This document shows positions 1 to 64,000 of a stretch of 64,000 bases of DNA, in pieces. The translations under genes were made by a program, and so were the position numbers. Under the pieces are notes generated by a model. It worked only from the letters and a program-made list of their open reading frames with translations, was not told where the DNA came from and ran no database searches. Positions within the stretch are counted from its first letter, which is position 1. Each line of letters opens with the position of its first letter. The DNA is from Planctomycetota bacterium. Lineage in GTDB: Bacteria; Planctomycetota; UBA8108; UBA1146. The stretch lies in assembly GCA_965661685.1 (NCBI GenBank), contig CBFIET010000122.1:93106-157105 (forward strand), in the 5' to 3' direction.

Positions 1-687
1 ATGGCCCTGGCAAGAAAACTCGGCAAGTATCCGATCCTGGTCAAGGATTCACCAGGTTTCCTGGTCAACCGTTTGCTCTTGCCGTACCTCGATGCGGCCT
101 CGAGATTATTGCTCGCCGGAGTCAGCGGCTCACACATCGACAAGGTCGCCAGAGCTCACGGACTTCCGATGGGCCCTTTTCGTTTGATGGACGAGGTGGG
201 ACTCGATATCGGGATCGAGGTTCAGGAAACGCTGCATGCTGCCTTCGGAGAGAGAGCGGCGTCCTCGCCGATGCTGGTGAAGATGGTCGAGAAGGGCTGG
301 CTTGGCAAGAAATCAGGAGTTGGCTTTTACCGCCATGGAGGTCGTGATTCCACCTGGAACGGTGACATCGCTCATATGATCCGTGTGCAGCACTCCACCA
401 GGAGCGAGGCCCAGATCATCTCATCCCTGATCGATCCGATGATCGACGAGGCGGCACGCTGCCTCGATGAAGAAGTGGTCGCCGATGCAGGACTTCTGGA
501 TCTTGCGATGGTGATGGGAACAGGATTTCCTCCTCATCTTGGAGGACCGCTGCGGGCTGCCGATGCAGAGGGGCTCGATGTCATCGAGAAGAGGCTCCGG
601 GCAGCCCATGAAGATGGATCGGCCCGGAGCCCCTGTGAAGGCCTCGTCGATCGAGCCCGACGAGGCGTTGGTTTTTACAGTAGTTGA
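1..687 (+). CDS. 3-hydroxyacyl-CoA dehydrogenase, C-terminal domain portion (5' end probably outside window)
   Basis: Translation KYPILVKDSPGFLVNRLLLPYL...MLVKMVEKGWLGKKSGVGFY matches the C-terminal dimerisation region of FadB/FadJ-type 3-hydroxyacyl-CoA dehydrogenases. ORF begins at nt 1. Confidence 0.7.
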   Translation: MALARKLGKYPILVKDSPGFLVNRLLLPYLDAASRLLLAGVSGSHIDKVARAHGLPMGPFRLMDEVGLDIGIEVQETLHAAFGERAASSPMLVKMVEKGWLGKKSGVGFYRHGGRDSTWNGDIAHMIRVQHSTRSEAQIISSLIDPMIDEAARCLDEEVVADAGLLDLAMVMGTGFPPHLGGPLRAADAEGLDVIEKRLRAAHEDGSARSPCEGLVDRARRGVGFYSS

Positions 688-3519
688 TTACAGTTCGCAG
701 GACCCACAGTTCGTGACCGGTGCGGCTCCGGCTCCACCTCCGAACAGGAAGATCAGCTGGTGAACCACATCGCCGAGGTTGAGGATCTGATCTCCGTTGA
801 CATCTGCCGTTCTATGGCACGGCAAATCTGCACTCATACCAAAGAGGTACAGCACCAGGCTGATCGGATCGGAAGTGTCTTCCAGCCCATCGGCATTGAC
901 ATCTCCCATGGCAAGCACACGGACCTCATTAGCCCGGGTCATCGTCGAAACGGTACCGCATACGCCGTATGCGTTGAGGGAGACCGAGTAGAAACCGGGA
1001 GTTTCGTACAGGTAGCTCACGTCGCCGTTGTTCTGAACCGTCTCACCATTACCGAAGTCCCACATCAGGTGATCTAGCGTACCGGTGGAAAGATTCGTGA
1101 AGTCAGCGCAGAAGGGAGCGACACCTGTCCAGTCCGGTAACTCAAATTGCGCTACCGGCGGTTCACAGATGATCACGTTGATCTGCGAGAAGGCTGTTCC
1201 GCATGGATTCACCACGGTGAGTCTCGCCGTGTAGGTTCCGGGCTGACCGTAGATGTGTACGGTATTCAGATCAGCAGATCCTGTTCCATCCCCGAAATCC
1301 CAGGAGATCGAACTGGCAGCGCTTCCTTCGATGATGCCACTGAAGCCGATGGGGTAGGGGATATCGGCGACGACGACGGTACTGTTGGCAGTGACCTGGG
1401 GCGCAACACACGGCGCATCATCGCCGTGAATCACCAGATTCGCTGCGTTGACCCAGCCCTGAGAACTCAACAGTGTGTCCTGGACTGTAATCACCCAGGT
1501 TCCCTGCATCGATTCTCCAAGGAAAGCGTCGAGGGATCCTTCCGGTTGCATCCGGATACCGGTACCGACCAGTGTCTCGTCGTAATTGATTCCCGATCTG
1601 TCGTAGATCATGTCGATCAGGCTTCCGGCATGGCCACCGAAGGACTCCAGGATACATACGGTTCCCGCTGGCGAGGTCAGCGTCACATGCACCTGATCGA
1701 GAGAGGGGTGTTCCATCGTCAGTGCCAGTTCAAGATCGGCGATGGCAATGTTCTCGAGTACCTCGATATTCAACTCCAACGGTGCTCCTGCGACATTCAT
1801 CTGCAGTGGCTCCAGCATGGTCAGGCTCCAGTTCTGAAGCACGCCATCGTCGGTACTGATCGAATCCACCACCTGTAACTGCCAGTTTCCCTGGCTGTTT
1901 TCGCCGTGGAAATCCGCCATCGTTCCTGGTCCTTGCGCCATCATCGACTGACCCGTTGGCAGATCAGTTGCCGAATAGGGGATACCGTAATTCGCGAATG
2001 TCGTGTGGATTTCGCCGCTACTTGTCGGGCCCTGGTCGATCAGTGTCACCTGCGTCCCGGACGGGCTACTCAGGCTCACCGAGATATCGGACAGGAAATC
2101 GTGGGTGAGGTCGATGGACGCGCCGGGGTTCAACACCGGCTGACTGGCGGTTGCGACGATGATATCCGTGGTTACCGCCGCATTGCTGATTGCCAGATTC
2201 TGAGACCCTTGAAGGAGGATCGGATCGACCACTCCCTGGTAATTCCTCTGTGTCATCTGATTGATGCGGATACACCAGTTGGAGATGGCACCATCATCAC
2301 CTGGGTACAGATCGGTGACGGTGAAGAGCCAGTTTCCGTTCAGTTCTTCTCCGTTGAAGTCACTCAGTGTTCCCGGGCCATCCGCCGTGAGTCCGGCACC
2401 GTCATCATCGAAGGTGATACCCCAGAGAGTTCCGTTGTACTGCGTTTCGTTGAGAAGGTTTACCGTGGTTCCCTCGGGACTGGTCAGTAGCACCCGTAAA
2501 TCCGCAGCAAAACTATGTTCCATCTCGAGATACAGATCTACATCACGAACGGTTCCGTGGGCATCGAGGCTCACCATCTCCATCAACAAGGCTGAGTCGC
2601 TGATGGGGCGGACGCCTCCAGGCGCACATACCTGATACTCGTGCTGGATGGAGGGATTCGGTTGAGGGCACGCAGGAATCGACTCCAGCTCGTAAATTGC
2701 ATTGAGAGAAGCATCGACGATGTACAGGGAAGGGATTCCGCTGGAACCGCTCGATGCATGGGCGATTCCATTCACGAAACCACCGATCGATGAGATGTCG
2801 GTTTCGTCGCGAATGACGCCGAGTTCATCCATGGTGCTGACAGCACTGACTCCAGTTCCACCAGGGATGTTGTGGGGAACCAAAAGCAGGTTGCAGTCGG
2901 AACGATATGCGATGCTATTTCCCGATCCACTTCCAGCAGGATGGCCGATGATTCCACCGAGGAAATCACCGGTCAGGGAATGCTCACTGTACTGATCATG
3001 TGTGACATCAACCGCCCAGATCGTTTGCTCCTCGGTGATGCAGATGTCGCCGATGATTCCGCCACCTGGAAGATCGATGTTTCCTGCGATCTGGGGATCG
3101 GAACCATCCTTCAGGCTTCTCCACAGGTTCGGGGATGCACCCTGCACCGCCCAGTAGATGTAGTCCCCGTAGATGTCGAGACCACTGGTGGAAACACTGC
3201 CCACTGGATTGTTGATTGTGGAGACGACTCCTGCAGCCAGGTTGTCGATGTTGTAGAGGTGTGTGGTTCCACTGAAGAGATCGCAGACGTACAGCTTTCT
3301 CTCCACCTCGTCGACGCAGATCCCCAGGGGATTACTACCGGAGTGGGACACGAACTGGATCGAGTCGCCGGGAGCCATCGGCCCGCTGGAGGAAGCAGTG
3401 GTAGGAAGTAGTGCGCCGCTGGTTTGGGATACGGTGCCTGGCTGCTGGTTCTGTCCATTTACAAACGTAGCGGACAGCAGGATCAGCAGGCACACGGATA
3501 CAAGATGAAACGACCTCAT
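688..3519 (-). CDS. secreted multidomain protein: signal peptide, YWTD/NHL-like beta-propeller region, 3x proprotein-convertase P-domain-like repeats, PKD-like domain, C-terminal type-I dockerin
   Basis: N-terminal MRSFHLVSVCLLILLSATFVNG signal. Three repeats of the type HSFAADLRVLLTSPEGTTVNL / THDFLSDISVSLSSPSGTQVTL / EHPSLDQVHVTLTSPAGTVCIL (P-domain-like). WDFGNGE...GFYSVSL (PKD-like). C-terminal DVNADGLEDTSDPISLVLYLF + DVNGDQILNLGDVVHQLIFLF, two Ca-binding dockerin segments. SD-like sequence upstream of the ATG at 3519. Confidence 0.7.
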   Translation of the reverse strand: MRSFHLVSVCLLILLSATFVNGQNQQPGTVSQTSGALLPTTASSSGPMAPGDSIQFVSHSGSNPLGICVDEVERKLYVCDLFSGTTHLYNIDNLAAGVVSTINNPVGSVSTSGLDIYGDYIYWAVQGASPNLWRSLKDGSDPQIAGNIDLPGGGIIGDICITEEQTIWAVDVTHDQYSEHSLTGDFLGGIIGHPAGSGSGNSIAYRSDCNLLLVPHNIPGGTGVSAVSTMDELGVIRDETDISSIGGFVNGIAHASSGSSGIPSLYIVDASLNAIYELESIPACPQPNPSIQHEYQVCAPGGVRPISDSALLMEMVSLDAHGTVRDVDLYLEMEHSFAADLRVLLTSPEGTTVNLLNETQYNGTLWGITFDDDGAGLTADGPGTLSDFNGEELNGNWLFTVTDLYPGDDGAISNWCIRINQMTQRNYQGVVDPILLQGSQNLAISNAAVTTDIIVATASQPVLNPGASIDLTHDFLSDISVSLSSPSGTQVTLIDQGPTSSGEIHTTFANYGIPYSATDLPTGQSMMAQGPGTMADFHGENSQGNWQLQVVDSISTDDGVLQNWSLTMLEPLQMNVAGAPLELNIEVLENIAIADLELALTMEHPSLDQVHVTLTSPAGTVCILESFGGHAGSLIDMIYDRSGINYDETLVGTGIRMQPEGSLDAFLGESMQGTWVITVQDTLLSSQGWVNAANLVIHGDDAPCVAPQVTANSTVVVADIPYPIGFSGIIEGSAASSISWDFGDGTGSADLNTVHIYGQPGTYTARLTVVNPCGTAFSQINVIICEPPVAQFELPDWTGVAPFCADFTNLSTGTLDHLMWDFGNGETVQNNGDVSYLYETPGFYSVSLNAYGVCGTVSTMTRANEVRVLAMGDVNADGLEDTSDPISLVLYLFGMSADLPCHRTADVNGDQILNLGDVVHQLIFLFGGGAGAAPVTNCGSCEL

Positions 3520-3703
3520 CGGGAGCCTCCGTCGAGATGAATTGAGTCTGGGTTCGATTCCGGGGCAGTGGGATGCAGGGGGACTGTCCCTCGGATCTAA
3601 CGTGTATATCTATTGTAAACCTTGTTAACTCCTCGTCTACCCCGGCTTCGGGTGCAGATTCCTCCGATCCAAGTTACCCTGCAGATGACTGGAGGATGTT
3701 CCG

Positions 3704-5149
3704 ATGTACCGCACCTTTATCGCCAGCACCTTGCTGCTTTTCGTCGTTTGTGGACCCTGTTCGGCAATTGATGCCGGAAAGGATGACCAGGCGAGGAGAG
3801 AAGAACTGGTCAAGAACCTGCAGATCCTCGACCCCAAGATCAGCATGCAGGCGTTTGACCGCATCGCGGTGGAGGGAGATCCTGAGTTCCTGCCGCTATT
3901 GCAACCGGTCCTCGAGGAGAAGGACCAAGCCACCCGCAGGATGGTCGTGTTGCTCGTGGTTCGAGGATTCGAGCAGTACTCCTACGACTTTTTCCAGGAA
4001 GTACTCAAGTCAGGAAATGAGCACGCTCGAGAAGCCGCAGTACATGGCCTGGGAATGATTCTCGATACAAGGGTTCCTGATCAACTGGTTCCTTTCCTGC
4101 TCGATCCCGTGCGTAAGATGCGAGTGGCTGCGCTTCGCGGTTTCTTCTCACAGGCGATGCCATCGGTCAGAGCCGCCATGAGTCGTGTGGTCGGTCAACC
4201 GATCGATGCTCCACCTCAGGCCACTTCCTGTCGCCAGGCAGCGCTGTCAGCGATCGTCACCGTCAGGAAATCACTCCCAGATGACCCCGATATCGTCAAC
4301 ATGTTCCTGAGGCTCTCCGATTCATCGATGGGGGATGTGTTTCGAGACCGTTGGATCAAGGAACAACCTGCTGCCAAACATCTAGAAAAGATCTTCAACG
4401 CCAATGGTCGCTGGATCGGGCGTCCCGCAGTTGCGGGGCATTACGATTACCAGCTCTCGATGGTGAATTTCGATGCCGATTCCTCCAAGGAGATCGTCAT
4501 TCATGCCACTCCATCTCAGATCGAATTACTGCGGTCGATGGGATACGACCTCGACCGCGTGATGCATCTCAGAACCGCAGCGGACCTGTTCTTCACGATT
4601 CCAGACCAGGTCAAGGCTGTCATCGCTCCCATCGAGGAGAACTCCCCGATCGAACTGGAGATCCAGATCTCCTCCTTTCCCATTCGCCATGCCGGTATCG
4701 GACTGCTCAACATCGCTTACTGGGAGGGACGTGTCGACAAGGCGAGCAAAGCGTTCCTGCGTTTCGACCAGGACAGTGGTCGCCTCCTTTCCGAATCGAT
4801 TCGGAATGATGCAGGACAGGAACTCTGGAAACTTGAAGTGGTCGATTGGATCGAGGATCAGCCCTTCCCGCGATCGGTCGCCATCAATTTTCCGGTGGCA
4901 CAGATCGGTGGGCGCAATGCACACCTGAAGGTCGATATCGAATTCCAGCACAGAAACGATTGCTGGTTGCTGAAAACGGCGCAGACGACCGAACAACTCC
5001 CCGACGGGAGCTCCGAGATCCGTGCCTACGGTGAAGTGTCTTGGCTCGCTTCCCCTGAATCCTCTGAAGATTCCACTTCTCCCGAAGGCGGGGAAGAGGA
5101 AGACTCTTCTTCAGGCCAGGGATCCGATGCAGGGAAGCCACGCGAATAG
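3704..5149 (+). CDS. secreted HEAT/PBS-lyase-like repeat protein with acidic Ser/Glu-rich C-terminal tail
   Basis: GGAGGA SD before ATG 3704. Signal-like N-terminus MYRTFIASTLLLFVVCGPCSA. Repeated helical D/E-rich LxxLL segments. No catalytic motif recognised. Confidence 0.5.
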   Translation: MYRTFIASTLLLFVVCGPCSAIDAGKDDQARREELVKNLQILDPKISMQAFDRIAVEGDPEFLPLLQPVLEEKDQATRRMVVLLVVRGFEQYSYDFFQEVLKSGNEHAREAAVHGLGMILDTRVPDQLVPFLLDPVRKMRVAALRGFFSQAMPSVRAAMSRVVGQPIDAPPQATSCRQAALSAIVTVRKSLPDDPDIVNMFLRLSDSSMGDVFRDRWIKEQPAAKHLEKIFNANGRWIGRPAVAGHYDYQLSMVNFDADSSKEIVIHATPSQIELLRSMGYDLDRVMHLRTAADLFFTIPDQVKAVIAPIEENSPIELEIQISSFPIRHAGIGLLNIAYWEGRVDKASKAFLRFDQDSGRLLSESIRNDAGQELWKLEVVDWIEDQPFPRSVAINFPVAQIGGRNAHLKVDIEFQHRNDCWLLKTAQTTEQLPDGSSEIRAYGEVSWLASPESSEDSTSPEGGEEEDSSSGQGSDAGKPRE

Positions 5150-6678
5150 AGTTCGCGGTTGCCCAGCAGCCGCTTGACGATGTCATCCCTGCTGGCATTC
5201 CGAGCCGCACCGATGGCGGCATCCTGCCAGCGCAATGCATCGGCGTGGCGACCACTCGCGGCCAGTAGCATCGCCTTGCTCTCCACCTCTTCCAGCGTCG
5301 TCTGATTCGCCAGCAGTTCTTCGATTTCCGCGAGAGACTGCTCGATCTCGCTGGCGGTCGGATTCTCTGATGTTGCGAGCAATCGGGCGTGCATCGACAC
5401 GAGACGCCGGTTCCGTCCGGTTGCAGAGAGTCCCTCGACACACACCCTCAGCGCCTCCTCGGTCAAATCCATTCGTATGAAGCACACCGCCTCCGCAAGC
5501 CACGCTGCACTCTGGCCGGGAAGTACGGTACGTACACGCCTCATCTCCTGAGCTGCGGTGTCGAACTTCTTGAGCCTCCTGAGGGCATTGGCTCGATTGA
5601 ATCGGGCATCGGTATTGGCAGGATATGCGAGAAGAGCGCGGTCATAGCACTCGATGGCTGCCTCGTCATCTCCACGAGCGGCATGAATCACACCGATGTC
5701 GAACCACGCGGTTGTCGAGGAGGAATCGAGGCGAAGTGCTTCCTGGTAACAAACGATCGCTTCGGGATATCGCTTCAGTTTAGCGAGGGCAGATCCCATG
5801 TTGAGATGTGCGGTAGATGCATCAGGAGCCGCTCTCACCGCCATCTCGAACTGCTCCAGCGCCTTGTCGTAATATCCTTCCTTGAAGAAAGTGGTACCAC
5901 GATTGAGAGGAATTCTCGCTCCGATGGGTCGAGATCGAACATCGGCAAGCCAGCGATCGGGCACCCTTGGAAACGCATCCCCTCGAGACTTCATCTGCCG
6001 TTCTGCTTCATCGGTTCTGCCAGTATCACGCAGCGCCAGTCCGTACGGATAGCGGACTCCAGTGGCTCCTGGAGACAACCTCAGCGCTTCCTCCAGGTAG
6101 ATCACCGCCTGTTGTGGGTCATCCGCCTGCAGTGCCAGGCGTCCGAGTCCGGCAAGGGCCTGGGCGCAGAGGGGATCGACATTCAACATCCTCTGGAAGT
6201 GGGCGATGGCTGCGGCGTCTTGCCCTTGCTGACGCTGCAATTCAGCCAGGGCAGCAAGTGTAGGCATGTGATCCGGCTTCTCCTCCAGCACCACTCGATA
6301 GAGGGAGATCGCCTCCTGCACGTTGCCAAGATCCGCTTCGATTCGTGCCAGCAGATATTTCCACCGGGTTTGCCGGGGATCTTCCTCGATGGCGATCCGG
6401 TAAAGAGAAGTTGCCATCAGCAGCAGGTCATATCCGTGGTAGGAGATGGCGACATCTCCGATCACATTTGAACGCTGCTCAGCTGTGGAGTCGCCAGGAA
6501 TCGAATCGAGACGGGAGTACTCTTCTCTCAGATGATCGGCAACATTCGCCTCGAGTCCCAGCAGTGGTGGAGGGGGGGGCCAGCGGGAAGGATCGCTGCA
6601 GCCGGCAATTACCACGCAACACAACATCCAGCCAGCCGTGATGACACTCCATGACCTGTAAGGTTGCCTCTTCACCAT
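5026..6678 (-). CDS. TPR-repeat lipoprotein
   Basis: N-terminus ...VVIAGCSDP (lipobox-like). Multiple 34-aa TPR-like units (AxxxYxxALxxxP pattern repeated). Start overlaps the stop of the upstream FG-GAP gene, indicating an operon. Acidic S/E tail. Confidence 0.65.
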   Translation of the reverse strand: MVKRQPYRSWSVITAGWMLCCVVIAGCSDPSRWPPPPPLLGLEANVADHLREEYSRLDSIPGDSTAEQRSNVIGDVAISYHGYDLLLMATSLYRIAIEEDPRQTRWKYLLARIEADLGNVQEAISLYRVVLEEKPDHMPTLAALAELQRQQGQDAAAIAHFQRMLNVDPLCAQALAGLGRLALQADDPQQAVIYLEEALRLSPGATGVRYPYGLALRDTGRTDEAERQMKSRGDAFPRVPDRWLADVRSRPIGARIPLNRGTTFFKEGYYDKALEQFEMAVRAAPDASTAHLNMGSALAKLKRYPEAIVCYQEALRLDSSSTTAWFDIGVIHAARGDDEAAIECYDRALLAYPANTDARFNRANALRRLKKFDTAAQEMRRVRTVLPGQSAAWLAEAVCFIRMDLTEEALRVCVEGLSATGRNRRLVSMHARLLATSENPTASEIEQSLAEIEELLANQTTLEEVESKAMLLAASGRHADALRWQDAAIGAARNASRDDIVKRLLGNRELYSRGFPASDPWPEEESSSSPPSGEVESSEDSGEASQDTSP

Positions 6679-8456
6679 CTCTCACCCTGCCCCTGGACGA
6701 TGACGTGGTATCGATCCACATCCAGGTTGGAAAAGGTCTCGATGGTTCCGTCGTTCCAGTGCACTTCCATCGAGCACTTCTGAACCACCTTGCCGAGGCC
6801 GACGACCACACGGGGATCGTTACTGCACAGGTAAGAGCCACCGCGCGAGGAGTTTCGATATCTGGGGGGATTCGATCCCTGACGGAGCACCAGCTGGATC
6901 CCACTGATCACATCACCCCGGGGAGATCGCAGATCTGCACCGATCCAGTGTCCTGCATCTCCCTGAAGATTCTGCAGCACCCGAATCTCTCCGCAGTTAT
7001 TGGTGACGACGATGTCCACGTCTCCATCGTCATCGATGTCTCCAAATGCAGCACCACGCCCTACCGCAGCTTCTTGCAAGATCGTTGCGCTGCGCGGATC
7101 GAGTTCGACAAATGTTTCGCCCTGTCGATTTACGAACACCTGGTCCGGTTGGTCGAGTGGATACGGATCGCCGGCAGCGACTAGCTCTTCCATCCGCTTG
7201 ACCGCTCCATTGGCGATGAAGAGGTCGAGCCAACCATCGTTATCCAGGTCGAACCAGGCGGTTCCGAAGCCGGTCCAGCGACGGCTCGCCACGGCGAGAC
7301 CGGCACGGGCAGTCTCATCGTTGAAGTTGCCCTTGCCATCGTTGCGATAGAGAGTATTGGTCTCGCCGGTGAGGTGGGTGAGAAAGATATCCTGGTCCCC
7401 ATCTCCGTCAAAATCTGCGAGATCAGCGCCCATCGAGGCCTCTGGCCTTCCATCTCGATTGAAAGCACACCCCGTGAGCAATCCGGCATCTTCGAATCGG
7501 AAGGGGGCAACTTGCTTCCAGAAACGGTTGGCCATCCCATCGTTGGCGACGTAAAAATCGAGTTCTCCATCCCCGTCGAGATCGCTACAAACCACCCCCA
7601 GGCCGGCACCTGGAGCGGCTCCAATTCCACTGCTCGATGTCACGTCCTCGAAGGTCCCATCTCCTCGATTGCGGTAAAGACGATCTGGCAGTGGGGGGTA
7701 GGAACTGGGACCGCAATATTCCACGGCACTGCTCTCGGCAAAACAGGGTTTGTGATTGGCAAGAGTGAAATCGATGTAGGAACAGACGTAGAGATCTTCA
7801 TCTCCATCCCGATCGACATCGACAAACAGGGCACTGGTCGTCCAGCGATCGTCGTCGATCCCGGCCGTCGTTGCGCCCTCATGAAAGCGCCCCTCGCCAT
7901 CATTGATCCACAACTGATCCGTTCCGAAACAGCTCAAGAAAAGATCGAGATCCCCATCTCCATCGATGTCTGCAACGGCGCATCCCATCCCGTATCCGTA
8001 TGCCTCGATGCCAGAGAGATCGGTGACATCTAGAAAACTGGGGACTCCATTCCGATCCTTGCCTCGATTTTCAAAGAGGCGCCCCCCCTGCGGCTGACCT
8101 GCGGGAGGAGGCAGGATGCGATCGGCGGGCCCTTTATCCGCGCCGAGCAGGTTTCCCTGGGGAACGAAAAGGTCGAGATCTCCGTCTCCATCCATGTCGA
8201 AGAGAGCAGATCCAGGACCCACCGTCTCGCAGAAGTAGAGTTCACCGGTCATGCCGTTGTCGTGCCGGAAATCGATTCCCCACTTCTCCGATACCTCGAC
8301 CAGTGCCTGCGGAAACTGCTGAGAGGTACAGCCAGCGAGAAGCAGGAAGTGCAGAGATACCGCCACCAGATAAAGTGGCAGGAATAGCCACAACCGGTGG
8401 GTTCGAAACGGGGTTACACCCCAGGAATCAGATCTGAAATCGCTGCCGGGCATTCC
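6672..8456 (-). CDS. FG-GAP repeat / ASPIC-UnbV (CRTAC1-like) protein; ORF extends to 8561 but the signal/lipobox at M36 suggests a start near 8456
   Basis: Repeated DxDGDGDLDLF / DLDGDGELDFYVAN Ca-binding FG-GAP motifs and a C-terminal UnbV/ASPIC-like region. Hydrophobic leader LWLFLPLYLVAVSLHFLLLAGC follows the internal Met. Confidence 0.7.
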   Translation of the reverse strand, partial: GMPGSDFRSDSWGVTPFRTHRLWLFLPLYLVAVSLHFLLLAGCTSQQFPQALVEVSEKWGIDFRHDNGMTGELYFCETVGPGSALFDMDGDGDLDLFVPQGNLLGADKGPADRILPPPAGQPQGGRLFENRGKDRNGVPSFLDVTDLSGIEAYGYGMGCAVADIDGDGDLDLFLSCFGTDQLWINDGEGRFHEGATTAGIDDDRWTTSALFVDVDRDGDEDLYVCSYIDFTLANHKPCFAESSAVEYCGPSSYPPLPDRLYRNRGDGTFEDVTSSSGIGAAPGAGLGVVCSDLDGDGELDFYVANDGMANRFWKQVAPFRFEDAGLLTGCAFNRDGRPEASMGADLADFDGDGDQDIFLTHLTGETNTLYRNDGKGNFNDETARAGLAVASRRWTGFGTAWFDLDNDGWLDLFIANGAVKRMEELVAAGDPYPLDQPDQVFVNRQGETFVELDPRSATILQEAAVGRGAAFGDIDDDGDVDIVVTNNCGEIRVLQNLQGDAGHWIGADLRSPRGDVISGIQLVLRQGSNPPRYRNSSRGGSYLCSNDPRVVVGLGKVVQKCSMEVHWNDGTIETFSNLDVDRYHVIVQGQGERW

Positions 8457-8563
8457 TTGCGTCCTGTCCTGGCTCTGCTGTTGCAGGCCGATTCCACTGG
8501 ATACTTTTCCAGTGTCAGCGAGAATGAGGAGAACACCTCTCCCTCGAGTTAGGATACACATTC

Positions 8564-9619
8564 ATGGTTACGGTGACAGCAAGACGAGCAGGAGTACGCC
8601 AGCAGACCGCAACGCTACTGGTACGAGCGCTTCTCACCCTATTGTTATGCATTCCGTCAGGGGAGGCACGATCAGATCAATTCCATCTGGAGGATGGTCG
8701 CGTCATCGAGGGTAGTATCGTGCGAGAAGTTGGCGACCTGGTCAGTATCCGCGACCTTGAAGGCAAGGTTGTCACCATCGATCGTGATCAGATCACCAAG
8801 ACGGTCAAGAAGGAAACCCCGCTCGATCAGTACCGAAATCGACTTTCGAATTTAGAGGATGACGACCTTGCAGGGCAGATCGAGATCGCCAACTGGTGTA
8901 CCTCGGTAAAGCTCAACAGCGAAGCACTGAAGCACTGGAAAGTGGTGATCCGGCTCGACCCGGATCACGACCAGGGGCGCAGAGTCCTCGGTTATGTATG
9001 GATCGGAGGGGACTGGTACATCTCCGGCTCGCAGGAGGCCAAGAAGAGGCAGGCTGATCTGGAGCTGGATCCTGCGACACCGCCCCACGAGATTCCCGAG
9101 GACTTGCGCCTTCCCGACTGGAACCGAGAAAAACCTGTCGATCTTCCTGACCTTCCGCCTCTACCCACACAAGGCGTAGATCGAGTCGTGGTCATCGCCG
9201 ATGAGAAGCTGGGGAAAAAGGCTCCGGAACGATCGGGTGCGCCTTACCACCTGGCCAGAATGGGTGGCAAGATCCAGTTCGTGCCAGGCACCGATGACGG
9301 CAAGGTTCCCGTCATCGTCAAGATCAAGATCCGCTGCTATTTCGTAAAGTTGCAGACCTTCTACGGAGCTCCCGTCGCCAACATCTTCCAGGGTGAAGCG
9401 ACGGCCAAGTTTTTCCAGCGCAACGACAAGGGTGAACTTGTGCTGCGCAAGACCACCTCGGTACGGATCCCATTTTCCTCCAGCGCACAACGCCCCAAGG
9501 ACAAAGCACTGCTCTACACCTACTACATGACCCTCGATTCCATCGCTGCCAGGGTCTCACGGTGGGGTTGGATGAAGCAGAGGGGTTCTCGATCGCTTCC
9601 CATCCCGGACACCCCATGA
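8564..9619 (+). CDS. hypothetical secreted protein
   Basis: ATG at 8564. N-terminal hydrophobic leader LLVRALLTLLLCIPSGEA. No recognisable catalytic motifs. Confidence 0.45.
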   Translation: MVTVTARRAGVRQQTATLLVRALLTLLLCIPSGEARSDQFHLEDGRVIEGSIVREVGDLVSIRDLEGKVVTIDRDQITKTVKKETPLDQYRNRLSNLEDDDLAGQIEIANWCTSVKLNSEALKHWKVVIRLDPDHDQGRRVLGYVWIGGDWYISGSQEAKKRQADLELDPATPPHEIPEDLRLPDWNREKPVDLPDLPPLPTQGVDRVVVIADEKLGKKAPERSGAPYHLARMGGKIQFVPGTDDGKVPVIVKIKIRCYFVKLQTFYGAPVANIFQGEATAKFFQRNDKGELVLRKTTSVRIPFSSSAQRPKDKALLYTYYMTLDSIAARVSRWGWMKQRGSRSLPIPDTP

Positions 9620-9948
9620 TTGATTCCGCCTCCACACCTCAACAACCGCAACTGCAACCTTTCCCCGAGCCGACCGCACGAGCCCGAAAAATCGTCACCT
9701 TGCAGATCCTTGGTAGCCTGCTGCGGGGGACCTTCCACATCATCTGCTTTCCACTGTTCCTGCTGCGCAGTCATTCGATCTCTCGCCAGATGGCCTCGAT
9801 CATCACCGCCGATGAATCCCAGGACAGCTCTGCCCCTGCACCTCCCAGCAGCTGAGAGAACCCTTTCCACCACTTCCAACAGTTGGTAGCCTTCGCCCTG
9901 TTCCACCTCCTGTACGGGGGTTGAGTTCCCCATGGGAGGACCACCAGG

Positions 9949-11142
9949 GTGAAATCGATCGCGCAACTGTTACCAGTATTGAAACGTGGAGAAACGGTCC
10001 TCCTGCGGGCCGATCTCAATGTTCCCCTCGACGCAGGGAGCGTCTCCGACAGCAACCGAATCGAGGCGGCTCTACCGACTCTTCGACTGTTGACGGAAGC
10101 TGGAGCCCGCGTGCTTCTGGTGACCCATCTCGGTCGCCCAGATGGTGCTGACCCATCTCTCTCCACCTTGGTCATTGCTGAGCAACTGCAACACCTCATC
10201 GACGCAGAAGTCACACACGTCCCCGAGATTCCACCTTCCGATGCGGCTCACTCTCACGTTGCAAGAACTTCGCCAGGTAGCGTCGTGATGCTGGAAAATC
10301 TTCGATTCGACCACCGTGAAGTCGCCAACGATCTCGACTTCGCCAGAGCACTGGCGGCGGGGGCGACCCATTACGTCAATGACGCCTTTGGCTGCTGCCA
10401 TCGGTCACACGCTTCCGTCGATGCCGTCACCACCTTGCTTCCCTCCTATGCCGGGTTGCTCGTGGAGAGGGAGGTCACGGTTCTGCGAAGATTACGTGAT
10501 CGTGCAGATCGACCCTTCTGGTTGATCGCAGGAGGCGCAAAGGTGAAGGACAAGATCGGGGTTCTCGCCCATCTCTCCCATCAACTCGATGGGGTCGTCT
10601 GTGGAGGTGGACTCGCCAATACCTTGCTGCAGGGGAGAGGCATCCCTGTCGGCGACAGTCGCACCGAACCGGCAGCGCTGGCCGAGGTGCAGAAACGCCT
10701 CGATGGAAGCACCGAAGTGGTCCTGCCTGTCGATTTCATCGCAGGTGATGATGCTCTGAATCCTTCCGACACGGCGATCGTCAAGGCGGGTGAAGATCCA
10801 CCTTCTGGATACACCTTCTTTGACATCGGCCCCGCCTCCATCGAACTGTTCAAGAAAGCTCTTGGTGGATCGAGCACGATCTTCTGGAACGGCCCTCCGG
10901 GTGTCTTCGAATCAACTCACTACGCCCAAGGTACTGCCGCCATCTGTGATTTCCTCGCCAACCATTCCGGCACGGTGGTGATCGGCGGAGGAGACAGTGC
11001 AGCGGCCGCTCGTCTTTTCGGCATCGCCGATGCAGTCGATCACGTTTCCACCGGAGGTGGTGCAGCCCTGCAGTTACTCGAGGGATCGACTCTACCTGGA
11101 ATCGTTGCTCTGGAACGATCCCCGGAAGATCTGGATCGGTGA
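9949..11142 (+). CDS. pgk: phosphoglycerate kinase (GTG start)
   Basis: VKSIAQLLPVLKRGETVLLRADLNVPLD..., full-length PGK fold (~397 aa). GGAGGA SD upstream of GTG. Confidence 0.9.
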   Translation: MKSIAQLLPVLKRGETVLLRADLNVPLDAGSVSDSNRIEAALPTLRLLTEAGARVLLVTHLGRPDGADPSLSTLVIAEQLQHLIDAEVTHVPEIPPSDAAHSHVARTSPGSVVMLENLRFDHREVANDLDFARALAAGATHYVNDAFGCCHRSHASVDAVTTLLPSYAGLLVEREVTVLRRLRDRADRPFWLIAGGAKVKDKIGVLAHLSHQLDGVVCGGGLANTLLQGRGIPVGDSRTEPAALAEVQKRLDGSTEVVLPVDFIAGDDALNPSDTAIVKAGEDPPSGYTFFDIGPASIELFKKALGGSSTIFWNGPPGVFESTHYAQGTAAICDFLANHSGTVVIGGGDSAAAARLFGIADAVDHVSTGGGAALQLLEGSTLPGIVALERSPEDLDR

Positions 11143-11891
11143 GCCAGCCCGATACACTGGCGGCGAGGAGAAGTTTTGGTCGCCAGATCCTCGGCCAATT
11201 ATCACGCCTGGTCCGCGACCGCTTCCGATCCGGACAGCCCGCCGACGTCGAGTCAGAAACCCATTTCCGCACTCAACTCTCCCGCACATTCCCGACCGAT
11301 CGAGTGGCAGGAGAGGAACTGGGCGTGGATGCAGAAGCGTACCAGAAGGGGTGGATCATCGACCCCCTCGATGGTTCCACCAATCACAGCAACGGAATCC
11401 CTCTGTTCGCCGTTTCCATCGCATACAACGAGGGAGGAAGGACCCGCTTCGGTTGGATCTCTGATCCGATGCGGGGCGAATGGTTCGAGGCTCGAGCTGG
11501 TTCAGGGATTCTCAGAGGTGGATCGGGACCGGGTCATTCTCCAGGATCCTCGGCCACGGTGGTGGCCCTCTCTCATCGCTGGAGAAGCCATCACGCGGAC
11601 TGGCGCGACCACTTTCCCGACCCCATCAAGGTCCGGGCACTGGGTTCCATCGCGCTGGAGATGGCATGGATCTGCAGCGGTCGTCTCGCAGCCGGAGCCT
11701 GGTACAGGACCCATCCGTGGGACGTGACCGCCGGTGAGTTGATGATTCGTGAATCCGGCGGTCTCGTGGTCGATGTGCCTGCCAGCGGCTGCGGGGACCG
11801 ATGGGCCCTCGCCAGATCAGGGCTCTTCCTCCGTCCAGCATTCCTCGCGAGTACCGACGGAGATGCTGCAAAGAGCGGCAATTCCCCTTAG
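11139..11891 (+). CDS. inositol monophosphatase family protein (SuhB-like), GTG start overlapping the pgk stop (GTGA)
   Basis: WIIDPLDGSTNHSNGIPLFAVSIAYNEGG and WDVTAGELMIRESGG motifs, characteristic of the IMPase/SuhB family. Confidence 0.8.
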   Translation: MSQPDTLAARRSFGRQILGQLSRLVRDRFRSGQPADVESETHFRTQLSRTFPTDRVAGEELGVDAEAYQKGWIIDPLDGSTNHSNGIPLFAVSIAYNEGGRTRFGWISDPMRGEWFEARAGSGILRGGSGPGHSPGSSATVVALSHRWRSHHADWRDHFPDPIKVRALGSIALEMAWICSGRLAAGAWYRTHPWDVTAGELMIRESGGLVVDVPASGCGDRWALARSGLFLRPAFLASTDGDAAKSGNSP

Positions 11892-11944
11892 AATCCTTCC
11901 TTCAGCCGATACAGATCCATCACCTGCCCAGTGAAGGGGCGTCG

Positions 11945-12439
11945 ATGCAAGAAGACCTCATCGAGGTAAAAATCGACAAACTGGTCGGAGTCTCCACTGA
12001 TGGAGCTGCCGTCTTCCTCAGATCTCCCGACAAGACCTTCGTCATCTTCATCGGGTCCGCCGAGGGCAACGCTCTCGCCCGGGCAATCCAGGGTGAGGAG
12101 TCTCCTCGGCCGATGACCCATGAACTGCTGCAGTCGATCCTGCTCGGTTTCGACATCACGGTGAAGAGGATGGTCATCTCCGACATCATCGAGGGAGCCT
12201 ACTGTGCTATCCTGATCCTGACCAACAATGTGTCCGATCCTGAATCGATGAAACACGAGGTTCGAATCGATTCGAGACCATCCGATGCATTTGTCCTCTC
12301 TGCTGCCCTCGGATTCCCCATCTACACCACGAGGGAAGTTCTTGATCAGGTGAGGGATGTGACCGAAATGGGAATCAGCGACCTGGAATTCCCTGAGTTC
12401 CCGCCGCTAGACGACCCCGAGGAAGGAGCTGATTCATGA
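11945..12439 (+). CDS. bifunctional nuclease domain (DUF151/BFN) protein
   Basis: MQEDLIEVKIDKLVGVSTDGAAVFLRSPDKTFVIFIGSAEGNALARAIQG...THELL pattern, typical of BFN-domain proteins. The ATG at 11945 is my choice among starts in the longer ORF 11801..12439. Confidence 0.65.
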   Translation: MQEDLIEVKIDKLVGVSTDGAAVFLRSPDKTFVIFIGSAEGNALARAIQGEESPRPMTHELLQSILLGFDITVKRMVISDIIEGAYCAILILTNNVSDPESMKHEVRIDSRPSDAFVLSAALGFPIYTTREVLDQVRDVTEMGISDLEFPEFPPLDDPEEGADS

Positions 12440-12909
12440 CGAGCAATGGATTTTGTTTCATCATCGCGCGTTTCACCATCCTTCTCATCATCGTCGGCGG
12501 CTGTGCCCACGTTCCTGAAGTCGATCGACACTTCAAACGACACCATGCACATGAAACCGTTCGCTACTTCCGCTACGCCATCGATGCTGGCCAGTACGAA
12601 GCCGCCTACAGGTGCCTTTCCGCCAGCAGTCAGACGCAGGTATCGCCGCTGGCATTCGAGGCGATGTTGCGCTTTGTCGATGTACCTGAACTCGGGGGGA
12701 TCGGACTGCGCTGCATGCTGGTCGATTCCACCGTCGACTCCCGAGCAGAGGTGGTCGAGGCAGGACAGCCGCAGAGATGGGTCACACTCGTATGGTCTTC
12801 CGAAGAGAGTTACATCGAGTACTCTCTCTTCCTCCAACCTAACGAGGATGACCAGTGGGAGATCGACCTGCTCGCCATCCGTGGAGTGGATCTGAGTGGG
12901 GGCCCCTGA
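12436..12909 (+). CDS. hypothetical lipoprotein
   Basis: ATGA overlap with the upstream gene. Leader ILLIIVGGCAHV (lipobox). No known domain recognised. Confidence 0.45.
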   Translation: MTSNGFCFIIARFTILLIIVGGCAHVPEVDRHFKRHHAHETVRYFRYAIDAGQYEAAYRCLSASSQTQVSPLAFEAMLRFVDVPELGGIGLRCMLVDSTVDSRAEVVEAGQPQRWVTLVWSSEESYIEYSLFLQPNEDDQWEIDLLAIRGVDLSGGP

Positions 12910-14042
12910 TGGAATCGATCTATCTCGATTTCAACGCCACTACTGCGCTGCATCCACAAATCGCTCACGACATGTCCCAGTGGATCAAGCAGGAACTACC
13001 CGCCAATCCGTCGAGTCTTCATCAACATGGACGTGAGGCTCGATGCCAGCTGGAGAACGCCCGCGATGAAGTTGCCGGCTACCTGCAGGTGGATGCTGCC
13101 GAGATCCACTTCACCAGTGGTGGAACCGAATCGAATAACCTCGCCTTGCTGGGAATCTCACCCGTCGACTCCCCGCTACTGGTCGGAGCAACCGAGCATC
13201 CATCGATCCTTGAACCGGCGAAAAAGCAGTGGAAAGCAGGGAGACCTGGCTCAGTACTGCCCGTCGATGGTCGCGGCAAGATTGTCGATTTCGAGGTGAT
13301 CCCCGGCGCTCTTTATTCGATCCAGTGGTACAACAACGAAACGGGCGTAGCCCAGGACCTTCAGGGGATTTCCGGCCACATCCACGACGGTGGCGGTTTC
13401 CTGCATATCGATGGCGCACAGGGTTTTTTCCGGGACTCGACGCCGATTCCATCCCTCGCCATCGACGCGGCCACCATCACAGGTCACAAGTCATTTGGTC
13501 CCGTCGGAGCAGGGGCACTGTGGGTTCGAAATGGTCTTCTCATCGACCCGGTGCTGGTCGGCGGCCCCCAGGAGAAGAAGATCCGCCCCGGCACCGAGAA
13601 TCTGCTGGCGATTCGCGGCCTGGGAGCACTGGCAACCCTCGCCAGCCAGCAACCGTTGTGGGATCACGCGCATCTCCGAGAGTGTCGAGCCCAGTTGATC
13701 GATTCGCTGCAGAAGATCGCTGATACCAGGATCATCGAACATACCGTCGACGACTGGCCTGGCTGCATCCACGTTTCATTTCTCGACATTCATGCCGAGA
13801 CGTTGCTGGTGAGACTGGATATGGAGGGGATCTCCGCCTCCAGTGGCTCCGCCTGTTCTTCAGGTGCCCGTGAACCGAGCCACGTCTTGAAGGCGATGAA
13901 CATCGATCAGCAGTGGATTCGCGGAGCGATTCGCCTGTCCCTCGGCCCTCAGATCGATCGCACCCACATCAAAACGGTAGCGGAAAAGCTGACCACCATC
14001 GTCAACGATCTACGCAACCGCGACCTCTCCGCCAGTTCCTGA
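12909..14042 (+). CDS. cysteine desulfurase (class V aminotransferase, IscS/NifS family)
   Basis: MESIYLDFNATTALHP..., ITGHKSFGPVGAGAL (PLP-lysine region) and SSGSACSS active-site cysteine loop. Start overlaps the upstream stop by 1 nt. Confidence 0.85.
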   Translation: MESIYLDFNATTALHPQIAHDMSQWIKQELPANPSSLHQHGREARCQLENARDEVAGYLQVDAAEIHFTSGGTESNNLALLGISPVDSPLLVGATEHPSILEPAKKQWKAGRPGSVLPVDGRGKIVDFEVIPGALYSIQWYNNETGVAQDLQGISGHIHDGGGFLHIDGAQGFFRDSTPIPSLAIDAATITGHKSFGPVGAGALWVRNGLLIDPVLVGGPQEKKIRPGTENLLAIRGLGALATLASQQPLWDHAHLRECRAQLIDSLQKIADTRIIEHTVDDWPGCIHVSFLDIHAETLLVRLDMEGISASSGSACSSGAREPSHVLKAMNIDQQWIRGAIRLSLGPQIDRTHIKTVAEKLTTIVNDLRNRDLSASS

Positions 14043-14049
14043 ATTAGAA

Positions 14050-14078
14050 ATCGGGATCCCGCCAGGCGGGATCCCGAT
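14050..14078. terminator. perfect 13-bp stem/3-nt loop hairpin between convergent genes (possible bidirectional terminator)
   Basis: ATCGGGATCCCGC-cag-GCGGGATCCCGAT immediately after the iscS-like stop and 33 nt after the end of the convergent actin gene. Flanking T-richness is weak on both strands. Confidence 0.4.
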
Positions 14079-14110
14079 AGAGAAGGGGGATGACTTGTTT
14101 CGGTGCAGAT

Positions 14111-15208
14111 CTACTTCCGCATCTGCTGCCAGTACTCTGACGGCATCTCCTGGGCGAGTTTCAGAGCTCCTTGCGCTCCGGCGTACACTGCGTCGTCGAC
14201 GATGGTCACGCGACCTCCGCCCAGTTCCTGCAGTCCTCTCTCCAGTGCTTCCTGAAGACCGAATACCTGCGAACCACCGCCACTGACGATGACCCTGTTG
14301 CGGATCTTGTGCTGGAACTCGGGATCGAAGGTGGCAACCAGCGACTGAATTCCGCCGGTGATCGAAGGGATCAACTCCTCGACTGCCTGACGAATCTGGT
14401 CGGTGATATCGATCTCGGTCGGCTTTCCAGCGACCGGGAAGGTCACCAGTGCCCGCTTGTCGCTATCCACCACGCTGCTGAAGCGCTCCTTGGCCTTCTT
14501 GACCATGTTGTGTGTGAACTGCACGGCGGGGTGAGCCTCCTGGATCAACTTCATCAGCTGGCGATCGACGTAGTTTCCTGCCCGGAACAGGGTCACCTGG
14601 TCCTCGGCGTCGGGCAGGCTGCCCGCCATCCGGCACAGGTCGATGGTTCCCGCTCCGATGTCGATGACGATGGCGTTCTCCAGGGCGTCGAGGGCATAGG
14701 CAACCGCAAACGGCTCCGACACCACCATGACTCCCTCGATACCCGCCTCACGTGCCAGATCGACGATCGCTTGCTTGTTCTCTCTGGTCGCTTCTGCCGG
14801 GGCTCCGATGACGGCACACACCGCCTGATCGGGACGGGGGTTACACGACTGACGAAGGGCACTGAGAAGCGTGACTCCCGCCTTCCTCGACAGTTCCTTG
14901 GCGGAACCGTCCATCTCGGTGTAGGCGAGGTTGCCGTCCTTGAGAGGGAAACAACAGTTCAACGCCAGTCGATTCTCGTGAACCGAATCTCCTACCAGCG
15001 TGGCCGCGCCCAGTACCTTTGCGGAGACACTGTCCTTGGGCCAGCCGACCAGGCTCGCCATCACGTCTCTCGATCCATTGGATCCGGCGATGGCACTGCG
15101 ACTGGTTCCCAGGTCGATTCCCACGTGCAGGATACTGTTCTTCACATCGATCCGTGGCGTGGCTACGTCTCTGGTGTTCTTTGCTTTCAAGTTGTTTTCC
15201 GGGGTCAT
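14111..15208 (-). CDS. MamK-family actin-like ATPase (orphan, no magnetosome context)
   Basis: Colinear similarity to MamK over the whole length: VGIDLGTSRS (phosphate-1), VGWPKD, CAVIGAP, VVSEPFAVAY, IDIGAGTIDLC (phosphate-2), QVTLFRAGNYVD, IVSGGGS (adenosine), GALKLAQEMPSEYWQQM C-terminus. SD AGGAAGAAGAAGG upstream. Confidence 0.8.
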   Translation of the reverse strand: MTPENNLKAKNTRDVATPRIDVKNSILHVGIDLGTSRSAIAGSNGSRDVMASLVGWPKDSVSAKVLGAATLVGDSVHENRLALNCCFPLKDGNLAYTEMDGSAKELSRKAGVTLLSALRQSCNPRPDQAVCAVIGAPAEATRENKQAIVDLAREAGIEGVMVVSEPFAVAYALDALENAIVIDIGAGTIDLCRMAGSLPDAEDQVTLFRAGNYVDRQLMKLIQEAHPAVQFTHNMVKKAKERFSSVVDSDKRALVTFPVAGKPTEIDITDQIRQAVEELIPSITGGIQSLVATFDPEFQHKIRNRVIVSGGGSQVFGLQEALERGLQELGGGRVTIVDDAVYAGAQGALKLAQEMPSEYWQQMRK

Positions 15209-15210
15209 GA

Positions 15211-15903
15211 CTACCTACCTTCTTCTTCCTGCGAATCTGCAGACAGAGCACGAAGTGCTACGTTTGCCTGAAACAGTTGGTCCAGGAGTTCTGATTTCTT
15301 CGAATCAAATGGGGATTGCACCTCCAGAGCATCGATCCGTGGATCTCCACTGCTGGTGAGTGCGTTGTCGGTGGCCTGCAAGGCCAGGGTCAGTTCTTCT
15401 ATTCTCATCTCGAGCCTTTCGACCTGGTTTCTCTGGGAATCTCTTACCGTGGCAAGTTCTGATCGCCAATCCCGGGCGATCAGCTTGGAGAGTTGCACCA
15501 GTAGTGCTTTTTCCCGCTGGCCCAGTGCCGATTTCTGACCGCCTGCTGGGGCGGCTTCCTCCACCTGACGCTGTTTCGGACCAGGAACCTGAATTCTTGG
15601 TTTCGCGTCGACCGTTGCTTGCCCTGCTCCAGGCTCGACACTTCCTGGTGCTGCTGCCTTGAGATCCTCTCCCAGGCAGGCGTGAGCCCGCTGCAGCAGT
15701 CTCTGCCTCGCTTCAGCGGAGATCTCCACATCACCGAGGGTCTCGAGCAGAGCACGAGCCACCGCCTTGCGAGCGGCCTCCTGGAACTGACTCTGAGAGA
15801 CGACTCGCATCTTGCGAATCCCCTTCTCCTGGAGCTGTTCGAGGTGCTGAACGGAACTGTGGGGGAGCGACAGGGGTCCCTCGCTGGGATCGGCTTGCTG
15901 CAT
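15211..15903 (-). CDS. coiled-coil protein, upstream partner of the MamK-like gene (start chosen at ATG 15903 with GGAAAGGA SD; ORF extends to 15987)
   Basis: Heptad-rich translation (LEQLQEKGIRK..., ERLEMRIEELTLALQATDNAL). Its stop TAG lies 2 nt before the MamK-like ATG. No known domain recognised. Confidence 0.55.
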   Translation of the reverse strand: MQQADPSEGPLSLPHSSVQHLEQLQEKGIRKMRVVSQSQFQEAARKAVARALLETLGDVEISAEARQRLLQRAHACLGEDLKAAAPGSVEPGAGQATVDAKPRIQVPGPKQRQVEEAAPAGGQKSALGQREKALLVQLSKLIARDWRSELATVRDSQRNQVERLEMRIEELTLALQATDNALTSSGDPRIDALEVQSPFDSKKSELLDQLFQANVALRALSADSQEEEGR

Positions 15904-16316
15904 GTCGTTCCTTTCCTGGGGTGAAGGGTCTGTTTCCATGGCACTGCAGAGATAGGAGGCAAACGGCGTGCCCGGTCTCCGCACCACTTGAACAGCGCTC
16001 TGGAGGGGGCCCTGAAGAAGATGGAGCGGCGATTCCGTGCCAAAGCGGGACCCACTGTCGAGATCATTGACAATCTCGAGTCGTGCAGATCGATACTATT
16101 GGGGGGTGCCGAAAAGTGGCCTCAGGTGCTACAATATCTATGTCTGACCGTATTTCCGCCCGGAATTGCAGTCGGTATTGAGGAAGAAGAGCCCTGCTTT
16201 TACGCAATACGTCCCCCGTAGAGGCCTATAATGCGTTTCGGCCGTGCGCCTTGCTTTTGCCCCGAGCAACTTCTTCTTCCCGTCCGAAACCTCGAGCATC
16301 GACAGGAGAAATTGCC

Positions 16317-17627
16317 ATGACATTACGCCTCCCCCTGCTGGTCGGCTGGATCACCATCCTCGCCCTCGTCACTTCGACGAGCGTGGCACAGGATTACAAC
16401 TTTCACTTCGACACCACCGCCAGCGGACCTACCGGCTCCGTAATCACCACCCGGGCGCTGATCGACAATCCCGGGGGTCCCCTCGCTGGCTGGTCGATCG
16501 GGATCTGCCACGATGACAACATGGATTTCCTCGAGATCGCCGACGGCAATGCCCCGATGACTGCCAACGCTGGCGGTCCTGCTGACTTCGTCCAGACCAA
16601 TCACTACCCGGGATTCGGAGCCAATCAGGGTGTCGTGGTCAACTTCGTCGGAACAAACGAACTTCCCATCGCCACTGATCATGAAGCCATCACGATGCAG
16701 ACGATGCTGCTTGGACCTGACGACACCACCTCGTCGATGTCCTTCTGCAATGCCGTATTCCCCGGAGAAACGAGCGAATTTGAAAACCTCGCAGTGGCTC
16801 CAGGGGGTATCGCCATCGTTCCCACCATGATGGATGGAATCGTCGAGATCGGCGGATTGCTCCCCTTCGAGTTGAGCGCGGTTCCTTCCGCTCCTTCCGT
16901 CGAGCAGGGCAACTCCATCGACGTCCAGATCATGCTCAATGCACCGGCAGAGAACTACGGTTTCTCGCTGGGATTCGCCCATTCGGGGGCGTCCCTCACC
17001 CTCGTCGGTGCGGATATCGGTAGCGCACTCGCGGTTCTCAACGGTGGCTCCGGTCCGGAATACCTGACCCTGGACCTTGACCCCGAAGGAGCCAACGGCC
17101 TGATCGTCGCCTGCCTCTACTCCGTCTCCTCGCTGCTCGCGCTTCCCGCCGGAAACGGACAGGAACTGGTGGTGGCCCACTACGATGCGCCATCTACCGC
17201 CCCTCTGGGAATCACCGGGCTCAACTTCAGCGAGGACCTGGTGCCACAGTCACCTTCTCCGCCGACCGCGATCGTCATCTCTCTGGGCCAGACCTCCGGC
17301 CCGGTAGTGACCTCGGGAACCAGCATCGAGATCCTCGAAGGAGTGGTTGGAGTTCAGTTCCAGCGTGGCGACTTCGATGGAAGCGGATCCCTCAACCTGG
17401 GTGATCCCGTCAACCTGCTCGGCTACATGTTCAACGGTGGGGCAGCCCCCCTGTGCGAGAAAATCGGCGACATCGACGACAGCGGCAGCATCGTGCTGGG
17501 AGATCCGGTACAGCTGTTGACCTACATGTTCTCCGGTGGTTCTGCTCCGGCAGAACCGTTCGATCAGTGCGGAATCGACCCGACTGAAGACGATCTGACC
17601 TGTGAGGAGTTTGACGCCTGCCCCTGA
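16317..17627 (+). CDS. secreted protein with two cohesin-like modules and a C-terminal type-I dockerin
   Basis: ATG 16317 (MTLRLPLLVGWITILALVTSTSVAQ signal). Segments GWSIGICHDDNMDFLEIADG and NSIDVQIMLNAPAENYGFSLGFAHSGASLTLVGADIG resemble cohesin beta-sandwich signatures. C-terminal DFDGSGSLNLGDPVNLLGYMF + DIDDSGSIVLGDPVQLLTYMF dockerin repeats. Confidence 0.6.
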   Translation: MTLRLPLLVGWITILALVTSTSVAQDYNFHFDTTASGPTGSVITTRALIDNPGGPLAGWSIGICHDDNMDFLEIADGNAPMTANAGGPADFVQTNHYPGFGANQGVVVNFVGTNELPIATDHEAITMQTMLLGPDDTTSSMSFCNAVFPGETSEFENLAVAPGGIAIVPTMMDGIVEIGGLLPFELSAVPSAPSVEQGNSIDVQIMLNAPAENYGFSLGFAHSGASLTLVGADIGSALAVLNGGSGPEYLTLDLDPEGANGLIVACLYSVSSLLALPAGNGQELVVAHYDAPSTAPLGITGLNFSEDLVPQSPSPPTAIVISLGQTSGPVVTSGTSIEILEGVVGVQFQRGDFDGSGSLNLGDPVNLLGYMFNGGAAPLCEKIGDIDDSGSIVLGDPVQLLTYMFSGGSAPAEPFDQCGIDPTEDDLTCEEFDACP

Positions 17628-17668
17628 TCCTCATCGATCGAGGAACGGCAACAGGTTACTTCCCGACA

Positions 17669-18187
17669 ATGCGGCTCACTTCCTTCCCATGGCATCATCC
17701 ACTAAGATGCCGGAAGGAGGTCGAGGCCGTGGTCGAAACCGGTGCCATCGCGATTCGTTATCCACTTGAGAAATCCGCCCCCTCTCATCATGCAGAACCG
17801 CATCATGCAGAACCGCATCATGCAGAACCGCATCATCGAGAGCGGCATCCTTCAGATCCAGCGCCCCAATCACTGCTTGCCGATTCTCCATCTGCACAGA
17901 TTCCGCCGCTGGCAGGGGCGACCGTGACAGACTCCACCTCCGGCCTCAACAGTGGCGAAGCAAGCGACGATCCGGGTGTCATCGTGCTGCGCTGGTCGGT
18001 ACAGCCGGGAGAATCGATCGAGGCCGATCAGGAGTTACTGGTGCTAGCAGTGGGCAGCGAGGTCCAGGTGATCCGAGCGCCGGTTCCAGGTGTCCTCCTC
18101 AATCACTGGACGGAGGAGGGGGATCGACTCGGCCGGGGAGAAACCCTTGGATGGATCCGCCCCAGCTCCTCCGAGGCTGCGACGTAG
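17669..18187 (+). CDS. hypothetical protein with HHAEP tandem repeat and lysine-less biotin/lipoyl-like hybrid-barrel domain
   Basis: HHAEPHHAEPHHAEPHH repeat. C-terminal VIVLRWSVQPGESIEADQELLVLAVGSEVQVIRAPVPGVL resembles a biotinyl/lipoyl-attachment fold but lacks the modifiable Lys. Confidence 0.5.
   Translation: MRLTSFPWHHPLRCRKEVEAVVETGAIAIRYPLEKSAPSHHAEPHHAEPHHAEPHHRERHPSDPAPQSLLADSPSAQIPPLAGATVTDSTSGLNSGEASDDPGVIVLRWSVQPGESIEADQELLVLAVGSEVQVIRAPVPGVLLNHWTEEGDRLGRGETLGWIRPSSSEAAT
17786..17839 (+). repeat. perfect 15-nt tandem repeat (catcatgcagaaccg x3, plus a degenerate 4th unit) inside the CDS
   Basis: Directly visible at 17786-17830. Encodes HHAEP x3. Confidence 0.9.
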
Positions 18188-18597
18188 TTTCAACGACGCC
18201 TTCCGGTTACTTTCTTACCGCCTACTCGAGGCGCCACAGCGCAGTGGCCAGATTTATCCCGCATTCATAAGCCTATTTATGTAAATGGCTTAGGATCCAA
18301 GTTTCGGCCCCCCCTCATCGAACTGGACAGTTTCCAGCCACAACCCGTCGGCAAGCGACTTCTTGCCGGCTCAACCTCGACCCCTAAAGCCCTTCCAGGA
18401 AACCACTTAGACCTTTTAGGCGAATCCCTCATCGATTGGCACGGAGAGTGCTTTGTGTCAGTGGGCTCTTTGGGACAGGGGAGCTAGAGAGATCGCTTCT
18501 TCGGAAGTCCTCTCACGCAAGGTCATCGGGGCTGCAATAGCCTGATGAATCTCCCCGGGGCAGTCTAACTGCCCTCCTTGCTTCATTTCTTTCCGAG

Positions 18598-18634
18598 GAG
18601 GCGCCATTTCCCCGATGGCGCCTCTTTTTTTATT
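18598..18634 (+). terminator. rho-independent terminator (10-bp GC stem GAGGCGCCAT/ATGGCGCCTC, 7-nt loop, then TTTTTTTATT)
   Basis: Canonical hairpin plus U-tract on the + strand. Lies 410 nt downstream of the nearest + strand CDS stop (18187) and just outside the rodA 3' end. Confidence 0.7.
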
Positions 18635-18653
18635 CCATCTCCACCGGCACCAC

Positions 18654-19865
18654 TCAGGTGCGACCCACCTTGGCCCGGATCGGCCGATGGGTCACCTCGG
18701 AAGTTCCGCGCAGCAGTCCATCCGGATGGATCACCTCGACCGGATGGCGCGCGATGGAAACGACGATCCCCAGCGCCGCCAGCGACACGACGATGGAGGT
18801 TCCTCCATAGGAAACGAAGGGGAGGGGAAGACCCGTCACCGGCAGCAGGCCCACCGTCATCGACAGGTTGATGGCGGCCTGAAACCCGATCTGACTCGCC
18901 AGGCCTACTGCGACCAACCGCCCGAACGGATCTCGACAGTTCCATGCAACTCCCAGCATCGTCCACACCAGGACCAGGTATCCGATCACCACGGAAAGGG
19001 TTCCGATCAGTCCCAGTTCTTCGCCGATGACGGAGAAGATGAAATCGTTGTGGTCCTCCGGGACGTAGCCCAGATCATGGTGGCTTCCCATGTGCAGCCC
19101 CTTGCCGGTGGGGCCTCCGCTACCGATGGCGATGATCGATTGCGCCACCTGATAGCCTCCTTCCGATTCGCCGGAAACTTCACCGTACCCGACATAGGAG
19201 AGGATTCGATCCTTCTGATAGTCTCTCAATAGTGGCCAGCTGGCCGGGCCACCAATCACCGCCGCCAACACGATCAGTAGCAAAAACCTCCGCATCGAGA
19301 TCCCCGCAACCCACAGCATCATCACCGTGGTGGGGATCAGGATCAGCGCGGTGCCCAGGTCTGGCTGGGCTGCGATCAGCAGGAAAGGAATCGTGGCGAA
19401 TCCCACCCAGCGAACGATTTGCAGCCAACGGTCTACACCTTCACCGGGTCGAATCAGGTGAGCGAGGAACAGAACCGTGGATATCTTCGCAAGTTCCGAA
19501 GGTTGCAATCCGATTCCACCGAAGCGTATCCAGCGAACCACACCCGCTCCGGTGGCCCACTTCCAGAGCAGCAACAGCACCAGAAGTGCCACCGATGCAG
19601 CAAAGAAAACCTGTGCAACCTGACGGAATCGGCGTGGATGGACGAGGGAAATCGCCATCATGGCGACAACTCCCACGATGATCTTCTTGAGGTGGCTTGA
19701 TGCGTAGGGACCCGGGAATCCTGTCTCCGGTCCGTCCGCAGCACTGTGCACGAAGATGGTTCCCACCATCAGCAGCCAGACTCCTGCAAGAACCAGCAAG
19801 ATGGCGGGGCCAGCCCAACCATTCTTCCAGCCAGCGATCCAGTGCGTCAGATGAAGCGACGTCAT
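18654..19865 (-). CDS. rodA: rod shape-determining protein RodA (SEDS family); start at ATG 19865 overlapping the mrdA stop (ATGA), not the 574-aa ORF start
   Basis: MTSLHLTHWIAGW... with multiple TM segments. Conserved SEDS C-terminal region ...GGPTGKGLHMGSHHDLGYVPEDHNDFIFSVIGEELG. Confidence 0.85.
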   Translation of the reverse strand: MTSLHLTHWIAGWKNGWAGPAILLVLAGVWLLMVGTIFVHSAADGPETGFPGPYASSHLKKIIVGVVAMMAISLVHPRRFRQVAQVFFAASVALLVLLLLWKWATGAGVVRWIRFGGIGLQPSELAKISTVLFLAHLIRPGEGVDRWLQIVRWVGFATIPFLLIAAQPDLGTALILIPTTVMMLWVAGISMRRFLLLIVLAAVIGGPASWPLLRDYQKDRILSYVGYGEVSGESEGGYQVAQSIIAIGSGGPTGKGLHMGSHHDLGYVPEDHNDFIFSVIGEELGLIGTLSVVIGYLVLVWTMLGVAWNCRDPFGRLVAVGLASQIGFQAAINLSMTVGLLPVTGLPLPFVSYGGTSIVVSLAALGIVVSIARHPVEVIHPDGLLRGTSEVTHRPIRAKVGRT

Positions 19866-22015
19866 CGTCGTAACTCCATCCCTCGGTGCTCCTCGAGCCA
19901 GTCGAGTATTGAAGCGAGCAGTGGCGCACAGGCTTCCCCGCCATGCTGGGGCACATCCTGCAAGGAGATGGCAAAGGCAAACTTCGGCTCCACTACCGGG
20001 GTGAATCCGATCAACCATGCATGGTAACTGGGATCGGAGGAGATCTGAGCAGATCCTGATTTCACTGCCACGTCGAACCCCGAAAGACCGTAAGAAGATC
20101 GGGATGCGGTTCCTCCACGATCCCGTACCGCAGACACCATCCCATCGATCACACTTTCGAAATGACGCAACTCGATGGCTGGTTCCGCGGGTTCGCCGTC
20201 GATCGTTGCCACGACCTTGACCCCGGGAGAACTGCCACGACAGGCGATGCTCAACGCCACCCTCGCCATCTGCAGTGGCGTCACGGTGAAGCCGCGACCG
20301 ATGGCGGTGCCCACCGGGTTGGCCCGGGGTTTCAGGCCGATCGCCTCGGAGGCGATCCCGCTCCTGCTCGATCGCCACAGGCCCAGCGATTCGCCGGTAG
20401 CGATCATCTTGTCGATTCCCAGCCTCTGACCCATCTTGTAGAAATAAACGTTACAAGAGCGGGCCAGAGCCTCCGACAGATTGACGGAAAGGCCAGCGGG
20501 ATGATTGGTGCAGCGGCTCCGATCGGGCCGTCCAGGATCGAGCACACCGTTACAGACGATCTCGTCGTCAGCGGTGACCAATCCCTCCTGTAGAGCAGCG
20601 AGCCCGACCACCGTTTTGAAGGTTGAGCCGGGATCGACCGGCCACGAACTGACTCGATCATGAAACCAACCATCTCGAGATAGACTACGAGATCTGTACA
20701 GTTCACGGTCCTTGTAGACTTCCATCCCTTGCTGGGGGAGGGAGGCCCAGCCGAAAGCAGCGCCCGTATTGACGTCGAGCATCACGATGGCACCAGTTCG
20801 TACTCCCTGCGCTTGCATCTGATCGATACAAAAGCGGCTCAGTTGCGAGTCGATGGTGAGCTGGGTGTCCGATCCCTTGATGGCGTCTGCCACATCAAGA
20901 GCGGATCCAATCGATCGCCTGCGTTGATCGAGGATGCGAACCTCGGCGCCGGGAACTCCCCTGAGATCTTCCTCGAGAACCGACTCCAGCCCCGACCTTC
21001 CGACACGATCAGCGCTGTGATGAGAATACCTTCGAACCGCCTCGAAGACCCTCAGGTCGCGGAGAACCAGCCGGTCGATGATGGGTTCCTGCCGTGATTT
21101 CCAGGCGTCGACGATTTCCTCGCTGGGTAAGCCGGTATGTCCCAGCAATTGACCGAGAAAGGGGTCCAGTGGATGTACCCGGTCGTGGACTTCTTCCAGG
21201 TGAATACCAGGCCACTTTTCCGGTTCAGTACTGATGGCTACGACCAGAGAAGGGGGAACATCTTCGTGGAGGGGATGGCGCTGACGCCTGAAGACCCACT
21301 CTCGTTCCTGCAATTCCACAGCCGGATCCTGAACTCGGTCGTATGCCAGCTCGACCTTGCTCCACAGTTTCCCGGTCTCCAGTTCCAACACCTTTTCCAT
21401 CTTCCTGATACCGATCTCCCCGGCGAACAGGCCATCCGGATCGATGAAAATCGTGTAACTCTGACCAGCCTTGCTGGAGCGGATTCCCGGAAAGTCCTCG
21501 GGGCGTTTGGCGATGGCTCGGGCCACCGCTCTACCACACTTCGGATCGACACGGGTCAACCAGGGGTGCTCCTGATGATCGATATCGGTGGCGAACCTTG
21601 CCCTGATCTGCTCACGAGCTCCCTGAAGGGAGCTCCACAGGATCTCTTCATTCCAGGGGTAGCTGTCGTCAGAACTTCGCAGGATCTTGGTCAACCGCCG
21701 GGCGACCCACCGTACAGGTTCCAGTTCCGAAAGGAGAAAGGTGGCCCTCACAGCCGGTTCATCCCTGGCCAGAATGACTCCCCGAGCATCGACGATCTGT
21801 CCCCGAGGCGCGGGAGTGTAACGAATTGATCTGTGGATGCTGGATGCTCGTAAGGCATGGTCACGCCAGTCCATCCCCTGCAATTGCACAAGTCGAGCTG
21901 CGATACCCACAGACATCAGTAGGAACAGCACAGCGATGGGGATGATCCGGTTCCGCTGCATCAGATCCCCCCGTGGGATTTCGGAGTGCAGCGATTCACA
22001 GTGGATACCTCGCAC
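19862..22015 (-). CDS. mrdA: penicillin-binding protein 2 (elongation transpeptidase); alternative start at Met19 (~21961)
   Basis: N-terminal TM MQRNRIIPIAVLFLLMSVGIAARLVQLQ. Transpeptidase motifs STFK (GSTFKTVVG), SCN (ARSCNVYFY), KSG (VAVKSGSAQ). Confidence 0.85.
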   Translation of the reverse strand: MRGIHCESLHSEIPRGDLMQRNRIIPIAVLFLLMSVGIAARLVQLQGMDWRDHALRASSIHRSIRYTPAPRGQIVDARGVILARDEPAVRATFLLSELEPVRWVARRLTKILRSSDDSYPWNEEILWSSLQGAREQIRARFATDIDHQEHPWLTRVDPKCGRAVARAIAKRPEDFPGIRSSKAGQSYTIFIDPDGLFAGEIGIRKMEKVLELETGKLWSKVELAYDRVQDPAVELQEREWVFRRQRHPLHEDVPPSLVVAISTEPEKWPGIHLEEVHDRVHPLDPFLGQLLGHTGLPSEEIVDAWKSRQEPIIDRLVLRDLRVFEAVRRYSHHSADRVGRSGLESVLEEDLRGVPGAEVRILDQRRRSIGSALDVADAIKGSDTQLTIDSQLSRFCIDQMQAQGVRTGAIVMLDVNTGAAFGWASLPQQGMEVYKDRELYRSRSLSRDGWFHDRVSSWPVDPGSTFKTVVGLAALQEGLVTADDEIVCNGVLDPGRPDRSRCTNHPAGLSVNLSEALARSCNVYFYKMGQRLGIDKMIATGESLGLWRSSRSGIASEAIGLKPRANPVGTAIGRGFTVTPLQMARVALSIACRGSSPGVKVVATIDGEPAEPAIELRHFESVIDGMVSAVRDRGGTASRSSYGLSGFDVAVKSGSAQISSDPSYHAWLIGFTPVVEPKFAFAISLQDVPQHGGEACAPLLASILDWLEEHRGMELRR

Positions 22016-22475
22016 TCTTCAGGAACGGCCTCACGATATCGAGTACTGGCAACAGGATCGCTGTCACCACCGCACTCAAAAGCAACGCCGGAAACATCAT
22101 TTGAAAGGTGGGAAAGACGCCGGAAAGCATCGATTCCTGCACGCTGACGCCGATCAGCAGTGACGGCAAGATGATCTGAATACGACGATAAGGATGATGG
22201 GGATCGAACACGGTCTTGAGGAACCGAACGGTGAGTACCGTGCACAGCAATGGAACCACGGCATCGACGGGAGTTGTGATTCCGCCAAGACACCTGTGGG
22301 CAGCGACCACCACAATCATCAGCAAGAGACGTGGCCAGCGATCTACCAGTGCCATCCAGCACACGAAGATCAGCAGCGGATCGGCCATCCCGAGGGCTGG
22401 TTGCAACAATGGGCGAAACGCCACCCCCGTGAAGGTTGCCAGGATCATGATGAGGAACAACCATGAGAACCTCAC
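21996..22475 (-). CDS. mreD: rod shape-determining protein MreD (polytopic membrane protein)
   Basis: 159-aa protein, hydrophobic throughout. Positioned between mreC and mrdA with overlaps at both ends. Confidence 0.55.
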   Translation of the reverse strand: MRFSWLFLIMILATFTGVAFRPLLQPALGMADPLLIFVCWMALVDRWPRLLLMIVVVAAHRCLGGITTPVDAVVPLLCTVLTVRFLKTVFDPHHPYRRIQIILPSLLIGVSVQESMLSGVFPTFQMMFPALLLSAVVTAILLPVLDIVRPFLKSARYPL

Positions 22476-23182
22476 TGCGATCCACCTCTCGTCAGCGGCA
22501 CCAGTACCAGGACTTCCTGTACCTGTTTCAAACCCTGGCTGAGGAGGATCTTCGATTCTCGGTGGGGGATCCTGACCTCGCCAACGACACCGATCACCAG
22601 CCCCTCGGGAAAGACCGTGCCGCCACCATGGGTACGAATTACATCGCCGACGGAGAGGTCGATGTACTCCATGCGCAGGCGAGGATGCCCATGTCCTGGC
22701 CCAGGTCCACCTGCGAAGATCCCGGCACCGCCCTCCTCATCGAGGAAGGGAACCACGAAAGCAGGATCATCCGCCAGTTGAACCCTCGACCACCCCTGCT
22801 CGGAACGGACCACCTTTCCGATCACTCCGGAAGCTCCGATGATTCCCATACCCGGAGCGATCTCGACCTCTGATCCTCGATCAATACGGGCGGATGATCT
22901 CCTCGGATGAGGATCGAAGTGGGGGGTCAATCGTGCAGGGACCAGTTGATACAGCGTCCCTGCGAAGTCCGATGCGAGGTAGCGATCGATCAGATCCTGG
23001 CGCTCGATGAGTGCATCTTGTGAATCGCTGATCAGTTGCGTTCTCTGGAGAGCTTGTTCCAGAAGCTGGATGCGAACACGATCGGAGCCGGATGAGGACA
23101 CGAGGGGCTGAAGCCCGTAGCCGATCAGGGCCAGGACCAACCAGCAACCGATCGCCCAGTAAGCGCGTTCGATGCGCTTCAA
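22472..23182 (-). CDS. mreC: rod shape-determining protein MreC
   Basis: N-terminal TM followed by a coiled-coil (LLEQALQRTQLISDSQDALIERQDLIDRY), then C-terminal beta domains GDVIRTHGGGTVFPEGLVIGVV typical of MreC. Confidence 0.8.
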   Translation of the reverse strand: MKRIERAYWAIGCWLVLALIGYGLQPLVSSSGSDRVRIQLLEQALQRTQLISDSQDALIERQDLIDRYLASDFAGTLYQLVPARLTPHFDPHPRRSSARIDRGSEVEIAPGMGIIGASGVIGKVVRSEQGWSRVQLADDPAFVVPFLDEEGGAGIFAGGPGPGHGHPRLRMEYIDLSVGDVIRTHGGGTVFPEGLVIGVVGEVRIPHRESKILLSQGLKQVQEVLVLVPLTRGGSQ

Positions 23183-23214
23183 GTGACTCCCGTTCGGACC
23201 TGTCTATACGGTTC

Positions 23215-24252
23215 CTAGTAATCGTCGTCGACGGAGTCGAGGACGGAGGAATACTGATCCAGTTTCTCGAGGAATATGGCGGTTCCACGGGCCACGCAGG
23301 TGAGTGGGTCGTCTGCCACCCGCACCGGCAATCCGGTCACCTTCCGGATCGTCTCATCGAGACCGCGCAGTAACACGCCGCCACCACAGAGGACGATTCC
23401 ACGCTCCACCAGATCGGCACACAGTTCGGGGTCAGTCGTTTCAAGTGTCGACTTGATCCCTTCGATGATCTTGTCGACGGGGGGCTGCAGTGCCTCCCGG
23501 ATCTCTTCACTGGTGATTCGTGCACTGCGAGGAAGATTGCCGATGAGATCGCGCCCCTTCACCTCCATCTCGAGTTCCTCTTCGAGTGGGTAGGCGGACC
23601 CGATCCCGATCTTGATCTGCTCCGCAGTCAGCGGTCCAACCAGGATGTTATAGGTGTCCTTCATGTACTTGACGATCGCTTCGTCCATGTCATCTCCGGC
23701 GACGCGCAACGACACGCTGGTCACCACATCTGCCAGGGACAGTACTGCGATTTCTGTGGTTCCACCGCCGACATCCACGACCATGCTTGCGATCGGCTCT
23801 TCGATGGGCAATCCAGCACCGAGACCGGCAGCTCGCGGCTCTTCCACGAGGTAAACCTTGCGAGCACCGGCACGCTCCGCAGAGTTGTAGACGGCACGCT
23901 TCTCCACTGCTGTGATCCCGCTGGGAACAGCGATCACAACACGTGGGCTGAAAAATCTGGATCGGTTTTGCACCCTCGTGATGAAGTACTTGAGCATCGC
24001 CTCGGTGATCTCGAAATCGGCGATGACTCCATCCCGGAGGGGACGGACCGCTTCGATGGAGGTGGGGGTTCTGCCCATCATCTCCTTGGCGACACTGCCG
24101 ACAGCTCTTCCATCGAGAAGTACCTGGTTGGTACCTGCTTTGACCGCCACCACCGATGGCTCGCTGATGACGATTCCTCGCCCACCAACACAAACGAGGG
24201 TGTTGGCAGTTCCAAGATCGATACCAAGATCAGTAGAAAACTTCCCCACCAA
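23215..24252 (-). CDS. mreB: rod shape-determining actin MreB (start likely TTG 24252 or GTG 24249; the ORF to 24423 has no plausible upstream Met)
   Basis: LVGKFSTDLGIDLGTANTLVCVGGRGIVISEPSVVAV... Full-length MreB with all actin-fold motifs. Confidence 0.9.
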   Translation of the reverse strand: MVGKFSTDLGIDLGTANTLVCVGGRGIVISEPSVVAVKAGTNQVLLDGRAVGSVAKEMMGRTPTSIEAVRPLRDGVIADFEITEAMLKYFITRVQNRSRFFSPRVVIAVPSGITAVEKRAVYNSAERAGARKVYLVEEPRAAGLGAGLPIEEPIASMVVDVGGGTTEIAVLSLADVVTSVSLRVAGDDMDEAIVKYMKDTYNILVGPLTAEQIKIGIGSAYPLEEELEMEVKGRDLIGNLPRSARITSEEIREALQPPVDKIIEGIKSTLETTDPELCADLVERGIVLCGGGVLLRGLDETIRKVTGLPVRVADDPLTCVARGTAIFLEKLDQYSSVLDSVDDDY

Positions 24253-24566
24253 GGCCTGTGTGAAATTCTGTGCGATACGGAAAACCAAGATATGATCTCC
24301 TCGTCCGATCCCTGCCGGCACCGTGGTGCTGGCATCGAGATCAGTTTCCCCTTGAGGACTCCTGTCCTCTTTCCCACTTCGAACTCCCGCAAATTCCGGC
24401 AGGCACTCGCACCTGCTTGCCATGATATTGCATCACGGACGGGATTCCCTCACTGCTGCGCCCTGTATCATAAGCAGGAAAATGGCCGGAGGCGAGGGAC
24501 TAACACCGATCCTTGTCGCAGGAAGGAATGCGCTCGACCGCCGATCTCCGATGCGGACAGGCGCAA

Positions 24567-24606
24567 AAAAAGGCCTGCTTTCCCGGGGGAAAGCAGGCCT
24601 TCATCG
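24567..24606 (-). terminator. rho-independent terminator on minus strand (AGGCCTGCTTTCCC stem, GGG loop, then 7 T on minus strand)
   Basis: Plus-strand text gcgcaaaaaaaggcctgctttcccgggggaaagcaggcct. Sits between the small membrane ORF and the mreB 5' region. Confidence 0.5.
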
Positions 24607-24625
24607 ACGGGTCGAGGTTCAGGGA

Positions 24626-24865
24626 CTAGCCCTCGTCAGCCTCCACGTCGCCGAACACCTTATCTGCTTCACGGTTGACCGACTTCAACTGGACGCTTTC
24701 CCAGGAACTGGCACTGGTGGTGGGGGTTTTCCCCGGCAGGGTCAATTCCTTCAGTTTCATCGACAACAGAGTCGAGGCAGCAATCAGACAGACCACCGAG
24801 ATGGCCAGAAGACTGGTTGCCATCGGGCTCGAATCCTTGCGCTCAACAATAGGTTGATCGTACAT
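24626..24865 (-). CDS. possible small single-pass membrane protein (79 aa)
   Basis: MYDQPIVERKDSSPMATSLLAISVVCLIAASTLLSM... Lies in a gap between a real gene and its own intrinsic terminator. No homology recognised. Confidence 0.35.
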   Translation of the reverse strand: MYDQPIVERKDSSPMATSLLAISVVCLIAASTLLSMKLKELTLPGKTPTTSASSWESVQLKSVNREADKVFGDVEADEG

Positions 24866-24876
24866 ACTGACTCCCC

Positions 24877-25728
24877 CTAGCTGGACAGACGGGTCGAGGC
24901 CTTGTGTCCCTCACGAATGCCAGCGCCCTCCTGGAAGAGGATGGTGCAACCGGACATGTCGTCGAGGACCTTCGTGACCTGAACCTTGCCAATGAAGCGA
25001 CTTCCGTCGTAGATGGTGAACTCGTAGCCCACCTCAACATCGTCATCTCTACCCACAGACAGAACCACGACACCTTCCTGGACTCCCACGACCATTCCGT
25101 CGATGGGAGGGGCGGTGGTGACTCCGATATCGGGCAAGCGCACCCCGGAATCGACGATTCTGCCGATGAGGAGCTCCTGATCATCGAAGTCCGACTTGAG
25201 TGCAGTCAGCTCCTTGTTGAGAGCTTCATTCTGCTGCGACAGCGTTTCCTTGTCGAGGATGGCGCGATTCCTGAGCCGTTCGGCATCTTTCTTCGCATCT
25301 CCTGCCGAGGCGATTTCGCTGTTGAGGCGGGAGACTTCGTCTTCGAGGCGAGCGATATTGGAATCCTTGTCCTGGATATGCTCATCCTTCTGGGCAAGAC
25401 GGGTCTCATTGGCCTCGATCTTGGCCTCGAGACTGGCGACATCCTTGCGCAGATCTCCGTTGGTATTTTGCAGGTCGTTGACCTTGGTACCGAGTTGCTC
25501 GTTCTCGCGAACGATGGACTCGTTGGTCTTTGTCGTCTGATCGATCCGACCCTGCAGCGTTGCCTTCATCTCACTCGCCCGTTCCACCGACTCTTTTTCA
25601 CTACTGAGTGCCTTTTCTGCAGCACCTTTCCAGTCCTTCTGGGCCTGGAAAAGAGTTGCACTGACACCGAGGAAAAAGAGCGCAAGGACGAGATTGAGCA
25701 CCACGAAAAACTTGGCGAGCCCACTCAT
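24877..25728 (-). CDS. membrane-anchored coiled-coil protein with C-terminal beta-rich domain
   Basis: N-terminal TM FFVVLNLVLALFFLGVSATLF. ~150 aa of heptad coiled coil. C-terminal GMVVGVQEGVVVLSVGRDDDVEVGYEFTIYDG domain. No known family recognised. Confidence 0.55.
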   Translation of the reverse strand: MSGLAKFFVVLNLVLALFFLGVSATLFQAQKDWKGAAEKALSSEKESVERASEMKATLQGRIDQTTKTNESIVRENEQLGTKVNDLQNTNGDLRKDVASLEAKIEANETRLAQKDEHIQDKDSNIARLEDEVSRLNSEIASAGDAKKDAERLRNRAILDKETLSQQNEALNKELTALKSDFDDQELLIGRIVDSGVRLPDIGVTTAPPIDGMVVGVQEGVVVLSVGRDDDVEVGYEFTIYDGSRFIGKVQVTKVLDDMSGCTILFQEGAGIREGHKASTRLSS

Positions 25729-26242
25729 CTCCAGTTCCTTCCGTTCGGGTTCATCGTGATCGGCATGAAACAGTTCCGTGCCGAGCAGGACTTTGGCGGG
25801 GTCACCGCCACCCGTATTTTCATCTCCTCAACCGCAACACCCGTCTCCCCGGGGTGCTCAGTGATCACCAGATCACCATCACGATCGATTCGAGTATTCC
25901 TTTGAATCATGTGATTCCGGCGGTACGCCACCGGAGTTCATGTAAGCATGACCAGGTATAAAAAGCACACCTGACTGCACTCTCTCGCGAATCGTAGCCT
26001 CTTCCAGACGCATGTCACCTTGCCGATGGGGTAGATCGGATTCCGCTCCAGCGACCGCTTCCGGTGAGGTCTCAAGGGAGGAATGATATCTGGCCCCCTG
26101 GAAGGGGTCAAGTTCCCCTGCATCGTCGATCGGAGGTAGTTTCTGGCAAAGAATCTATCGCTGGTATCTCCCCTTGCAGTCCCCCTGGGCAGCCTTCCCG
26201 GCCGGTTCGGTGGCGATTTCATCCCGCCTCCCGTAGCATTTC

Positions 26243-26881
26243 GTGTCAGGAGGCCCCTTGTTCACCGGAATCGTAGAACGCCGTGCTGCCATCCAGGAGA
26301 TCGCTCCCGGCCCAGGAGGGGTCCGGCTTGTCATTTCAGGCCAGGCGGACCGTTGCAGCGACGGCGATCCTGGGCCATGGGCGGATCTACAGGTGGGGGA
26401 GAGTATCAGCGTCGACGGCTGCTGCCTGACGCTGATCTCGGGAGCCGAAGATCTCCATTTTGATGTCGTCGAGGAAACGCTTCGTCGCACCTCCCTGGGA
26501 CGGCGCGAGGTGGGCTCACTGGTCAATCTCGAGCGTGCACTGCGGGTCGGCGACCGCCTCGGAGGTCATTACGTCACCGGACATATCGACAGCCAGGGAC
26601 GAATTTCCTCGATCCAGGATGATGGCGAAGTGCTGTGGCACATCGAACATCCCCTCGCCGATTCGTTTCGCACCGTCGAAAAGGGGTCCGTTACCGTCGA
26701 CGGAGTCAGCTTGACGGTGGCTTCCAGCAGTCCCGGTGGTTTCTCCGTGGCACTGATTCCCCACACCCTGGAGGTCACCTCCCTCGGAGTTCGCTGCGAA
26801 GGGGACTCACTCAACCTCGAGATGGATCACTTCGGTCGCTGGGTCTTCGAGTTACTCAACGATCGCCAGGGAGGAGCCTGA
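26243..26881 (+). CDS. ribE: riboflavin synthase alpha subunit
   Basis: LFTGIVERRAAIQEI...GESISVDGCCLT and a second lumazine-binding repeat GHYVTGHIDSQG...SVTVDGVSLTV. Confidence 0.85.
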   Translation: MSGGPLFTGIVERRAAIQEIAPGPGGVRLVISGQADRCSDGDPGPWADLQVGESISVDGCCLTLISGAEDLHFDVVEETLRRTSLGRREVGSLVNLERALRVGDRLGGHYVTGHIDSQGRISSIQDDGEVLWHIEHPLADSFRTVEKGSVTVDGVSLTVASSSPGGFSVALIPHTLEVTSLGVRCEGDSLNLEMDHFGRWVFELLNDRQGGA

Positions 26882-28338
26882 TGAGCGAAGGTCGACCACG
26901 GGTCCGCATCGCACCCAGTCCCACCGGAGATCCCCATGTGGGCACCGCCTACGTGGCGCTCTTCAACCGTACGCACGCCCGCCACAACGGCGGCCAGTTC
27001 CTGCTACGGATCGATGACACCGACCGAACCCGCTACCAGGAGTCCAGCGAGGAGCAGATCTTTGCCGCCCTTCGGTGGCTCGGGCTCGACTGGGACGAGG
27101 GACCCGATGTGGGTGGCCCCTGCACTCCCTACCGCCAGAGTGAACGTAACGACATCTATCGCCGCTACACCGACAAGTTGCTGCAATCGAATGCTGCCTA
27201 TCGGTGCTTCTGTAGCGCCGAGCGGATGGCACAGGTCCGCGAGGGGCAGAAGCAGCGCAAAGAACGACTCGGATACGATGGCCACTGCCGGGGACTCTCT
27301 CATCAGGATTCTCAAGGTCGAGCAGATGCCGGCGAGTCCCACGTGATTCGTCTTCGGGTTCCCGACCAGGGAGAGACCTGTTTCGTCGATGAAATTCGCG
27401 GCGAGATTCGTGTCGACAACTGCGAGATCGACGATCAGGTGCTGATCAAGACGGATGGATTTCCCACCTACCATCTCGCCAATGTCGTCGATGACATCGA
27501 ATTCAAGATCACCGAGGTTGTGCGTGCGGAAGAGTGGCTCGTGTCGACACCAAAACACGTTCTGATCTACCAGGCTCTGGAGGAATCGCTGCCTCGATTC
27601 TTCCACGTCCCACTGTTGAGAAACTCGGACCAGTCGAAGATCTCCAAGAGGAAGAATCCTGTCAGTCTCGACTGGTTCCGTCAGCAAGGATACCTGAAGG
27701 AAGCTCTTCTCAATTTCCTTGCCCTGATGGGCTGGTCTCCACCCGACGAGGAAGAGGTCTTTGACCTGCAGCAATTCGAGAAGGAGTTCCGCCTCGATGA
27801 TATCTCGACCGGAGCCCCGGTATTCGACATGGTCAAACTCGACTGGCTCAACGGTGTTCACATACGCAATCTCGGCCTCGACCAGTTGCTGGAGAGGATC
27901 GAGGAGGAGGGTTTCTTGCCTGCCGGAGCTTCCGTGGAAGAGGCGCGAAAGATCCTACCGCTGGTGACCGAGCGGATGGTTCTGCTCTCCGAGTTTGCGG
28001 ATCGTACCGACTGGTTTTTTCAGTCGCCACTTCCGCCAACAGGTGAACAACTGGTCCCCAAGAAGAGTAGCGCTGAGATCTCCCGCAAGGCGTTACAGGG
28101 GGCTGCGAGGGTTCTACTGGACACTCCCGGAGAGGACACCGAATCGATCTCGACCGCTCTCGATGCACTGCTTGAAGATCTCGACATCAAGAAACCGATG
28201 CTGTTCATGCCACTGCGCTTTGCGTTGACCTCTCGCAAGGACTCACCAGACCTGATCGAGGTGATTGCGGTGCTCGGCAAGGAAGCGGTACAGGCGCGGC
28301 TACAGCGCTCGATACAGATCCTGGAAACGACAACTTGA
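26881..28338 (+). CDS. gltX: glutamyl-tRNA synthetase (start ATG 26881 overlapping ribE stop by 1 nt; the 567-aa ORF start is an upstream extension)
   Basis: RVRIAPSPTGDPHVGTAY (HIGH-type motif) and KISKRKNPVS (KMSKS-type motif). Confidence 0.9.
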   Translation: MSEGRPRVRIAPSPTGDPHVGTAYVALFNRTHARHNGGQFLLRIDDTDRTRYQESSEEQIFAALRWLGLDWDEGPDVGGPCTPYRQSERNDIYRRYTDKLLQSNAAYRCFCSAERMAQVREGQKQRKERLGYDGHCRGLSHQDSQGRADAGESHVIRLRVPDQGETCFVDEIRGEIRVDNCEIDDQVLIKTDGFPTYHLANVVDDIEFKITEVVRAEEWLVSTPKHVLIYQALEESLPRFFHVPLLRNSDQSKISKRKNPVSLDWFRQQGYLKEALLNFLALMGWSPPDEEEVFDLQQFEKEFRLDDISTGAPVFDMVKLDWLNGVHIRNLGLDQLLERIEEEGFLPAGASVEEARKILPLVTERMVLLSEFADRTDWFFQSPLPPTGEQLVPKKSSAEISRKALQGAARVLLDTPGEDTESISTALDALLEDLDIKKPMLFMPLRFALTSRKDSPDLIEVIAVLGKEAVQARLQRSIQILETTT

Positions 28339-29144
28339 ACCCGCAGCGACGGGTAGACCTGCATCTCCATACCAGATGCAGTGATGGGGGACTGTCTCCG
28401 GAGCAACTGGTCGCCAGCGCCGATGGAGTCCTGTCGTGTATCTCCATCTGCGACCACGACACCCTTGCCGCCTATCAGCAGTTACAGATCCCGCCAACAC
28501 TTCAGCTTCTTCCCGGTGTCGAGATGAGTTGCCAGCTCGAACAACACGACGTCCATCTCCTTGCTTACTTTCCTGACGGCCTCAATACGTCGATACACCA
28601 GTGGGTGCAGACACTGGAGGACGATCGCCGCCAGCGGGTGATGGGCGGAGTCGAACGACTGCGAGAATCTGGAATTCCATTACGCATCAAGTGTCTCGAA
28701 GAGGAACTCGCTGGAGCGGTCCCGTGTCGATCTCACGTGGCTCGCGCCCTGGTTCGCCAGGGGCTGGCGCCAAGCACGCGCCCTCTGTACAAGCGCTGGC
28801 TATCGGGAGACCGCTTCGATCGCCCCTGCCTCGATTACCGGCAGGCACTGGAAGTGGTTCACTCCTTCGGCGGGCTGGTCTTCTGGGCGCACCCGGCGCC
28901 GGTCCACATCAAGCAGGTGGGGCGGGCGATCGTCGCAGCGGGACTCGATGGTGTCGAAACGCTTTCGCGTAACGCATCGCCTGCGGCACGAAAATCAGTT
29001 CGGGAGTTCCAGCAAGAACACCAGCTCGGCTGTAGTGGTGGATCCGATCTTCACTTCGAGACTCCCAAGCGAAGGGTCGGCAGTTATGGCGTTGATGAGG
29101 ATCGAATCGACCCTCGCCTGCTACGGTTAGCGTGTCGATCCTGA
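28335..29144 (+). CDS. PHP-domain metal-dependent phosphoesterase
   Basis: VDLHLHTRCSDGGLSPEQLV...ISICDHDT...WAHPAP, His/Asp metal-binding pattern of the PHP family. ATGA overlap with gltX. Confidence 0.7.
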   Translation: MNPQRRVDLHLHTRCSDGGLSPEQLVASADGVLSCISICDHDTLAAYQQLQIPPTLQLLPGVEMSCQLEQHDVHLLAYFPDGLNTSIHQWVQTLEDDRRQRVMGGVERLRESGIPLRIKCLEEELAGAVPCRSHVARALVRQGLAPSTRPLYKRWLSGDRFDRPCLDYRQALEVVHSFGGLVFWAHPAPVHIKQVGRAIVAAGLDGVETLSRNASPAARKSVREFQQEHQLGCSGGSDLHFETPKRRVGSYGVDEDRIDPRLLRLACRS

Positions 29145-29165
29145 CAACAAATGAGCAGTGCCCGA

Positions 29166-30524
29166 TCAACCGCCAAGCGACAGCAAGAACTCTTGATTGT
29201 CCTCAAAGGATCCCACTCGCTGACTGAGCAGTTCCATCCCCTCGATGGGATTGACGCTGGTCAGGACCCTGCGCAATTTCCAGATCTGGTCGATCTCATC
29301 CGGAGAGTAGAGTTTCTCTTCCTTGCGTGTCCCCGAAAGTGTCACATCGATGGCAGGGAACACACGCTGGTCTGCTAGTTTTCTCGACAGCACCAGTTCC
29401 ATGTTTCCGGTTCCCTTGAACTCCTCGAAGATCACCTCGTCCATGCGACTGCCGGTCTCGATCAAGGCGGTCGCGATGATGGTGAGACTGCCGCCTCCCT
29501 CAACATTCCGCGCCGATCCGAAGATCGCCTTCGGCTTTTCCAGGGTCTTGGCATCGACGCCACCGGAGAGGGTCCGGCCACTGTGCGCGGTCTCCAGGTT
29601 GTAGGCGCGCCCCAATCGGGTCAGCGAGTCGAGTAGCAGCACCACGTCACACTTCGCCTCGAGCAGTCGATGGCAACGCTGCAATGCCATCTCGGAGACA
29701 CGGACGTGACTCTTGGAGGTCTCATCACTGGAGGAGGCGTACACCTCCGCCTTCACCGAGCGCTTCCAGTCAGTAACCTCTTCCGGACGCTCATCGACGA
29801 GCAGTGCCAGCACCATCGAATCGGGGTGAACCTCGGTGATCGCATGGGCCATCTGCTGCAGAAGAACCGTTTTTCCGGTACGAGGCGGGGCCACGATCAA
29901 CGCTCTCTGTCCCTTACCGACGGGAGAGATGAGGTCGACCAGTCGCATCGATATATTGCCGGTTCCTCCGAGCATGAATCGCTCGGTGGGATCGATGCTG
30001 GTCATCTCCTTGTAGAAGGTACGACGCTTCACCTCGTCCGGCGCATCTCCGTCGACCGATTCGATTCTCGCCAGGCTCGGCCCCCGGCCCTTGGGAGCAC
30101 GGCCGCCGACCTTGCCGACGATGTAATGCCCCGTCTGTAACCGGTATTTCTGGATCAGGTTCTTGCCGACGTGAATGTCGTCTTGCTGGATCCGGAACGA
30201 CTTGTCCGTCGCACGGATGAAACCGAAGCCCTGATTGCCCACCTCGAGGATCCCGCGAATCGTCGCTCCCTCAGCCAGCTGAGGACCACTTGCGGATGGA
30301 CCACCACGAGGGTCCAGGTGGTTCATCGAGCGGGAATCGTCGCGACGCCCGCGGCGCTGGCCGCCAGGCTTACGATTCGACCCGCGTCCTGATCCACTTC
30401 TGGATCGGCCGCTTCGACTACTTCTTCGGCGTCGGCTCGAGCCTCCACCGCTGGAAGAGTTTTCCTGATTCACGTGCACTCCTTGTGATGTGCCTCGACC
30501 AGATCCGGGTGGGGGAGATCCCAT
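29166..30524 (-). CDS. rho: transcription termination factor Rho with RG/S-rich low-complexity N-terminal extension
   Basis: CSD-like RNA-binding region [14 protein letters not shown], Walker A/B motifs, and a C-terminal region ending ...[20 protein letters not shown]. Confidence 0.9.
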
Positions 30525-30864
30525 CCACGGCGGTCGTGGTTTTGATACTCAGATCCTCAACAACGGATCGCATCCGTCGTGGCGTGATGCCCTCGAGCAA
30601 ATCGAATCCGTTTCTCGGTACTCCCTGCACTCCTGCTGGAGAATCGAAGCACCCGCAAAAACGGACACCTATTGACCTGACCTCATGGAAGATCAACGGG
30701 TAGAAATCGAGGGAAAGAGTCCGGAGTAGAACCAGTAACCTGGAATCAAGAGGAGAAAGCAGCCAAGAAGACCGGATTGTGGAATTCTGTGGGAGATCTC
30801 AACGAGACGAGGACTTGTGCCCTCCGAACGATTCAGATGATACCCTCCCTGCACTTCGGTTCCA

Positions 30865-32295
30865 GTGCTTGTCGACCACCTTTTGGAGGCGAACTTGACG
30901 ACATTACCTCGAGGCTGGCTACTGGTGATCGACGGTGCCGGTAGTTGGCGCTCAATCGAGGCAATACTGACCGATCACGCCAATCTGGCCGGAATCGAAT
31001 TGCGACTGGACCTGTTTGACGAAGGAGTTGGGCTACCCGATCTTCCTGACAATTTATCGGTCCTCGTGACCGATCGTGGAAATCTCGCCGATCCGGCACG
31101 AATCAGCCGACGCGATCAGATCTGTCGCCAGCTGAAGGGAATCCTCGACATCGATCGGACCACCGATGCCCCTGCACCCAGCGACCTCGACTGGATCTAC
31201 AGTAGCCACCGCGACGCCAGTACCGTCGATTCACCGCAGCAGCAGATCGAACAAGCGCGCCAGCTCGGTGCCGTCGCAGCCAAGATCGTATTCCCGGAAG
31301 GGGACTTGCCGGCGCGGCGCAGAGCACAGGCTGTCGCCGACCACGGGGGTGACTTCCCGGTGGTCAGTTTCTGCGCAGGAGACCAGTCCCGGATAGACCG
31401 GCTGCTGGTCGTCGATCGCCAGCAATTGTGGGGTTACGCCACCGCCACCGATCTTCTGCGTTCAACGGGAGTCCCCGAGATCAGCCGTATCCGTGCCGAT
31501 GACCGTTTCCAGCCAGCCTCCAGCCAACGACCACTTCTCGCCATCATCGGATCCGATGTCGGAGACAGCCTGTCACCGGGCTGGCACAATCGCTGTCTCC
31601 AGCAACAGGGCCACGAAACACGCCTCGTCTCCTTCAGTTGCAACGATCCGCAACCATTCCTGCAACTCGATGATTCGATCCAGTTCGACGGGATGGCTGT
31701 GACCGCCCCGCACAAGACGTGGGCCCGCAGCGTCGCACAGCCCCTCGACGACCTGGCCCGCAGCCAGCCCTCCTGGAATACCCTGATCCGCACCGAAACG
31801 GACAACTGGGTCGGAGCCAGTACCGATGCCATCGCCCTGAAACAGTTGCTACCGCCAGCCCAGGGATCCCACATCGGCGCCCTCATCGTCGGCGCAGGAG
31901 GTGCCGGCCAGGTCGCCCGCCAGGTTCTCGTGGAGCTGGGCTACGAGGTACAGATGTGGGGTCGCCAGCAGCAGGAATCCACCGATATCGAGGTGATCGA
32001 GTCGGCCCATCTGCTGATCAATGCGACCGGCGCTGCTCGTCACTCCCTGGCGGAAGTACCGTGGCCCCTCCAACGATTCCAGGGTGGGGTGCTGATGGAG
32101 ATGGGATACAAACCGCCGACCACTGCGTTTCTGTCGCAGCTGTCGACGGAGTCGATGCACGTCATCGATGGGATCCAGTTCTTCACCGAACAGGCACGCC
32201 ACCAGGCGCGGCTGTTGTACGGAGTCGAGGTGGATCAGGATGCGGCTTACCAGCTGACGCTGGAGACGAGTCAGCAACCTCATTTCAACGGCTGA
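30865..32295 (+). CDS. aroDE: bifunctional type-I 3-dehydroquinate dehydratase / shikimate dehydrogenase (AroD-AroE fusion)
   Basis: N-terminal half contains the GIELRLDLF motif (type-I DHQase ELRVD signature). C-terminal half contains GSDVGDSLSPGWHN (AroE substrate-binding motif) and Rossmann GAGGAGQ. Confidence 0.7.
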   Translation: MLVDHLLEANLTTLPRGWLLVIDGAGSWRSIEAILTDHANLAGIELRLDLFDEGVGLPDLPDNLSVLVTDRGNLADPARISRRDQICRQLKGILDIDRTTDAPAPSDLDWIYSSHRDASTVDSPQQQIEQARQLGAVAAKIVFPEGDLPARRRAQAVADHGGDFPVVSFCAGDQSRIDRLLVVDRQQLWGYATATDLLRSTGVPEISRIRADDRFQPASSQRPLLAIIGSDVGDSLSPGWHNRCLQQQGHETRLVSFSCNDPQPFLQLDDSIQFDGMAVTAPHKTWARSVAQPLDDLARSQPSWNTLIRTETDNWVGASTDAIALKQLLPPAQGSHIGALIVGAGGAGQVARQVLVELGYEVQMWGRQQQESTDIEVIESAHLLINATGAARHSLAEVPWPLQRFQGGVLMEMGYKPPTTAFLSQLSTESMHVIDGIQFFTEQARHQARLLYGVEVDQDAAYQLTLETSQQPHFNG

Positions 32296-32522
32296 TCACA
32301 CATCGTGACGGTTCAGGAGACAGGGGCACACCCACGCTTGAGTCCGATAAGGTACATTATGAGAGATGGGGGGTTTGCTGAAATCGTCACCTGGTAGCGG
32401 CTTGAGCAGATCACAGAAGTCCCGGGAACGACTGCCAGGAGCAAACTCCCTCAACGATGTAGCGCTTGACGCCAACTGGCTGGCACATCGTTCTGATTCG
32501 TTCCGTCGTTAGCGCAAGTTTC

Positions 32523-34301
32523 CTAGCCTCGGCTGCCAGCGCCTGTCGCTTCTGCACGGCCCCCGAAGGATCCACGGCGATTGCCACGATCCGATCCTGG
32601 CCGTCTCGAATGATCGGGCTTTGAGTTGCCCCGACTGCGTCGAATATTGAGATTCGGATCGCGTCCATCGGGACGCCGTGCCGCCTTCTCGAAACCTTCA
32701 GAGGCTGCCTTCGAGATCTCGAAGGTACTGAAAACGGGTCCCAGGCGAATCGCACCCACCTCGGAACTGCTGACATTCCCTCTTCGGCACAGATGCGACA
32801 GGATTCGACTGGCGTTCGCTCCCTTGGAGGTTCCCCAGTTGATTTCAAAACGGTGGTAGGAACCGAACGCTGCTTTCTTTCGAGGTTTCGAATTGCGTGG
32901 ATTGTGCGATCCTCGGGATTCTCGCGAATACCCTGATCCCTCCGGGACTTCCGCGATGGAATAACCCTGGAGTGCCGGTTTGGGCTCGGCCATCTGCAAC
33001 AGCGCCGCAACGATCTCCTGTGGATCTCGCTTCTCGGGTTGTTCCAGCAAGAACTTCGCGTAGGAGGATTGTTTCTTGGAAACCAGCGAGGGGTCGGAAA
33101 GGATGGCGTGCAGATCACGACGGAAGGTCTTGGTATAACGCTTCTCGATCTGGGCAGGGCTCGGAACCGGCTGCCACTGCGCCTCGACACCTGCCGCTGA
33201 AAAGATGCGTCGTACGCGGCCCTGGGAATTCACCGGCACCATCAGTACGCTTCGCCCCTTGCGACCCGCTCGTCCGGTACGCCCACTCCGGTGCGTGTAA
33301 TTTTCAACATCAGCCGGTACGTCTGCGTGAATCACCGTGTCGATTTCAGGGACATCGATCCCTCGAGCTGCGACATCCGTGGCGATCAGGATATCCTGAT
33401 CGCCATTCTTGAAGGCATTCAGGGTGCGTGTTCGCTGCGCCTGATTGAGTTCGCCACTGAACGGCGCAGCAGCGATTCCATTGGCGGACAGTATTTCGGC
33501 GAGCTCGGTGGCATCCACACGACGGCGGACAAACACCAGCACACGCTCGCCGCGTGCATGCAGCAGGACATTGATGATCGCCGAATTCATGTCACGGCGA
33601 CGAATGCGATGAGCGACATGCTGAATATCAGCATTGGCCACGCCGAGGCGCGTTCCCTCGACATGGAGAGGATTCTCCTGAAAGCGATCGGCCAGTCGCT
33701 TGACCAGCGCCGGAAAGGTCGCAGAAACAAGATGGCTACAACGATCAGCGGGTAAGAACTCGAGGATCGCCTCCAGCTCATCCCGGAAGCCCATGTCGAG
33801 CATCTGGTCTGCTTCATCCAAAACGACCTGACGAAAAGATGAGCAGTTGAGTCTGCGTGATTTCATGTGATCCAGCAATCGACCGGGTGTTCCCACCAGG
33901 ACTGCCGGTGACTTGCTGAGAGCGCGGCTCTCACGGCCGATATCCGATCCGCCCGTAACCACTTCAACAGCAACGCCCTTGATCCTGGCGAAGAGCCAGC
34001 GTAGTTCACCCGCAACCTGTACAGCCAGTTCACGAGTCGGTGTGATCAACAGGACGCGAGGTCCTTCGGCTCCGCGCAGGACCGTTGAATCATCGTCAGC
34101 AGGGATCAGATCACTGGCCAGGCGAAGCCCGAGGGCCAGCGTTTTACCCGATCCGGTCTGTGAGGAGATACGGAGGTTTCGTCCCGCTCCCTCTGAGGAG
34201 AGGACCGCCTCCTGTACCGAGGTCAGTTTTTCGAAACCACGTGCGACGATGGCCTCACGCAGCGGAGCCGGTACACCGGCAAAAGGGTCTGTGGTTGACA
34301 T
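32523..34301 (-). CDS. deaD: DEAD-box ATP-dependent RNA helicase (DeaD/CsdA-like) with DbpA-type C-terminal domain and RG-rich tail
   Basis: Q-motif, GSGKT, DEADQMLDMGF, SAT and HRSGRTGRAGRKG motifs all present. C-terminal RG-rich tail. Confidence 0.9.
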   Translation of the reverse strand: MSTTDPFAGVPAPLREAIVARGFEKLTSVQEAVLSSEGAGRNLRISSQTGSGKTLALGLRLASDLIPADDDSTVLRGAEGPRVLLITPTRELAVQVAGELRWLFARIKGVAVEVVTGGSDIGRESRALSKSPAVLVGTPGRLLDHMKSRRLNCSSFRQVVLDEADQMLDMGFRDELEAILEFLPADRCSHLVSATFPALVKRLADRFQENPLHVEGTRLGVANADIQHVAHRIRRRDMNSAIINVLLHARGERVLVFVRRRVDATELAEILSANGIAAAPFSGELNQAQRTRTLNAFKNGDQDILIATDVAARGIDVPEIDTVIHADVPADVENYTHRSGRTGRAGRKGRSVLMVPVNSQGRVRRIFSAAGVEAQWQPVPSPAQIEKRYTKTFRRDLHAILSDPSLVSKKQSSYAKFLLEQPEKRDPQEIVAALLQMAEPKPALQGYSIAEVPEGSGYSRESRGSHNPRNSKPRKKAAFGSYHRFEINWGTSKGANASRILSHLCRRGNVSSSEVGAIRLGPVFSTFEISKAASEGFEKAARRPDGRDPNLNIRRSRGNSKPDHSRRPGSDRGNRRGSFGGRAEATGAGSRG

Positions 34302-34512
34302 TTTTGTCTCTCAAAATCCGGGGATTCGTAGGTCTTGCCACCGGACTCCAAGTGAGCAACGAGGCAGGCTGAGGCCGTTGTCGGCACCCAGTTTCAGTAA
34401 TCATAATAGACTTTAGCGTTTTCGAACTGAATTGTCCCAATTGAGCACAAAAAGGCCGAAATTGTGCATCTCGGTCGCTTTCGTGGTCCTGCTTGATCGC
34501 CTCCGATTGGCC
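34302..34512 (-). promoter_or_regulatory. long AT-rich 5' leader/promoter region of deaD
   Basis: ~210 nt non-coding, locally AT-rich in a GC-rich genome, upstream of the deaD start on the minus strand. Confidence 0.3.
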
Positions 34513-35592
34513 TCAGTCGGCAGTCGGCGGCGACGGCTCCGCATCTCCCCTGCGTTGCTGGAGCAATTCGTCGAACGATTCGCCATGAGGACAGGCGACT
34601 CGGTGCCTTTCTCCCACCTGCACCATGTGCGGTAGAGAGTCGGCGCAGCTTTCCTGAGCGATGGGACAGCGGGTGCGAAATCCACAACCGGACGGCTTCG
34701 CCATCGGCGAAGGCACATCGCCCTCCAGCATCAGGCGACCGGCACGGGAACGATCAGGATCAGGTCTTGGAACCGCACTGAGTAGCGCCCTCGTGTAGGG
34801 ATGTTTCGGATCGCGGAAGATCTCCCGGGTTCTTCCCAGTTCCACCAGGTTTCCGAGGTACATCACGGCAACCCGATCGGAGACGTGCTCGACCACCGAA
34901 ATATCATGGGCGATGAAGATCACCGTGAGGCCAAGATCTCGCTGTAGTTCCCGCATCAGATTGATCACCTGGGCCTGGATCGAAACATCCAGAGCACTGA
35001 CCGGTTCATCGGCGATGATGACGCGCGGATTGGTGGCGAGGGCCCTGGCGATACCGATGCGCTGGCGCTGACCACCGGAGAACTCGTGGGGATACCTCTC
35101 CGCCTGTTCCCGGCGCAATCCGACCCGCTCCATCAACTCCTCGACACGGAGGCGACGCTGCTCCCGGGTCATCGATGGATGATGCACACGCAACGGTTCG
35201 TCGACGATCTCCTCGACGGAAAGACGCGGATTGAGGGACGAATACGGATCCTGATAGACCATCTGGATCTCGCTTCGGTAAGGCCGGTATTGCCTGCGGG
35301 ACAGGGATGTCAGATCGACTGCGGGCCCCTGTTCCGGCTGGAACTGGATCGATCCGGATGTCACCGGAACCAGCCCCATCACCGCCTTCCCCAGGGTGCT
35401 TTTTCCACAACCCGATTCCCCGACCACTCCGAGAGTTTCGCCCTGCTCGACACGCAGGGAGATTCCATCGACCGCCTTCACGTCGGCGATATGCCGCGAC
35501 AGGATGCCCCCGTGAACCGGGAACCACACCTTCAGGTCGACCAGTTCAACCACTGGCGATCCCGCTCTGGAGGGATTGGCTTCCGTGCTCAA
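34513..35592 (-). CDS. oligopeptide/dipeptide ABC transporter ATP-binding protein (OppF/DppF-like); start TTG 35592 overlapping the upstream stop (TTGA) behind a GGAGG SD
   Basis: Walker [13 protein letters not shown] signature LSGGQRQR, Walker B IIADEP, and an Opp-type C-terminal extension. Confidence 0.85.
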   Translation of the reverse strand: MSTEANPSRAGSPVVELVDLKVWFPVHGGILSRHIADVKAVDGISLRVEQGETLGVVGESGCGKSTLGKAVMGLVPVTSGSIQFQPEQGPAVDLTSLSRRQYRPYRSEIQMVYQDPYSSLNPRLSVEEIVDEPLRVHHPSMTREQRRLRVEELMERVGLRREQAERYPHEFSGGQRQRIGIARALATNPRVIIADEPVSALDVSIQAQVINLMRELQRDLGLTVIFIAHDISVVEHVSDRVAVMYLGNLVELGRTREIFRDPKHPYTRALLSAVPRPDPDRSRAGRLMLEGDVPSPMAKPSGCGFRTRCPIAQESCADSLPHMVQVGERHRVACPHGESFDELLQQRRGDAEPSPPTAD

Positions 35593-36623
35593 CGTTCCCC
35601 TCCCTTCTCCTCGACCAGGTGACAGCGGACCTGATGTCCCCCACCCACATCCTTCAGCGTCGGTTGCTCGCTGCGGCATCGATCCTCGACCAGCGGACAG
35701 CGTGTACAGAATCGACATCCCTTCGGCCAGTCGAAGATATTTGGAACCATGCCGGGAATCGTCTCCAGCTCTTCCTGATCCCCGTCCAGCTCGGGACGCG
35801 GCAAGCTCTTCAACAATCCCTGCGTGTAGGGGTGTTGCGGGTTCTTGAACAGTTCGCTGACCCCGGCGACCTCCTGGATCTTGCCACCGTACATGACGAC
35901 GACCCGATCACACGTTTCCGCCACCACCGCCAGGTCGTGGGTGATGAGGAGGATCGAAGCACCCTGTTGTTGCGCTTTCATCTCCAGCATCAGATCGAGG
36001 ATCTGTGCCTGGATCGTCACGTCCAGCGCCGTGGTCGGTTCGTCTGCGATGAGCAGCGCCGGTTCCATCGACAGCGCCATGGCGATCATGACGCGCTGCC
36101 TCATGCCGCCAGAAAACTGATGCGGGTACGCGTTCAGTCTCGCCTCTGCATCGGAGATGCCGACCTTTTCCAGCATCTCCACCGCACGTCGGGTCGCCTC
36201 TTCCTTGGACACTCCGGCGTGCCGGATGATGCCCTCACGCATCTGGAAACCGATGGTGAAAACGGGATTGAGAGCAGTCATCGGCTCCTGGAAGATCATG
36301 GCGATCTCCTTGCCGCGAATCTCTCGCATCTCGTCGTAGGAGAGAGCCAGCAGGTCCTTGCCACGGAAGGTGGCGGTGCCGTTGTCGATGCGGCCCGGCG
36401 GATCGGGAACCAGTTTCATCAGGCTCAAGGATGTCACAGATTTACCGCATCCCGATTCACCCACCAGTCCCAGCACTTCGCCGGCGAGGACATCGAAACT
36501 GACGCCGTCAACGGCGACCGCCTTCTGTCCCTCCACCTCGAAGGAGGTCTGCAGATCTCTCACCTCGAGGAGCACCTCGGGACCTTCACCGGATTGTGGT
36601 TCTTGTTGCTGCATCGAACTCAT
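35589..36623 (-). CDS. oligopeptide/dipeptide ABC transporter ATP-binding protein (OppD/DppD-like); start at internal ATG overlapping the permease stop (ATGA)
   Basis: [32 protein letters not shown], and a C-terminal oligopeptide-ABC extension with a Cys cluster. Confidence 0.85.
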
Positions 36624-38335
36624 CTCAACCTCGAGAAGACCTTGGGGTCGAAGGCTTCGCGAACCGCCTCCCCGATCAACACCACCAGGAACAGGGTCAC
36701 CGCCAGCGCGATCACCGGGAACAGAACCAGATGGGGATAGATGAGGATGAACTGGAATCCCTGATTGAGCAGTCTGCCCCACGATGGATCGGTCGGCGGC
36801 AATCCGAAGCCAAGGAAATCGAGGGACACAAGGGCACTGATGTAGCTGACGAAGGAGAAGGGAGCTCGAGAGATCACGGGAATCATCGAGTTGGGCAGGA
36901 TGTGCCTGATCATCACCTTGAAATCACTGACACCGGTGCCGATCGCTGCCTGCACGTAATCGCGAGCCTTCTCCCGGTAAAACTCGCCTCGAATCTGGTA
37001 GGTGATCGCCATCCAGGAGCGCAGTACAACCAGGAAGATGACCAGCATCCAGAAGCTAGGATCGACGATGCTGGCGATGATCATGATCAGAAACAGGAAC
37101 GGTACCGATCCCCAGATCTCGATAAACCTTTGCAACAGGATGTCGGTCCATCCGCCGTAGTACCCCATCGCTGCACCGGCGAGGATGCCGAGGATGTAGC
37201 CGACTACCAGTACCATGATGGCAAAGCCGACGCTGACTCGGAAACCGTACAGGAGCAAGGGAAGCACATCGATGCCGGAATCACTGGTACCCAGCGGAGC
37301 TTCCCACGGATCGAGGAAACGGGTCACCAGCAGAGCCCCCCCAGGAAAGAGGCGGCCTTCCCTTCGGGCCAGTTCCTCAGCGGTGGCACTCTTCTCTTCC
37401 GATGCCACCGAGTTGATCAACACGATGCCCAGAACATCGGAGATCTTCTCTTCTCCGCCGCCCTCGACGACGTAGTACTTCTGTCCCTTGACGAGGGGGT
37501 AGCCAGTCACCTCTTCGATGACATAGTTGGCTCGACCCGATCCATCTTGCTCACTCCGCTTGACCAGGTTCGCTTCCGAATACGACGGACTGAGACCGGG
37601 GATCGGCAGCGATGGTCCGTGCGGAGCGGTCCCTGGCAGGTCGAGTCGATTCTTGCGAGGACCATGGCGGTATAGGGGCCACACGACACTGGCTCGACCA
37701 TCGAGGAAGACCTGCTGGATGCTGCCCAGATTGTCGATCTGTGACTGCAACCGAATTCGGTCCTGTCTGGCCGCAGCGAGATCCTCGACGAGCCACTCGT
37801 CTGGCTCCTCGCCATCCTCCTGCAGTTGCTCGATCTCCTGGAGAGTTTCTGCGATCTCCTGATCGAGCCCATCCAGGTCAGTTCTCCTCGACTCGACGAG
37901 AGGTCCGAACGCCTCCAGCGGCTGATCGACGATCTTTCCGAACTCCTTGTAGTCGAGAGGTCCATCACCGGGGATGCCAAAATCTCCCGATCGATCGAAG
38001 GTGGAGAAGGGCCCGTCCTGAAAGAACCACCAGGTATTGGCAAGATCTCGCACCGCCGGGAACGAAGTCTTCTCATCGTAACTGATCATGATGGGCTTAT
38101 CGTTGACCAGGACTTCCAGGAACAGCGATGTGGTGAAGAGGCTCGTGATGATGACGAACGAGACATAGCCGCGTCGGATCGAACGGAAACGTCGCAGCCT
38201 CTTGGCGGCCAGCGGACTGGTACGGAGGCGGATACCAACCAGTCGAAGCAGCGCCCGAAAAAGCCACGGAATCCCCTTCTGGGTCGCCAGTACCCCGCAG
38301 ATCAACACGAGTAGTGTGAGGATGAAAGTCATCAT
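36620..38335 (-). CDS. ABC transporter permease (OppC/YejE-like) with ~280-aa periplasmic N-terminal extension
   Basis: BPD_transp_1 core ...LGILAGAAMGYYGGWTDILLQRFIEIWGSVPFLFL... N-terminal TM followed by a large extracytoplasmic domain. Confidence 0.8.
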   Translation of the reverse strand: MMTFILTLLVLICGVLATQKGIPWLFRALLRLVGIRLRTSPLAAKRLRRFRSIRRGYVSFVIITSLFTTSLFLEVLVNDKPIMISYDEKTSFPAVRDLANTWWFFQDGPFSTFDRSGDFGIPGDGPLDYKEFGKIVDQPLEAFGPLVESRRTDLDGLDQEIAETLQEIEQLQEDGEEPDEWLVEDLAAARQDRIRLQSQIDNLGSIQQVFLDGRASVVWPLYRHGPRKNRLDLPGTAPHGPSLPIPGLSPSYSEANLVKRSEQDGSGRANYVIEEVTGYPLVKGQKYYVVEGGGEEKISDVLGIVLINSVASEEKSATAEELARREGRLFPGGALLVTRFLDPWEAPLGTSDSGIDVLPLLLYGFRVSVGFAIMVLVVGYILGILAGAAMGYYGGWTDILLQRFIEIWGSVPFLFLIMIIASIVDPSFWMLVIFLVVLRSWMAITYQIRGEFYREKARDYVQAAIGTGVSDFKVMIRHILPNSMIPVISRAPFSFVSYISALVSLDFLGFGLPPTDPSWGRLLNQGFQFILIYPHLVLFPVIALAVTLFLVVLIGEAVREAFDPKVFSRLR

Positions 38336-38343
38336 GGCATCCC

Positions 38344-39882
38344 CTACTTGAACCGGATCCGTGGATCGATGAGGGCCCAGATGAAGTCACTGAGGATGTT
38401 CCCGGTGAGCCGAATCAAGACGCCAAACACCAGGGTGGCGAGGATGATCGGATAGTCGCGCCGGATGATCGATTCGTATCCGAGCAATCCCATGCCGGGG
38501 ATGTCGCAGATTTTCTCGATCAAGAAGGAACCAGCGAAGAGCAGTCCAAGAAAGTGGCCGATACCCGCAGTGATGGGGATGAGCGAGTTGCGAAGTGCAT
38601 GGATGTAGATCACCCGACCCTCGGTGAGTCCCTTGGCAAAAGCTGTCCTGACGTAATCAGCCCCGAAATTCTCCAGCAGCGAGTTCTTCATCAGGACCGT
38701 CATGCTGGCAAAGGATCCGACCAGGTATCCGAACATCGGCACCAGTGTGTGGTGAATCTGGTCGACGATGCAGCGCCAGTATTGACCTTGCTGCCACCAT
38801 TCATCCCAACCCTCCGAGCGGAATCCACCGAGGGGAACCAGATCCCAGTAAGACCCTCCCCCCATCAGGACCAGCAGTAGCAAGCAGGCGACGAATCCTG
38901 GAGTGGCATAACCGAGAAATACCAGCACGCTGGTGGCGGTATCAAATGTTCCCCTGTGGCGGATCGCCTTGGAAATCCCCAGTGGAATACACACGAGCCA
39001 GGTGGCGATGTAACCGATCAGTCCGAAGTAGATGGAGATGGGGAAGCGTCCGATGATCACCGTCAGGGCGTCCTCGTTGTAAGCGAAGGATTTCCCGAAA
39101 TCTCCCTGGATGATTCCGCTGAACTGCACCGCGACGTGATAGTAGGATCCATTACTGTTCGCGACGATATCCTTGGCGGCGAGATGATCCTGTAGCGCCT
39201 GGAAGGAGGCCTTCTGGGTCTGGAACAGTCCCCAAACCTGCCCGGCGGCCCCGCCCTCCTTGATTTCCTCATCGGTGCATGCCCGCACGTAACGGGAGCC
39301 GGAGAGGGACCACCCAACTTCACCGATCAGTGACTCGAGTTGCGGACGACTCGACAACCCTTGTGCCAGTAACTGATTCGCCTCCTCGAAGAGGGTGGCA
39401 TGCTGCCGACGGTCATCGGCATCGATCTCGACGAGCAGGGTATCTCCACTGCTCTGAAAGTTATCCGCAAGCAGTTGATCCCTGAACAGGTCGTCGCTAT
39501 CACGGAATACGTTCCACAACTGCTGGGTCCGTTGCCAGAAAGTTGGATCTTCTCGGCGATAGTCGAGAGAAACTGGATCTCGGGTTTTCTTGGGGTACAC
39601 CCCCAGCCACTGGAGGTAGGCGATGGGGATCGGCTGATCGAGATTGTAGTAGACCTTCAGCTCTTCCCGCGCCTTCTCGTCGAGACCCTCACTCTCTCCG
39701 CCGACACCCCCTCCACCACCGCCCGCCTCACCGGCGGCAGCAGCGCGCATCTGGTTCTCCAGCTGTTCGATGGGGCCACCCGGAGTCAATCGGAGGATGG
39801 CATACACCATGAAGGTGATGACGAGAAAGGTCACCGGGACCAGCATCAATCGCCGGGCGAAGTAGGTGGACATTCCACTCAT
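38344..39882 (-). CDS. ABC transporter permease (OppB/YejB-like) with large periplasmic insertion after TM1
   Basis: MLVPVTFLVITFMVYAILRLTPGGPIEQ (OppB N-terminal signature). C-terminal ...DFIWALIDPRIRFK. Confidence 0.8.
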   Translation of the reverse strand: MSGMSTYFARRLMLVPVTFLVITFMVYAILRLTPGGPIEQLENQMRAAAAGEAGGGGGGVGGESEGLDEKAREELKVYYNLDQPIPIAYLQWLGVYPKKTRDPVSLDYRREDPTFWQRTQQLWNVFRDSDDLFRDQLLADNFQSSGDTLLVEIDADDRRQHATLFEEANQLLAQGLSSRPQLESLIGEVGWSLSGSRYVRACTDEEIKEGGAAGQVWGLFQTQKASFQALQDHLAAKDIVANSNGSYYHVAVQFSGIIQGDFGKSFAYNEDALTVIIGRFPISIYFGLIGYIATWLVCIPLGISKAIRHRGTFDTATSVLVFLGYATPGFVACLLLLVLMGGGSYWDLVPLGGFRSEGWDEWWQQGQYWRCIVDQIHHTLVPMFGYLVGSFASMTVLMKNSLLENFGADYVRTAFAKGLTEGRVIYIHALRNSLIPITAGIGHFLGLLFAGSFLIEKICDIPGMGLLGYESIIRRDYPIILATLVFGVLIRLTGNILSDFIWALIDPRIRFK

Positions 39883-39925
39883 CGGCCAGGCCTTTCCCAG
39901 GCCAGCGGGTAGATCGGCAAGGGAC

Positions 39926-41788
39926 TTACTCCTTGGATTCCTTGTTGGATTCCATCCGCGCCTTCAAGCCCCACGGGTCGACCACTTGGGGACCCACCGG
40001 CAGCGTCGTACCCTCTTTCTTCGCCCTGGCGAGACGCTCCTTCAAGGCAGGAGTGGTCCACCAGTGAGACCAGATCGCATTTGCATCCCCGGTCCTGGAG
40101 AGCACCTTTTCCGGTTGCCCGAAGTGGTTCCAGGAAAGAATCCTCTCAAAAGGTCCGTACCAGGTCAGAGCCACCGGGTGCTCCTTGAAGATGAGGGAAT
40201 CAATTTTCTGCATGATCTCGGTCTGCTCATCGATGTCAAAGGTGCGATCGTACTCCTCCATCAACTGGTCCACCTCTTCGATGGCGATGCCGCTGATGTT
40301 GTTATTGTAGGGCTCATTGGCCAGATCGCTGTGCCACGAGGTGATCGGATTGGGAAAGAGGATCCCTCTCCACGCCTGCATGTGGAGGGTGAACTGCCGC
40401 TCACTCACCTTCTTCTGCAGGGCGTTGTAGTCGACCAACTTCAAGTCCATCTGGATGCCGATTTTACGCAACCCCTCGGCGATCACTTGATGAATCCGTG
40501 TCGAAGATGCAGTCCCATATTCGATGGTGAACTTGAGTTCCTTGCCCGTTTCGTCGTGAACACGAATTCCGTCTTCATTGCGCTTGGTGTATCCGGCTCG
40601 CTCGAGGAAACGCTCGGCTCTGCGTGGATTGTAACGGACCTTGCGGTTGTTGGGATTGCCCCAGCGACCTCCGGGGTAGTAACTATCGATGTACTCGTAC
40701 TGGTTGAAAAAGAGTTTATCGAAGAGAGTCTTACGGTCGACTCCATAACAAAAGGCTAACCGAACATTTTTGTCGTCAAAGGGCCACTGTCTCATGTTGA
40801 GCATGTAGCCGGAGTAGGATTGGGCTTGCTCGTTGTAGATCTTCTGCTTGCGCATCCAACCGTCTCGCACCGCATCGAAGCCTGTCTCCTCCGCCCATCG
40901 CTGAGCCCTGTACACCCTGTAGTAGTCGAGTTCCCCCGCCTTGAACTTCTCGAAGGCGAGTTCGCGATCCCTCACGACGACCAACTGGATCTCATCAAAA
41001 TTGTAGAGTCCCTGTGCAGATCGAGTCTTCCATCCCCACCAATCGGGATTGCGATAGAGAGTCACCGAGGTTTCCCTGTTCTTGAGGCTCTCCTCGCGGA
41101 GCACGTAGGGGCCGGAGCCAGGAATCATCTTCCAGTTGTACTCATCGAGATAGACATCGCCGGGAATCCTGATCTTGTCGGCGGGATAGATGGCAAGGCT
41201 CTGGGATAAGTACAGGAATAGACGCCAGTTCAATTTCTTCGTCTTGACCGAGATGGTTCTCTCATCGTGCACCACGGGAAGTTCGTACATGTCAGTAAAG
41301 AGCTTGGTGGAGGCTGGATCCTTGATGTCCGGATCGATGATGTGCTGGAAGGAAGCCAGCACGTCATCTGCAGTCACCTTGGACCCATCGGAGAAACGGG
41401 CGCGGTCATCGAGGCGGAACCAGAAGACCTGGTGGTCCTCTTTCTTGTCGATGATCCAGTGAGAGGCGAGTCCAGGCAGCCACCGCATCGTCTCGGGGTG
41501 AAAACCGAGTAGCCGATGATGAGTGAGTGCGTAGATGTCAGCGATGGTGGTCAGATTCGCATTGGGACCGTCCATCCGGATCGTCGGAAGCGGATTGGGG
41601 ATATTGGTCCGCAGTTTTCCGCCCTTTTTCGCGCCAGGACTGCCGAGTAGTTCGAAGTTGGTGTTGGTGGTCCACACCTTGCCGTCGATCTCCACCTCTT
41701 CGTAATCCGCCAGGAGCAGAACGGGAAATGAGAGATTCATCACGGCAAGAAGGGCTAGGAACAAGTACATGGTCTGGCGATGCATCAT
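39926..41788 (-). CDS. ABC transporter substrate-binding protein, family 5 (OppA/YejA-like); start at the MMHRQTMYLF Met with signal peptide
   Basis: Signal LFLALLAVMNLSFPVLLLA. SBP_bac_5-type length and motifs. Confidence 0.8.
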   Translation of the reverse strand: MMHRQTMYLFLALLAVMNLSFPVLLLADYEEVEIDGKVWTTNTNFELLGSPGAKKGGKLRTNIPNPLPTIRMDGPNANLTTIADIYALTHHRLLGFHPETMRWLPGLASHWIIDKKEDHQVFWFRLDDRARFSDGSKVTADDVLASFQHIIDPDIKDPASTKLFTDMYELPVVHDERTISVKTKKLNWRLFLYLSQSLAIYPADKIRIPGDVYLDEYNWKMIPGSGPYVLREESLKNRETSVTLYRNPDWWGWKTRSAQGLYNFDEIQLVVVRDRELAFEKFKAGELDYYRVYRAQRWAEETGFDAVRDGWMRKQKIYNEQAQSYSGYMLNMRQWPFDDKNVRLAFCYGVDRKTLFDKLFFNQYEYIDSYYPGGRWGNPNNRKVRYNPRRAERFLERAGYTKRNEDGIRVHDETGKELKFTIEYGTASSTRIHQVIAEGLRKIGIQMDLKLVDYNALQKKVSERQFTLHMQAWRGILFPNPITSWHSDLANEPYNNNISGIAIEEVDQLMEEYDRTFDIDEQTEIMQKIDSLIFKEHPVALTWYGPFERILSWNHFGQPEKVLSRTGDANAIWSHWWTTPALKERLARAKKEGTTLPVGPQVVDPWGLKARMESNKESKE

Positions 41789-41922
41789 CGAATCTCCCAA
41801 CAAGCAGGTTCTTCCACGAGAAGGCCCGGGCGTGCTACGACCGGCCGCCGGAATGCAGGAATAAACAGGACGTGACACGGGGCCGATCTATTCAACCAGC
41901 CTTACGATCCAATCGCTGGCGG

Positions 41923-42156
41923 TCATTCGGAGGTGGCTTCTTCTGCACCTTCCGTGGCCGTTTCGTCCTTCTCCTTCTTCGCCTTGGCCCGCTTCTTCAC
42001 CTTCAGAACGCGCGTTTTCGGCAAGCCGAGAGGAGCATCCTCTCCCTCGACGAAGCGACCTTGCTCCTCCAGCTGGAGAATTCTTTCGTAACGGGTCAGC
42101 ACATTTCGGGTTCCCCCGAGGCCGTCTCCGGTTTTCAGGGTCCTGTGAATCGACAT
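41923..42156 (-). CDS. small basic conserved-looking hypothetical protein (77 aa)
   Basis: MSIHRTLKTGDGLGGTRNVLTRYERILQLEE... with a K/E-rich tail. Lies in the intergenic region upstream of the minus-strand transporter operon. Confidence 0.35.
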   Translation of the reverse strand: MSIHRTLKTGDGLGGTRNVLTRYERILQLEEQGRFVEGEDAPLGLPKTRVLKVKKRAKAKKEKDETATEGAEEATSE

Positions 42157-42369
42157 CTTCTTCTGCTTCCCACCGGCCTCGAGACCGGCATCGATACTCA
42201 GCCAGCAACGGAACCGTGCAACGACGAAAAGGGGTCGTCTCGGTCCCTGTTGCGATCTTTCTTCCCTGAACCGTGATGCATCGGCTGGCGATGCCCCTCC
42301 GACTTCAGGAAGAAGTCAGGATACCGACCTCATGCTCCAACGGCAAGTAAAGCTGGACATCCAGGGGGG

Positions 42370-44148
42370 TTGCCGGACACCCCGGTGCAGCCCATGATTC
42401 CCCCCGGGAAGTGGGGATTGATGGGTTGGCGGGGAATCGCCTTATTGCTGGTTTCGGCCCTTCTGGCTGCGATGTTGCTGCTGGGGAGGGAATCCCCCCT
42501 ACCGGGTAGGGCAGATCTGGTCATCGGCAATGGCACCGATCCCGGCACCTTGCATCCGCATCGGGCGACGGGAATCGCCGAGGGGCGCATCATCCGGGCG
42601 ATCCATGAGGGGCTGGTGCTGCTCGACCCCGCCACCTTGCAAGCGCAGCCAGGGTGCGCACAGCGATGGGAAATTCTCGACGGAGGTACCCACTACCGCT
42701 TCCACCTGCAGCCGGGGCTGCGTTGGTCTGACGGCACTCCACTCGATGCCGGCGATTTCCTGCGCTCGTGGCTGCAACTGATCGATCCGCTCCAGGGAGC
42801 CCCCTACGGCGACCTGCTCGAGGCGGTGGTCGGCGCACGGCGCTGGAGAGATGGAAGCGGATCGGCATCCGAGGTCGCCATCCGCAGCGATGAGCCGCTG
42901 CTCCTCGACATTCACTTCGAAAATCCGGTCCCCTGGTTCCTGTACCTCTGCGCCCAGACACCGTTGCAGCCGGTGCACCCCGAAGCAAAGGGACGTGCAG
43001 GACCCGGTGTCGCCACCAACGGTCCGTGGATCGTCGAAAGCTGGCGACTGCGAGATCGAATCCGACTGGTCAGCAACCCGCACTACCGGGGTCCGGCTCG
43101 TCCGCAGCTGGAGACCATCGACTTCCTGGCAGTGGAATCGGGCAACACCCAGCTCAACATCTTTGCCTCCGGAATGTCGGACTGGACTGTGAGAGTTCCC
43201 GCTCCTGCCATCCCGGTGTTGCGCACCGACCCCCGATGGAAACCGTTGTGGCGCGCCGATCCGTACCTGGCCATCGCCTTCTACCGCCTCAATCTGAAAC
43301 GTCCCCCCCTCGATGACCCGGCCATCCGGCGAGCACTGTCCTTATCCATCGATCGACGGCAACTGTGCCAGGATGTCCTCGGCGGCGACCCGGAGCCGGC
43401 TCATGGATTCGTGCCGTGGCCCGCACCCGCCATCGAACTGCAAAGACGGAAGTTACGAGATCGTGGCATCGATGTGGCGATCAGCGCTCCGCTGCCGGGA
43501 TACCGGGGGATGGCACTGACCACCAGCGAAGCAGGATCGTCGACGGTCGCCGAGGCTTCGACCATAGACCCTTCGCAGTGGCGGCAGAGTGGTTTCGATC
43601 CGCAGCAGGCGCGACGCATCCTCCAGCAAGCGGGGTGGCAGGTGCCTGGATCGCCGGGGGGGCGGCCGATTCCCCCCGTCGAATTGCTCCACTCGACGGG
43701 AGGTACCAACAACATCGTCGCCGAGTGGCTCCAGCAATCGTGGCACAAGGAGCTGGGACTGGAGACACGTGTACGGTCGATGGAATGGCGCAGTTTTCTC
43801 GATGTACAACGCGCCGTCGACTACGACCTTTCGCGCAGCAGTTGGATCGCCGACTACCCCGATCCCGCCACCTTCCTGACCCTCTTCACCAGCAACTCTC
43901 CCAACAGTCGCACCGACTGGAGTGACCCGGATTACGATCGATATGTCGCCGAGGCGCTGGCACAAACGGACAGCAGCAAGCGAGAAGAGGCGTGGCAACA
44001 GGCGGAACGGATCCTGCTGGAACGGGGTCCCGTCTTGCCGCTGTGGTCGATGACTTCCGGCAACCTGGTCTCCAGCGAGATCACCGGCTTCTTTCCCAAC
44101 CCCCTCGACCAGCACGACCTTCGAGGCATCGGCAGGAGCTCCCCGTGA
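42370..44148 (+). CDS. ABC transporter substrate-binding protein, family 5
   Basis: N-terminal TM/signal WRGIALLLVSALLAAMLLLG. SBP_bac_5 architecture. Confidence 0.8.
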   Translation: MPDTPVQPMIPPGKWGLMGWRGIALLLVSALLAAMLLLGRESPLPGRADLVIGNGTDPGTLHPHRATGIAEGRIIRAIHEGLVLLDPATLQAQPGCAQRWEILDGGTHYRFHLQPGLRWSDGTPLDAGDFLRSWLQLIDPLQGAPYGDLLEAVVGARRWRDGSGSASEVAIRSDEPLLLDIHFENPVPWFLYLCAQTPLQPVHPEAKGRAGPGVATNGPWIVESWRLRDRIRLVSNPHYRGPARPQLETIDFLAVESGNTQLNIFASGMSDWTVRVPAPAIPVLRTDPRWKPLWRADPYLAIAFYRLNLKRPPLDDPAIRRALSLSIDRRQLCQDVLGGDPEPAHGFVPWPAPAIELQRRKLRDRGIDVAISAPLPGYRGMALTTSEAGSSTVAEASTIDPSQWRQSGFDPQQARRILQQAGWQVPGSPGGRPIPPVELLHSTGGTNNIVAEWLQQSWHKELGLETRVRSMEWRSFLDVQRAVDYDLSRSSWIADYPDPATFLTLFTSNSPNSRTDWSDPDYDRYVAEALAQTDSSKREEAWQQAERILLERGPVLPLWSMTSGNLVSSEITGFFPNPLDQHDLRGIGRSSP

Positions 44149-45068
44149 GTTCCTTCCTCATCCGACGACTGGTCGCCGCATCCATCACCATCTGGGCGGT
44201 GTTCACAATCTCCTTCATCATCGTGCGCGCTGCACCGGGAGGACCCTTCGACGATGAGCGCGATCCGCCTCCCGACATCAAGCAGGCGATCGAAGCTCGA
44301 TACCATCTCGACGATCCGCTGTGGAAGCAGTACCTGCGACAGATGGGCGGCTGGTTACTCCTCGACCCCGGTCCGTCCCTCCGGCAACCGGACCACGACG
44401 TCGGCAGCATCCTGGCAGCGGGCCTGCCGATCTCCTTGCTGCTGGGGGGATTGTCGCTGCTGCTGGGAACCTGCGCAGGAATCTGCCTGGGAGTCCTTGC
44501 TGCATCTCGAAGTGGCGGCTGGATCGACCATCTGGTTGTGCTGATCGCCTCCATCGGCATCTCGCTGCCGCTGTATGTCATCGCCGGCATCGCGGTTCTC
44601 GGCATCTCCTTCCAGCTCGGCTGGCTGCCCCCTGCCGGCTGGCAATCGACCTCGTCACTGATCCTTCCGGTGCTGTGCCTGTCGCTGGCCCCCGCCGCAC
44701 AGGCTGCCCGCATGGTTCGCACATCCATCCTCGAGATGATCGGTGAGGACTTCGCCCGGACCGCCCGAGCCAAGGGCAGTTCCCCCACCGCCATTCTCTT
44801 CCGCCACTGCCTTCGCCCTGCGTTGATCCCGTTGATCTCCACCCTCGGCCCCACCGCAGCAGCACTGCTCACCGGTTCGCTGGTGATCGAACAGATCTTT
44901 GCGATTCCCGGGGTCGGTATGCATTTCGTGCAGGGCGCACTCAATCGAGACTACCCGCTGGTGCTCGGCGCGGTGCTCCTCTACACGGTGCTCCTGCAAC
45001 TGATGACACTGCTGACGGACCTGTTGCTGGTAGCTCTCGATCCGCGGCTGCGGGAAGAGTCGCCATGA
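44145..45068 (+). CDS. ABC permease (OppB/DppB-like), GTG start overlapping the SBP stop (GTGA)
   Basis: VSSFLIRRLVAASITIWAVFTISFIIVRAAPGGPFDDE... There is no ATG between the GTG and the first TM segment. Confidence 0.8.
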   Translation: MSSFLIRRLVAASITIWAVFTISFIIVRAAPGGPFDDERDPPPDIKQAIEARYHLDDPLWKQYLRQMGGWLLLDPGPSLRQPDHDVGSILAAGLPISLLLGGLSLLLGTCAGICLGVLAASRSGGWIDHLVVLIASIGISLPLYVIAGIAVLGISFQLGWLPPAGWQSTSSLILPVLCLSLAPAAQAARMVRTSILEMIGEDFARTARAKGSSPTAILFRHCLRPALIPLISTLGPTAAALLTGSLVIEQIFAIPGVGMHFVQGALNRDYPLVLGAVLLYTVLLQLMTLLTDLLLVALDPRLREESP

Positions 45069-45922
45069 AGAAACGACTCGCCGATCGATCTCCCCTCTCC
45101 GTCATCGCCTGTCTGTGGTTATTGATGGTTCTCATCGTCGCCGTCACCACTCCCTGGTTACCGCTGCAATCACCGGAAAGCGCAGAACCCTCGATGGCGT
45201 GGGCCGCTCCCGATGGAACCCACCCACTGGGCACCGATGCACTGGGCAGAGATCTCTTCAGTCGCATCCTGTGGGGGTCGAGGGTGTCGCTTGCGTGCGC
45301 CCTGGCAGGTGCCGTCGCAGCACTGCTACTGGGTGTCAGCTGGGGTCTGGTAGCGGGAGGTGGATCGACGCGACGAGACAACTGGATGATGAGAATCGTC
45401 GACCTGCTCGATTCGGTGCCAGTGGTCTTCCTCGTCATCCTGGTGGCCAGCATCGCCCGGGGAAGCCGCTGGGAGAGTGCCGGGGGAGGGATCGCCCTCT
45501 TCTTCCTGATCCTCGGCGTCGTCTACTGGACTCCGATGGCGAGAGTCGTCCGGGGAGAAACCCGCTCCCTCGCCCGTCGCGAATGGGCGCAAGCTGCGGT
45601 GGCTCTGGGCACTCCCCCGACACGGGTGCTGTGGAGACATCTGCTCCCCAATCTGATCCCGACCATCCTGGTGACGGTAACCCTGATCATCCCGCGGGTA
45701 CTCCTCTTCGAGGCGTTCCTCTCCTTCCTCGGTCTGGGAGTGCAAGCGCCAGCGGTCTCGTGGGGAACCCTGGCCCGGGATGCGTTCGAGGTGCTGAATC
45801 CGGTCAAGACCGCCTGGTGGTTGGTGGCATTCCCCTCGGCAGTACTGGCATTGACGCTGCTGGCCCTCAACATCGTCGGCGACGCCCTGCGTGGCCGACT
45901 CGACCCGAAACAGCGCCGCTGA
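45065..45922 (+). CDS. ABC permease (OppC/DppC-like)
   Basis: ATGA overlap with the upstream permease. BPD_transp_1 core. Confidence 0.8.
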   Translation: MKKRLADRSPLSVIACLWLLMVLIVAVTTPWLPLQSPESAEPSMAWAAPDGTHPLGTDALGRDLFSRILWGSRVSLACALAGAVAALLLGVSWGLVAGGGSTRRDNWMMRIVDLLDSVPVVFLVILVASIARGSRWESAGGGIALFFLILGVVYWTPMARVVRGETRSLARREWAQAAVALGTPPTRVLWRHLLPNLIPTILVTVTLIIPRVLLFEAFLSFLGLGVQAPAVSWGTLARDAFEVLNPVKTAWWLVAFPSAVLALTLLALNIVGDALRGRLDPKQRR

Positions 45923-45931
45923 CCCGGGTAA

Positions 45932-46855
45932 CTAGTCCTTCATCTTTGGATCGAAGGCGTCCCGCAGACCATCGCCGAGCAGGTTGAAGCCGAGCACGGT
46001 GATCATGATGGCGAGCCCGGGAAAGACTCCCATCCACGGCTTCTCGACCCAGTACTCCTTGGAGTCCACCAGCATCCTGCCCCACGACGGGGATGGAGGA
46101 GGCAAACCGATTCCAAGGAAGGAGAGGCCCGCCTCGGCCAGGATATTTCCGGCGATCATCAGCGTCGAGACCACCACCACCGGCCCGAGACAGTTGGGCA
46201 ATACATGACCTACCAGGATTCGCGTGTCACTCTGCCCCAGTGCTCGAGCTCCCAGCACGAACTCACTTCCACGCAGGGAAATCACCTGCGCTCGAACGAT
46301 GCGGGCGACACCGGGCCAGCCAACAAGTCCGAGAGCCGCAAAGATCTTGTACTCGTCAGGTTTCTCGAAGACCGCCAGGATCCCGATCGTCAGCAGCAGG
46401 CTCGGGAAGGCGAAGAAGGTATCGGTCAGGCGCGAGATCACCGTGTCGACGGTTCCTCCGCGAAAACCAGCCAGACTTCCCAGGACCAGACCGATGAGCA
46501 GAGCCACCATCGTACCGATCAGTCCCACACGAAGGGAGATCCCTGCTCCGTAGACGATGCGAGTCCAGATGTCTCGTCCCTGTTCATCGGTACCGAGCGG
46601 GTGCCCTTCGATGCCTGGAGGCTGCTGGTACTCGTCGGCGGATCTGAATTGCTGATCGTAGGAATAAGGAGCAGTTCCATCTGCATTCGATGGAACCAAC
46701 CAGGAGGGAAACAGTGCCAGCACCACCACGATGGCGACGACCACCGCTCCGAGCATCGCCAGGCGATTGCTATACAATCGCTTGAGCGCCATGCGGGTAG
46801 GAGAGTTGCTCGATCTAGCGTCTGTCATCGCGAACCCTCGGATCGAACCATGCAT
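45932..46855 (-). CDS. ABC permease (OppC/DppC-like); true start may be an internal Met (~46828)
   Basis: ...LIGLVLGSLAGFRGGTVDTVISRLTDTFFAFPSLLL... Confidence 0.8.
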   Translation of the reverse strand: MHGSIRGFAMTDARSSNSPTRMALKRLYSNRLAMLGAVVVAIVVVLALFPSWLVPSNADGTAPYSYDQQFRSADEYQQPPGIEGHPLGTDEQGRDIWTRIVYGAGISLRVGLIGTMVALLIGLVLGSLAGFRGGTVDTVISRLTDTFFAFPSLLLTIGILAVFEKPDEYKIFAALGLVGWPGVARIVRAQVISLRGSEFVLGARALGQSDTRILVGHVLPNCLGPVVVVSTLMIAGNILAEAGLSFLGIGLPPPSPSWGRMLVDSKEYWVEKPWMGVFPGLAIMITVLGFNLLGDGLRDAFDPKMKD

Positions 46856-47762
46856 AGGAGAGGTCGACCAGCAGGTTGACCCCGATGAAGACGAAGGACA
46901 TCAGCAGGATGCCGCCCGTGATCAGCTCACGATCGCGTGTCTTGATCGCCTCCACCACTTCTCGCCCCAGTCCTGGTAACGCAAAGACGGTCTCGGTCAA
47001 GACCGCTCCCACCAGCAGATAACCGAACGAATTGCCCACCACGGTAACGATGGGAATCGCGGCATTTTTCAGCGAATGCTTGAGGATCACGACCCGTTCG
47101 CTGAGTCCCTTCGATCGAGCGGTGCGGATGTAATCCTGGGTGAGGACATCGAGCATGGCGGAACGGCTGAGGCGTGCAATCGTTGCCGATGAGAGGAACC
47201 CCAGCGCCGCCGCCGGCATCGCCAGCGAACGCAGTACCGATGTGATACTGCTGTCATCGAATCCGGTCCTGGGAAGCCCCAGCACCGGAGCTACGTAGAT
47301 GATCATCAGGATGCCGAGCCAGAAAACCGGCATCGAGACCCCGAAGATGGCGATGATCATCGACACGTAATCGAAGATGGTCCGGCTGCGTACCGCCGAC
47401 AGGATTCCTGCGCCGATGCCGATGAACAACGCAACGACGATGGAAAGGAATGCCAGCCGCAAGGTGACGAGAAACGCCTCGCCGAGGATCTCGTTGACCC
47501 TTTTCCCCGATTTGACATCGGAGACTCCCAGGTCGAAATCGATGAAGAGATTTCCCAGGTATCGGAAGTACTGTTCCGGCAAGGGATCGTTGTAGCCACG
47601 CTCGGTATTGTACGCCTCGACCGCTGCAGGATCGGCGCGCTGCCCGAGGCGGATGCGGCCCGGATTCCCCGGAATCGCTGCGTTGAGAATGAAGACGATC
47701 ATCGTCACCAGCAAGATGACGGGAATCGCCTCCAGTAGTCGTCGGATCGTGTATGAGAGCAA
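46815..47762 (-). CDS. ABC permease (OppB/DppB-like)
   Basis: MLSYTIRRLLEAIPVILLVTMIVFILNAAIPGNPG... Confidence 0.8.
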   Translation of the reverse strand: MLSYTIRRLLEAIPVILLVTMIVFILNAAIPGNPGRIRLGQRADPAAVEAYNTERGYNDPLPEQYFRYLGNLFIDFDLGVSDVKSGKRVNEILGEAFLVTLRLAFLSIVVALFIGIGAGILSAVRSRTIFDYVSMIIAIFGVSMPVFWLGILMIIYVAPVLGLPRTGFDDSSITSVLRSLAMPAAALGFLSSATIARLSRSAMLDVLTQDYIRTARSKGLSERVVILKHSLKNAAIPIVTVVGNSFGYLLVGAVLTETVFALPGLGREVVEAIKTRDRELITGGILLMSFVFIGVNLLVDLSYAWFDPRVRDDRR

Positions 47763-47771
47763 GGGTCCCCG

Positions 47772-49460
47772 TTATTGATCGCTACTGGTGTCGAGTTCAA
47801 CCAGATGCCAGCGTACATGATTGCCCTGAACATCGTCGCACATTCCGGTGGCATTGAAGTTCTTGACGTACGGTTTCAACAACACCGTCTCACGACCGAA
47901 GAGCAGCACCAGCCAGGGACTGTCTGCCAGGATTCGTTGCTCAGCCTCCTGCAGCAGGGCGATCCGCGTATCCATGTCGGTCACCAGGTTTGACTGATCG
48001 AGCAACTGGTCCACCTTTTCATCGCCGTAGAAGGAGACATTTCCATTGGGTCCCTTGTTCCTGGAATGGAAGAGGAAGGTGAGGAAATTCTCCGGATCGG
48101 GGTAATCCGCCACCCAGCCGAGGCGGAAGAAGGGAGGTTCCCCCGAATCGGTCGCCTCGATGAACGCACCCCAGTCGAGCATTTTCAAGTCGATGGGGAT
48201 GCCGACCGCTTTCAGATCCTGCTGCACCGCCTGAGCGATCTTGGCATTGTCGCCCTGGGTGTTGAACCACAGGTCGACCGGCTTCAGCCCTTCACCGCCA
48301 GGGTATCCCGCCTCCGCCAGCAGCGCTTTGGCCCCATCGGGGTCGTGACTGTATGCGGGTCGAGACGCATCGTGACCACGGATTCCCGGCGGCAGGATTC
48401 CGTTGGCGGGGTAGAAACGCCCCTCCAGCAGAACATCTCCCAGGAACGTACGGTCCACTGCCAGGTTCACCGCTTCGCGCAATTTCCGGGCAGAGTCGGA
48501 GTCCCCCGCATAGGGGGATCCTTCCTTTTCCAGGTTGAATCCGTAGTACTGCACCGCCAGCGATGGCCAGCTCTTGACCTCGTTGGCGCGGTTCGACTTG
48601 CTCCACTTCGGGTAGATCCCCTGGGTGACTGCCAGTACATCGAAGTTGCCCGCCTTGTACTCTTCAAGCTGGGCAAGAGGCTCCGGAATGACACGGTAGT
48701 GGATTCCTGACAGCTTTGGAGCCCCCTCGAAGTAGTCCGGATTGGCCTGTAGCTGCAGCGACACACCCTCCTTCCACTCTTCCAGGATGAAAGGACCTGT
48801 GCCGATCGGTGATCTTGAAAAGCGATCTCCCACCTCTTCGACGACAGCGCGTGGCACCACTGCGGTGTTGACCATGGCGAGATTGTAGATGAAGGGTGCA
48901 TGAGCTTGATTGAGGGTGATCCGTAACTGCCGCTCCCCCAGCACCTCGATACCGGAAATTTCGGGAGAGACCTGCGGATTGCTACGAGAATCCTTGATCG
49001 CATTTTTGGCTCCGACGATCGGCTCGATCAGATTGGATCGCTTCGAACGGACCGATGCGAGCCTCTGCAAACTGTACTTGAAATCTGCAGCGGTAACGGC
49101 GGTTCCGTTACTGAAACGAATCCCTTCACGGATGGTGAAATCGTAGCGGGTGCCATCTTCGGAGATTGTCGGCATCGACTCGGCGAGACACGGTTCCAGT
49201 TCCAGTTGAGGATCGTAGTCGAGCAGGGTATTGAAGATCTTGGAGGCAACTCCATCCGAGGTGGTGTCGGAGACCAGGATCGGATCGAGATCAGGCGGGT
49301 TCGTCATCAGGGGAACCCGAAAAATACCGTCCGGACTCGGCGCAGAAACGCTGACGATCTCGGTTGAGTTGCTGGCACCGGTACATCCGGCAATGAGACA
49401 GATGGCCACTACCAGCAGGGAACCGTTGGCAACTCGAATCCAGTCGGTAATCTTGGACAT
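47772..49460 (-). CDS. ABC substrate-binding lipoprotein, family 5; start ATG 49460 behind an AGGAG SD (the ORF's upstream extension to 49586 is not used)
   Basis: MSKITDWIRVANGSLLVVAICLIAGCTGAS lipobox. SBP_bac_5 architecture. Confidence 0.8.
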   Translation of the reverse strand: MSKITDWIRVANGSLLVVAICLIAGCTGASNSTEIVSVSAPSPDGIFRVPLMTNPPDLDPILVSDTTSDGVASKIFNTLLDYDPQLELEPCLAESMPTISEDGTRYDFTIREGIRFSNGTAVTAADFKYSLQRLASVRSKRSNLIEPIVGAKNAIKDSRSNPQVSPEISGIEVLGERQLRITLNQAHAPFIYNLAMVNTAVVPRAVVEEVGDRFSRSPIGTGPFILEEWKEGVSLQLQANPDYFEGAPKLSGIHYRVIPEPLAQLEEYKAGNFDVLAVTQGIYPKWSKSNRANEVKSWPSLAVQYYGFNLEKEGSPYAGDSDSARKLREAVNLAVDRTFLGDVLLEGRFYPANGILPPGIRGHDASRPAYSHDPDGAKALLAEAGYPGGEGLKPVDLWFNTQGDNAKIAQAVQQDLKAVGIPIDLKMLDWGAFIEATDSGEPPFFRLGWVADYPDPENFLTFLFHSRNKGPNGNVSFYGDEKVDQLLDQSNLVTDMDTRIALLQEAEQRILADSPWLVLLFGRETVLLKPYVKNFNATGMCDDVQGNHVRWHLVELDTSSDQ

Positions 49461-49949
49461 GGGAAGACACTCCTCTTTCCTTCGATGACACTCTTCAGGG
49501 ATGGTCACCTTACAGTAAACGATTGCCGTTTTCAGTTGGAGATCGGCCGGGAATCCAGAATCATCGAGAGCCCCATCTCGTCGCACGGAAGTTCCAGAAA
49601 CAGCCCCCCTGGTACTTCCACGAGCCTATTATTCAGCGCATCCGCTTCCTCGGATCAGCGCCAAGAAACAGCCATTCACCGGAAATCTGGCCGCTGCTCC
49701 ATGAGGGGATCGACCCGATTGATCGCCACCACCGATCTACTGACCGCCAGCCGACGCCTTCATCTCCTTTGATTACACCGCTCATCGCCGCTGGTATTCC
49801 TGCCGGCAGCCGGTCCCCTGTCAGCAACCCCGGATGGCGCATTGCCGTGCTACTTCGCACAAGGTAACTTATCCGCTCCCTTGACTTTGGAAACCGATCG
49901 ATCGAATCGATCACCCCACGACAGTCTCGAATTCCCGGAAGAGGAAACC

Positions 49950-51875
49950 ATGAGATCGACCGCTCCCTGGTACAACTCTCGTCCCCTCGCCCTGCTCCTG
50001 TCGAGTTTCATCCTGATTGCAGGCTGCACCTCGGGTGGCGACGATGGCACGGGAGGCGCGAGCAACGTTTCCAAGCCGCCGGTGGTGACCCGCACCACCG
50101 TCTCCAGCAACACGCGCCCCGTGGAACCTGAAATAGACCTGACGATTCCGACGGGAGAGCCGAACCCTCCCTTCGTCGGAACCCTCACTTCGGATGCCCA
50201 GATCGAGAATCGCACCGGCACCTACGGCGGACGATTTGTCTACGCCATCCTCGGAGAGGTGGAGACCTTCAATCCGGTGGAGCCCAAGGGGGCCACCGAC
50301 CAGGAGATCCGCTCGCTCGCCTTCTCGTCGCTGGTTGGCTACAGCAATGGCAACTGGGAAACGGGACCGGAACTGGCAAAATCGTGGGAAGTCTCTTCCG
50401 ACAACCTCACCTGGACCTTTTTCCTCCGGGAAGGAATCGAGTGGAGCGACGGCACTCCTCTCACCGTCGAGGATGCACTCTTCAGTTTCCAGGCAGTCTT
50501 TCACGACAAGATCGCAACCAGCATCAAGGACGGCTTCAAGCATCCAAAAACAGGAGCACTGCCACAGGTCAGTATCGACCCCGAGCGCAACGCTGTGATC
50601 TTCAACCTGTCCAGGGTCGATTCGCAATTCCTCACCCATGTCGGCAACGTGAAGATCATTCCCAGACACAAGTGGAAGGACCATCTTCAGGCCGACAATC
50701 CGACTCTCCTGCAGCAGATGACTTCCGACGCCCCTCCGGAGGATCTTGTCGGTTCCGGCCCCTTCGTCCTCGTCGAGTACGTTCCTGCCGAGAAGATCGT
50801 GTACAGGCGCAATCCTCGCTACTGGAAGAAGGATGTTCGCGATCAGCGGCTCCCCTATCTCGATGAACTGGTGATCGTGCTGGTCAAGGACCTGAATCTC
50901 CAGTGGCAGAAGTTCGAGGCGGGAGAACTCGATATCTTCATGGACCTCCCTGCCGACCATTACAAGGAAGCGCTGGCGATGGAGAAATCCGGAAGCGCAG
51001 ATCTGATCCGCCTGGGAGTCAGTCTCAACAGCAACTGGGTATGCTTCAATCTGCATCCGGGGAGTGATCCCGAGACGAAGATTCCCTACGTTTCGCCCGA
51101 GAAATCGTACTGGTTCAATCAGCTCGAATTCCGCAAGGCAGTCAATCACGCCATCGACAGGGAAGGGATCCAGCGCACCGCTTTCCAGGGGCGCGCGACC
51201 CCCATCTGGTCTAGCATCACCCCTGGCAACCGCAGTTGGTACCACAAGGGAGTCCCCACCTATCCATACTCGGTCGAAAAATCGCTGGAAATCCTCGATG
51301 GTCTCGGTTGGAAGGACAGTGACGGGGATGGAGTCAGGGAAGACGACAAGGGTCGCCCCATCGTCTTCAACCTGAACACCAACGTCGAGAACAACATCCG
51401 CCAGCAGCTGGGCAACATGATCGCACAGGACCTGAAAAAGGTAGGCATCCAGGTCAACTTCAAGCCGATCATCTTCAACGATCTGGTGACCAGCCTGCGC
51501 GATAGCCACCGCTGGGACATGATCCTGCTCGGCTGGGGCTCGGGCGTCCCGCCCGACCCGGCAAACGGCAAGAACATCACCCTGTCCAGTGGACGCTTGC
51601 ACGCCTGGTACCCACAGCAGCCGGAGCCGGCCACTCCCTGGGAAGCGCGGATCGACGACCTGATGACGATGATGGATGAAGAACTCGATGACACCGTACG
51701 CAAGAAGTACTACGACGAGGTACAGGAATTGTTTTGTACCAACATCCCGATGCTGTACCTGATCGCTGCGAACAGCTACGCCACCGTCAAGAAGAACCGC
51801 ATCGGCAACCTTTGGCCAAGTGTATTGAGACCACAGTTGACGTGGAACATCGAGACGCTGTGGATCCGGCCTTGA
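49950..51875 (+). CDS. ABC substrate-binding lipoprotein, family 5; start ATG 49950 behind a GAGGAA SD
   Basis: MRSTAPWYNSRPLALLLSSFILIAGCTSGG lipobox. SBP_bac_5 architecture. Confidence 0.8.
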   Translation: MRSTAPWYNSRPLALLLSSFILIAGCTSGGDDGTGGASNVSKPPVVTRTTVSSNTRPVEPEIDLTIPTGEPNPPFVGTLTSDAQIENRTGTYGGRFVYAILGEVETFNPVEPKGATDQEIRSLAFSSLVGYSNGNWETGPELAKSWEVSSDNLTWTFFLREGIEWSDGTPLTVEDALFSFQAVFHDKIATSIKDGFKHPKTGALPQVSIDPERNAVIFNLSRVDSQFLTHVGNVKIIPRHKWKDHLQADNPTLLQQMTSDAPPEDLVGSGPFVLVEYVPAEKIVYRRNPRYWKKDVRDQRLPYLDELVIVLVKDLNLQWQKFEAGELDIFMDLPADHYKEALAMEKSGSADLIRLGVSLNSNWVCFNLHPGSDPETKIPYVSPEKSYWFNQLEFRKAVNHAIDREGIQRTAFQGRATPIWSSITPGNRSWYHKGVPTYPYSVEKSLEILDGLGWKDSDGDGVREDDKGRPIVFNLNTNVENNIRQQLGNMIAQDLKKVGIQVNFKPIIFNDLVTSLRDSHRWDMILLGWGSGVPPDPANGKNITLSSGRLHAWYPQQPEPATPWEARIDDLMTMMDEELDDTVRKKYYDEVQELFCTNIPMLYLIAANSYATVKKNRIGNLWPSVLRPQLTWNIETLWIRP

Positions 51876-51894
51876 TGGTGCTGAAGGAGTCCCG

Positions 51895-53067
51895 TTGCTG
51901 ACATTCACCATCCGGAGAATGCTCTCGATACCGCCACTGATCCTGGTGGTCTCGATGCTGACCTTCTTGCTGCTCAAAACAGCACCGGGGGATTTCTACA
52001 GCCAGATGGAAGCGGACCACACCCGCTCCCTCACCGAGGTCCTTCGTCAGAAGGAGTCCGCTGGAATCCTGGTACGACTCTCCTCGGTCGAGATGGAACA
52101 GCTCGGTGAGTTCCGCGACGATGGAGCCACCTGGCGATTCCACAACGACGGAGGCGAGACGCCGAACATCATCAAGGATGAGCAGGTGGTCGCCGAACGG
52201 AGCGCTTCGGAATTACAGAACTTCCAGATCGGCGTCACCAAGTACCAGCGTGATGACGAAGGCGTGGTCTACCGCAAGGTCGGCCCGGTGGAAGGTTTCT
52301 TTTCCTGGTTCTTCAACGCCCTCACCGGTGATTTCGGACGCTCCTACAAGTACAACCGTGAGGTCTTCGGGATCATCCAGGAACGCCTCGTCAACACACT
52401 GACCCTGTCCCTTGCTGCGCTGATCATCGCCTACGGTCTGGGCATCCCTCTCGGCGTCTTTGCCGCCGTCAAACCGAACTCCAAACTCGACCACAGCGCC
52501 GGGGTGATCGCCTTCATCGGCCTGTCAGTCCCGACCGTCTTCTCTGCGCTACTGGCCGTGATGTTTGCATCCTATACAGGTCTCTTCCCCATCGGCGAGA
52601 TGCGATCGCTCGACTACAACCAGTTGAGTCCCTGGGGCAAGTTCCTGGAACGCATCCACCACCTGATCCTCCCCTCCCTGGTACTGGGAACTTCTGCCAT
52701 GGCCGGTTACATGCGCCAGGCCCGCGGAAACATGATCGAGGCTCTGGGGCAGGATTACGTGCGCACCGCCAGGGCCAAGGGAGCGTCCCACTTCGACGTG
52801 CTCTTCAAGCACGCGTTCCGCAATGCCGTAAATCCCCTGGTCACCCTCTTCGGCTACTCCCTTGCCAGTCTTCTCAGTGGCAGCCTGCTGGTCGAGATGG
52901 TCTTCAACTGGCCCGGACTGGGGAGGCTGATCTTCGATGCCATCAGCGCCAAGGATGAACCGCTGGTGCTGGCGAGCGTGCTGATCTCCACCTTGCTACT
53001 CGTCTTTGGAAACCTGGTCGCAGACCTCCTGCTCGCCATCGTCGATCCGAGAGTGAGGCTCACCTGA
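51895..53067 (+). CDS. ABC permease (OppB-like) with periplasmic insertion
   Basis: MLTFTIRRMLSIPPLILVVSMLTFLLLKTAPGDFYSQ... C-terminal ...NLVADLLLAIVDPRVRLT. Confidence 0.8.
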   Translation: MLTFTIRRMLSIPPLILVVSMLTFLLLKTAPGDFYSQMEADHTRSLTEVLRQKESAGILVRLSSVEMEQLGEFRDDGATWRFHNDGGETPNIIKDEQVVAERSASELQNFQIGVTKYQRDDEGVVYRKVGPVEGFFSWFFNALTGDFGRSYKYNREVFGIIQERLVNTLTLSLAALIIAYGLGIPLGVFAAVKPNSKLDHSAGVIAFIGLSVPTVFSALLAVMFASYTGLFPIGEMRSLDYNQLSPWGKFLERIHHLILPSLVLGTSAMAGYMRQARGNMIEALGQDYVRTARAKGASHFDVLFKHAFRNAVNPLVTLFGYSLASLLSGSLLVEMVFNWPGLGRLIFDAISAKDEPLVLASVLISTLLLVFGNLVADLLLAIVDPRVRLT

Positions 53068-54368
53068 TGGCTAACGAGCAAGACGTAAAGGGCCTGCCAC
53101 CGCCGAGAGGACCGTGGACGATGCTGTGGCATCGCCTGCGCAAGAATCGCATCGCCATGATCGGTGCAGCGATTCTCGTCATCCTCTACACCCTCAGTTC
53201 CCTCGGTGGATTCATCTCTCCTTACGGAAAGAACGACACCAACAAGTACACCGTCAAGTACGGACCGATGTTGCTGGGCGGATACAGCATCCAGAAAGTC
53301 GAGGAGCTGGTCACCGAAGATGAAAACCTGGAAGAGGTCATCCTCAGCAGGTACGAACGAACCTGGGATTGGTTCAGGGGTGGAGTTCACTTCCACGACT
53401 CGGATGGAAACTTCAGCCTTCGACCTCATGTCCATCCTCTGGTCGAGTACAAATCGTGGGATCAGTACGGAGAATACGAGTACCTGCTCGCCGAGGACCG
53501 TAGTCGTTCGATTCCCGTCAGTTTCTTCGTCACCTCCGAAACTCCTCACGAACTGTTCAGCCTCTGTGGCTTTCTACCGGTGGAGGGGTCCACCCATCTG
53601 ATGGGCCTGGCACTGGAAGACATCCCCCAGGAACCCGACACCCATGCCGGCCTGTTCCTGCTCGGCACCGACATCCTGGGCAGAGATCTGTGGACTCGAA
53701 TCCTCTACGGCGGCCAGGTGTCGCTGTCGGTGGGCCTGATCGGAATCCTCATCAGCATCTCCATCGGCCTCGTCATCGGTGGGGTCGCCGGTTACTTCGG
53801 TGGACAGATCGACTTCTGGCTGATGCGACTGGTGGAACTGTTGCTGGCGATCCCCGGTCTGTATCTGATCCTGACGCTGCGCTACGCCATCCCCGACGAA
53901 CTGAGCCCGCGCCAGACCTACATGATGATCGTGGCGATTCTCGCCATCGTCGGCTGGGCCAGTACCGGCAGGATGATCCGCGGCATGGTGCTGAGTCTTC
54001 GAGAGAGTGAGTACGCCCTGGCAGCGAAGGCACTGGGAGGATCGTCGGCGAGGGTCATCCTCCGACACCTGCTTCCCAACACCGCCTCCATCGTCATCGT
54101 CACCGCCACCCTCTACATTCCCTACTACATCCTCGGCGAGGTGGCTCTCTCCTTCCTTGGATTCGGCATCACCGAGCCCGATTCTTCGTGGGGATTGCTG
54201 CTGAAGGATTGCCAGAACACCGAAGTGCTCAAGTTCAATCCATGGCTGATCACTCCCGGATTCTTCATCTTCATGGCGGTTCTCGCCTACAACTTCCTCG
54301 GAGATGGATTACGAGATGCAGCGGATCCAAGGGCGTTCCTCGGAGTCTCCAAGAAGGAGGGGTCCTGA
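53067..54368 (+). CDS. ABC permease (OppC-like) with N-terminal periplasmic extension
   Basis: 1-nt overlap (TGATG) with the upstream gene. TM1, a ~150-aa extracytoplasmic domain, then the BPD_transp_1 core. Confidence 0.8.
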   Translation: MANEQDVKGLPPPRGPWTMLWHRLRKNRIAMIGAAILVILYTLSSLGGFISPYGKNDTNKYTVKYGPMLLGGYSIQKVEELVTEDENLEEVILSRYERTWDWFRGGVHFHDSDGNFSLRPHVHPLVEYKSWDQYGEYEYLLAEDRSRSIPVSFFVTSETPHELFSLCGFLPVEGSTHLMGLALEDIPQEPDTHAGLFLLGTDILGRDLWTRILYGGQVSLSVGLIGILISISIGLVIGGVAGYFGGQIDFWLMRLVELLLAIPGLYLILTLRYAIPDELSPRQTYMMIVAILAIVGWASTGRMIRGMVLSLRESEYALAAKALGGSSARVILRHLLPNTASIVIVTATLYIPYYILGEVALSFLGFGITEPDSSWGLLLKDCQNTEVLKFNPWLITPGFFIFMAVLAYNFLGDGLRDAADPRAFLGVSKKEGS

Positions 54369-55804
54369 TCCAAGGTCCCCTGCTCCTGACCCTGATCAGC
54401 AGTTTCCTCTTCACTGCGGTAGAAGACCCGTCCCCTCCATCGATCCTTCTCATCGTCGTCGATGATCTCGGCTGGAAGGATCTGGCGGTGACGGGAAGTA
54501 CCTTCTACGAGACTCCCGCCATCGATGCCCTGGCAGCTTCCGGAGTCCGTTTCGATAGAGCCTACGCTGCATGCCCCGTCTGCAGCCCGACCCGTGTCAG
54601 CTTGCAAACCGGCATCCATCCGGCACGCCTCGCCACCACCGACTACTTCGGTGCTCCGGGACCGGCGAGGTGGAAACGAGCGACGACCCACCGCCCTGCA
54701 CCGTATCTCGACCGCCTACCCCTCGAACAACAAACCATCGCAGAACTGCTCGAGCCACACCGATATTCGACCTTCTTCGCCGGCAAGTGGCACCTGGGTC
54801 CGGAAGGATTCTGGCCCGAGGATCAGGGATACCAGCTCAACCGTGGCGGCTGGACACGGGGAGGTCCCTACGGAGGCAAGAAATACTTCTCCCCCTACGG
54901 AAACCCGAGACTGAAGGATGGACCGGAAGGGGAGCATCTCCCCGATCGACTCGCCAGCGAGACGATTCGCTTCATCGAAGAGCATCGTGATCGCCCCTTC
55001 CTTGCCGTTCTCAGCTTCTACTCGGTGCACACCCCACTCATCGCCCGCGACGACCTGACTCGCAAGTACCGCGAAAAGAAGAAGCAGATGGGACTGGAAG
55101 CCAGCTGGGGACGTGAAGGTTCTCGCAAGGTCAGAGAGGTTCAGGAGCACGCGGTGTATGCAGGGATGGTCGAAGCGATGGATTCCGCTGTGGGCCGCGT
55201 TCTCGACGCCCTGCAAAGGCTCGAACTCGATGACAACACCATCGTCATGCTGACCTCCGACAACGGCGGCCTCAGCACCTCCGAAGGACATCCCACCAGC
55301 AACTTGCCACTGCGAGGGGGCAAGGGTTGGATCTACGAGGGAGGGATCCGGGTACCGCTGATGGTGAGGGGTCCTGGGGTCCAGGGAACTGGCCGCCTCA
55401 TCGATCGCCCGGTCCAGAGTACCGACCTTGTCCCGACATTGCTGAACCTTGCAGGGATCCCCGCACCGGCCGACTGGAAGCCCGATGGGCACTCCTTTCA
55501 CCGTTCGCTGGCGGGACTCGAAGAAGAGAATCAACCACCACTCTTCTGGCACTACCCCCACTATGGAAACCAGGGCGGATCCCCCGCCTCGGCAGTGATG
55601 GATGGAGACTGGAAACTGGTCGAACTGCTCGAAACGAAACGGCTCGAACTCTACAACCTCGGTAGCGACCCCGAAGAATCGACGATCCTCAACTCACGCC
55701 ACCCCGAACAGGTGCAACGGCTGAAGAAGTTACTCGATGAGTGGCGAGCCGATGTTGGGGCGAGATGGCCCACACCCACCCCAGAAGAGGGGAAACAGGA
55801 CTAG
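54365..55804 (+). CDS. Cys-type sulfatase (formylglycine-dependent; arylsulfatase family). Start codon unresolved (no ATG/GTG/TTG after the upstream stop)
   Basis: ILLIVVDDLGWKD... and CPVCSPTRVSLQTG (C-x-P-x-R FGly motif). Reading frame is continuous with 54188 and overlaps the permease 3' end. Confidence 0.75.
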   Translation: MIQGPLLLTLISSFLFTAVEDPSPPSILLIVVDDLGWKDLAVTGSTFYETPAIDALAASGVRFDRAYAACPVCSPTRVSLQTGIHPARLATTDYFGAPGPARWKRATTHRPAPYLDRLPLEQQTIAELLEPHRYSTFFAGKWHLGPEGFWPEDQGYQLNRGGWTRGGPYGGKKYFSPYGNPRLKDGPEGEHLPDRLASETIRFIEEHRDRPFLAVLSFYSVHTPLIARDDLTRKYREKKKQMGLEASWGREGSRKVREVQEHAVYAGMVEAMDSAVGRVLDALQRLELDDNTIVMLTSDNGGLSTSEGHPTSNLPLRGGKGWIYEGGIRVPLMVRGPGVQGTGRLIDRPVQSTDLVPTLLNLAGIPAPADWKPDGHSFHRSLAGLEEENQPPLFWHYPHYGNQGGSPASAVMDGDWKLVELLETKRLELYNLGSDPEESTILNSRHPEQVQRLKKLLDEWRADVGARWPTPTPEEGKQD

Positions 55805-57762
55805 CGGCAATCGCCGATGGAATCGAGAGCTTGTGGATTGGCGATGCTGGTCAGATCCCCCAGCTCGGATTCTCCCAGATGGCGGGCTCGAATCAGTCTC
55901 CTGACGATCTTTGCGCTGCGGGTTTTCGGCAGATCATCGACGAAGTACACCGCCCTCGGCCGATCGACCTTGCCCAGCGATGCAACCACCTGATCGGAGA
56001 GTTGCGAACGCAGATCTTCCGTCTCGACCGTTGCCGTGTGAAGGACGACGAAACAGACCAGTTCCGTCCCCTTGAGATCATCGGGAACCCCGATCGCTGC
56101 CGCTTCACTCACCGCCGGGTGATCGATCAGTGCCGACTCGATCTCACCGGGCCCGACTCTTCTTCCTGCGATGTTGAGGGTGTCATCCGCCCGTCCGAAC
56201 AGGAACCATTCGCCTGCATCATCGACCAGTGCCCAGTCCCCGTGGTTCCAGATCCCCGGGAATCGCGACCAGTACGTATCCAGGTACTTCTCATCCGCCT
56301 GCCATAACGAGCGTGTCATCGAAGGCGCGGGATTCTTGCACACCAGGTATCCCACCTCTCCCTCCAGCGAATTGCCGTCCTCATCGAAGACATCGATATC
56401 CATGCCGAGTCCAGGCGATTGAAGGGAAGTCTCGCCGATGGGCAGGACCGGCAGCGGTGCCAGGAAGCAACCGACGATGTCGGTTCCGCCGGAGATGTTG
56501 ATGATGGGTAATCGTGATCCTCCGACCTTGTCGAAGTACCACCGGTAACTTTCAGGATCCCACGGTTCCCCGGTGGAGCCGAGGATTCGCAGGGAGTCCA
56601 TCGGGTGGGCAGCGGCGGGTGCGTCACCGGAACGCATCAGCAAGCGGATGGCGGTGGGACTGATTCCGAGGTGGGTCACGCCATAGCGCTCCACCACCTG
56701 CCACACCCGATCGGCTCCGGGGTAATCGGGTGCGCCCTCGAATACCACGAAGGGAACCCGATTCATCCAGCAACCGATGATCTCCCACGGCCCCATCATC
56801 CAACCGATGTCGGAGAACCACCAGAACAGGTCGCTGCCTCGCTGCACATCGAAGTTGTAACGGACTTCCTTGCCCATCTGGGCCATACATCCGGCATGGG
56901 TATGGATCGTACCCTTTGGTTTCCCCGTGGTGCCGCTGGTGTAGATCATCAACGCCGGATCCATCGCCCCCATCATCTCCGTCGTCGCATCACCGGACAG
57001 TCCTTCCAGTGAATCCTGCCACCACAGGTCGCGCCCCTGTCTCATCGGTGCGCCTCCATCGCCACGGCGAAGCACCACCTGATGACGGAATGAGGGCAGC
57101 CCCTCCACGGCAAGATCCGCCTGCTCCTTCAATTCAAAATGCTGGCCCCGGCGCATTCCGACATCGGCGGTGAAGAGAACCCTTGCTCCTGAATCTTCAA
57201 GACGCTCACGCACCGACGGTGCGGCATACCCGCTGAAGATGGGAATGAAGACCGCTCCCACCTTCATCGTCGCCAGCATCGCGAACACCACCTCGCCAAC
57301 CATCGGCATCAGGCACGCCACCCGGTCACCACGATTGACGCCCAGATTGACCAGCAACTGGGCCAGTTTATCGACCTCGTCCGCAGCTTCCTGAAAGGTC
57401 CAGCGCCGTGATTCCCCATCTTCCTGCTCCGCAACCAGCGCCACTTCATCGGGAGATTCAGCAGCGGGAATGTCGAGGCAGTTGAGGGCGATGCTGGTCT
57501 CCCCACCGACGAACCAGTCGCACCACTGGGGACCTTGCGATCGATCCAGTACCTGTTGATAGCGACGCGACCACACCACCCCGAGGTCATCGATGACGGC
57601 GGGCCAGAACTGTTCGGGTTCATCCTGACTCCAGCGAATGAATCGCCTCACCGACCTGGAGACATCATCCAGATCGATGGGCTGCCCCACTCGTTGCATC
57701 AGTTTTGCCACGTTGGTGTCGAGGATCTTGTCGCGGTCCGGTTTCCACAAGGCCGAGGTCAT
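55801..57762 (-). CDS. acetoacetyl-CoA synthetase (acetoacetate-CoA ligase, AMP-forming)
   Basis: N-terminus MTSALWKPDRDKILDTNVAKLM...FWPAVIDDLGVVWS typical of AACS. AMP-binding motifs YTSGTTGKPKG and IAGRRVGPGEIE. Length 653 aa. Confidence 0.8.
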   Translation of the reverse strand: MTSALWKPDRDKILDTNVAKLMQRVGQPIDLDDVSRSVRRFIRWSQDEPEQFWPAVIDDLGVVWSRRYQQVLDRSQGPQWCDWFVGGETSIALNCLDIPAAESPDEVALVAEQEDGESRRWTFQEAADEVDKLAQLLVNLGVNRGDRVACLMPMVGEVVFAMLATMKVGAVFIPIFSGYAAPSVRERLEDSGARVLFTADVGMRRGQHFELKEQADLAVEGLPSFRHQVVLRRGDGGAPMRQGRDLWWQDSLEGLSGDATTEMMGAMDPALMIYTSGTTGKPKGTIHTHAGCMAQMGKEVRYNFDVQRGSDLFWWFSDIGWMMGPWEIIGCWMNRVPFVVFEGAPDYPGADRVWQVVERYGVTHLGISPTAIRLLMRSGDAPAAAHPMDSLRILGSTGEPWDPESYRWYFDKVGGSRLPIINISGGTDIVGCFLAPLPVLPIGETSLQSPGLGMDIDVFDEDGNSLEGEVGYLVCKNPAPSMTRSLWQADEKYLDTYWSRFPGIWNHGDWALVDDAGEWFLFGRADDTLNIAGRRVGPGEIESALIDHPAVSEAAAIGVPDDLKGTELVCFVVLHTATVETEDLRSQLSDQVVASLGKVDRPRAVYFVDDLPKTRSAKIVRRLIRARHLGESELGDLTSIANPQALDSIGDCR

Positions 57763-58649
57763 CCATGGCTCCTCTCGGCTCGCTCGAGGAGGTGGGCCCG
57801 ATACAGTTCCTGTAGCCGACCGGTGATCGAACCCTCGTCTAGGCTGCTCAGTTCTCGACCGTCGATCGACTGCACAGCACAGACCCCTCGTACCGAAGCG
57901 GTGACGAATGCTTCCCGGGCGCCGAGCAGATGGGAGAGGGGGAAGGATCCCTCGACCACCTCGATGGCGGAGGATTCCAGCAGATCGATCACCGATCTCC
58001 TGGTGATCCCTGCCAGAACTCGATCCTCGCCGCAGGTAAACACGGTGGAATCCTCCACCCAGAACAGATTGGCCGCAGTCGCCTCGGTGACGACTCCGTC
58101 TCCATCGAGCAACACCGCCTCGTCACATCCGCTGCGCAGCGCCTCATCCCTGGCGATGATCGAGGGCAAGTAGTTGCCGCACTTGACCCGGGGATCGAGA
58201 ACCTGCGGGGACGGCTTCTGTTGCCTCGCCACCATCAGAGAGAGCGGCTCGGAGGTGGAGTCCTCATCAATTTCCGTTGCCATGATGACGAGTCGCGGCT
58301 GACAGCCCCCCGGTGCATGGCTACCGCCGATCCGATCTCCCCTAGACACGGTGATCCGCACGACCACATCACACCCCGGAGAAAACTTCTCCTGCAGACG
58401 ACAGATCTGTCGCCGCACATCGTCATCATCGAGGGTGTAGTCGAATTGCATCCGTCGCAGTGACTCCTCGAGTCTCTTCAGATGGTCTGGCAGAAACAGG
58501 GCGTTTCCACCGTGAGTGCGAAGGGTCTCGAATACCGAATCTCCGTAGAGGAATCCTCGATCGAGAACACTCACCGTCGCAAGTCTGGTGTCGACCACCT
58601 CGCCGCCGATGGATGTCCAGGAGCGCGGCCTGGAGATGGCTTCCTTCAC
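57759..58649 (-). CDS. class-IV (fold type IV) aminotransferase (BCAT / D-amino-acid aminotransferase / ADC-lyase family); GTG start 58649 overlapping the upstream stop (GTGA)
   Basis: VSVLDRGFLYGDSVFETLR, catalytic-Lys region KCGNYLPSI, and LAGITRRSV motifs. Confidence 0.75.
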   Translation of the reverse strand: MKEAISRPRSWTSIGGEVVDTRLATVSVLDRGFLYGDSVFETLRTHGGNALFLPDHLKRLEESLRRMQFDYTLDDDDVRRQICRLQEKFSPGCDVVVRITVSRGDRIGGSHAPGGCQPRLVIMATEIDEDSTSEPLSLMVARQQKPSPQVLDPRVKCGNYLPSIIARDEALRSGCDEAVLLDGDGVVTEATAANLFWVEDSTVFTCGEDRVLAGITRRSVIDLLESSAIEVVEGSFPLSHLLGAREAFVTASVRGVCAVQSIDGRELSSLDEGSITGRLQELYRAHLLERAERSHG

Positions 58650-59680
58650 GGAGACGGTTCTTCCAGTAATCCGCCACTGTTCCCTGACAGTTGAAGTTCC
58701 ACCGCTTGCTCTGACAGGGCTGGAAACAGCAGCGCAGAGGATTCTCCGCACGCTCCTGGAAAGATGACCCTGCCCCCGGCACTGCTGATGCGCGCAGGAG
58801 TGGCGGGACAGGCGATCTGGTACACCGCACGCGCCTTCAACGCTTCGCAACCATCGAGCAGTGGGATCCAGTGCTTCCAATCTTCGCGAAACGATGTGAA
58901 TTGATCCCAGTTCACTGCCGGATTGGAAGCCTCATCGGCTGCGCAATCTTCGTACAGTCTCAGTTCATGAAAACCATCACCCCGATCGAAAAGAATCGCA
59001 CGATCTTCGTGCCACTGGATGATGGGAGGTAACTCCTCATCCAGTTGAAGGGTGAAGATGGATACGGTCTCCCGCTGAAAAGGATGTCGAACGCCAAGTT
59101 TTTCGAGCCAGTGGAGGGAGGAAACCCCTGTACACAGGTAAACCTTTTCGGCGACCCCCTCGCGAATTCCGGCACTGAAGTGGACCGAATCGGGCTTCTC
59201 CACCAGGGTCGACAGCGCTGATCCGGGAAAGAAGAGACCTCCCGCCTTGCGAATCCTCCACATCAGAGCGGAAGCGACCGTCACCGAGTCGACGGTGGAG
59301 GCAGATCCATCGATGGAGCAAACGGGACCGCTAGCACTGAGATTGGACCAGCGGCGCATCGCATCGGCGCCATCGAGGGTCTCCAGCGAGTTCTTCTGGG
59401 CCCGAGGCAACAGCGCGCCACAACGTCGCAGCTGCGGATCCACCTCGATCCAGTCGGACCAACCCTCGTAGAGTTCCCGCGCCCGATCGACCAGGGCAGA
59501 CCAGCTCCCCTCTCGTGGCGGCAGTAACGGGGCCCTCTCACCAGTAGGACCCGCCTGAGGAGAATCCAGAGAATCGAGGAGGATCACCGATCCCTGCTCT
59601 CTGCGGAGCAGATGATCAACCACCGCCAGACCGGTGGAACCAGCCCCCACCACCAGATGTTCGCAATGTAGCGGTTTCAA
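58646..59680 (-). CDS. FAD-dependent oxidoreductase (DAO family; glycine/D-amino-acid oxidase-like)
   Basis: N-terminal dinucleotide-binding HLVVGAGSTGLAVVDHL. Overall DAO-like length and organisation. Confidence 0.7.
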   Translation of the reverse strand: MKPLHCEHLVVGAGSTGLAVVDHLLRREQGSVILLDSLDSPQAGPTGERAPLLPPREGSWSALVDRARELYEGWSDWIEVDPQLRRCGALLPRAQKNSLETLDGADAMRRWSNLSASGPVCSIDGSASTVDSVTVASALMWRIRKAGGLFFPGSALSTLVEKPDSVHFSAGIREGVAEKVYLCTGVSSLHWLEKLGVRHPFQRETVSIFTLQLDEELPPIIQWHEDRAILFDRGDGFHELRLYEDCAADEASNPAVNWDQFTSFREDWKHWIPLLDGCEALKARAVYQIACPATPARISSAGGRVIFPGACGESSALLFPALSEQAVELQLSGNSGGLLEEPSP

Positions 59681-59837
59681 CGGCTATTCCTTCCGCACCC
59701 TCTTCCGATACGGAGACTATCACCTCCCAGGAGGTCTCTCCACCTTGACCGTCTTGACCCGAGGACACTTCTTCACAAGTATGGAGGCAACTCCGGAGTT
59801 GCCGGAGCACCCGTCCGATGTCTCAGTGGAGAGGAAC

Positions 59838-60245
59838 ATGCCGATGCTTCGAGGCTGCCATCCCCGTCGCCGCACCATCTGGGTGCTGCTTCCATTGCTC
59901 CTGATCACCCTCTCTGCCTGTCAATCGACCGGCTACAAGGTGACCAGCACCGGACCGTGGGCTGGCCTCTCGTCGGAGGAACCGACTGTCCGCATCACCA
60001 CGATCCATGCGATTCAAAGATCAGTAGATCGCAACAATGTGCCGCTCCTCTTCCCGCTCCTCAATGACAGCGATCGCTGGGTCCGCTTCAACGCTCGGGC
60101 AACGATCCTGTACCTGGCAGGAGAACGGCGAAATACTGCACCCAAGTACGACTACCTGTCCCCGCCCAGGGAGCGCAGATACGCCGTATCGGAACATGAG
60201 GCGTGGTGGCGAGAACTATCGAGACCTGTGCCTCCCACCTCCTGA
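59838..60245 (+). CDS. hypothetical lipoprotein; start ATG 59838 behind a GGAGAGGAA SD (the ORF's upstream extension to 59634 is not used)
   Basis: MPMLRGCHPRRRTIWVLLPLLLITLSACQS lipobox. No known domain recognised. Confidence 0.45.
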   Translation: MPMLRGCHPRRRTIWVLLPLLLITLSACQSTGYKVTSTGPWAGLSSEEPTVRITTIHAIQRSVDRNNVPLLFPLLNDSDRWVRFNARATILYLAGERRNTAPKYDYLSPPRERRYAVSEHEAWWRELSRPVPPTS

Positions 60246-60358
60246 AAATTTGATGCTCCAGAGAATTCAGTGAAGTTCCTTCCAGATCCAGCCGATGGGA
60301 AGTGATGAGGAATCTCCCGTGACGACGGTCACTGGAATTTCCCATCGAATAGTGCCCC

Positions 60359-61516
60359 ATGGATTGGGAGAGCAGGATGAATCAAGAAGTCAGCCCCACA
60401 ACCCAGTGGATGATCCGATTCCTGGTGACCACCTGCGTGGTCACCATTCTCGTGGTCATCCCTGCCCTTCTCAGCCCCTTCCCCACCAGTTCTCAACAGC
60501 AGACCATCTCCATCGCACTGGCTCACGCCGGCTCCCTTCGTAACGGCAGCCCCATCTCTTTTCGGGGAATCCGTGTCGGCAAGATCACGTCGGTAGAACT
60601 GTCCATCGCCTCCGAGAACAACATCGCCAGAGCACAGGATTCCAGCGACGAAGCGGTGGTTCTCGCCACCGGAACGATACAGCGTGAGGTACTGGCGTTG
60701 GTCACCGAGGACAGCACCGTCACCGTCCAGTCGAGTCCACACCCGGGCATCGATATCTTGCCAGGCACTGGCAACCCACTGATCGCTGGCACCACCCTGA
60801 GTTGCTCTGCATCTCCATTTGGGGACCCCCAGGATGAGTACATTGCGGCGATCCGCTCGCTGAGGATCGCCACCGATTCGATCGCCTCGCTGGCCGATCT
60901 TCTCGGCAGCGAGGGAGGATTGAAGGACACGCTCCGCACCATGGGAGATGCTGGCCACAGTGTCAGGGATACCGCCGAGGAACTTCGCATCCTCGTTCGC
61001 GACGGTCGCAGCCCGCTGCTGTCGTCGTTACAGCAAGCGGAAGAGATCCTCTATGAACTTCGTGCCCACACCCAGACGATCCCCGAAGTCTCCGAATCGA
61101 TCGTCCGCTTCGGTCGTAAGGGCGAGAGCGTCCTCTCCGGCATCGACAAGATCGTTCACGAGAACCGTGGTTCACTGAGAGCATCACTGGAGAACTTCGA
61201 GTCCACCACGGAAGATCTCCACGGACTCGCGGCAGACCTGCGGAGACGCCCATGGCGCATCCTCAAATCTCCTGGAGATCGGGAGAGCGCCTTCATCGCC
61301 CTGCACGAGAGTGCCAATCGCTACGCAGAGGGAGCACTCGAGGTGAGGAGAGCCACCGAACAGGTGCGGGATTTACTGGAGCGCAGGGGTGAAGACCGTG
61401 AGGTCATCCAGTTCCTCGGCACCGCACTTCAGGACCTCCGAGATCGCCTTGACCAGCAGCAGCAGCTGGAAGAAGGGCTTCATCAGAGAACCCAGGATCT
61501 GGCCAAGCCGCGCTAA
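60359..61516 (+). CDS. MCE/MlaD-family protein with long C-terminal coiled coil
   Basis: N-terminal TM. MCE core ISIALAHAGSLRNGSPISFRGIRVGKITSVEL. Helical C-terminal half. Alternative start at MNQEV (60377). Confidence 0.65.
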   Translation: MDWESRMNQEVSPTTQWMIRFLVTTCVVTILVVIPALLSPFPTSSQQQTISIALAHAGSLRNGSPISFRGIRVGKITSVELSIASENNIARAQDSSDEAVVLATGTIQREVLALVTEDSTVTVQSSPHPGIDILPGTGNPLIAGTTLSCSASPFGDPQDEYIAAIRSLRIATDSIASLADLLGSEGGLKDTLRTMGDAGHSVRDTAEELRILVRDGRSPLLSSLQQAEEILYELRAHTQTIPEVSESIVRFGRKGESVLSGIDKIVHENRGSLRASLENFESTTEDLHGLAADLRRRPWRILKSPGDRESAFIALHESANRYAEGALEVRRATEQVRDLLERRGEDREVIQFLGTALQDLRDRLDQQQQLEEGLHQRTQDLAKPR

Positions 61517-64000
61517 CGAGGTCGATTCTTGTTCGACTCCTTGCGCCTCTTGAGAAGTTCCGCCAGCACCTTGCCAGTGTGACTCTTCTTCGACCGTGCC
61601 ACCTTCTTCGGAGTCCCCTGTACCACCACCTTCCCTCCTCCATCGCCACCTTCAGGTCCCAGATCGATGATGTGATCGGCGGAAGCGATGAGGTCGAGGT
61701 CATGTTCGATGACCACCACCGTGTCTCCTCGGTCGACGAGGCGGTGAAGCATCTGAACCAGCAATCGAACATCTCCGAAGTGCAAACCGGTCGTCGGTTC
61801 ATCGAGGATGTAAATCCGCGTGCCCCTCGACCTCCTGCCCAGCTCAGCAGCAAGCTTGACGCGCTGCGCTTCTCCCCCCGACAGGGTGGTCGCAGATTGC
61901 CCAAGTGCCAGGTATCCGAGGCCAACATCGTCGAGAGCTTGAAGCATCGTCGAGATCGCCGGAATGTCCTCGAAGATCACTCGCGCCTGGCTCACATCCA
62001 TCTCCAGAACGTCCGAGATACTGGCACCCTTCCAGCGCGCCTCGAGGGTTTCCTTCTCGTAGCGACGACCTTTACACACCTCGCACTGGACCCATACATC
62101 GCTGAGGAAGTGCATCTCGATGCAGATCCCCCCCTTCCCCTCGCACGTTTCGCAGCGTCCACCGGTCACGTTGAAGGAGAACCTACCTGGACCCCAGCCA
62201 CGCATCCTGGCCAGGGCAGTTCGGGCAAAGAGGGAGCGAATCGGCGCCATCACGCCGGTGTAAGTCGCAGCGTTGGAGGATGGAGTACGACCGAGCGGTT
62301 GTTGATCGATGACTCCGAGGCCATCGAAGGCCTCGACCCCGTCGATTCGATCGTGCTCGGCGCTGGCGGGTCGCGCTCCTGCCAGCTGGGTTGCCAGTTC
62401 CCTCGACAGGATATCCATCACCAGCGTCGACTTCCCGGAGCCACTGACACCGGTGACACAGGTCAACGCACCGGTCGGAATCGTCACATCGATATTGCGC
62501 AAATTGTGAGCCCTGGCTCCGACGATGGTGAGTTCACCCCCATCTCCACTTCTCGTCTCTCCCACCTCCGACACCTGTTCCACCCCGGACAGGAAACGGC
62601 CAGTAGTTGAATTCTCATCGGCGATGATCTGCGCCGGAGTTCCCTGTGAAATCACCTCTCCACCGAGAACTCCTGCCGCCGGACCGAGATCGATGACGTG
62701 ATCACTGCGTCGAATGGTCCGATCATCGTGCTCGACCACCACCAGGGTGTTGCCCTGATCTCGAAGATCCTCGAGGGACTCGAGGAGCCTGTCCACGTCC
62801 CGCGGATGCAAACCGATGGTCGGTTCATCGAGGACGTAGAGGACCCCGACCAGTTGATTGCCGATCTGAGTGGCAAGGCGAATCCGTTGCGACTCTCCTC
62901 CTGAAAGGGTCTCGGTAGCTCGATCGAGGGCCAGGTATCCGAGACCAACCTTTTGAAGAAACAGTAGTCGGCTCGCCACCTCGATCTGGATCTGATCAGC
63001 GATCTCCTTGCGAACTCCCTGCAACTGCAGTTGCTGGAAAAACTCGAGGGCCTGGTCGACGGTTCTGGAGCACAGATCGGAGATGTTCTCCCCGCCGATA
63101 CGTACCTCCAGCAGTTCTTTCTTGAGACGACCGCCATGACACGACGGGCAGGTGAGGATGGCGAGGTGATCTTCGATGGCCTGGCGCCATCGGGGGGAAT
63201 TGGCGCGCTGGTGCCAGATCGACACCCTTTCCACCAGCCCTTCCCATGCCGAACCGGTGACCCTTCGCAGTCGTCCACTTCCCCTGCGCGTCCTGAAGGT
63301 CACCGGGTAGGAGATATCGCCGGTACCATCGAGGATCAACTTCCAACCATCCTCGCCGAGGGAATCGACAGGATGGTCCGGGTCAAAACCGTGGAAGCGC
63401 AGTGCCGCATCGATGACCTTGCGGACCCTTCCACTCTTGCGTCCGATCCACGAACCGAGGCGATGCCCCATGGCGCCACCGAAGAGGGGCAACTGTGGAT
63501 CGGTGATCAGCAATCGCGGATCGACCTGCTTCAATACCCCCAGTCCGGAGCAACTGTTACAGGCTCCTGAATGGTGATTGAAGGAGAAGAGGCGAGGAGT
63601 CAACTCCTCCGAAAGCATCATGTGACCATCCGGGCAAGATAGTCGTCTGGTGAACTGCTGGACCACGATTCCATCGGCGTCGGCGACCAGTAGCCTGTCT
63701 CCCCCGCGCCGGTAGGACTCCTCGACACTCTCGGAAACCCGGGCCCTTCCCGATTTCGCCGGGCGAAGGCGATCGATGACCACCTCCACCGTCGACTCAT
63801 CTTCGATGACCTGGCCCTCGATGTCATCGATGCGAACCACCGATCCATCGAGACGCACCCGTGCATATCCCTCACGGACCAGGTCATCGATCTGTGGATA
63901 GGGTCGTGCCAGCGGAGCCAATAACAGGGTCGGATCCTCACCACGCTGTTCGATGATGCTTCGACTCGCTGCAGCTGGAGTATGAGATTCCAGTGACGCC
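61513..64000 (-). CDS. uvrA: excinuclease ABC subunit A (UvrA); the ORF-track Met at 63921 is a TTG, and the frame stays open to the window edge (N-terminus outside the window)
   Basis: Two ABC ATPase modules (GVSGSGKSTLV, LSGGEAQRV, YILDEPTTGLH). Zn-finger Cys pairs. C-terminal ...VVQGTPKKVARS. Confidence 0.9.
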   Translation of the reverse strand, partial: ASLESHTPAAASRSIIEQRGEDPTLLLAPLARPYPQIDDLVREGYARVRLDGSVVRIDDIEGQVIEDESTVEVVIDRLRPAKSGRARVSESVEESYRRGGDRLLVADADGIVVQQFTRRLSCPDGHMMLSEELTPRLFSFNHHSGACNSCSGLGVLKQVDPRLLITDPQLPLFGGAMGHRLGSWIGRKSGRVRKVIDAALRFHGFDPDHPVDSLGEDGWKLILDGTGDISYPVTFRTRRGSGRLRRVTGSAWEGLVERVSIWHQRANSPRWRQAIEDHLAILTCPSCHGGRLKKELLEVRIGGENISDLCSRTVDQALEFFQQLQLQGVRKEIADQIQIEVASRLLFLQKVGLGYLALDRATETLSGGESQRIRLATQIGNQLVGVLYVLDEPTIGLHPRDVDRLLESLEDLRDQGNTLVVVEHDDRTIRRSDHVIDLGPAAGVLGGEVISQGTPAQIIADENSTTGRFLSGVEQVSEVGETRSGDGGELTIVGARAHNLRNIDVTIPTGALTCVTGVSGSGKSTLVMDILSRELATQLAGARPASAEHDRIDGVEAFDGLGVIDQQPLGRTPSSNAATYTGVMAPIRSLFARTALARMRGWGPGRFSFNVTGGRCETCEGKGGICIEMHFLSDVWVQCEVCKGRRYEKETLEARWKGASISDVLEMDVSQARVIFEDIPAISTMLQALDDVGLGYLALGQSATTLSGGEAQRVKLAAELGRRSRGTRIYILDEPTTGLHFGDVRLLVQMLHRLVDRGDTVVVIEHDLDLIASADHIIDLGPEGGDGGGKVVVQGTPKKVARSKKSHTGKVLAELLKRRKESNKNRPR

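Follow-up and report, generated by a model that had tools for sequence, protein, structure and literature searches.

The 943-aa open reading frame (ORF) at positions 688..3519 (minus strand) of the window, the whole 64-kb stretch of DNA analysed here, is a real gene, conserved in about 10 Planctomycetota species. Its product, from an uncultured lineage of this phylum, is a modular, apparently secreted protein with no detectable enzyme domain, and we give about an even chance to the reading that it docks through a C-terminal dockerin onto a cohesin-fold partner. The best receptor candidate in the window would be a 436-aa protein encoded at 16317..17627 (plus strand), with which it may form a non-cellulosomal docking pair. 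The domain order of the 943-aa protein proposed by an earlier, sequence-only reading is upheld, running from a signal peptide and a YWTD-like domain through three P-domains and a PKD region to a dockerin-type module.

The gene and its N-terminal head

The ORF begins with an ATG, with a GGAGG sitting 6 nt upstream of this start, and ends with a stop codon at 688..690. A divergent gene lies upstream at a distance of only 184 nt. The first 22 residues (3454..3519, minus strand), MRSFHLVSVCLLILLSATFVNG, read as a Sec-type signal peptide with a probable cleavage site before the following Q. No lipobox is present in this peptide, which is kept in orthologues and forms a helix at residues 3-16 in the structural model. 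A linker rich in Ser, Thr, Pro and Gly follows (aa 23-54; 3358..3453, minus strand), modelled with a pLDDT of about 22-25. Full-length orthologues with 37-87% identity, for which the NCBI name is "proprotein convertase P-domain-containing protein", occur in Planctomycetota metagenome-assembled genomes (MAGs). The family is found in only 10 species representatives, which are Planctomycetota MAGs except for one labelled Bacillota. As the full-length model has a pTM of 0.35 and generic Foldseek matches to proteins with multiple beta domains (SorCS2, phage tail tips, complement proteins), it provides little information on any single domain. Scanning the window for tRNAs and Rfam families gave no matches.

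The N-terminal domain (aa about 55-283; 2671..3357, minus strand) is, with moderate confidence, a YWTD-class beta-propeller-like domain, judging from phmmer searches against the PDB, internal repeats and invariant columns. Five clear repeats of the [N/H/L]PxG...Y(W/V)xD type can be counted in it, and the motifs DVT[HN]DQYSxH and HPxGxGxGxxIx[YF]RxDC are invariant. LRP4 or LRP6 account for 22 of the 28 PDB matches, with whole-chain E-values (8.3e-13 for LRP4, about 6e-8 for LRP6) that are summed over repeated propellers; for single stretches, the E-values against these two proteins lie between 0.015 and 2. A profile built from the orthologues of this domain retrieves no PDB matches, and the propeller call stays moderate because it is the single-sequence search, not the profile, that finds LRP4 and LRP6. 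The YWTD/NHL-like propeller of the earlier reading is supported by sequence similarity to the YWTD propellers of these two receptors, but not by the family models it invoked: Ldl_recept_b has no match in the 943-aa protein at E<=10, and NHL scores 14 bits (E 0.054), below its cut-off of 20. The head is modelled as all-beta with four-strand repeats, half of the domain (aa 190-293) being below pLDDT 50.

P-domains without a protease, and PKD domains

Three tandem P-domains follow the head on the minus strand, at aa about 295-421 (2257..2637), 423-570 (1810..2253) and 575-701 (1417..1797). Scanned as separate segments, they show Pfam cores at aa 325-418, 468-568 and 595-692, and all three exceed the gathering score of 21 bits for PF01483 (P_proprotein), with 53.1 bits (E 3.5e-14; pLDDT 70-85), 61.7 bits (E 7.1e-17) and 38.8 bits (E 1e-9), respectively. 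The three motifs by which they had originally been recognized are located at aa 335-355, 472-493 and 603-624. The protease domain said to be missing from the ORF is indeed absent, with no match to Peptidase_S8 (PF00082), and enzyme families in general have no Pfam or NCBIfam match in the protein even at E<=10. In kexin and furin, the catalytic domain is immediately followed by the P-domain; here, the P-domains come after a YWTD-like domain.

This arrangement had been regarded as unusual, a view that does not survive comparison with relatives. Among cluster representatives, 4954 are related to the P-domain region at E<=1e-3, and the best of these are mostly multi-P-domain proteins. When 60 of the nearest were scanned with Pfam, P_proprotein was found in 60/60 and Peptidase_S8 in at most one (it is absent from the 25 families listed, and each of the four families outside this list is represented by one member at most). 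Protease-less P-domain arrays are common in bacteria.

The next segment contains two PKD domains, not the single one expected from the earlier reading. Domain 1 (aa 704-785; 1165..1410, minus strand) carries a WDFGDG motif at aa 740-745 and scores 50.8 bits with PKD_4 and 46.4 bits with PKD; its PDB matches include ColH and an archaeal S-layer PKD. Domain 2 (aa 786-868; 916..1164, minus strand) has WDFGNG at aa 820-825, with 36.8 and 27.5 bits, respectively. Both score at least the gathering score (PF00801 / PF18911), the matched segments being about aa 708-783 and 800-867.

The dockerin-type module and its candidate partner

The protein ends in a dockerin-type double F-hand (aa 870-928), followed by a Cys-containing tail to aa 943 (691..912 for the whole, minus strand). 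Two loops about 33 residues apart, D873-N875-D877-D881-D884 and D906-N908-D910-N914-D917, each with a helix after it, reproduce the duplicated 22-residue F-hand (a DxNxDGxxxxxD loop plus helix, twice), and would bind Ca2+. Their loop residues are invariant in orthologues. The model places helices at residues 885-894 and 915-926, the module as a whole being at pLDDT below 50. A profile of eight orthologous C-termini matches about 19 solved type-I dockerins (E 1.7e-5 to 1e-2), which agrees with the type-I dockerin named in the sequence-only reading; the Pfam model Dockerin_1 (PF00404), however, stays at 7.2 bits (E 8), under its cut-off of 22.9. Since Dockerin_1 is sub-threshold, the assignment is based on profile and homology evidence, together with the predicted fold. 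FG-GAP is also sub-threshold on this C-terminus.

Across the 64 kb, the double F-hand motif is found only in the 943-aa gene and in that of the 436-aa protein, 12.8 kb away and conserved in the same lineage. The latter protein starts with a signal peptide (aa 1-24), after which structure prediction places two cohesin-fold modules, at aa about 27-179 (16395..16853, plus strand) and 183-341 (16863..17339, plus strand). Both are predicted with the nine-stranded jelly-roll of cohesins, and the best Foldseek match is the ScaA cohesin dyad 3l8q of Acetivibrio cellulolyticus. The modules share 6-16% sequence identity with real cohesins; Pfam Cohesin (PF00963) has no match in the protein at E<=10, and the solved cohesins in the PDB are not matched by sequence or profile. 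The 436-aa protein had been put forward as a possible cohesin scaffold. Its two predicted cohesin modules fit this proposal, but it is more than a plain scaffold, as it also bears a dockerin-type module of its own (aa about 350-419; 17365..17573, plus strand) of the same family as that of the 943-aa protein.

Several observations are counted against the pairing. The cohesin assignment of the 436-aa protein is made at the level of fold only, the dockerin of its putative ligand combines a score below the Pfam cut-off with low model confidence, and the shared dockerin family raises a matter of specificity. The two genes lie in one syntenic block shared across the lineage, which also takes in genes for PGK, tRNA synthetases (ProRS) and MreB. 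As synteny extends to these housekeeping genes, the proximity of the two genes implies no functional link, and synteny was rejected as a sign of one.

In the mechanism we favour, the flexible linker would be followed by the propeller-like head, which has an invariant polar cluster and would be the likely ligand-recognition end, with a binding rather than a catalytic role. The three P-domain beta-sandwiches and the two Ig-like PKD domains would form a rigid stalk, and the C-terminal double F-hand would attach the protein to a cohesin-fold module through Ca2+-dependent docking. With two such modules and its own dockerin, the 436-aa protein would be an adaptor holding two dockerin-bearing subunits, and would itself be docked elsewhere or chained with its own copies.

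Alternative readings and known assemblies

A less probable reading, though one to be taken seriously, is that the protein serves generally as a surface adhesin or as a binding protein associated with the S-layer. Its F-hand module would then bind no cohesin but anchor it, with the help of Ca2+, to the envelope or to polysaccharide, or would be a Ca2+-stabilized folding unit. Propellers, PKD domains and arrays of P-domains are a typical feature of surface and adhesion proteins, and the structural neighbours include SorCS2 and an archaeal S-layer protein combining a propeller with PKD (1l0q). The double F-hand is, moreover, widespread, as a similar one ends 14 of the 149 P-domain relatives. Dockerin-like modules are widespread outside cellulosomes, as is also indicated by the title of Peer et al. 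2009, cited in PMC6461901. What this reading leaves aside is that a conserved neighbour with two confidently predicted cohesin-fold modules supplies a canonical receptor. It is unlikely that the protein is instead a dockerin-borne enzyme whose propeller is the catalytic domain, such as a six-bladed NHL/SGL-type lyase, lactonase or cyclase that depends on a metal. The P-domains and PKD domains would then serve as spacers, in the manner of cellulosomal enzymes. Dockerins normally carry enzymes, their usual cargo in cellulosomes, and conservation along the whole protein is highest in a propeller segment with many His, Asp, Tyr and Arg residues (the two invariant motifs given above, and PH). The invariant residues of these four types may form a catalytic metal site, a possibility that is counted against a non-enzymatic reading. 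The permissive family scans nevertheless returned no enzyme, almost the only sequence relatives of the head, the YWTD propellers of LRP4 and LRP6, are non-catalytic, and, as just eight fairly close orthologues are compared, many columns would be invariant irrespective of function.

That the protein is the remnant of a kexin-like subtilase, its catalytic domain lost or frameshifted away, is highly improbable. P-domains do follow S8 domains in eukaryotic and some bacterial convertases, and the Aeromonas ASP protease is among the fold matches. The ORF, however, begins with its own signal peptide, the short distance to the divergent gene leaves little room upstream, orthologues as distant as 37% identity have the same N-terminus, and S8 is likewise missing from the closest P-domain relatives. 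A frameshifted upstream subtilisin, which the earlier reading had named as a sign of such a fragment, was looked for, and neither subtilase-like sequence nor triad motifs were found in any frame of the window. Within the limits of the 64 kb, a frameshifted or neighbouring subtilisin is, thus, rejected. With kexin/furin convertases (S8B), the 943-aa protein has the P-domain fold and family in common; it differs in having neither catalytic domain nor pro-domain, and three P-domains instead of one.

For the docking pair, the nearest published example would be the 'planctosome', a hypothetical extracellular peptide-degrading complex based on cohesins and dockerins in freshwater Planctomycetes ('Nemodlikiaceae') (Andrei et al., ISME J 2019, PMC6461901). 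In this model, the anchoring protein combines a lamin-tail domain (LTD), P-domains, TSP3 repeats and a cohesin, while an adaptor carries a dockerin, a HYR domain and a cohesin, and peptidases of the M12B and M14 families are docked as subunits (PMC6461901). The present locus belongs to the same phylum and likewise associates several protease-less P-domains with cohesin-fold and dockerin-type modules in apparently secreted proteins, in a non-cellulose context, together with an adaptor bearing both module types (its cohesins being predicted by fold). In the planctosome, however, the P-domains are on the cohesin-bearing anchor, whereas here they are on a dockerin-bearing protein with a YWTD-like head and two PKD domains, and the adaptor has two Pfam-silent cohesin-fold modules in place of the HYR-containing arrangement. 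Among the window ORFs scanned, there are no LTD, HYR or peptidase genes and no planctosome architectures. The pair may, therefore, be best regarded as a variant of non-cellulosomal cohesin-dockerin assemblies.

The comparison with cellulosomes is also partial. The 436-aa protein resembles adaptor scaffoldins in its cohesin-cohesin-dockerin order and in its best Foldseek match, the ScaA dyad, and the C-terminus of the 943-aa protein resembles type-I dockerin subunits in its duplicated F-hand, with every Ca2+-ligand position filled. Unlike in cellulosomes, there is here no CAZyme or CBM, the organism is a diderm planctomycete, and the predicted cohesins lack any sequence-level match to real ones. 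The present dockerin subfamily also has a (Y/F)(L/M)FxGG motif and conserved Cys residues that lie outside the clostridial consensus. Bacterial surface proteins with protease-less PF01483 domains share the tandem P-domains without S8, and in all 60 scanned relatives, which are of this type, these stand beside Ig-like, cadherin-like, HYR, FG-GAP, SLH or T9SS-tail modules. The combination of a YWTD-like head, three P-domains, two PKD domains and a dockerin is, in contrast, confined to the roughly 10 Planctomycetota species representatives.

To our knowledge, a good understanding of cohesin-dockerin assemblies is limited to cellulolytic Firmicutes, and what they do in other phyla is mostly a matter of conjecture. 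The analysis removes one false lead, as P-domains lacking a subtilisin are commonplace among bacteria and no anomaly per se. The locus also offers a compact candidate pair, made of a dockerin module of roughly 75 aa and two predicted cohesin-fold modules of about 150 aa each, which, if the pairing is true, would be the first concrete, cloneable interaction pair for the hypothetical planctosome. The predicted structures suggest that cohesin modules can escape Pfam yet be clear at the fold level, and sequence-based cohesin censuses may, therefore, undercount them. More tentatively, and with less than even probability, the two proteins could be a genuine Ca2+-dependent pair through which a marine Planctomycetota lineage builds an extracellular assembly from 'cryptic' cohesins missed by sequence models, its P-domain/PKD stalk presenting a YWTD-propeller head for recognition or catalysis.

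Domain architecture of the 943-residue protein

The 943-aa protein is encoded by an ORF at 688..3519 (-), which opens with an ATG start, carries a GGAGG 6 nt upstream of it, and has a GC3 of 0.65, like the neighbouring genes. Its N-terminus, MRSFHLVSVCLLILLSATFVNG followed by Q, looks like a Sec signal peptide with no lipobox, and leads into a low-complexity linker of Ser/Thr/Pro. Over its full length, the protein matches the Pfam family P_proprotein (PF01483) in three stretches (E 3.2e-41) and PKD/PKD_4 in two. When the segments are scanned separately, the P-domains reach 53.1, 61.7, and 38.8 bits, all above the cut-off of 21, as the sequence-only reading had proposed; its three quoted peptide strings are all found in the translation. 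It had counted a single PKD-like domain, but two are found by the segment scan (50.8/46.4 and 36.8/27.5 bits). The observation is confirmed, with corrections. In the distant orthologues P0007 (locus L004) and P0008 (loci L005 and L006), the repeat arrays are expanded to four P-domains each, with several extra PKD domains in P0008 (1557 aa); the length of this P-domain and PKD stalk therefore differs between lineages, the head and the dockerin being kept.

The N-terminal head had been described as a YWTD/NHL-like propeller. NHL is its sole Pfam match, and is sub-threshold (14 bits, E 0.054). With phmmer, aa 47-300 yield 28 matches among all PDB chains, 22 of them YWTD propellers of LRP4 (E 8.3e-13) or LRP6 (about 6e-8), these E-values summing several weak matches to repeated propellers (taken singly, no stretch does better than E 0.015). 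In the alignments, NPLGICVDEVERKLYVCD is paired with P(A/D)G(L/I)A(I/V)DWVxxKLYWTD of the YWTD propellers, and GDYIYWAVQGASPNLWRSLKDGS with a 23-residue stretch of them. A profile of eight orthologous N-termini gives no match in the PDB, and AlphaFold predicts an all-beta structure containing four-strand repeats, with a pLDDT below 50 for aa 190-293. Weighing these results together, the best reading of the head is YWTD-class propeller-like, with blade number and fold provisional. The most conserved motifs of the family all lie in the head (DVT[HN]DQYSxH, HPxGxGxGxxIx[YF]RxDC, and PNLWRS), and patterns derived from them find only 10 loci among GTDB species representatives, all of them full-length orthologues in Planctomycetota MAGs (one mislabelled Bacillota).

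At the C-terminus, the type-I dockerin of the sequence-only reading does not reach the Pfam Dockerin_1 cut-off (7.2 bits vs 22.9), but a profile of eight orthologous C-termini matches 27 PDB chains, about 19 of which are type-I dockerins (E 1.7e-5 to 1e-2); the single sequence matches 4dh2_B at 2e-3. Two F-hand loops, D873-x-N-x-D-G-x-x-D-x-x-D884 and D906-x-N-x-D-Q-x-x-N-x-x-D917, lie 33 residues apart, each followed by a predicted helix, and their Asp/Asn residues are invariant across orthologues. The module is also homologous to the C-terminus of a 436-aa protein encoded in the same window (hhalign 98%, E 1.6e-13; tblastn 35-40% identity). Together, the loops and helices, the profile matches, and this homology support a dockerin-type module; its subfamily is divergent, and shows conserved cysteines and a (Y/F)(L/M)FxGG motif. 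Within the 64-kb window, the double F-hand motif occurs only in these two genes.

P-domain arrays without a protease

Peptidase_S8 has no Pfam match in the 943-aa ORF, in line with the earlier statement that it holds no protease domain. The suggested search for a separately encoded subtilisin, run on the 64-kb window, returned none: screening all six frames for S8 triad motifs gives no match, no peptidase is found among about 50 ORFs scanned with Pfam, and phmmer with the S8-containing P0010 and three relatives with S8 triad motifs matches only the 943-aa ORF, via shared P/PKD domains. Upstream, only 184 nt separate the ORF from the divergent gene at 3704..5149, and the signal peptide and N-terminal domain are the same in orthologues down to 37% identity. 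Given its own signal peptide, this short upstream interval, and window frames free of S8, a fragment of a kexin-like protease is excluded, and the protease-remnant explanation refuted, at this locus.

P-domains without a subtilisin had been considered odd, but a protease-less P-domain array is not unusual. Searched exhaustively with HMMER against 1.84 billion cluster representatives, aa 300-700 match 4954 proteins at E<=1e-3, of which 921 reach E<=1e-10; most of the best 150 show 2-15 matched stretches, with lengths up to 5764 aa. The Pfam scan covered sixty of these 150: every one of the 48 that are <=1000 aa, and 12 of up to 1262 aa. P_proprotein is present in 60/60, most commonly with CarboxypepD_reg, T9SS tail, SdrD_B, HYR, SpaA, SLH, cadherin-like, and FG-GAP families, and Peptidase_S8 is absent from the 25 families listed for them (four further, unlisted families each have no more than one member). 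The S8 triad-motif screen flagged 3 of 149 relatives. The NCBI names of the orthologues are ‘proprotein convertase P-domain-containing protein’ or ‘PKD domain-containing protein’.

A candidate cohesin partner

The 436-aa protein (16317..17627, +) is secreted, with a signal peptide, two predicted cohesin-fold modules, and a dockerin. By sequence, it has no Pfam match even at E<=10 and no PDB match, and its family profile matches only dockerins in the PDB, via the C-terminus (E 2.9e-5). The AlphaFold model, from a 19-sequence alignment, is confident (mean pLDDT 83.4); in it, two beta-sandwich domains, at aa about 27-179 and 183-341, precede a C-terminal module of two helices. In a Foldseek search of the PDB it comes closest to 3l8q, the type-II cohesin dyad from the adaptor ScaA of A. 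cellulolyticus (E 2e-12), and further matches include C. thermocellum CipA fragments and single cohesins (target TM-scores 0.66-0.81). The proposed cohesin scaffold thus gains strong fold-level support, but with a dockerin of its own the predicted structure looks like a cohesin-cohesin-dockerin adaptor rather than a plain scaffold. This family of ‘cryptic’ cohesins, invisible to sequence methods, counts about 20 protein clusters from Planctomycetota metagenomes, at 27-96% identity.

From the domain identities, it would follow that the 943-aa protein is exported via Sec, that its propeller-like head is the recognition end, or possibly catalytic, and that a stalk is built from the three P-domains and two PKD domains. 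We infer that the dockerin-type module would dock, in a Ca2+-dependent manner, onto a cohesin-fold module, the 436-aa adaptor being the candidate receptor, and that the adaptor's own dockerin may attach it to a further cohesin or to another adaptor copy. This reading has two rivals. One sees the protein as a surface adhesin, with no cohesin binding by its dockerin-like module. The other is a dockerin-borne enzyme with a catalytic propeller. As for docking itself, the predicted folds strengthen the dockerin/cohesin idea, as a candidate pairing. The two genes lie in one block, syntenic across the lineage, which also holds PGK, aminoacyl-tRNA synthetase, and MreB/MreC/PBP2/RodA genes; the synteny therefore represents co-occurrence, not a functional link.

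Genomic neighbourhood and the planctosome

Downstream, the 943-aa gene abuts a convergent FadB-type gene (1..687, +): their stop codons meet at 685..690 with zero intergenic bases, leaving no space for a terminator, an arrangement also found in the orthologous loci L001 and L002. Its divergent neighbour encodes a secreted 481-aa HEAT-repeat protein (3704..5149, +), which has a signal peptide and an acidic tail rich in Ser/Glu/Gly; this adjacency occurs in all orthologous loci but one assembly (L006), and the 3' end overlaps a convergent TPR gene (5026..6678) by 124 nt. Two actin-like genes are present, at 14111..15208 and 23215..24423 (both -). One is a canonical MreB (464 bits), adjoining MreC, PBP2, and RodA at 18654..23182; the other, just upstream of the 436-aa gene, is an MreB-like paralogue that has diverged (79 bits; Salactin and Alp7A match weakly) and keeps its syntenic position in related MAGs. 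The conserved block also encodes a secreted repeat protein of the FG-GAP/ASPIC (UnbV) type (6672..8561, -), and farther on in the window is a sulfatase gene (54188..55804, +); both are typical of planctomycete surface and polymer-degrading repertoires. An unusually large and dense Opp/Dpp-type peptide ABC transporter cluster (34513..54368) contains four SBP_bac_5 (family-5) binding proteins (39926..41878, 42370..44148, 47772..49586, and 49842..51875), eight BPD_transp_1 permeases, and two oligo_HPY ATPases. It fits a peptide-scavenging lifestyle, but is not evidence for a link.

Andrei et al. (2019, PMC6461901) describe the ‘planctosome’, a hypothetical complex for peptide degradation in freshwater Planctomycetes. 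Its three parts are an LTD-anchored protein that bears a cohesin and multiple P-domains, an adaptor with dockerin, HYR, and cohesin modules, and dockerin-bearing M12B and M14 peptidases. In the titles and abstracts of the six papers found that mention it, nothing points to an experimental test. The 943-aa/436-aa pair distributes its modules otherwise, and LTD, HYR, and peptidase components are absent within the 64-kb window. The planctosome is the nearest published concept for this pair, which comes from the same phylum and likewise combines protease-less P-domains with cohesin and dockerin modules, an unusual co-occurrence.

Follow-up and report, generated by a model that had tools for sequence, protein, structure and literature searches.

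MamK is the textbook example of a bacterial actin that positions an organelle. For its relatives in non-magnetotactic bacteria, neither function nor partners are, to our knowledge, known. The locus analyzed here raises a question: what may a MamK-type actin carry in a marine planctomycete, and which protein would attach the cargo? We studied a stretch of 64 kb (the window), for which a first-pass annotation had proposed a MamK-family actin and an adjacent partner. According to our reading, in which we have moderate confidence, the two genes constitute a chromosomal operon for a cytoskeletal filament and a dedicated, motif-tagged adaptor (Table 1).

Table 1. Features of the actin-partner locus (positions refer to the window)
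Feature	Position	Strand	Remarks
MamK-family actin-like ATPase gene	14111..15208	(-)	365 aa, ATG start
Partner (putative adaptor) gene	15211..15903	(-)	230 aa, directly 5' of the actin gene
Partner N-terminal helical module	15673..15861	(-)	residues about 15-77, KGIRKMRVV...AARKAVARALLE, conserved
Partner long helix	15352..15528	(-)	residues 126-184, REKALLVQLSKLIARDWRSELATVRDSQRNQVERLEMRIEELTLALQATD, conserved (alignment A2)
Partner C-terminal motif helix	15250..15291	(-)	residues 205-218, ELLDQLFQANVALR
Perfect 14-nt inverted repeat	14050..14078		ATCGGGATCCCGCC/GGCGGGATCCCGAT, separating the actin gene from the convergent cysteine-desulfurase gene
Divergent intergenic region	15904..16250		347 bp, 5' of the partner gene

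Family assignment of the actin

The NCBIfam model of MamK (NF040964) matched the actin with 395.6 bits (E 1.6e-118) over model positions 1-331 of 335, which is 4.4 bits below its curated cutoff of 400 bits. The remaining models scored 177.9 bits for BeeR (cutoff 530), 71 for MreB (NF010539, 71.2 vs. a cutoff of 293; TIGR00904, 55.3 vs. 365.75), 23.5 for ParM (cutoff 417) and 20.5 for FtsA. Using phmmer, the solved MamK structures 5LJW/5JYG reached 275.6 bits (E 5e-81), compared to 101.7 bits for BeeR and at most 44.8 bits for MreB. Residues 24-363 aligned over the full length to solved MamK chains (residues 10-341), confirming the colinearity proposed before. The blocks quoted in its favour (VGWPKD, VVSEPFAVAY, IDIGAGTIDLC, QVTLFRAGNYVD, IVSGGGS and EMPSEYWQQM) were all present in the translation, and each aligned to a MamK block. 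The amino acid identity was 42.4% to MamK (over 330 residues), 31% to BeeR and 27% to the MreB of the window itself. The AF2 model (pLDDT 87, residues 1-23 forming a disordered N-terminal tail) had its best Foldseek match in the MamK filament subunit 5LJV_A (TM 0.96, rmsd 1.9 A). Furthermore, PGAP/NCBI annotates a relative with 61% identity as 'MamK family actin-like protein'. The actin is a member of the MamK family, and MamK is its closest characterised relative.

The actin has retained intact phosphate-1 (GIDLGTS), phosphate-2 (DIGAGTID) and adenosine (SGGGS) motifs together with the catalytic Glu in VVSEPF, where E165 corresponds to E143 of MamK in the alignment. Across our alignment A1 the nucleotide-binding and catalytic motifs were invariant or nearly so. 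The protein would be expected to polymerise with ATP, like MamK and saltatorellin. An antisense ORF (14171..15271, (+) strand) shadows the actin gene; it was found in 75 loci only through conservation of the actin.

In a neighbor-joining tree (Kimura-type distances, 200 bootstraps) with BeeR and MreB as outgroups, the window actin and its relatives formed a clade with 99% bootstrap inside the MamK family, apart from both magnetotactic MamK clades (95% and 100%) and with BeeR outside the family group; the backbone bootstraps of this tree were just 5-25%. Model scores, solved-structure matches, Foldseek and the tree agree that the actin groups with neither MreB nor FtsA. A separate true mreB, as annotated before, is located at 23215..24423 and scored 464 bits with Pfam MreB_Mbl vs. 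78.7 bits for the window actin.

No magnetosome-type gene was found within the 64-kb window. Here, the ORFs were compared with the genes located up to 8 kb from mamK in nine loci that we regarded as magnetosome clusters (queries including MamM/B-type CDF, MamE, MamN and FeoB), and only the actin and MreB matched, in agreement with the first-pass annotation. Only two of the nine (L080 and L030) were confirmed as magnetosome loci by model hits (MamE 1063, MamM 451, MamN 709 bits); L026 has FeoB and CDF-cluster genes, and the other six were assigned by MAG names or shared neighbour clusters. A MamK in the strict sense, encoded beside mamB/M, mamE/O, mamI/L/Q and mamA, is thus not what the 64 kb contain. 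The window actin shares family, fold, ATPase motifs and the E143 equivalent with MamK of Magnetospirillum (5LJV, 5LJW, 5JYG) but differs in its location outside a magnetosome cluster, in its score just under the cutoff and in forming a clade of its own.

MamK-like actins of non-magnetotactic bacteria, including planctomycete relatives, have been described already. These are saltatorellin (bioRxiv 10.1101/817700), BeeR (PMC11929497) and actins of Beggiatoaceae (bioRxiv 10.1101/2022.04.11.487978). Because of them and of the relative named by PGAP, the 'orphan MamK' is less new than initially implied. Saltatorellin of the Saltatorellota is likewise MamK-like and accompanies MreB as a second actin; its lineage is related to planctomycetes and non-magnetotactic. 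When expressed in E. coli and M. gryphiswaldense, it assembles into filaments. Its C-terminus, ...YWEQLK as given by the published reverse primer, resembles ...EYWQQMRK of the window actin. However, the exact match is found in many actins of a planctomycete group here named 'cluster A' (47-49% identical to the window actin) and not in the window clade. The primer-encoded termini of saltatorellin, the MamK-like protein of Saltatorellus ferox Poly30, suggest a possible relationship to the window actin. The passages of the preprint that we considered mention neither a partner gene nor the motif. BeeR, a three-stranded tubular actin of Verrucomicrobiota (PMC11929497, PDB 8R2N), is similar to the window actin in being MamK-related, in its non-magnetotactic PVC host and in a disordered N-terminal tail, with a Foldseek TM of 0.82 and an identity of only 24-31%.

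The partner gene and the operon

The partner ORF is open from a GTG (15211..15987). We consider the ATG at 15903, preceded by AGGAAAGGAA, as the start, which agrees with the deposited protein P0121 and with the N-termini of partner homologues. The junction to the actin gene reads ...GAAGAAGGTAGG TAG TC ATG. Only 2 nt thus separate the partner stop from the actin ATG, and the last partner codons contain a purine run resembling an SD sequence. Neither Pfam nor NCBIfam gave a match to the partner, so that the earlier description of a domain-less 230-aa protein whose stop almost touches the actin start was accurate. The 2-nt gap, the SD-like run and a hairpin 3' of the actin gene support a two-gene operon, at the end of which the inverted repeat forming this hairpin probably acts as a bidirectional terminator. 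Since the divergent intergenic region had no match to the sigma-70 consensus, it is only presumed to hold the partner promoter.

A partner homologue was found directly 5' of the actin gene in all seven relatives examined, including L001-L003 and L083-L085, and the pair was conserved down to 58% actin identity. The interpretation as a MamK-family actin with a partner is therefore supported: the three findings named beforehand as speaking against it (grouping with MreB or FtsA, nearby magnetosome genes, a partner not kept in relatives) were all absent.

The adjacent genes belong to a chromosomal housekeeping neighbourhood of PGK, IMPase, cysteine desulfurase and elongasome genes. Pfam and NCBIfam identify the product of the convergent gene (12855..14042) as an Aminotran_5/NifS-IscS-like cysteine desulfurase, as the label iscS had implied. 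The 458-aa ORF at 16251..17627 is indeed divergent. Its 'cohesin/dockerin' label did not hold: as no Pfam match was obtained at E<=0.01, the label comes down to C-terminal D-x-D-x-S-G repeats recognized by eye. Both neighbours, the iscS-like gene and the gene of the secreted protein, are conserved, and the synteny in the lineage extends to PGK, IMPase and BFN. Because this general synteny includes unrelated housekeeping genes, we do not regard the conserved neighbours as evidence of a functional linkage and rejected such a link.

The AF2 model of the partner consists of helices plus disorder (pTM 0.24). Within the N-terminal module two helices are predicted (37-55 and 63-77, pLDDT 73-86), followed by a disordered Pro/Ala-rich linker (residues 80-123, pLDDT below 50). 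Matches of the partner HMM in L018, L016, L020 and L024 covered the N-terminal module. The long helix (pLDDT 85-94) is likely a coiled-coil or dimerisation element, and residues 126-223 were aligned by hhalign to the cluster A partners with 97.7% probability (E 2.5e-12). A C-terminal amphipathic helix is predicted for residues 201-224 (pLDDT about 83-85). In total, 30 sequence homologues of the partner were identified, all of them from Planctomycetota MAGs where the source organism was named. The full-length family is narrow, since only 41 clusters matched in a profile search of 1.84 billion representatives.

In the C-terminal helix, 14 consecutive columns (ELLDQLFQANVALR) did not vary among 27 homologues, although these share only 42-88% identity with the window partner overall. 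Synonymous codon changes were frequent across this region while the residues were kept. A nucleotide-level element such as a leader or RBS was considered as the reason for the conservation and rejected, given these synonymous changes and the amidase genes, in which the corresponding motif is encoded at a distance of about 1 kb from the start of the actin gene.

Distribution of the motif across MamK-family loci

The core of the helix can be described as hydrophobic-L-x-x-hydrophobic-(F/Y/V)-x-x-N-hydrophobic-x-L. For the strict definition we used the regular expression [LMIVF][LMIVFA]xx[LIVM][FVIYMLH]xxN[LMIVF]x[LIM], in a gene on the same strand directly 5' of the actin and near a cytoplasmic terminus of its product. 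The window partner is motif-bearing in this sense: LLDQLFQANVAL was found at residues 206-217 of 230 (F211, N214 and L217 within the C-terminal peptide SKKSELLDQLFQANVALRALS), and the motif occurs only this once in the whole 64-kb window.

Among 80 loci from many phyla, the motif was found in the gene directly 5' of most MamK-family actins. The strict expression matched 53 of 78 upstream genes. Among 663 conserved background ORFs it matched 5, of which four are extra partner-like paralogues, leaving effectively 1/663. The Asn was invariant in all strict instances (52/52). With a motif profile, 60 of the 78 upstream genes outscored the best background ORF, although 52 of these 60 had trained the profile, and part of this enrichment is circular because the seeds built this second profile. 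The independent test was a search of 4,222 ORFs with a profile derived from window-clade and cluster A partners only. Here, the partners of other clades and the amidase N-termini ranked at the top.

The proteins carrying the motif C-terminally are coiled-coil, GGDEF and PilZ proteins as well as small proteins of magnetosome clusters. In 25 loci of Desulfobacterota, Gammaproteobacteria, Nitrospirota, Acidobacteriota, Gemmatimonadota, Rhodothermales and others the upstream gene encodes a membrane-anchored Amidase_3 protein (N-acetylmuramoyl-L-alanine amidase). In these, the motif is located at residues about 10-40 in the N-terminal cytoplasmic tail, ahead of an R/K-rich stretch and a TM helix, a placement consistent with a contact between proteins in the cytoplasm. 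The motif is not universal, since the alphaproteobacterial mamK loci L080 (with a MamJ-like neighbour) and L077 lack it upstream. Natural fusions of motif and actin were not found among 120 homologues; matches of the expression in these actins correspond to the internal PLxDGNL actin core. We found no report of the motif in the literature.

Small coiled-coil genes are located directly 5' of mamK in L030, L033, L045, L046, L021 and L026. Their products (144-173 aa) carry the same motif at the end (e.g. ERKGLLNLIVEENKRLRGL), while the remainder is unrelated to the window partner at BLAST level. A homologue search with such a magnetosome-cluster protein returned only 'hypothetical protein' names. 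Mad10 is one candidate name. Published gene orders of deep-branching magnetotactic bacteria are mad11-mamK-mad10 (PMC7951924), Mad20-Mad10-MamK according to locus tags, and mad10-man2-mamK-man1 (PMC9376291). Deletion of mad10 causes magnetosomes to cluster, as does loss of MamJ, and Mad10 did not score with MamK in a two-hybrid screen (PMC12748827). The published mad/man gene orders are ambiguous on orientation.

Possible role of the motif helix

Because the invariant helix recurs beside MamK-type actins in many phyla, it probably serves as the handle by which clients are attached to the filament. Short amphipathic helices at the end of an adaptor dock on an actin-fold subunit in ParR-ParM as well as in WH2 and eukaryotic actin, and LLDQLFQANVAL may resemble WH2 sequences. 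We infer polymerisation of the actin, its binding by the motif and the cargo as follows: the C-terminal helix would dock on an actin subunit, the long helix of about 60 residues would dimerise the partner, and the N-terminal part would connect the filament to a cellular target. Adaptor-dependent attachment of cargo is established for MamJ and MamK (PMC13052382). However, in contrast to the acidic MamJ the window partner is a motif-bearing helical protein, and the MamJ-like gene of L080 has no motif.

Since the motif is found on different proteins beside MamK-family actins elsewhere, filament plus motif-tagged client may constitute a general system, with the magnetosome MamK as one specialised branch. 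That the helix is a general binding peptide of MamK-family actins, serving modular client recruitment across many phyla, is a tentative proposal to which we give slightly less than an even chance.

Several other explanations were considered. Instead of being an actin handle, the helix may target the membrane as the amphipathic helices of FtsA and MinD do, or it may bind a third factor such as a ParA/MinD-like ATPase, so that partner and actin would share an operon without contact through the motif. This is unlikely in our view, even though the motif is an amphipathic helix and a ParA/MinD-like gene lies directly 5' of the partner in some planctomycete loci. Such a gene was found in only about 11 of the 80 loci, all of which have the actin. 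Membrane-targeting helices conserve amphipathicity and not sequence; here, no strict instance lacks the Asn, and the family of the window partner keeps 14 residues unchanged. Additionally, the motif tail of the amidases is already membrane-anchored, and a membrane-targeting helix would therefore be redundant there.

The handle function would be compatible with a second proposal, as this concerns the cargo: a cell-wall or morphogenesis cytoskeleton, in which a second, MreB-independent actin positions envelope-remodelling activities. The membrane-anchored amidase as partner in 25 loci points in this direction, as do the genes rodA-PBP2-mreD-mreC-mreB at a distance of 3.4 kb from the operon in the window and in L001. 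Saltatorellin was proposed as a driver of shape change (bioRxiv 10.1101/817700). For the window itself we nevertheless consider this rather improbable. The partner has no envelope-related domain, TM segment or signal peptide, and in other loci the partner has a GGDEF or PilZ domain instead. The proximity of the mre genes belongs to the general synteny shared with one close relative; in L083-L085, the 6 kb analyzed upstream of the actin did not show it.

A system for DNA segregation like ParMRC, with the partner as a ParR-like DNA-binding adaptor between centromere and filament, is very improbable. By analogy the logic would be alike, an actin-like ATPase with a small adaptor whose C-terminal helix binds actin. 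However, the ParM model gave 23.5 bits against its cutoff of 417, revealing no sequence relationship. Iterated centromere-like repeats were found neither in the 347-bp upstream region nor as a repeat array in 13900-16400. The gene order is reversed (adaptor before actin) in a chromosomal housekeeping neighbourhood. Foldseek gave no PDB match to the partner model below E = 1 and no DNA-binding fold, and the clients are diverse: sister clades have the motif on amidases, GGDEF and PilZ proteins, none of them DNA-binding. Least probable of all is that the planctomycete is cryptically magnetotactic and the pair a remnant or outlier of its magnetosome gene cluster: the actin family is that of MamK, magnetosome clusters were reported in Planctomycetota MAGs (PMC7602337) and motif-bearing partners occur in magnetosome-cluster loci, but the window ORFs are unlike the mamK-flanking genes of the nine loci, the same housekeeping synteny is found in seven related genomes and the window clade is separate from both well-supported magnetotactic MamK clades.

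For the motif-tagged adaptor, the conserved and easily mutated motif of 12-16 residues offers a direct experimental entry to what the filaments carry, in planctomycetes as well as in the many phyla with the motif on a peptidoglycan amidase. It also predicts a MamK-contacting protein in deep-branching magnetotactic bacteria, in which a MamJ-equivalent adaptor is still sought. If the proposal is true, the same handle would be used by coiled-coil adaptors, GGDEF and PilZ proteins, amidase tails and small magnetosome-cluster proteins. Many non-magnetotactic bacteria would then own an actin that positions a cell-wall hydrolase, and the magnetosome cytoskeleton would have arisen late, as one specialised form of an older actin system with a general purpose.

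The actin and its distribution

As the first-pass annotation had claimed, the product of the actin ORF belongs to the MamK family. NCBIfam models scored it at 395.6 bits for MamK (cutoff 400), 177.9 for BeeR, a MamK-related actin of Verrucomicrobiota (cutoff 530), 71 for MreB (cutoff 293), 23.5 for ParM and 20.5 for FtsA. Against solved chains, phmmer gave 275.6 bits for MamK (E 5e-81, residues 24-363), 101.7 for BeeR and at most 44.8 for MreB. Identity was 42.4% to MamK, 31% to BeeR and 27% to the window's own MreB. The AF2 model (pLDDT 87, pTM 0.84; residues 1-23 disordered) matched MamK 5LJV in Foldseek with TM 0.96 and rmsd 1.9 Å, BeeR with TM 0.82 and MreB with about 0.8. In Pfam the generic MreB_Mbl model alone matched (78.7 bits). 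The nucleotide-binding motifs and the glutamate aligned to MamK E143 were retained and are conserved in the family alignment. The separate genuine mreB, also noted earlier, reached 464 bits to MreB_Mbl.

The score slightly under the curated MamK cutoff marks a divergent subgroup, not another family. The actin adds a new member to a known group, sharing its family with saltatorellin, the MamK-like actin of Saltatorellota, and lying near BeeR. The primer-derived C-terminus of saltatorellin (...YWEQLK) was identical to that of many actins of cluster A, a planctomycete group outside the window clade. A preprint describes filaments of saltatorellin in both E. coli and M. gryphiswaldense (bioRxiv 10.1101/817700), which supports polymerisation in this MamK-family branch.

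A word-indexed search with the actin found 3,549 proteins at E<=0.001 among 8,000 candidates scored. Identical or near-identical proteins came from Planctomycetota metagenome bins, and two named relatives from marine TMED and seawater bins. Scanning species-representative genomes yielded 80 actin loci (L001-L080) from Planctomycetota, Desulfobacterota, Gamma- and Zetaproteobacteria, Nitrospirota, Acidobacteriota, Gemmatimonadota, Rhodothermales, Omnitrophota and others. Neighbour joining (334 columns, 200 bootstraps) placed their actins in a single group with MamK of AMB-1 and left BeeR and MreB outside it. Bootstraps were 99% for the window clade (4 loci), 73-96% for the large planctomycete clade, 76% for the 'amidase' clade, 100% for the deep-branching magnetotactic clade and 95% for the alphaproteobacterial MamK clade; the branching order between clades was not supported (backbone 5-25%).

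The operon and the partner protein

The actin and the partner encoded upstream look like a two-gene operon. The close spacing noted before was borne out by the junction GAAGAAGGTAGG-TAG-TC-ATG, with 2 nt between the partner stop and the actin ATG; an SD-like purine run lies ahead of this ATG within the last partner codons. The ATG at 15903 is credible as partner start, since AGGAAAGGAA precedes it, the resulting protein equals the deposited P0121 and the N-termini of 26 homologues agree. No sigma-70 consensus was found upstream of the operon. The palindrome behind the actin gene includes two BamHI-like GGATCC sites. An antisense ORF spanning the whole actin gene was rejected as a product of high G+C, since its apparent 'conservation' in 75 loci only mirrors that of the actin.

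Coordinates of features in the window, the partner protein and related loci
Feature	Location	Strand	Remarks
Actin ORF	window 14111..15208	-	365 aa, ATG start
Partner ORF	window 15211..15987	-	open from GTG; 230 aa from ATG 15903
Antisense ORF	window 14171-15271	+	366 aa, rejected
Perfect inverted repeat, 14+14 nt	window 14050-14078		ATCGGGATCCCGCC/GGCGGGATCCCGAT; between actin stop and convergent cysteine-desulfurase gene
Multi-TPR protein	window 5026-6678	-	550 aa; 7.4 kb from actin gene
458-aa protein	window 16251-17627	+	N-terminal signal-like hydrophobic segment
172-aa ORF	window 17669-18187	+	threefold HHAEP repeat SHHAEPHHAEPHHAEPHHRERH
Complete elongasome cluster	window 18654-24423	-	mreB, mreC, mreD, PBP2, rodA; 3.4 kb from operon
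True mreB	window 23215..24423	-	beside mreC, mreD, PBP2, rodA
Partner N-terminal helical module	residues about 15-77		conserved
Partner linker	residues 80-123		disordered, Pro/Ala-rich
Partner long helix	residues 126-184		single, conserved
Partner spacer	between long and last helix		short, variable
Partner last helix	residues 201-224		includes E205-R218
Amidase-type loci	L031, L034, L037, L038, L040, L041, L043, L047, L049, L050, L052, L054-L056, L063, L066, L070-L072, L075, L076, L078, L079		gene ends at about 8000 in locus coordinates
GGDEF partners	L017:6819-7874; L019:6135-7901; L009:14887-15921		N-terminal domain; L009: second partner copy
ParA/MinD-like genes	L008:6344-7111; L010:3591-4364; L029:6356-7111		about 8 further loci
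Motif-ending genes beside mamK	L030:7422-7943; L033:7461-7976; L045:7290-7769; L046:7478-7951; L021:6896-7870; L026:5169-5663
Extra motif-bearing partner-like genes	L009:14887-15921; L006:10436-11566; L022:15755-16480; L021:6418-6852

The gene pair was conserved in relatives, as surveyed in six further loci. A partner homologue was found by BLAST directly upstream of the actin in L001, L003 and L002 (actins 72, 66 and 59% identical), and in L083-L085 (actins 58-62% identical) the same slot held a 221-256-aa gene without Pfam domains. All these upstream genes ended in the same motif as the window partner. The full-length partner family is narrow, with 30 homologues in a word-indexed search and 41 clusters when 1.84 billion representatives were searched exhaustively with a profile.

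The anatomy of the partner was derived from the partner alignment and an AF2 model (pLDDT 68), for which Foldseek found no related solved fold. Residues E205-R218 (ELLDQLFQANVALR) were invariant in 27 of 27 sequences, while identity of the homologues to the window protein was otherwise 42-88%. Between genomes the motif codons show synonymous differences, which places the constraint at the protein level.

A terminal helix in proteins encoded beside MamK-family actins

The motif is a short amphipathic helix of the form hydrophobic-L-x-x-hydrophobic-(F/Y/V)-x-x-N-hydrophobic-x-L, found once in the whole 64-kb window, in the partner. Among 4,222 ORFs, the window partner-family profile gave weak matches (E 6e-10 to 4e-3) in 11 further planctomycete loci, exclusively to ORFs directly upstream of the actin. 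Alignment of the window and cluster-A partner families by hhalign extended over the long helix and the motif (97.7% probability, E 2.5e-12). Inspection of the C-termini of all upstream genes revealed the pattern in nearly every clade, for example KKKELMAEIFKANLKLQK (L013), DEEILEHIFRENVALQKP (L021), ERKGLLNLIVEENKRLRGL (L045), SKLAMLKRLVEDNLSLRK (L069, Beggiatoa) and EDAMMRQVFEDNLKLREQ (L036). It was not found in the upstream gene of the alphaproteobacterial loci L080 (a MamJ-like gene) and L077.

A 26-residue profile built from window-clade and cluster-A sequences alone recovered, at ranks 16-41, partners of other clades, two amidase N-termini and a few extra partner-like paralogues. A strict regular expression matched 53 of 78 upstream genes versus 5 of 663 conserved background ORFs (181,797 residues), four of these five being partner paralogues. 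With a second profile 60 of the 78 scored above the best background ORF, 52 of them training sequences. Position-specific counts showed the Asn to be invariant (52/52 strict instances); the F/Y/V position was mostly F in soluble partners and mostly Y in amidase tails. Several kb separate the extra motif-bearing genes from the actin (in L021 the gene is 0.4 kb upstream of the partner), and they may be further clients of the same filament.

Different proteins carried the motif. In 25 loci from at least 8 phyla an Amidase_3 protein of 330-420 aa (E about 1e-44) was encoded directly upstream of the actin. Here, the motif is N-terminal (residues about 10-40, e.g. ILRGVYEENLxI), ahead of an R/K-rich and then a hydrophobic segment, so that the positive-inside rule assigns it to a cytoplasmic tail and the amidase to the periplasm. 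This arrangement suggests an uncharacterised actin system positioning a membrane-anchored N-acetylmuramoyl-L-alanine amidase, a peptidoglycan hydrolase; a search of one literature library found no paper tying MamK to such an amidase. Other partners had a GGDEF domain, and the partner at L074:5911-7860 had a weak PilZ match below cutoff and only a degenerate motif-like stretch (KMALMKEILDINRA). Such partners hint that c-di-GMP signalling takes place on these filaments. In a planctomycete sub-clade a ParA/MinD-like P-loop ATPase gene directly precedes the partner, giving the operon order ParA-like, partner, actin. Additionally, in magnetosome clusters of deep-branching magnetotactic bacteria the motif closes a small coiled-coil protein encoded directly upstream of mamK; on the published gene orders Mad10, Mad11, Man1 and Man2 are all candidate names for it.

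A cell-wall role for the family is a real possibility in view of the amidase clade and of the operon lying near the mre genes both in the window and in L001, where the elongasome cluster is syntenic, although nothing in the window partner points to the envelope. As a rival to actin docking, the motif could be a membrane-targeting helix, but this would need neither the invariant Asn nor 14 invariant residues, and would be redundant on an already membrane-anchored amidase.

Genomic context and putative function of the pair

Nine related loci were taken as magnetosome-cluster loci, six of them from MAG names or shared neighbour clusters. L080 matched the models of MamE (1063 bits), MamM (451) and MamN (709), L030 carried MamM/B-type CDF and MamN-like genes, and L026 FeoB and CDF-cluster genes. 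Of all window ORFs, just the actin and MreB matched any ORF lying up to 8 kb from mamK in the nine loci, in line with the first-pass annotation, which had seen no magnetosome genes in the 64 kb. A MamA-like protein had likewise been reported absent; the window does encode a multi-TPR protein. Since TPR proteins are ubiquitous and this one has over twice the size of MamA, there is nothing to link it with MamA. A magnetosome remnant is disfavoured for the 64-kb window by the ORF comparison, by the separate position of the window clade in the tree and by the syntenic flanks of L083-L085. A ParMRC-like segregation system is disfavoured by the low ParM score, absent repeats, chromosomal context and non-DNA-binding clients.

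Housekeeping genes surround the operon (PGK, an inositol-monophosphatase-family protein, a BFN-domain protein, RodA), including the expected convergent NifS/IscS-like cysteine desulfurase. The divergent gene, read earlier as a secreted cohesin/dockerin protein, has the signal-like segment and C-terminal D-x-D-x-S-G repeats of dockerin- or EF-hand-like appearance, but no Pfam match at E<=0.01. The same position is occupied by a 423-450-aa gene without Pfam matches in L083-L085, and L001-L003 have BLAST homologues. Both flanks of the operon are syntenic in these six genomes, and the iscS-like and secreted-protein neighbours thus have no special meaning. The 172-aa ORF matched no Pfam family; in L084 and L085 the corresponding site holds Biotin_lipoyl genes.

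Neither the co-conserved partner nor the cross-phylum motif appears to have been reported in the literature library searched, where queries on MamK and amidase, MamK-like homologues and saltatorellin found no description of either. The window encodes a MamK-family ATPase with intact catalytic motifs and a tightly coupled, co-conserved partner with a strongly constrained terminal helix. This helix is the sole element common to otherwise unrelated proteins encoded beside MamK-family actins, and always lies on a cytoplasmic terminus. The adaptor-on-filament logic proposed below parallels that of ParR and ParM. It also parallels MamJ and MamK (PMC13052382). From sequence conservation and gene context we propose that the C-terminal helix of the partner would dock on the actin subunit or filament, while the long helix would dimerise the adaptor and the N-terminal module would bind a cellular target as cargo.

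Follow-up and report, generated by a model that had tools for sequence, protein, structure and literature searches.

A structured small RNA gene of marine Planctomycetota with a predicted sigma-54-type promoter and a candidate upstream control region

Related small RNAs and comparison with the present locus

Proteobacteria provide well-known examples of sigma-54-dependent small RNAs (sRNAs) with multi-site enhancers, and no new principle is introduced here. Genes of this kind often adjoin the gene of their activator. GlmY and GlmZ (RF00128/RF00083) of the Enterobacteriaceae are stand-alone RNAs of ∼150–200 nt with several stem-loops, an intrinsic terminator and a link to the cell envelope. The glmY/glmZ sigma-54 promoter is preceded by three far-upstream activator sites and by two IHF sites that flank the third (PMC3045617). 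The activator sites, bound by GlrR, have the form TGTC-N10-GACA. The Qrr RNAs of Vibrio (LuxO-sigma-54; RF00378) are trans-acting sRNAs of ∼100 nt that depend on sigma-54 and an enhancer-binding protein and carry an invariant single-stranded seed and a terminator. They are often multi-copy and Hfq-dependent, and qrr1 adjoins luxO. Enhancer-binding proteins regulate Qrr1 (PMC10162802). CrcZ and CrcY of Pseudomonas (CbrB-sigma-54) are protein-sequestering sRNAs. CrcZ is ∼400 nt long, contains repeated A-rich motifs and lies downstream of cbrB. Both RNAs depend on sigma-54 and have upstream activator sites (PMC6296734).

These systems were compared with positions 18188–18634 of a 64-kb stretch of Planctomycetota DNA, referred to below as the window. 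The interval is probably one complete regulatory-RNA locus, comprising a control region, a sigma-54 promoter, a structured RNA and its own terminator, and the RNA would act in trans. A sigma-54-dependent sRNA is of a familiar kind; the RNA family found here is new and regulatory. Like GlmY/GlmZ, the RNA is stand-alone, of comparable size, folded into several stem-loops and ended by an intrinsic terminator, and the predicted promoter layout would almost match theirs, with three candidate activator sites and two further candidate protein sites flanking the third; the cell-envelope link is shared by synteny only. In contrast to GlmY/GlmZ, to which there is no sequence or structure match and no Rfam match even at E≤10, the candidate activator sites here read GG-N11-CC (consensus GYGGTYANNTTYTAACCRC), the flanking dyads have no IHF consensus match, no glrK/glrR-like gene is adjacent and the phylum is a different one. 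The analogy with Qrr would extend to the sigma-54/enhancer-binding-protein dependence, the seed and the terminator, whereas the present RNA is longer (∼170 nt), single-copy and without an adjacent activator or an Rfam match. Unlike CrcZ, it has no array of repeated motifs and no Rfam match; CrcZ/CrcY are the model for the protein-binding alternative discussed below.

Searching against Rfam 15 gave no gathering-level match in the whole window, in agreement with the earlier remark that the interval could not be matched by eye to RNase P, tmRNA, SRP or 6S; the RNA is none of these. At E≤10 (17500–18800) only sub-threshold matches were obtained, mostly in the terminator region (mmgR, 20 bits; BjrC80; ncS54), and one homologue searched in the same way returned nothing consistent. 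The best resemblance was to MmgR/'suhB' (RF00519, alpha-proteobacteria; 20.3 bits against a gathering threshold of 41, E=0.21), a ∼77 nt RNA of a different phylum with which a hairpin, a C/U-rich UUUCCUCC-like single strand and a terminator are shared; the match spans P4, the linker and the terminator of the window RNA only and is absent in a homologue of another clade. Full-text literature searches returned no paper on small RNAs of Planctomycetota or on sigma-54-dependent RNAs in Planctomycetes. The Planctomycetota are ecologically important bacteria with an unusual cell biology, and few riboregulators have been described for them.

Extent, conservation and structure of the RNA

The interval is bounded by an upstream + strand coding sequence, a lipoyl/biotinyl-like ORF that ends at 18187, and by the convergent rodA (3′ end at 18654), which belongs to an mreBC-mrdA-rodA operon; the RNA terminator faces the 3′ end of this operon. 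No gene follows the RNA on the + strand. A riboswitch or leader, the cis-regulatory option of the preliminary description, was rejected because the next gene, rodA, is convergent. The same description had presented a non-coding, hairpin-rich region of ∼400 nt, ending in a terminator on the + strand, as a candidate RNA. Conservation and covariation support an independently terminated non-coding RNA gene on this strand, but of only ∼170 nt (18463–18631, + strand; delimited from conservation, a covariance model, covariation and the fold z-score). The first 250 nt are only 49–59 % identical between loci and contain motif islands alone. The start of the RNA was predicted from promoter geometry (uncertainty 18461–18464) and its 3′ end, also predicted, lies in the U-tract. 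A predicted promoter and a terminator bracket the conserved RNA, and the locus is complete and precisely delimited, from the candidate enhancer to the terminator.

Conservation between related genomes, proposed earlier as a check, was assessed by using blastn and nhmmer: ∼200 nt were kept beside rodA at 73–96 % identity in 18 genome loci. Marine Planctomycetota MAGs and metagenomes supplied 28 syntenic loci that contain the RNA, with 23 distinct sequences among them. The covariance model gave 28 full-length matches (161–199 bits), one per locus; it detected no second copy elsewhere in the 64-kb window, no RNA beside rodA in more distant Planctomycetota (L016–L031) and no match (0) in viral contigs. 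Nucleotide identity was 75–98 % for the RNA, which contains long invariant stretches, compared with 53–85 % for the rodA coding sequence and 49–59 % for the upstream 250 nt; the RNA is more strongly conserved than the adjoining essential gene. The + strand folded better than shuffled sequences (z=−3.25 for 453 nt; z=−4.36 for the 172-nt RNA alone), whereas the − strand did not (z=−1.39); fold z-scores of −3.2 to −5.1 were recorded. The feature is real and the ∼170-nt RNA is a previously uncatalogued structured small RNA gene of marine Planctomycetota, for which the covariance model can be used to annotate MAGs.

Covariation across the homologous regions, a further check named in the preliminary description, was strong in three internal hairpins. 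Compensatory (double) changes were found in 21 of 45 pairs, 95.7 % of the cells were paired (49–54 % in slid controls) and the observed covariation score was reached by none of 500 shuffles (0/500). Hairpins P2, P3 and P4 are backed by compensatory changes and the terminator stem by one double change.

The 5′ segment GGGCUCUUUGGGACAGGGGAG (18463–18483, + strand) varies at a single position, 18480, where one clade has A in place of G, and is otherwise invariant. It can form either a 5′ hairpin with the loop GGGACA or, by pairing of GGGGAG with CUCCCC (18551–18556), helix P1; these folds compete in energy predictions. The clade with A at 18480 has a matching C to U change in CUCCCC, and its A also makes for a better alternative hairpin. 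P1 is supported by one compensatory event and competes with an equally compatible alternative fold. Helix P2 (18489–18514, + strand) is a hairpin with double changes in six of its eight pairs and a stable tetraloop, which alternates between UUCG and GAAA from clade to clade. The linker GCAAG (18517–18521, + strand) is invariant and complementary to an equally invariant CUUGC (18578–18582); the two are paired in the RNAalifold consensus as well as in the minimum-energy fold and can pair in 100 % of the 23 sequences, a pairing beyond the reach of a covariation test because neither side ever varies. Helix P3 (18523–18548, + strand) shows double changes in eight of nine pairs and has a conserved GCAAN loop (18534–18538) in which GCAA is invariant. 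Helix P4 (18557–18575, + strand; double changes in 5/8 pairs, 99.5 % of cells paired) includes GGGCAG-tctaa-CTGCCC (18559–18575), a hairpin recognised at the outset that has proved to be a genuine covarying helix.

P4 is followed by a C/U-rich stretch, CCUUGCUUCAUUUCUUUCC (18576–18594, + strand), which is invariant in 22 of the 23 distinct sequences. CCCU precedes it, and CCUCCUU therefore resembles an anti-Shine–Dalgarno sequence. The mean predicted unpaired probability over UUCAUUUCUUUCC was 0.6–0.9 across homologues. The RNA offers both this predicted-accessible invariant segment and a U7 tail, and the C/U-rich stretch may serve as a seed and/or as an Hfq-type binding module.

The strong intrinsic terminator reported on the + strand was confirmed by a terminator scan (18595–18631). 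It consists of a 14-bp stem (18595–18627) with seven G–C pairs, a loop in the AUUUCCCCGAU region and TTTTTTT (the U7 tail), and every locus conserves it; pairing in the stem is 100 %, one C–G to U–A double change included, and the loop is invariant. The scan gave this as the sole terminator-like site in 16000–21000 and nothing on the − strand, where no U-tract follows the hairpin. The crude terminator pattern is not above shuffles (one found, 3.7 expected); the terminator is convincing because of its stem length and invariance across loci, not because of pattern frequency.

Predicted promoter and upstream control region

A predicted sigma-54-type promoter, TGGCACGGAGAGTGCT (18437–18452, + strand), with GG at 18438–39 (−24) and GC at 18450–51 (−12) exactly one helical turn apart, is the key feature of the locus; it had not been noticed in the preliminary description. 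The published consensus is quoted as TGGCACN5–7TTGCT in PMC12316311, a source in which sigma-54 regulons are predicted in Planctomycetia and RpoN is found to be widespread there. The motif is near-invariant, TGGCACG-N4-(A/G)TGCT: TGGCAC and TGC are invariant with fixed spacing in 18/18 aligned loci, and the spacer varies. It is the best match, and the only one with ≤1 mismatch, to TGGCACG-N4-TTGCW in the 64-kb window; the mismatch falls on the first T of TTGC, where A/G stands in the −12 element. Over 68 loci of ∼9 kb the strict pattern had one occurrence in each sRNA locus and a single further one outside them. A relaxed sigma-54 pattern gave a chance number of matches besides the site at 18437–18452, and no sigma-70-like promoter was found in 16000–21000. 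Sigma-54 promoters are expected to start transcription ∼12 nt downstream of the GC element, and invariance of the RNA resumes at 18463, 12 nt after C18451 of this element. Transcription probably starts at ∼18463 from the sigma-54 promoter. Six-frame searches for rpoN (RpoN box) or a GAFTGA-type activator gene were negative in the window and in the 68 loci.

Upstream of the promoter, the 250 bp of low identity hold five motif islands at fixed distances within ∼18200–18410: three GG-N11-CC sites in the same orientation and two TAA-N19-TTA dyads. Their conservation was determined by using a MAFFT alignment of the 23 sequences and an alignment-free regex. The distances are equal within 2 nt in most lineages, in surroundings that are only ∼50 % identical; the 5′ 250 nt behaves like a DNA control region and unlike a structured RNA. 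Binding sites for the activators (bEBPs) of sigma-54 promoters are expected ∼80–250 bp upstream, and the GG-N11-CC sites are candidates for this role. Site 1 (GGTTACTTTCTTACC, 18205–18219; centre ∼−251 from the predicted start) was found by regex at −255 to −259 in nearly all distinct upstream sequences, with GG and CC at least 90 % conserved in the alignment. Site 2 (GGCCAGATTTATCCC, 18246–18260; centre ∼−210), which most lineages have at −213 to −217, shows the weakest conservation of the three. Site 3 (GGACAGTTTCCAGCC, 18325–18339; centre ∼−131) has a match at −136 to −138 in most sequences, the most distant clade included. A PWM scan detected no further copies of the enhancer site in the window above shuffle level.

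Dyad A (18268–18292; centre ∼−183) is the AT-rich near-palindrome TAAGCC…GGCTTA, present where it had been described and thought to be a promoter or an operator. The idea of an operator is favoured by its outer TAA and TTA, which are at least 90 % conserved among the 23 distinct sequences, with exact 19-nt spacing in most of them and a freely varying interior; the idea of a promoter was abandoned. Dyad B (18385–18409; centre ∼−66) has the same spacing and lies between site 3 and the promoter; approximately half of the sequences of the close clade have it at −76/−77, and in the others, those of the most distant clade among them, it is degenerate. Both dyads are candidate sites for a second or architectural protein. 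Neither they nor the GG-N11-CC sites match a known activator consensus. The E. coli IHF consensus (WATCARNNNNTTR) is not matched by dyad A with ≤1 mismatch, and in the control region it gave only 2-mismatch matches. The inverted repeat CGGCAAG-N6-CTTGCCG (18349–18368), also correctly located in the preliminary description, had been listed there as a hairpin; it is no part of the RNA and stands outside the conserved design. A comparable hairpin occurs at this position in the window, L001 and the L012 group only and is absent or insignificant in other lineages. The invariant promoter and enhancer motifs could help to find the sigma-54 activator and its regulon in uncultured bacteria.

Mode of action and alternative explanations

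In the proposed mechanism, an enhancer-binding protein encoded elsewhere would bind the GG-N11-CC sites and a second or architectural protein the TAA…TTA dyads; the joint outcome would be a transcript induced by a signal in an on/off manner. Sigma-54 (RpoN) would initiate at ∼18463 from the −24/−12 promoter, and the RNA would end at its own rho-independent terminator. It would then act in trans, the C/U-rich CCUCCUUGCUUCAUUUCUUUCC pairing with purine-rich ribosome-binding regions of target mRNAs, and the invariant GCAAG and the 5′ hairpin could provide an alternative fold that partly masks this stretch. Base pairing in trans through the accessible, invariant C/U-rich stretch is the most likely mode of action suggested by these features. 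A duplex-energy scan of the window gave no convincing target site, and no neighbouring start region stood out.

Invariance of the 5′ segment and the terminator loop exceeds the needs of a simple seed and thereby leaves room for an action through protein binding. A sigma-54-driven sRNA that mainly binds or sequesters a protein (CsrA/RsmA-type or another RNA-binding protein), and not mRNAs, would display GGA/GGGGAG in its G-rich 5′ segment, for example in the GGGACA hairpin loop. This reading is unlikely but is the strongest of the alternatives. It draws on the amount of invariant sequence (the first 21 nt, the linker GCAAG, the loop GCAA and the terminator loop), which is beyond what one seed needs, and on the minimum-energy fold, in which GGGACA sits in a hexaloop. 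PMC12316311, moreover, cites a report that csrA of Pirellula sp. strain 1 has a sigma-54 promoter. The RNA, however, has two or three GGA motifs only, and the GGA in the loop of P2 is not conserved. Known CsrA sponges carry many GGA motifs.

In a bolder form of trans action, the RNA would be a bistable riboregulator linking gene expression to an envelope or cell-shape signal, as a planctomycetal functional counterpart of the GlmY/GlmZ circuit of envelope homeostasis; this is regarded as rather improbable. The signal would be sensed by the sigma-54 activator, and the RNA would have been kept beside the mreBC-mrdA-rodA elongasome operon. The 5′ hairpin together with GCAAG:CUUGC would be the masked state and the GGGGAG:CUCCCC helix the open state, in which the C/U-rich seed is freed; a protein or a target RNA would drive the switching. 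The fixed place beside the elongasome operon suggests a link to cell-wall growth that is amenable to testing.

It is very improbable that the RNA lacks its own promoter and is the 3′ UTR, or a processed 3′-UTR fragment, of the upstream + strand gene, whose mRNA the terminator would simply end. sRNAs derived from 3′ UTRs are common, the lipoyl-like and dockerin-like genes upstream share the strand of the RNA, and no other terminator separates them from it. Against this stand the invariant sigma-54 promoter exactly at the onset of conservation and the poor conservation of the 250 nt between the coding sequence and the RNA, apart from motif islands of DNA type. The immediate upstream gene, furthermore, varies by clade, whereas the RNA and its upstream motifs stay in place; they are fixed even in the clade L015/L022–L024/L061, from which the lipoyl-like ORF is missing.

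The last of the readings that accept an RNA, slightly less probable still, is an action in cis on the convergent mreBC-mrdA-rodA genes, through antisense or collision effects, or as a shared bidirectional terminator for rodA. The tail-to-tail arrangement of RNA and rodA is retained in 28/28 loci, down to a RodA identity of 51 %; in the window a gap of only 19–22 nt separates the RNA 3′ end from the rodA stop, and the terminator hairpin is invariant including its loop. This gap, however, varies from 14 to 199 nt across loci, the RNA does not overlap the rodA coding sequence, and the − strand, with its hairpin devoid of a U-tract, has no terminator by scan. When scanned against the start regions of the operon genes, the C/U-rich stretch showed no strong complementarity.

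That the conserved segment encodes a small protein, either in its longest ORF (18458–18607, − strand, 49 aa, ATG-initiated) or in a short + strand ORF, is effectively refuted, because the − strand ORF is not conserved but frameshifted or stopped in frame in homologues, homologues differ in length by numbers not divisible by three, substitutions in the helices are compensatory and Pfam gave no match. The earlier statement that 18188–18597 holds no credible ORF was upheld, all overlapping ORFs being of 51 aa or less. Comparison of the homologues establishes the RNA gene as non-protein-coding; of the 49-aa ORF only the first 10–11 residues are kept.

Conservation and structure of the intergenic RNA

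The region 18188–18653 is a gap separating two convergent genes, a lipoyl-like ORF (17669–18187, + strand; weak biotinyl/lipoyl-like domain) and rodA (18654 to ∼19865, − strand; FTSW_RODA_SPOVE, 7e-86). It carries a conserved, structured, non-coding and independently terminated RNA on the + strand. The locus is a real and well-delimited feature, and the evidence for an RNA gene with a predicted promoter is strong. The candidate sRNA of ∼400 nt proposed in the preliminary description was correct in essence but too long: the RNA comprises the last 170 nt only, and the 5′ remainder is read instead as the sigma-54 promoter and enhancer-like region of the RNA gene. The host phylum is understudied; the regulatory principle is familiar.

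Homologous loci were collected by a RodA scan of species-representative genomes (58 loci, mostly marine Planctomycetota MAGs) and a metagenome pattern scan (10 further loci); viral contigs gave no match to the element. By using blastn and nhmmer, conservation of the intergenic DNA was found to be confined to its 3′ ∼200 nt (∼18432–18631), which were 79–96 % identical where RodA was 63–90 % identical, and 73 % identical in loci with RodA only 51–62 % identical. A covariance model built on 15 sequences identified the RNA in 28 loci, as one full-length copy each (161–199 bits); no further copy was found anywhere in the 64-kb window, and none adjoining rodA of more distant Planctomycetota. Identity to the window copy was 75–98 % for the RNA segment, versus 53–85 % for the rodA coding sequence and 49–59 % for the upstream 250 nt. 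Two of the compared rodA loci, L012 (QNYK01000062.1, with the RNA) and L017 (JAFMMO010000107.1), bear the record titles "Bacillota bacterium" and "Proteobacteria bacterium", although their mrdA-rodA loci are planctomycete-like; these MAG taxonomy labels are probably wrong.

Pairing statistics were obtained from a model-based alignment of 23 distinct sequences. Standard pairs occupied 95.7 % of cells, versus 49–54 % with the partners slid by 1–3 columns, and the observed covariation score was reached by 0/500 column shuffles. Covariation, named as a check in the preliminary description, spoke for the RNA, with changes on both sides at 21 of the 45 pairs. Covarying helices are P2 (18489–18514; tetraloop swap UUCG to GAAA), P3 (18523–18548; invariant GCAA loop) and P4 (18557–18575), which includes the GGGCAG...CTGCCC hairpin noticed earlier. 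The + strand terminator (18595–18634; 14-bp stem, T7 tail) was likewise confirmed and is the sole terminator-like site in 16000–21000; its stem is nearly invariant, with a single double change (C-G to U-A). Invariance extends over three blocks: the first 21 nt of the RNA (GGGCUCUUUGGGACAGGGGAG), the GCAAG linker, and CUUGCUUCAUUUCUUUCC together with the entire terminator including its loop. Folding of the + strand was better than that of shuffled sequences (z = −3.25); the − strand was no better than shuffles (z = −1.39). As had been noted before, no credible ORF spans the interval, which is overlapped by ORFs of ≤51 aa only. A small protein was rejected: the 49-codon − strand ORF is disrupted by frameshifts and stops in homologues. 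Length differences among homologues are non-multiples of three.

The Rfam scan suggested earlier assigned the RNA to no family: Rfam 15 gave no gathering-level match, and the best sub-threshold match (mmgR, 20.3 bits versus 41) was accompanied by nothing consistent in a homologue. The RNA is a new family of an already known kind.

Predicted promoter and upstream region

Directly upstream of the RNA, the alignment reads TTGGCACG-N4-(A/G)TGCT. TGGCAC and TGC are invariant in 18/18 aligned sequences, and the spacer varies in sequence at fixed length; a variable stretch of 9–10 nt follows the motif before invariance resumes at GGGC. The sigma-54 −24/−12 consensus is given as TGGCACN5-7TTGCT (PMC12316311). 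Judged by sequence, the motif is this consensus, with one departure at the first T of TTGC. It is the sole match in the window at ≤1 mismatch, two-mismatch matches appearing at chance rate. In the 68 loci, each RNA gene having the strict pattern is preceded by one copy of it, and only one further copy is found, in a coding region. No sigma-70-like promoter was found in 16000–21000. With C18451 taken as −12, the predicted start is ∼18463 and the predicted transcript ∼170 nt. Throughout Planctomycetia, sigma-54 and sigma-54 regulons have been predicted (PMC12316311). Transcription of the RNA would, by strong inference, be sigma-54-dependent and activator-gated.

An exact TGGCAC-N6-TGCW match was also seen at 19576–19591 (− strand), within rodA codons for a hydrophobic stretch, and is most likely due to chance. 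A two-mismatch site, TGGCTCTGCTGTTGCA, lies at 8470–8485 (+ strand), ∼45 nt 5′ of an ORF starting at ∼8528; matches as good appear at chance rate in the window.

The upstream 250 bp are poorly conserved except for five motif islands at near-fixed distances to the predicted start, detected by alignment-free regular expressions and again in the 23-sequence alignment. Three are candidate enhancer sites of the form GG-N11-CC (consensus GYGGTYANNTTYTAACCRC, identical orientation): site 1 (18205–18219), site 2 (18246–18260) and site 3 (18325–18339), centred at about −251, −210 and −131. The others are TAA-N19-TTA dyads: A (18268–18292; about −183) and B (18385–18409; about −66). Dyad A is the AT-rich near-palindrome of the preliminary description, present as stated; its conservation is limited to the outer triplets. 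The CGGCAAG...CTTGCCG hairpin (18349–18368), also present as described, is flanked by site 3 and dyad B; it is lineage-specific. Stable hairpins or palindromes of unrelated sequence occur at this position, about −110 to −90 from the sRNA start, in only a few lineages (the window and loci L001, L012, L062 and L065).

For the sigma-54-dependent glmY/glmZ promoters, experiments have shown three sites for GlrR and, on either side of ABS3, two for IHF (PMC3045617). The upstream region here likewise has three distal sites, with two more flanking the third, but their sequences are unlike GlrR or IHF sites. Since the sequences differ, neither dyad fits the E. coli IHF consensus and no activator gene was found in the 64-kb window or the compared loci, the inference that an enhancer-binding protein and an architectural protein bind here comes from the architecture. 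Functionally, the RNA belongs with the sigma-54-dependent sRNAs GlmY/GlmZ, Qrr and CrcZ, without an Rfam match; literature searches found no sRNA of this kind described in Planctomycetes.

Fold of the 5′ part and mode of action

The modelled fold of the 5′ part is ambiguous. In one arrangement, GGGGAG and CUCCCC form helix P1, which is supported by a double change from G-C to A-U that counts as one evolutionary event. In the other, a 5′ hairpin closed by GGGGAG exposes GGGACA, with GCAAG:CUUGC paired. Each is compatible with all sequences, and both are among the minimum-energy and centroid predictions. Whichever fold is taken, the predictions leave UUCAUUUCUUUCC unpaired (mean probability 0.6–0.9 across homologues).

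The RNA is hypothesised to act in trans through an invariant, accessible C/U-rich stretch, which with the preceding CCCU contains CCUCCUU, resembling an anti-Shine-Dalgarno sequence. The organism uses AGGAGG-type ribosome-binding sites, for example at 17716–17721 upstream of the lipoyl-like ORF. No convincing target emerged when the window was scanned by duplex energy. The RNA may instead sequester a protein, a reading favoured by its unusually long invariant blocks and a loop carrying GGA; against this, GGA motifs are few. An origin as the 3′-UTR of the upstream gene is disfavoured by the RNA's own sigma-54-type promoter motif and because the gene upstream is not the same in all clades. Two observations speak against cis-antisense coupling to rodA: the gap from the rodA stop to the RNA 3′ end spans 14–199 nt, and a − strand terminator is lacking.

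Neighbouring genes

The RNA gene lies tail-to-tail with rodA in 28/28 loci. rodA is the last gene of a full cell-elongation operon, mreB-mreC-ORF-mrdA-rodA (18654–24432, − strand), with mrdA/PBP2 (19862–22015) upstream of it, an ORF without Pfam match in the mreD position (21996–22736), mreC (22472–23203) and mreB (23215–24432). Synteny is constant: mrdA-rodA, the element on the opposite strand, an optional lipoyl-like ORF, and a secreted dockerin-like-repeat protein. The latter gene (16317–17627, + strand) has no Pfam match; the N-terminus of its product resembles a signal peptide, and two dockerin/EF-hand-like repeats (GDxxxxGxxxxxD...LLxYMFxGG) lie at the C-terminus. The protein is 49–95 % identical among loci, and the synteny of its gene with the sRNA is kept throughout.

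Between loci, the C-terminal ∼60 aa of the lipoyl-like ORF are conserved and the N-terminal half poorly so. Within this ORF, a tandem 15-nt repeat, CATCATGCAGAACCG (17771–17860; three good and two degenerate copies), codes for a His-rich (HHAEP)n stretch. About 3 kb from the sRNA locus lies another, divergent actin-like gene (14111–15214, − strand; MreB_Mbl, 4.7e-22), which also gives weak Salactin and Alp7A matches.

Follow-up and report, generated by a model that had tools for sequence, protein, structure and literature searches.

In the planctomycete DNA analysed here, translation of a formylglycine-dependent (S1) sulfatase probably starts at a CUG codon (CTG, 54365–54367, + strand) that forms CTGA (54365–54368) with the overlapping stop codon of the preceding permease gene, or at the adjoining near-cognate AUC (ATC, 54368–54370, + strand). 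Initiation would be coupled to termination of the permease, with a Shine-Dalgarno-like AAGGAGG assisting it. We put the probability of this reading at about 0.7. Positions refer to the window, the whole 64,000-nucleotide stretch that was analysed. The CTG is the positional homologue of a TTG start in related lineages, and the change between the two codons has recurred. The gene is under purifying selection and has no usable canonical start. Decoding of CUG or AUC as initiator, and its coupling to termination, are what we infer from these observations. The host organisms are uncultured MAGs, and the case for CUG is built on sequence comparison.

The permease–sulfatase junction and its product

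The upstream gene (53067–54368, + strand, from the open reading frame list) encodes an OppC-type ABC permease with Pfam OppC_N and BPD_transp_1 domains. It is the third cistron of an operon ordered SBP-OppB-OppC-sulfatase, with the sulfatase as final cistron, and this synteny is kept in four orthologous loci (L001, L003, L006 and L007). A scan of the junction found no promoter- or terminator-like site between the permease and sulfatase genes. The permease ends in a TCC serine codon followed by TGA at 54366–54368, where an earlier sequence-only reading had placed the stop, and the sulfatase lies in the −1 frame relative to it. Other junctions in the window also have stop/start overlaps (ATGA, GTGA, TTGA and TGATG, with ATG, GTG or TTG as starts). 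A second CTGA junction, at 17624, has neither a Shine-Dalgarno-like motif nor a recognisable protein family.

Upstream of the catalytic domain the sulfatase frame holds only three canonical start codons, GTG 54188, TTG 54209 and ATG 54242; downstream of the junction, the first is GTG 54488–54490 (+ strand). ATG, GTG and TTG are absent from the frame between 54242 and 54488, in agreement with the sequence-only reading that the sulfatase lacks a canonical start. That reading described the frame as open back to 54188; it is open there, but extends stop-to-stop to 54011, 54188 being its first canonical start. The codons GGG GTC CTG that it placed after the permease stop are present, but straddle that stop. 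AAGGAGG (54354–54360, + strand) lies within the permease coding sequence (codons K-K-E-G), with spacers of 4 nt to CTG and 7 nt to ATC, exactly as first reported. Among overlapped starts that were inspected across the window, this one has the strongest such motif, and the remaining starts of the operon are also preceded by Shine-Dalgarno-like motifs. A search for an initiator tRNA variant returned zero tRNA genes within the window.

Read from CTG, the full coding sequence would span 54365–55804 (+ strand; 479 codons plus stop) and encode a Cys-type S1 sulfatase. The CTG-started product contains the catalytic domain, the C/S-x-P-x-R motif and the N-terminal DD motif of this formylglycine-dependent class. 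Pfam Sulfatase (PF00884) was matched at 7.5e-54 over profile positions 1–301 of 301, and SGSH_C was also matched. Full-length alignment was obtained with PDB 6UST, an N-acetylgalactosamine-6-sulfate sulfatase (E = 2e-122); 9FO1, a kappa-carrageenan sulfatase of S1_16, was matched at E = 3.5e-110. Alignment of the structural homologues begins at residue 25. The likeness to S1_16-like sulfatases comprises the Sulfatase domain, CSPTR, DDLGW and full-length alignment. Unlike these references, the window sulfatase is the final cistron of an Opp-type ABC importer operon, and its N-terminal signal lacks a charged n-region. The formylglycine motif on which the Cys-type assignment had been based is C-S-P-T-R (54581–54595, + strand), kept in 14 of 14 orthologous loci. 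Among the approximately 40 open reading frames of the window alone, none matched FGE-sulfatase or radical-SAM (anSME) enzymes.

The DD pair (residues 33–34; 54461–54466, + strand) belongs to VVDDLGW (residues 31–37 numbered from CTG), which aligns to FMDDMGW of 6UST. This motif is in the product only if translation starts before 54461. We take its aspartates to be metal-binding, in line with established knowledge of S1 sulfatases. GTG 54488, used by a public 438-aa call in L008, is already past the motif, and a start there would remove strand 1 together with the DD pair. The N-terminal segment (M/L)IQGPLLLTLISSFLFTAV (54365–54421, + strand) resembles a signal or membrane anchor by its hydrophobicity. 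Its core is hydrophobic and a positively charged n-region is lacking; with a best 10-residue Kyte-Doolittle mean of 2.4, it ranks among the highest 2% of stop-free 22-codon windows across the six frames of the window. Despite strong sequence divergence, the core is kept equally in lineages with CTG (2.4–2.8) and TTG (2.5–2.8).

Orthologous junctions

Twelve distinct orthologous permease–sulfatase junctions were compared, with that of the window counted in. A metagenome scan gave five further syntenic loci (L089–L093); its remaining 75 sulfatases were either paralogues or outside the conserved synteny. NTGA occurs at the identical position in 12 of 12 junctions. Seven have TTG, overlapping the stop by 4 nt (L002, L012, L013, L003/L090, L014, L015/L091 and L016/L017/L092/L093), and five have CTG (window/L008, L001 = L009, L006 = L011, L007 and L010/L089). 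Gene callers begin P0002 and P0003 at the TTG of the junction, again with a 4-nt overlap. The codon after NTG is ATH in every lineage except L013. Non-canonical CUG or AUC initiation coupled to the permease stop was one of three options raised by the sequence-only reading, and the CTG found where orthologues carry TTG within TTGA favours it. An ATG-started sulfatase gene separate from the permease, the orthologous arrangement that would have spoken for a conventional start, was not seen at these junctions, all of which are 4-nt overlaps with TTG or CTG.

T and C at the first position of NTG are synonymous for the permease (TCT and TCC both encode Ser), so the start codon would be free to drift between UUG and CUG. 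At least three independent T↔C switches are needed on a neighbour-joining tree, and L003 (TTG) and L010 (CTG) are 93% identical. TCT is rare, making up 15% of TCN codons in these genes, and is the terminal permease Ser codon in three clades, which is consistent with selection for TTG. ATG and GTG, accessible through synonymous TCA and TCG, were not seen in the 12 junctions although TCG is common. Their absence counts against the CUG reading, and would be explicable if weak initiation were favoured. The Shine-Dalgarno-like motif is weaker in the orthologues (AAGGCGG, AAAGGCC and AGGAAGGAG), the perfect AAGGAGG being found only in the window. Compensation for CTG by Shine-Dalgarno strength was considered and rejected, as the pattern is inconsistent across lineages.

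Alternative routes to the sulfatase

Translation could instead start inside the permease gene, at ATG 54242–54244 (+ strand), TTG 54209 or GTG 54188. This would add 41–59 residues N-terminal to the hydrophobic core and create a long out-of-frame overlap, correctly given as 127 nt from the ATG in the sequence-only reading that raised it. The frame, open back to 54011, holds all three codons, and the formal availability of ATG 54242 in the window itself was counted against the CUG reading. ATG or GTG also occurs at −123 in several orthologues. These codons are, however, a by-product of conserved permease Pro-Trp codons (CCN TGG; CCA TGG in the window), and ATG 54242 has no Shine-Dalgarno-like motif upstream. 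In the closest relative, L001/L009 (protein 94–95% identical), a TGA closes the frame 48 nt before CTG. L007 and L010/L089 are likewise closed, the stops lying 39–48 nt upstream of CTG across the three lineages, and none has a canonical start upstream of CTG in the sulfatase frame. Given such stops, a long overlap starting at ATG 54242 is ruled out as a conserved arrangement. Permease dS is 0.365 over the last 41 codons versus 0.233 elsewhere; as it is not depressed across the putative overlap, dual-coding constraint is not indicated. We consider an upstream start very unlikely.

Little credence is also given to a permease–sulfatase fusion, formed near the permease end either by −1 ribosomal frameshifting or by suppression of the stop combined with a change of frame. 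The hydrophobic segment would then be a seventh transmembrane helix placing the sulfatase on the periplasmic side, and an initiation codon would be unnecessary. Consistent with this, the sulfatase occupies the −1 frame, in which every lineage has 39 nt or more free of stops before NTG. The permease terminates in KK or RK, whereas the hydrophobic segment has no positive n-region of its own. For M. tuberculosis uPPE2-PPE2, a fusion product of frameshifting at an AUGA overlap has been discussed (PMC11260477). In L003 and L010 a classic slippery A AAA AAG lies in the register required, but the heptamer X XXY YYZ is not conserved: A AAA AAG is confined to the L003/L010 group, and the same position reads C AAG AAG G in the window and C AGG AAG G in clade D. 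The local hairpin downstream of the junction is no more stable than shuffled sequences (fold z = 0.48). Nor does a fusion predict that 7 of 12 lineages would place a canonical TTG precisely on the 4-nt overlap, or that rare TCT would be enriched there.

Start-codon loss, in which T-to-C change silenced the sulfatase or left a decaying gene whose cytoplasmic products start downstream and are N-terminally truncated, is hardly credible given the selection on these sequences. In model bacteria CUG initiates very weakly, and L001, L006 and L007 have a downstream GTG or TTG that gene callers use. In the window, however, the DD motif comes before any downstream canonical start, and the sulfatases of the CTG lineages are intact and under strong purifying selection. 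The open reading frame is intact (479–487 aa) in 13 completely sequenced loci, L017 being left out because of a masked N run. Window and L001 sulfatases differ by 96 synonymous and 29 nonsynonymous changes (omega 0.08), and L006 and L010, both with CTG, give an omega of 0.10; a pseudogene was rejected on these values and the intact frames. Between window and L001, codons 2–28 show 9 synonymous and 3 nonsynonymous differences, and codons 22–41 encode identical protein with synonymous differences present. The hydrophobic core is kept in all four divergent CTG clades.

An assembly or sequencing error masking a normal start, the indel option of the sequence-only reading, has nothing in its favour except the missing start codon and can be dismissed: L008, an independent Logan assembly from run ERR15116726, agrees with the window across 4,700 nt at 99.96% identity, with 0 gaps and the same CTGA, which rules out an indel, and four other lineages from different samples share the CTGA and the frame relationship.

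Proposed initiation at the overlap and its implications

Under CUG initiation, the ribosome would end the permease at UGA and remain on the mRNA, retained with the help of AAGGAGG. It would then step one base back and re-initiate on CUG 54365 with fMet-tRNA, or possibly on AUC 54368. Like GUG and UUG, CUG has its sole mismatch with the initiator anticodon at its first base. The predicted product begins fMet-Ile-Gln-Gly-Pro-Leu-Leu-Leu, opening a hydrophobic stretch of about 20 residues, an export signal or anchor, that precedes the S1 sulfatase domain. TTGA in the sister lineages would represent the ancestral or an alternative state, and CUG probably lowers the sulfatase-to-permease ratio. Points against CUG are its short 4-nt Shine-Dalgarno spacer, the better spacing of AUC, and an N-terminus without the positive n-region typical of Sec signals.

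Termination–reinitiation at overlapping stop and start codons has been validated experimentally (Huber et al. 2019, PMC6728339). The present junction shares with AUGA-type coupling its co-directional genes, 4-nt stop/start overlap and a Shine-Dalgarno motif, at functional spacing, inside the upstream reading frame. It differs in the restart codon, which is CTG in the window and four other lineages in place of the canonical codon of coupled 4-nt overlaps, and TTG in seven; neither 'CUG' nor 'CTG' appears in the text of PMC6728339. CUG belongs with AUU, AUC and AUA among the near-cognate bacterial starts of translation table 11, and has a single first-position mismatch to the initiator anticodon. 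According to Hecht et al. (bioRxiv 10.1101/063800), CTG is an annotated, rare bacterial start, and initiation at CUG in E. coli reaches 1–2% of that at AUG. Compared with those near-cognate starts, support here is comparative, drawn from UUG homology, the repeated switches and purifying selection in an uncultured planctomycete. CUG is a poor start or non-start in E. coli and mycobacteria, and sulfatase expression could for that reason be very low. A natural, recurrent instance of the known but rare phenomenon of CUG initiation appears the best explanation of these junctions.

A more speculative extension, which we think unlikely, is that NUGA re-initiation in this planctomycete lineage largely ignores the first base of the restart codon, making CUG and UUG roughly equivalent and their interchange neutral. 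If true, start-codon proofreading would be relaxed in coupled (70S or 30S-retained) re-initiation. In a more radical variant, the product may partly be a permease–sulfatase fusion arising from a change of frame where the genes overlap.

Standard gene callers shorten these sulfatases, as in P0001, P0004, P0005 and the 438-aa L008 call. The shortened calls lack the export signal, and the one in L008 lacks the metal-binding residues as well; for the sulfatase-rich Planctomycetota, predicted localisation and activity would be distorted as a result. If CUG (or AUC) initiates, this would be natural near-cognate initiation, evolutionarily recurrent, at a junction with translational coupling, and it would come from a phylum in which translation signals have received little study. 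The junction offers a concrete and easily cloned case for whether termination–reinitiation relaxes start-codon selection.

The permease–sulfatase junction

The OppC-type ABC permease gene (53067–54368; Pfam OppC_N and BPD_transp_1) ends in TGA at 54366–54368, and the Cys-type sulfatase lies 3′ of it in the −1 frame relative to the permease (Pfam Sulfatase, 7.5e-54; CSPTR motif at 54581–54595). All junction elements are on the + strand. Inspection of reading frames and codons bore out the sequence-only reading that the sulfatase has no canonical start at the junction. Ahead of the catalytic domain its frame offers only GTG 54188, TTG 54209 and ATG 54242, all within the permease gene, and the next canonical start is GTG 54488. 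The frame is open back to 54188 as described, but its stop-to-stop opening reaches 54011; the GGG GTC CTG codons are likewise present, but straddle the permease stop rather than following it. The candidate start CTG (54365–54367) shares bases with this stop, giving CTGA, and is directly followed by ATC (54368–54370). An SD-like AAGGAGG (54354–54360) was confirmed 4 nt upstream of CTG and 7 nt upstream of ATC. No promoter- or terminator-like site was found on scanning the stretch between permease and sulfatase. The SD (GGAGGGG) can also pair with CCCCUGCUCC just 3′ of CTG in a hairpin (54356–54386), which would be consistent with the terminating ribosome having to open it; its stability was not greater than that of shuffled sequences (z = 0.48).

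In alignments to the nearest solved structures, 6UST (E=2e-122) and 9FO1 (S1_16 sulfatase), the match begins at residue 25 of the CTG-initiated protein (PSILLIVVDDLGW...). What precedes it, (L/M)IQGPLLLTLISSFLFTAVEDPS, is therefore an appended N-terminal segment whose core is hydrophobic. In more distant family members, such as the homologous protein P0017, ordinary signal peptides of ~25–30 residues occupy the same place. Starting at GTG 54488 would cost the protein its first strand as well as the DD motif (54461–54466), the source of metal ligands in S1 sulfatases. No FGE or anSME gene was found within the window.

The region 36620–54368 contains four ABC importer modules in a row, their orientation alternating, each comprising an SBP_bac_5 binding protein and OppB-like and OppC-like permeases; only the last includes the sulfatase. 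Neither an ATPase gene nor any tRNA gene was found in the window. Downstream, the sulfatase and a convergent acetyl-CoA-synthetase-like gene overlap tail-to-tail by 4 nt (55801–55804), as in orthologous loci L002 and L003. A second CTGA (17624–17627), where the stop of ORF 16182–17627 shares bases with a CTG that is in frame with ORF 17615–18187 (first ATG at 17669), showed no SD-like motif or Pfam match and could be chance. The hypothetical protein at 17669–18187 has a His-rich repeat (HHAEP x3), also with no Pfam match. At 23374–24678 (+) a frame is open for 435 codons with its first canonical start only at 23968; since its translation does not resemble a protein, this is probably a shadow ORF.

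Conservation and selection at the junction

Close homologues were obtained by protein search, and their loci by look-ups and collection scans. The order SBP_bac_5–OppB–OppC–sulfatase was common to 22 loci, representing 11 distinct lineages and the window's own (12), followed where contigs were long enough by convergent acs-like, class IV aminotransferase and DAO genes. NTGA was found at the same position in every junction (12/12 lineages). N was T in L002, L012, L013, L003/L090 and clade D (L014–L017, L091–L093), and C in the window and L008 (an independent Logan assembly of the same locus), L001=L009, L006=L011, L007 and L010/L089. L009 is the closest locus, the L001=L009 sulfatase sharing 94–95% protein identity with the window's. 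Gene calls for the homologues P0002 and P0003 begin at the junction TTG with a 4-nt overlap. The window's CTG thus sits where orthologues have a genuine start codon, TTG in the identical NTGA. In clade D an ATG follows two codons after TTG (TTG ATC ATG) and gene callers disagree (MIMAPW... vs MAPW...); either could be the real start. L013 (QNYK01000062.1) is titled 'Bacillota bacterium', yet its gene order matches that of Planctomycetota MAG loci and its sulfatase shares 91% identity with theirs, which makes a labelling or binning error probable.

In a neighbor-joining tree of the sulfatases the CTG lineages fell into three separate clades, which takes a minimum of three T<->C switches; identity between L003 (TTG) and L010 (CTG) is 93%. 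The switch is silent for the permease (TCT/TCC, both Ser). TCC, TCG, TCT and TCA make up 41%, 36%, 15% and 8% of TCN codons in these genes, and the terminal Ser codon is TCT in three clades despite its rarity, which suggests selection favouring TTG. TCG or TCA, which would create GTG or ATG, was never found there among the junctions compared.

The sulfatase ORF was intact at all fully sequenced loci. The window and L001 differ by 96 synonymous and 29 nonsynonymous changes (omega 0.08), of which 9 and 3 fall in codons 2–28; omega was 0.10 for L006 vs L010. Purifying selection between CTG lineages is thus strong. The N-terminal segment has strongly diverged between clades, and its hydrophobicity is nonetheless equal between CTG lineages (best 10-residue Kyte-Doolittle mean 2.4–2.8) and TTG lineages (2.5–2.8), each value falling within the top 1–2% of stop-free 22-codon windows from the window's six frames. 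Purifying selection and the retained core together indicate that the region is translated from the NTG codon onward in CTG lineages.

Alternative explanations

A −1 frameshift yielding a permease–sulfatase fusion is very improbable. Although the −1 frame is open, the slippery heptamer A AAA AAG is confined to the L003/L010 group and not conserved, the local hairpin is no stabler than shuffled sequences, and a fusion leaves retention of the rare-codon TTG at the overlap unexplained. The long out-of-frame overlap from ATG 54242, raised earlier, did not hold up across lineages. No SD precedes this ATG, and in L001/L009, L007 and L010 a stop 39–48 nt upstream of CTG shuts the sulfatase frame, the interval containing no canonical start. 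The ATG/GTG at −123 stems from conserved Pro-Trp codons of the permease, whose synonymous rate is not lower over its last 41 codons (0.365 vs 0.233 elsewhere); dual coding is thus not indicated. The suspected assembly indel was contradicted by the independent assembly L008 (run ERR15116726), 99.96% identical over 4,700 nt with zero gaps and the same junction, and by four other lineages from other samples. Decay following start loss is at odds with the omega values of 0.08–0.10.

Proposed coupled initiation, and annotation

The junction comparison supports the proposed CUG/AUC initiation coupled to permease termination, and we put the probability of non-canonical initiation here at roughly 70%. 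Ribosomes terminating at the permease UGA would re-initiate with fMet-tRNA on CUG 54365; the neighbouring AUC 54368, more favourably spaced from the SD, is a possible alternative. The 4-nt stop/start overlap and the SD inside the upstream ORF resemble AUGA-type pairs, for which termination-reinitiation coupling has been validated by experiment (PMC6728339). Other junctions in the window are of GTGA, TTGA, ATGA and TGATG types, and SD-like motifs occur at the operon's other starts. CUG and AUC initiate at ~1–2% of AUG in E. coli (bioRxiv 10.1101/063800), CUG complexes are less stable (PMC11497404), and CUG is rarely used in mycobacteria (PMC11260477). Low sulfatase expression would therefore be expected, unless coupling relaxes codon selection, which is speculative.

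Gene calls in CTG lineages (P0001, P0004, P0005 and L008 2080–3396) begin at a downstream GTG or TTG and so leave out the signal-like segment, and the 438-aa L008 call is missing the DDLGW motif as well. Gene callers thus truncate the CTG-lineage sulfatases. Near-cognate initiation at a coupled junction is a known, rare phenomenon, of which this sulfatase junction would be a new and comparatively well-supported natural example.
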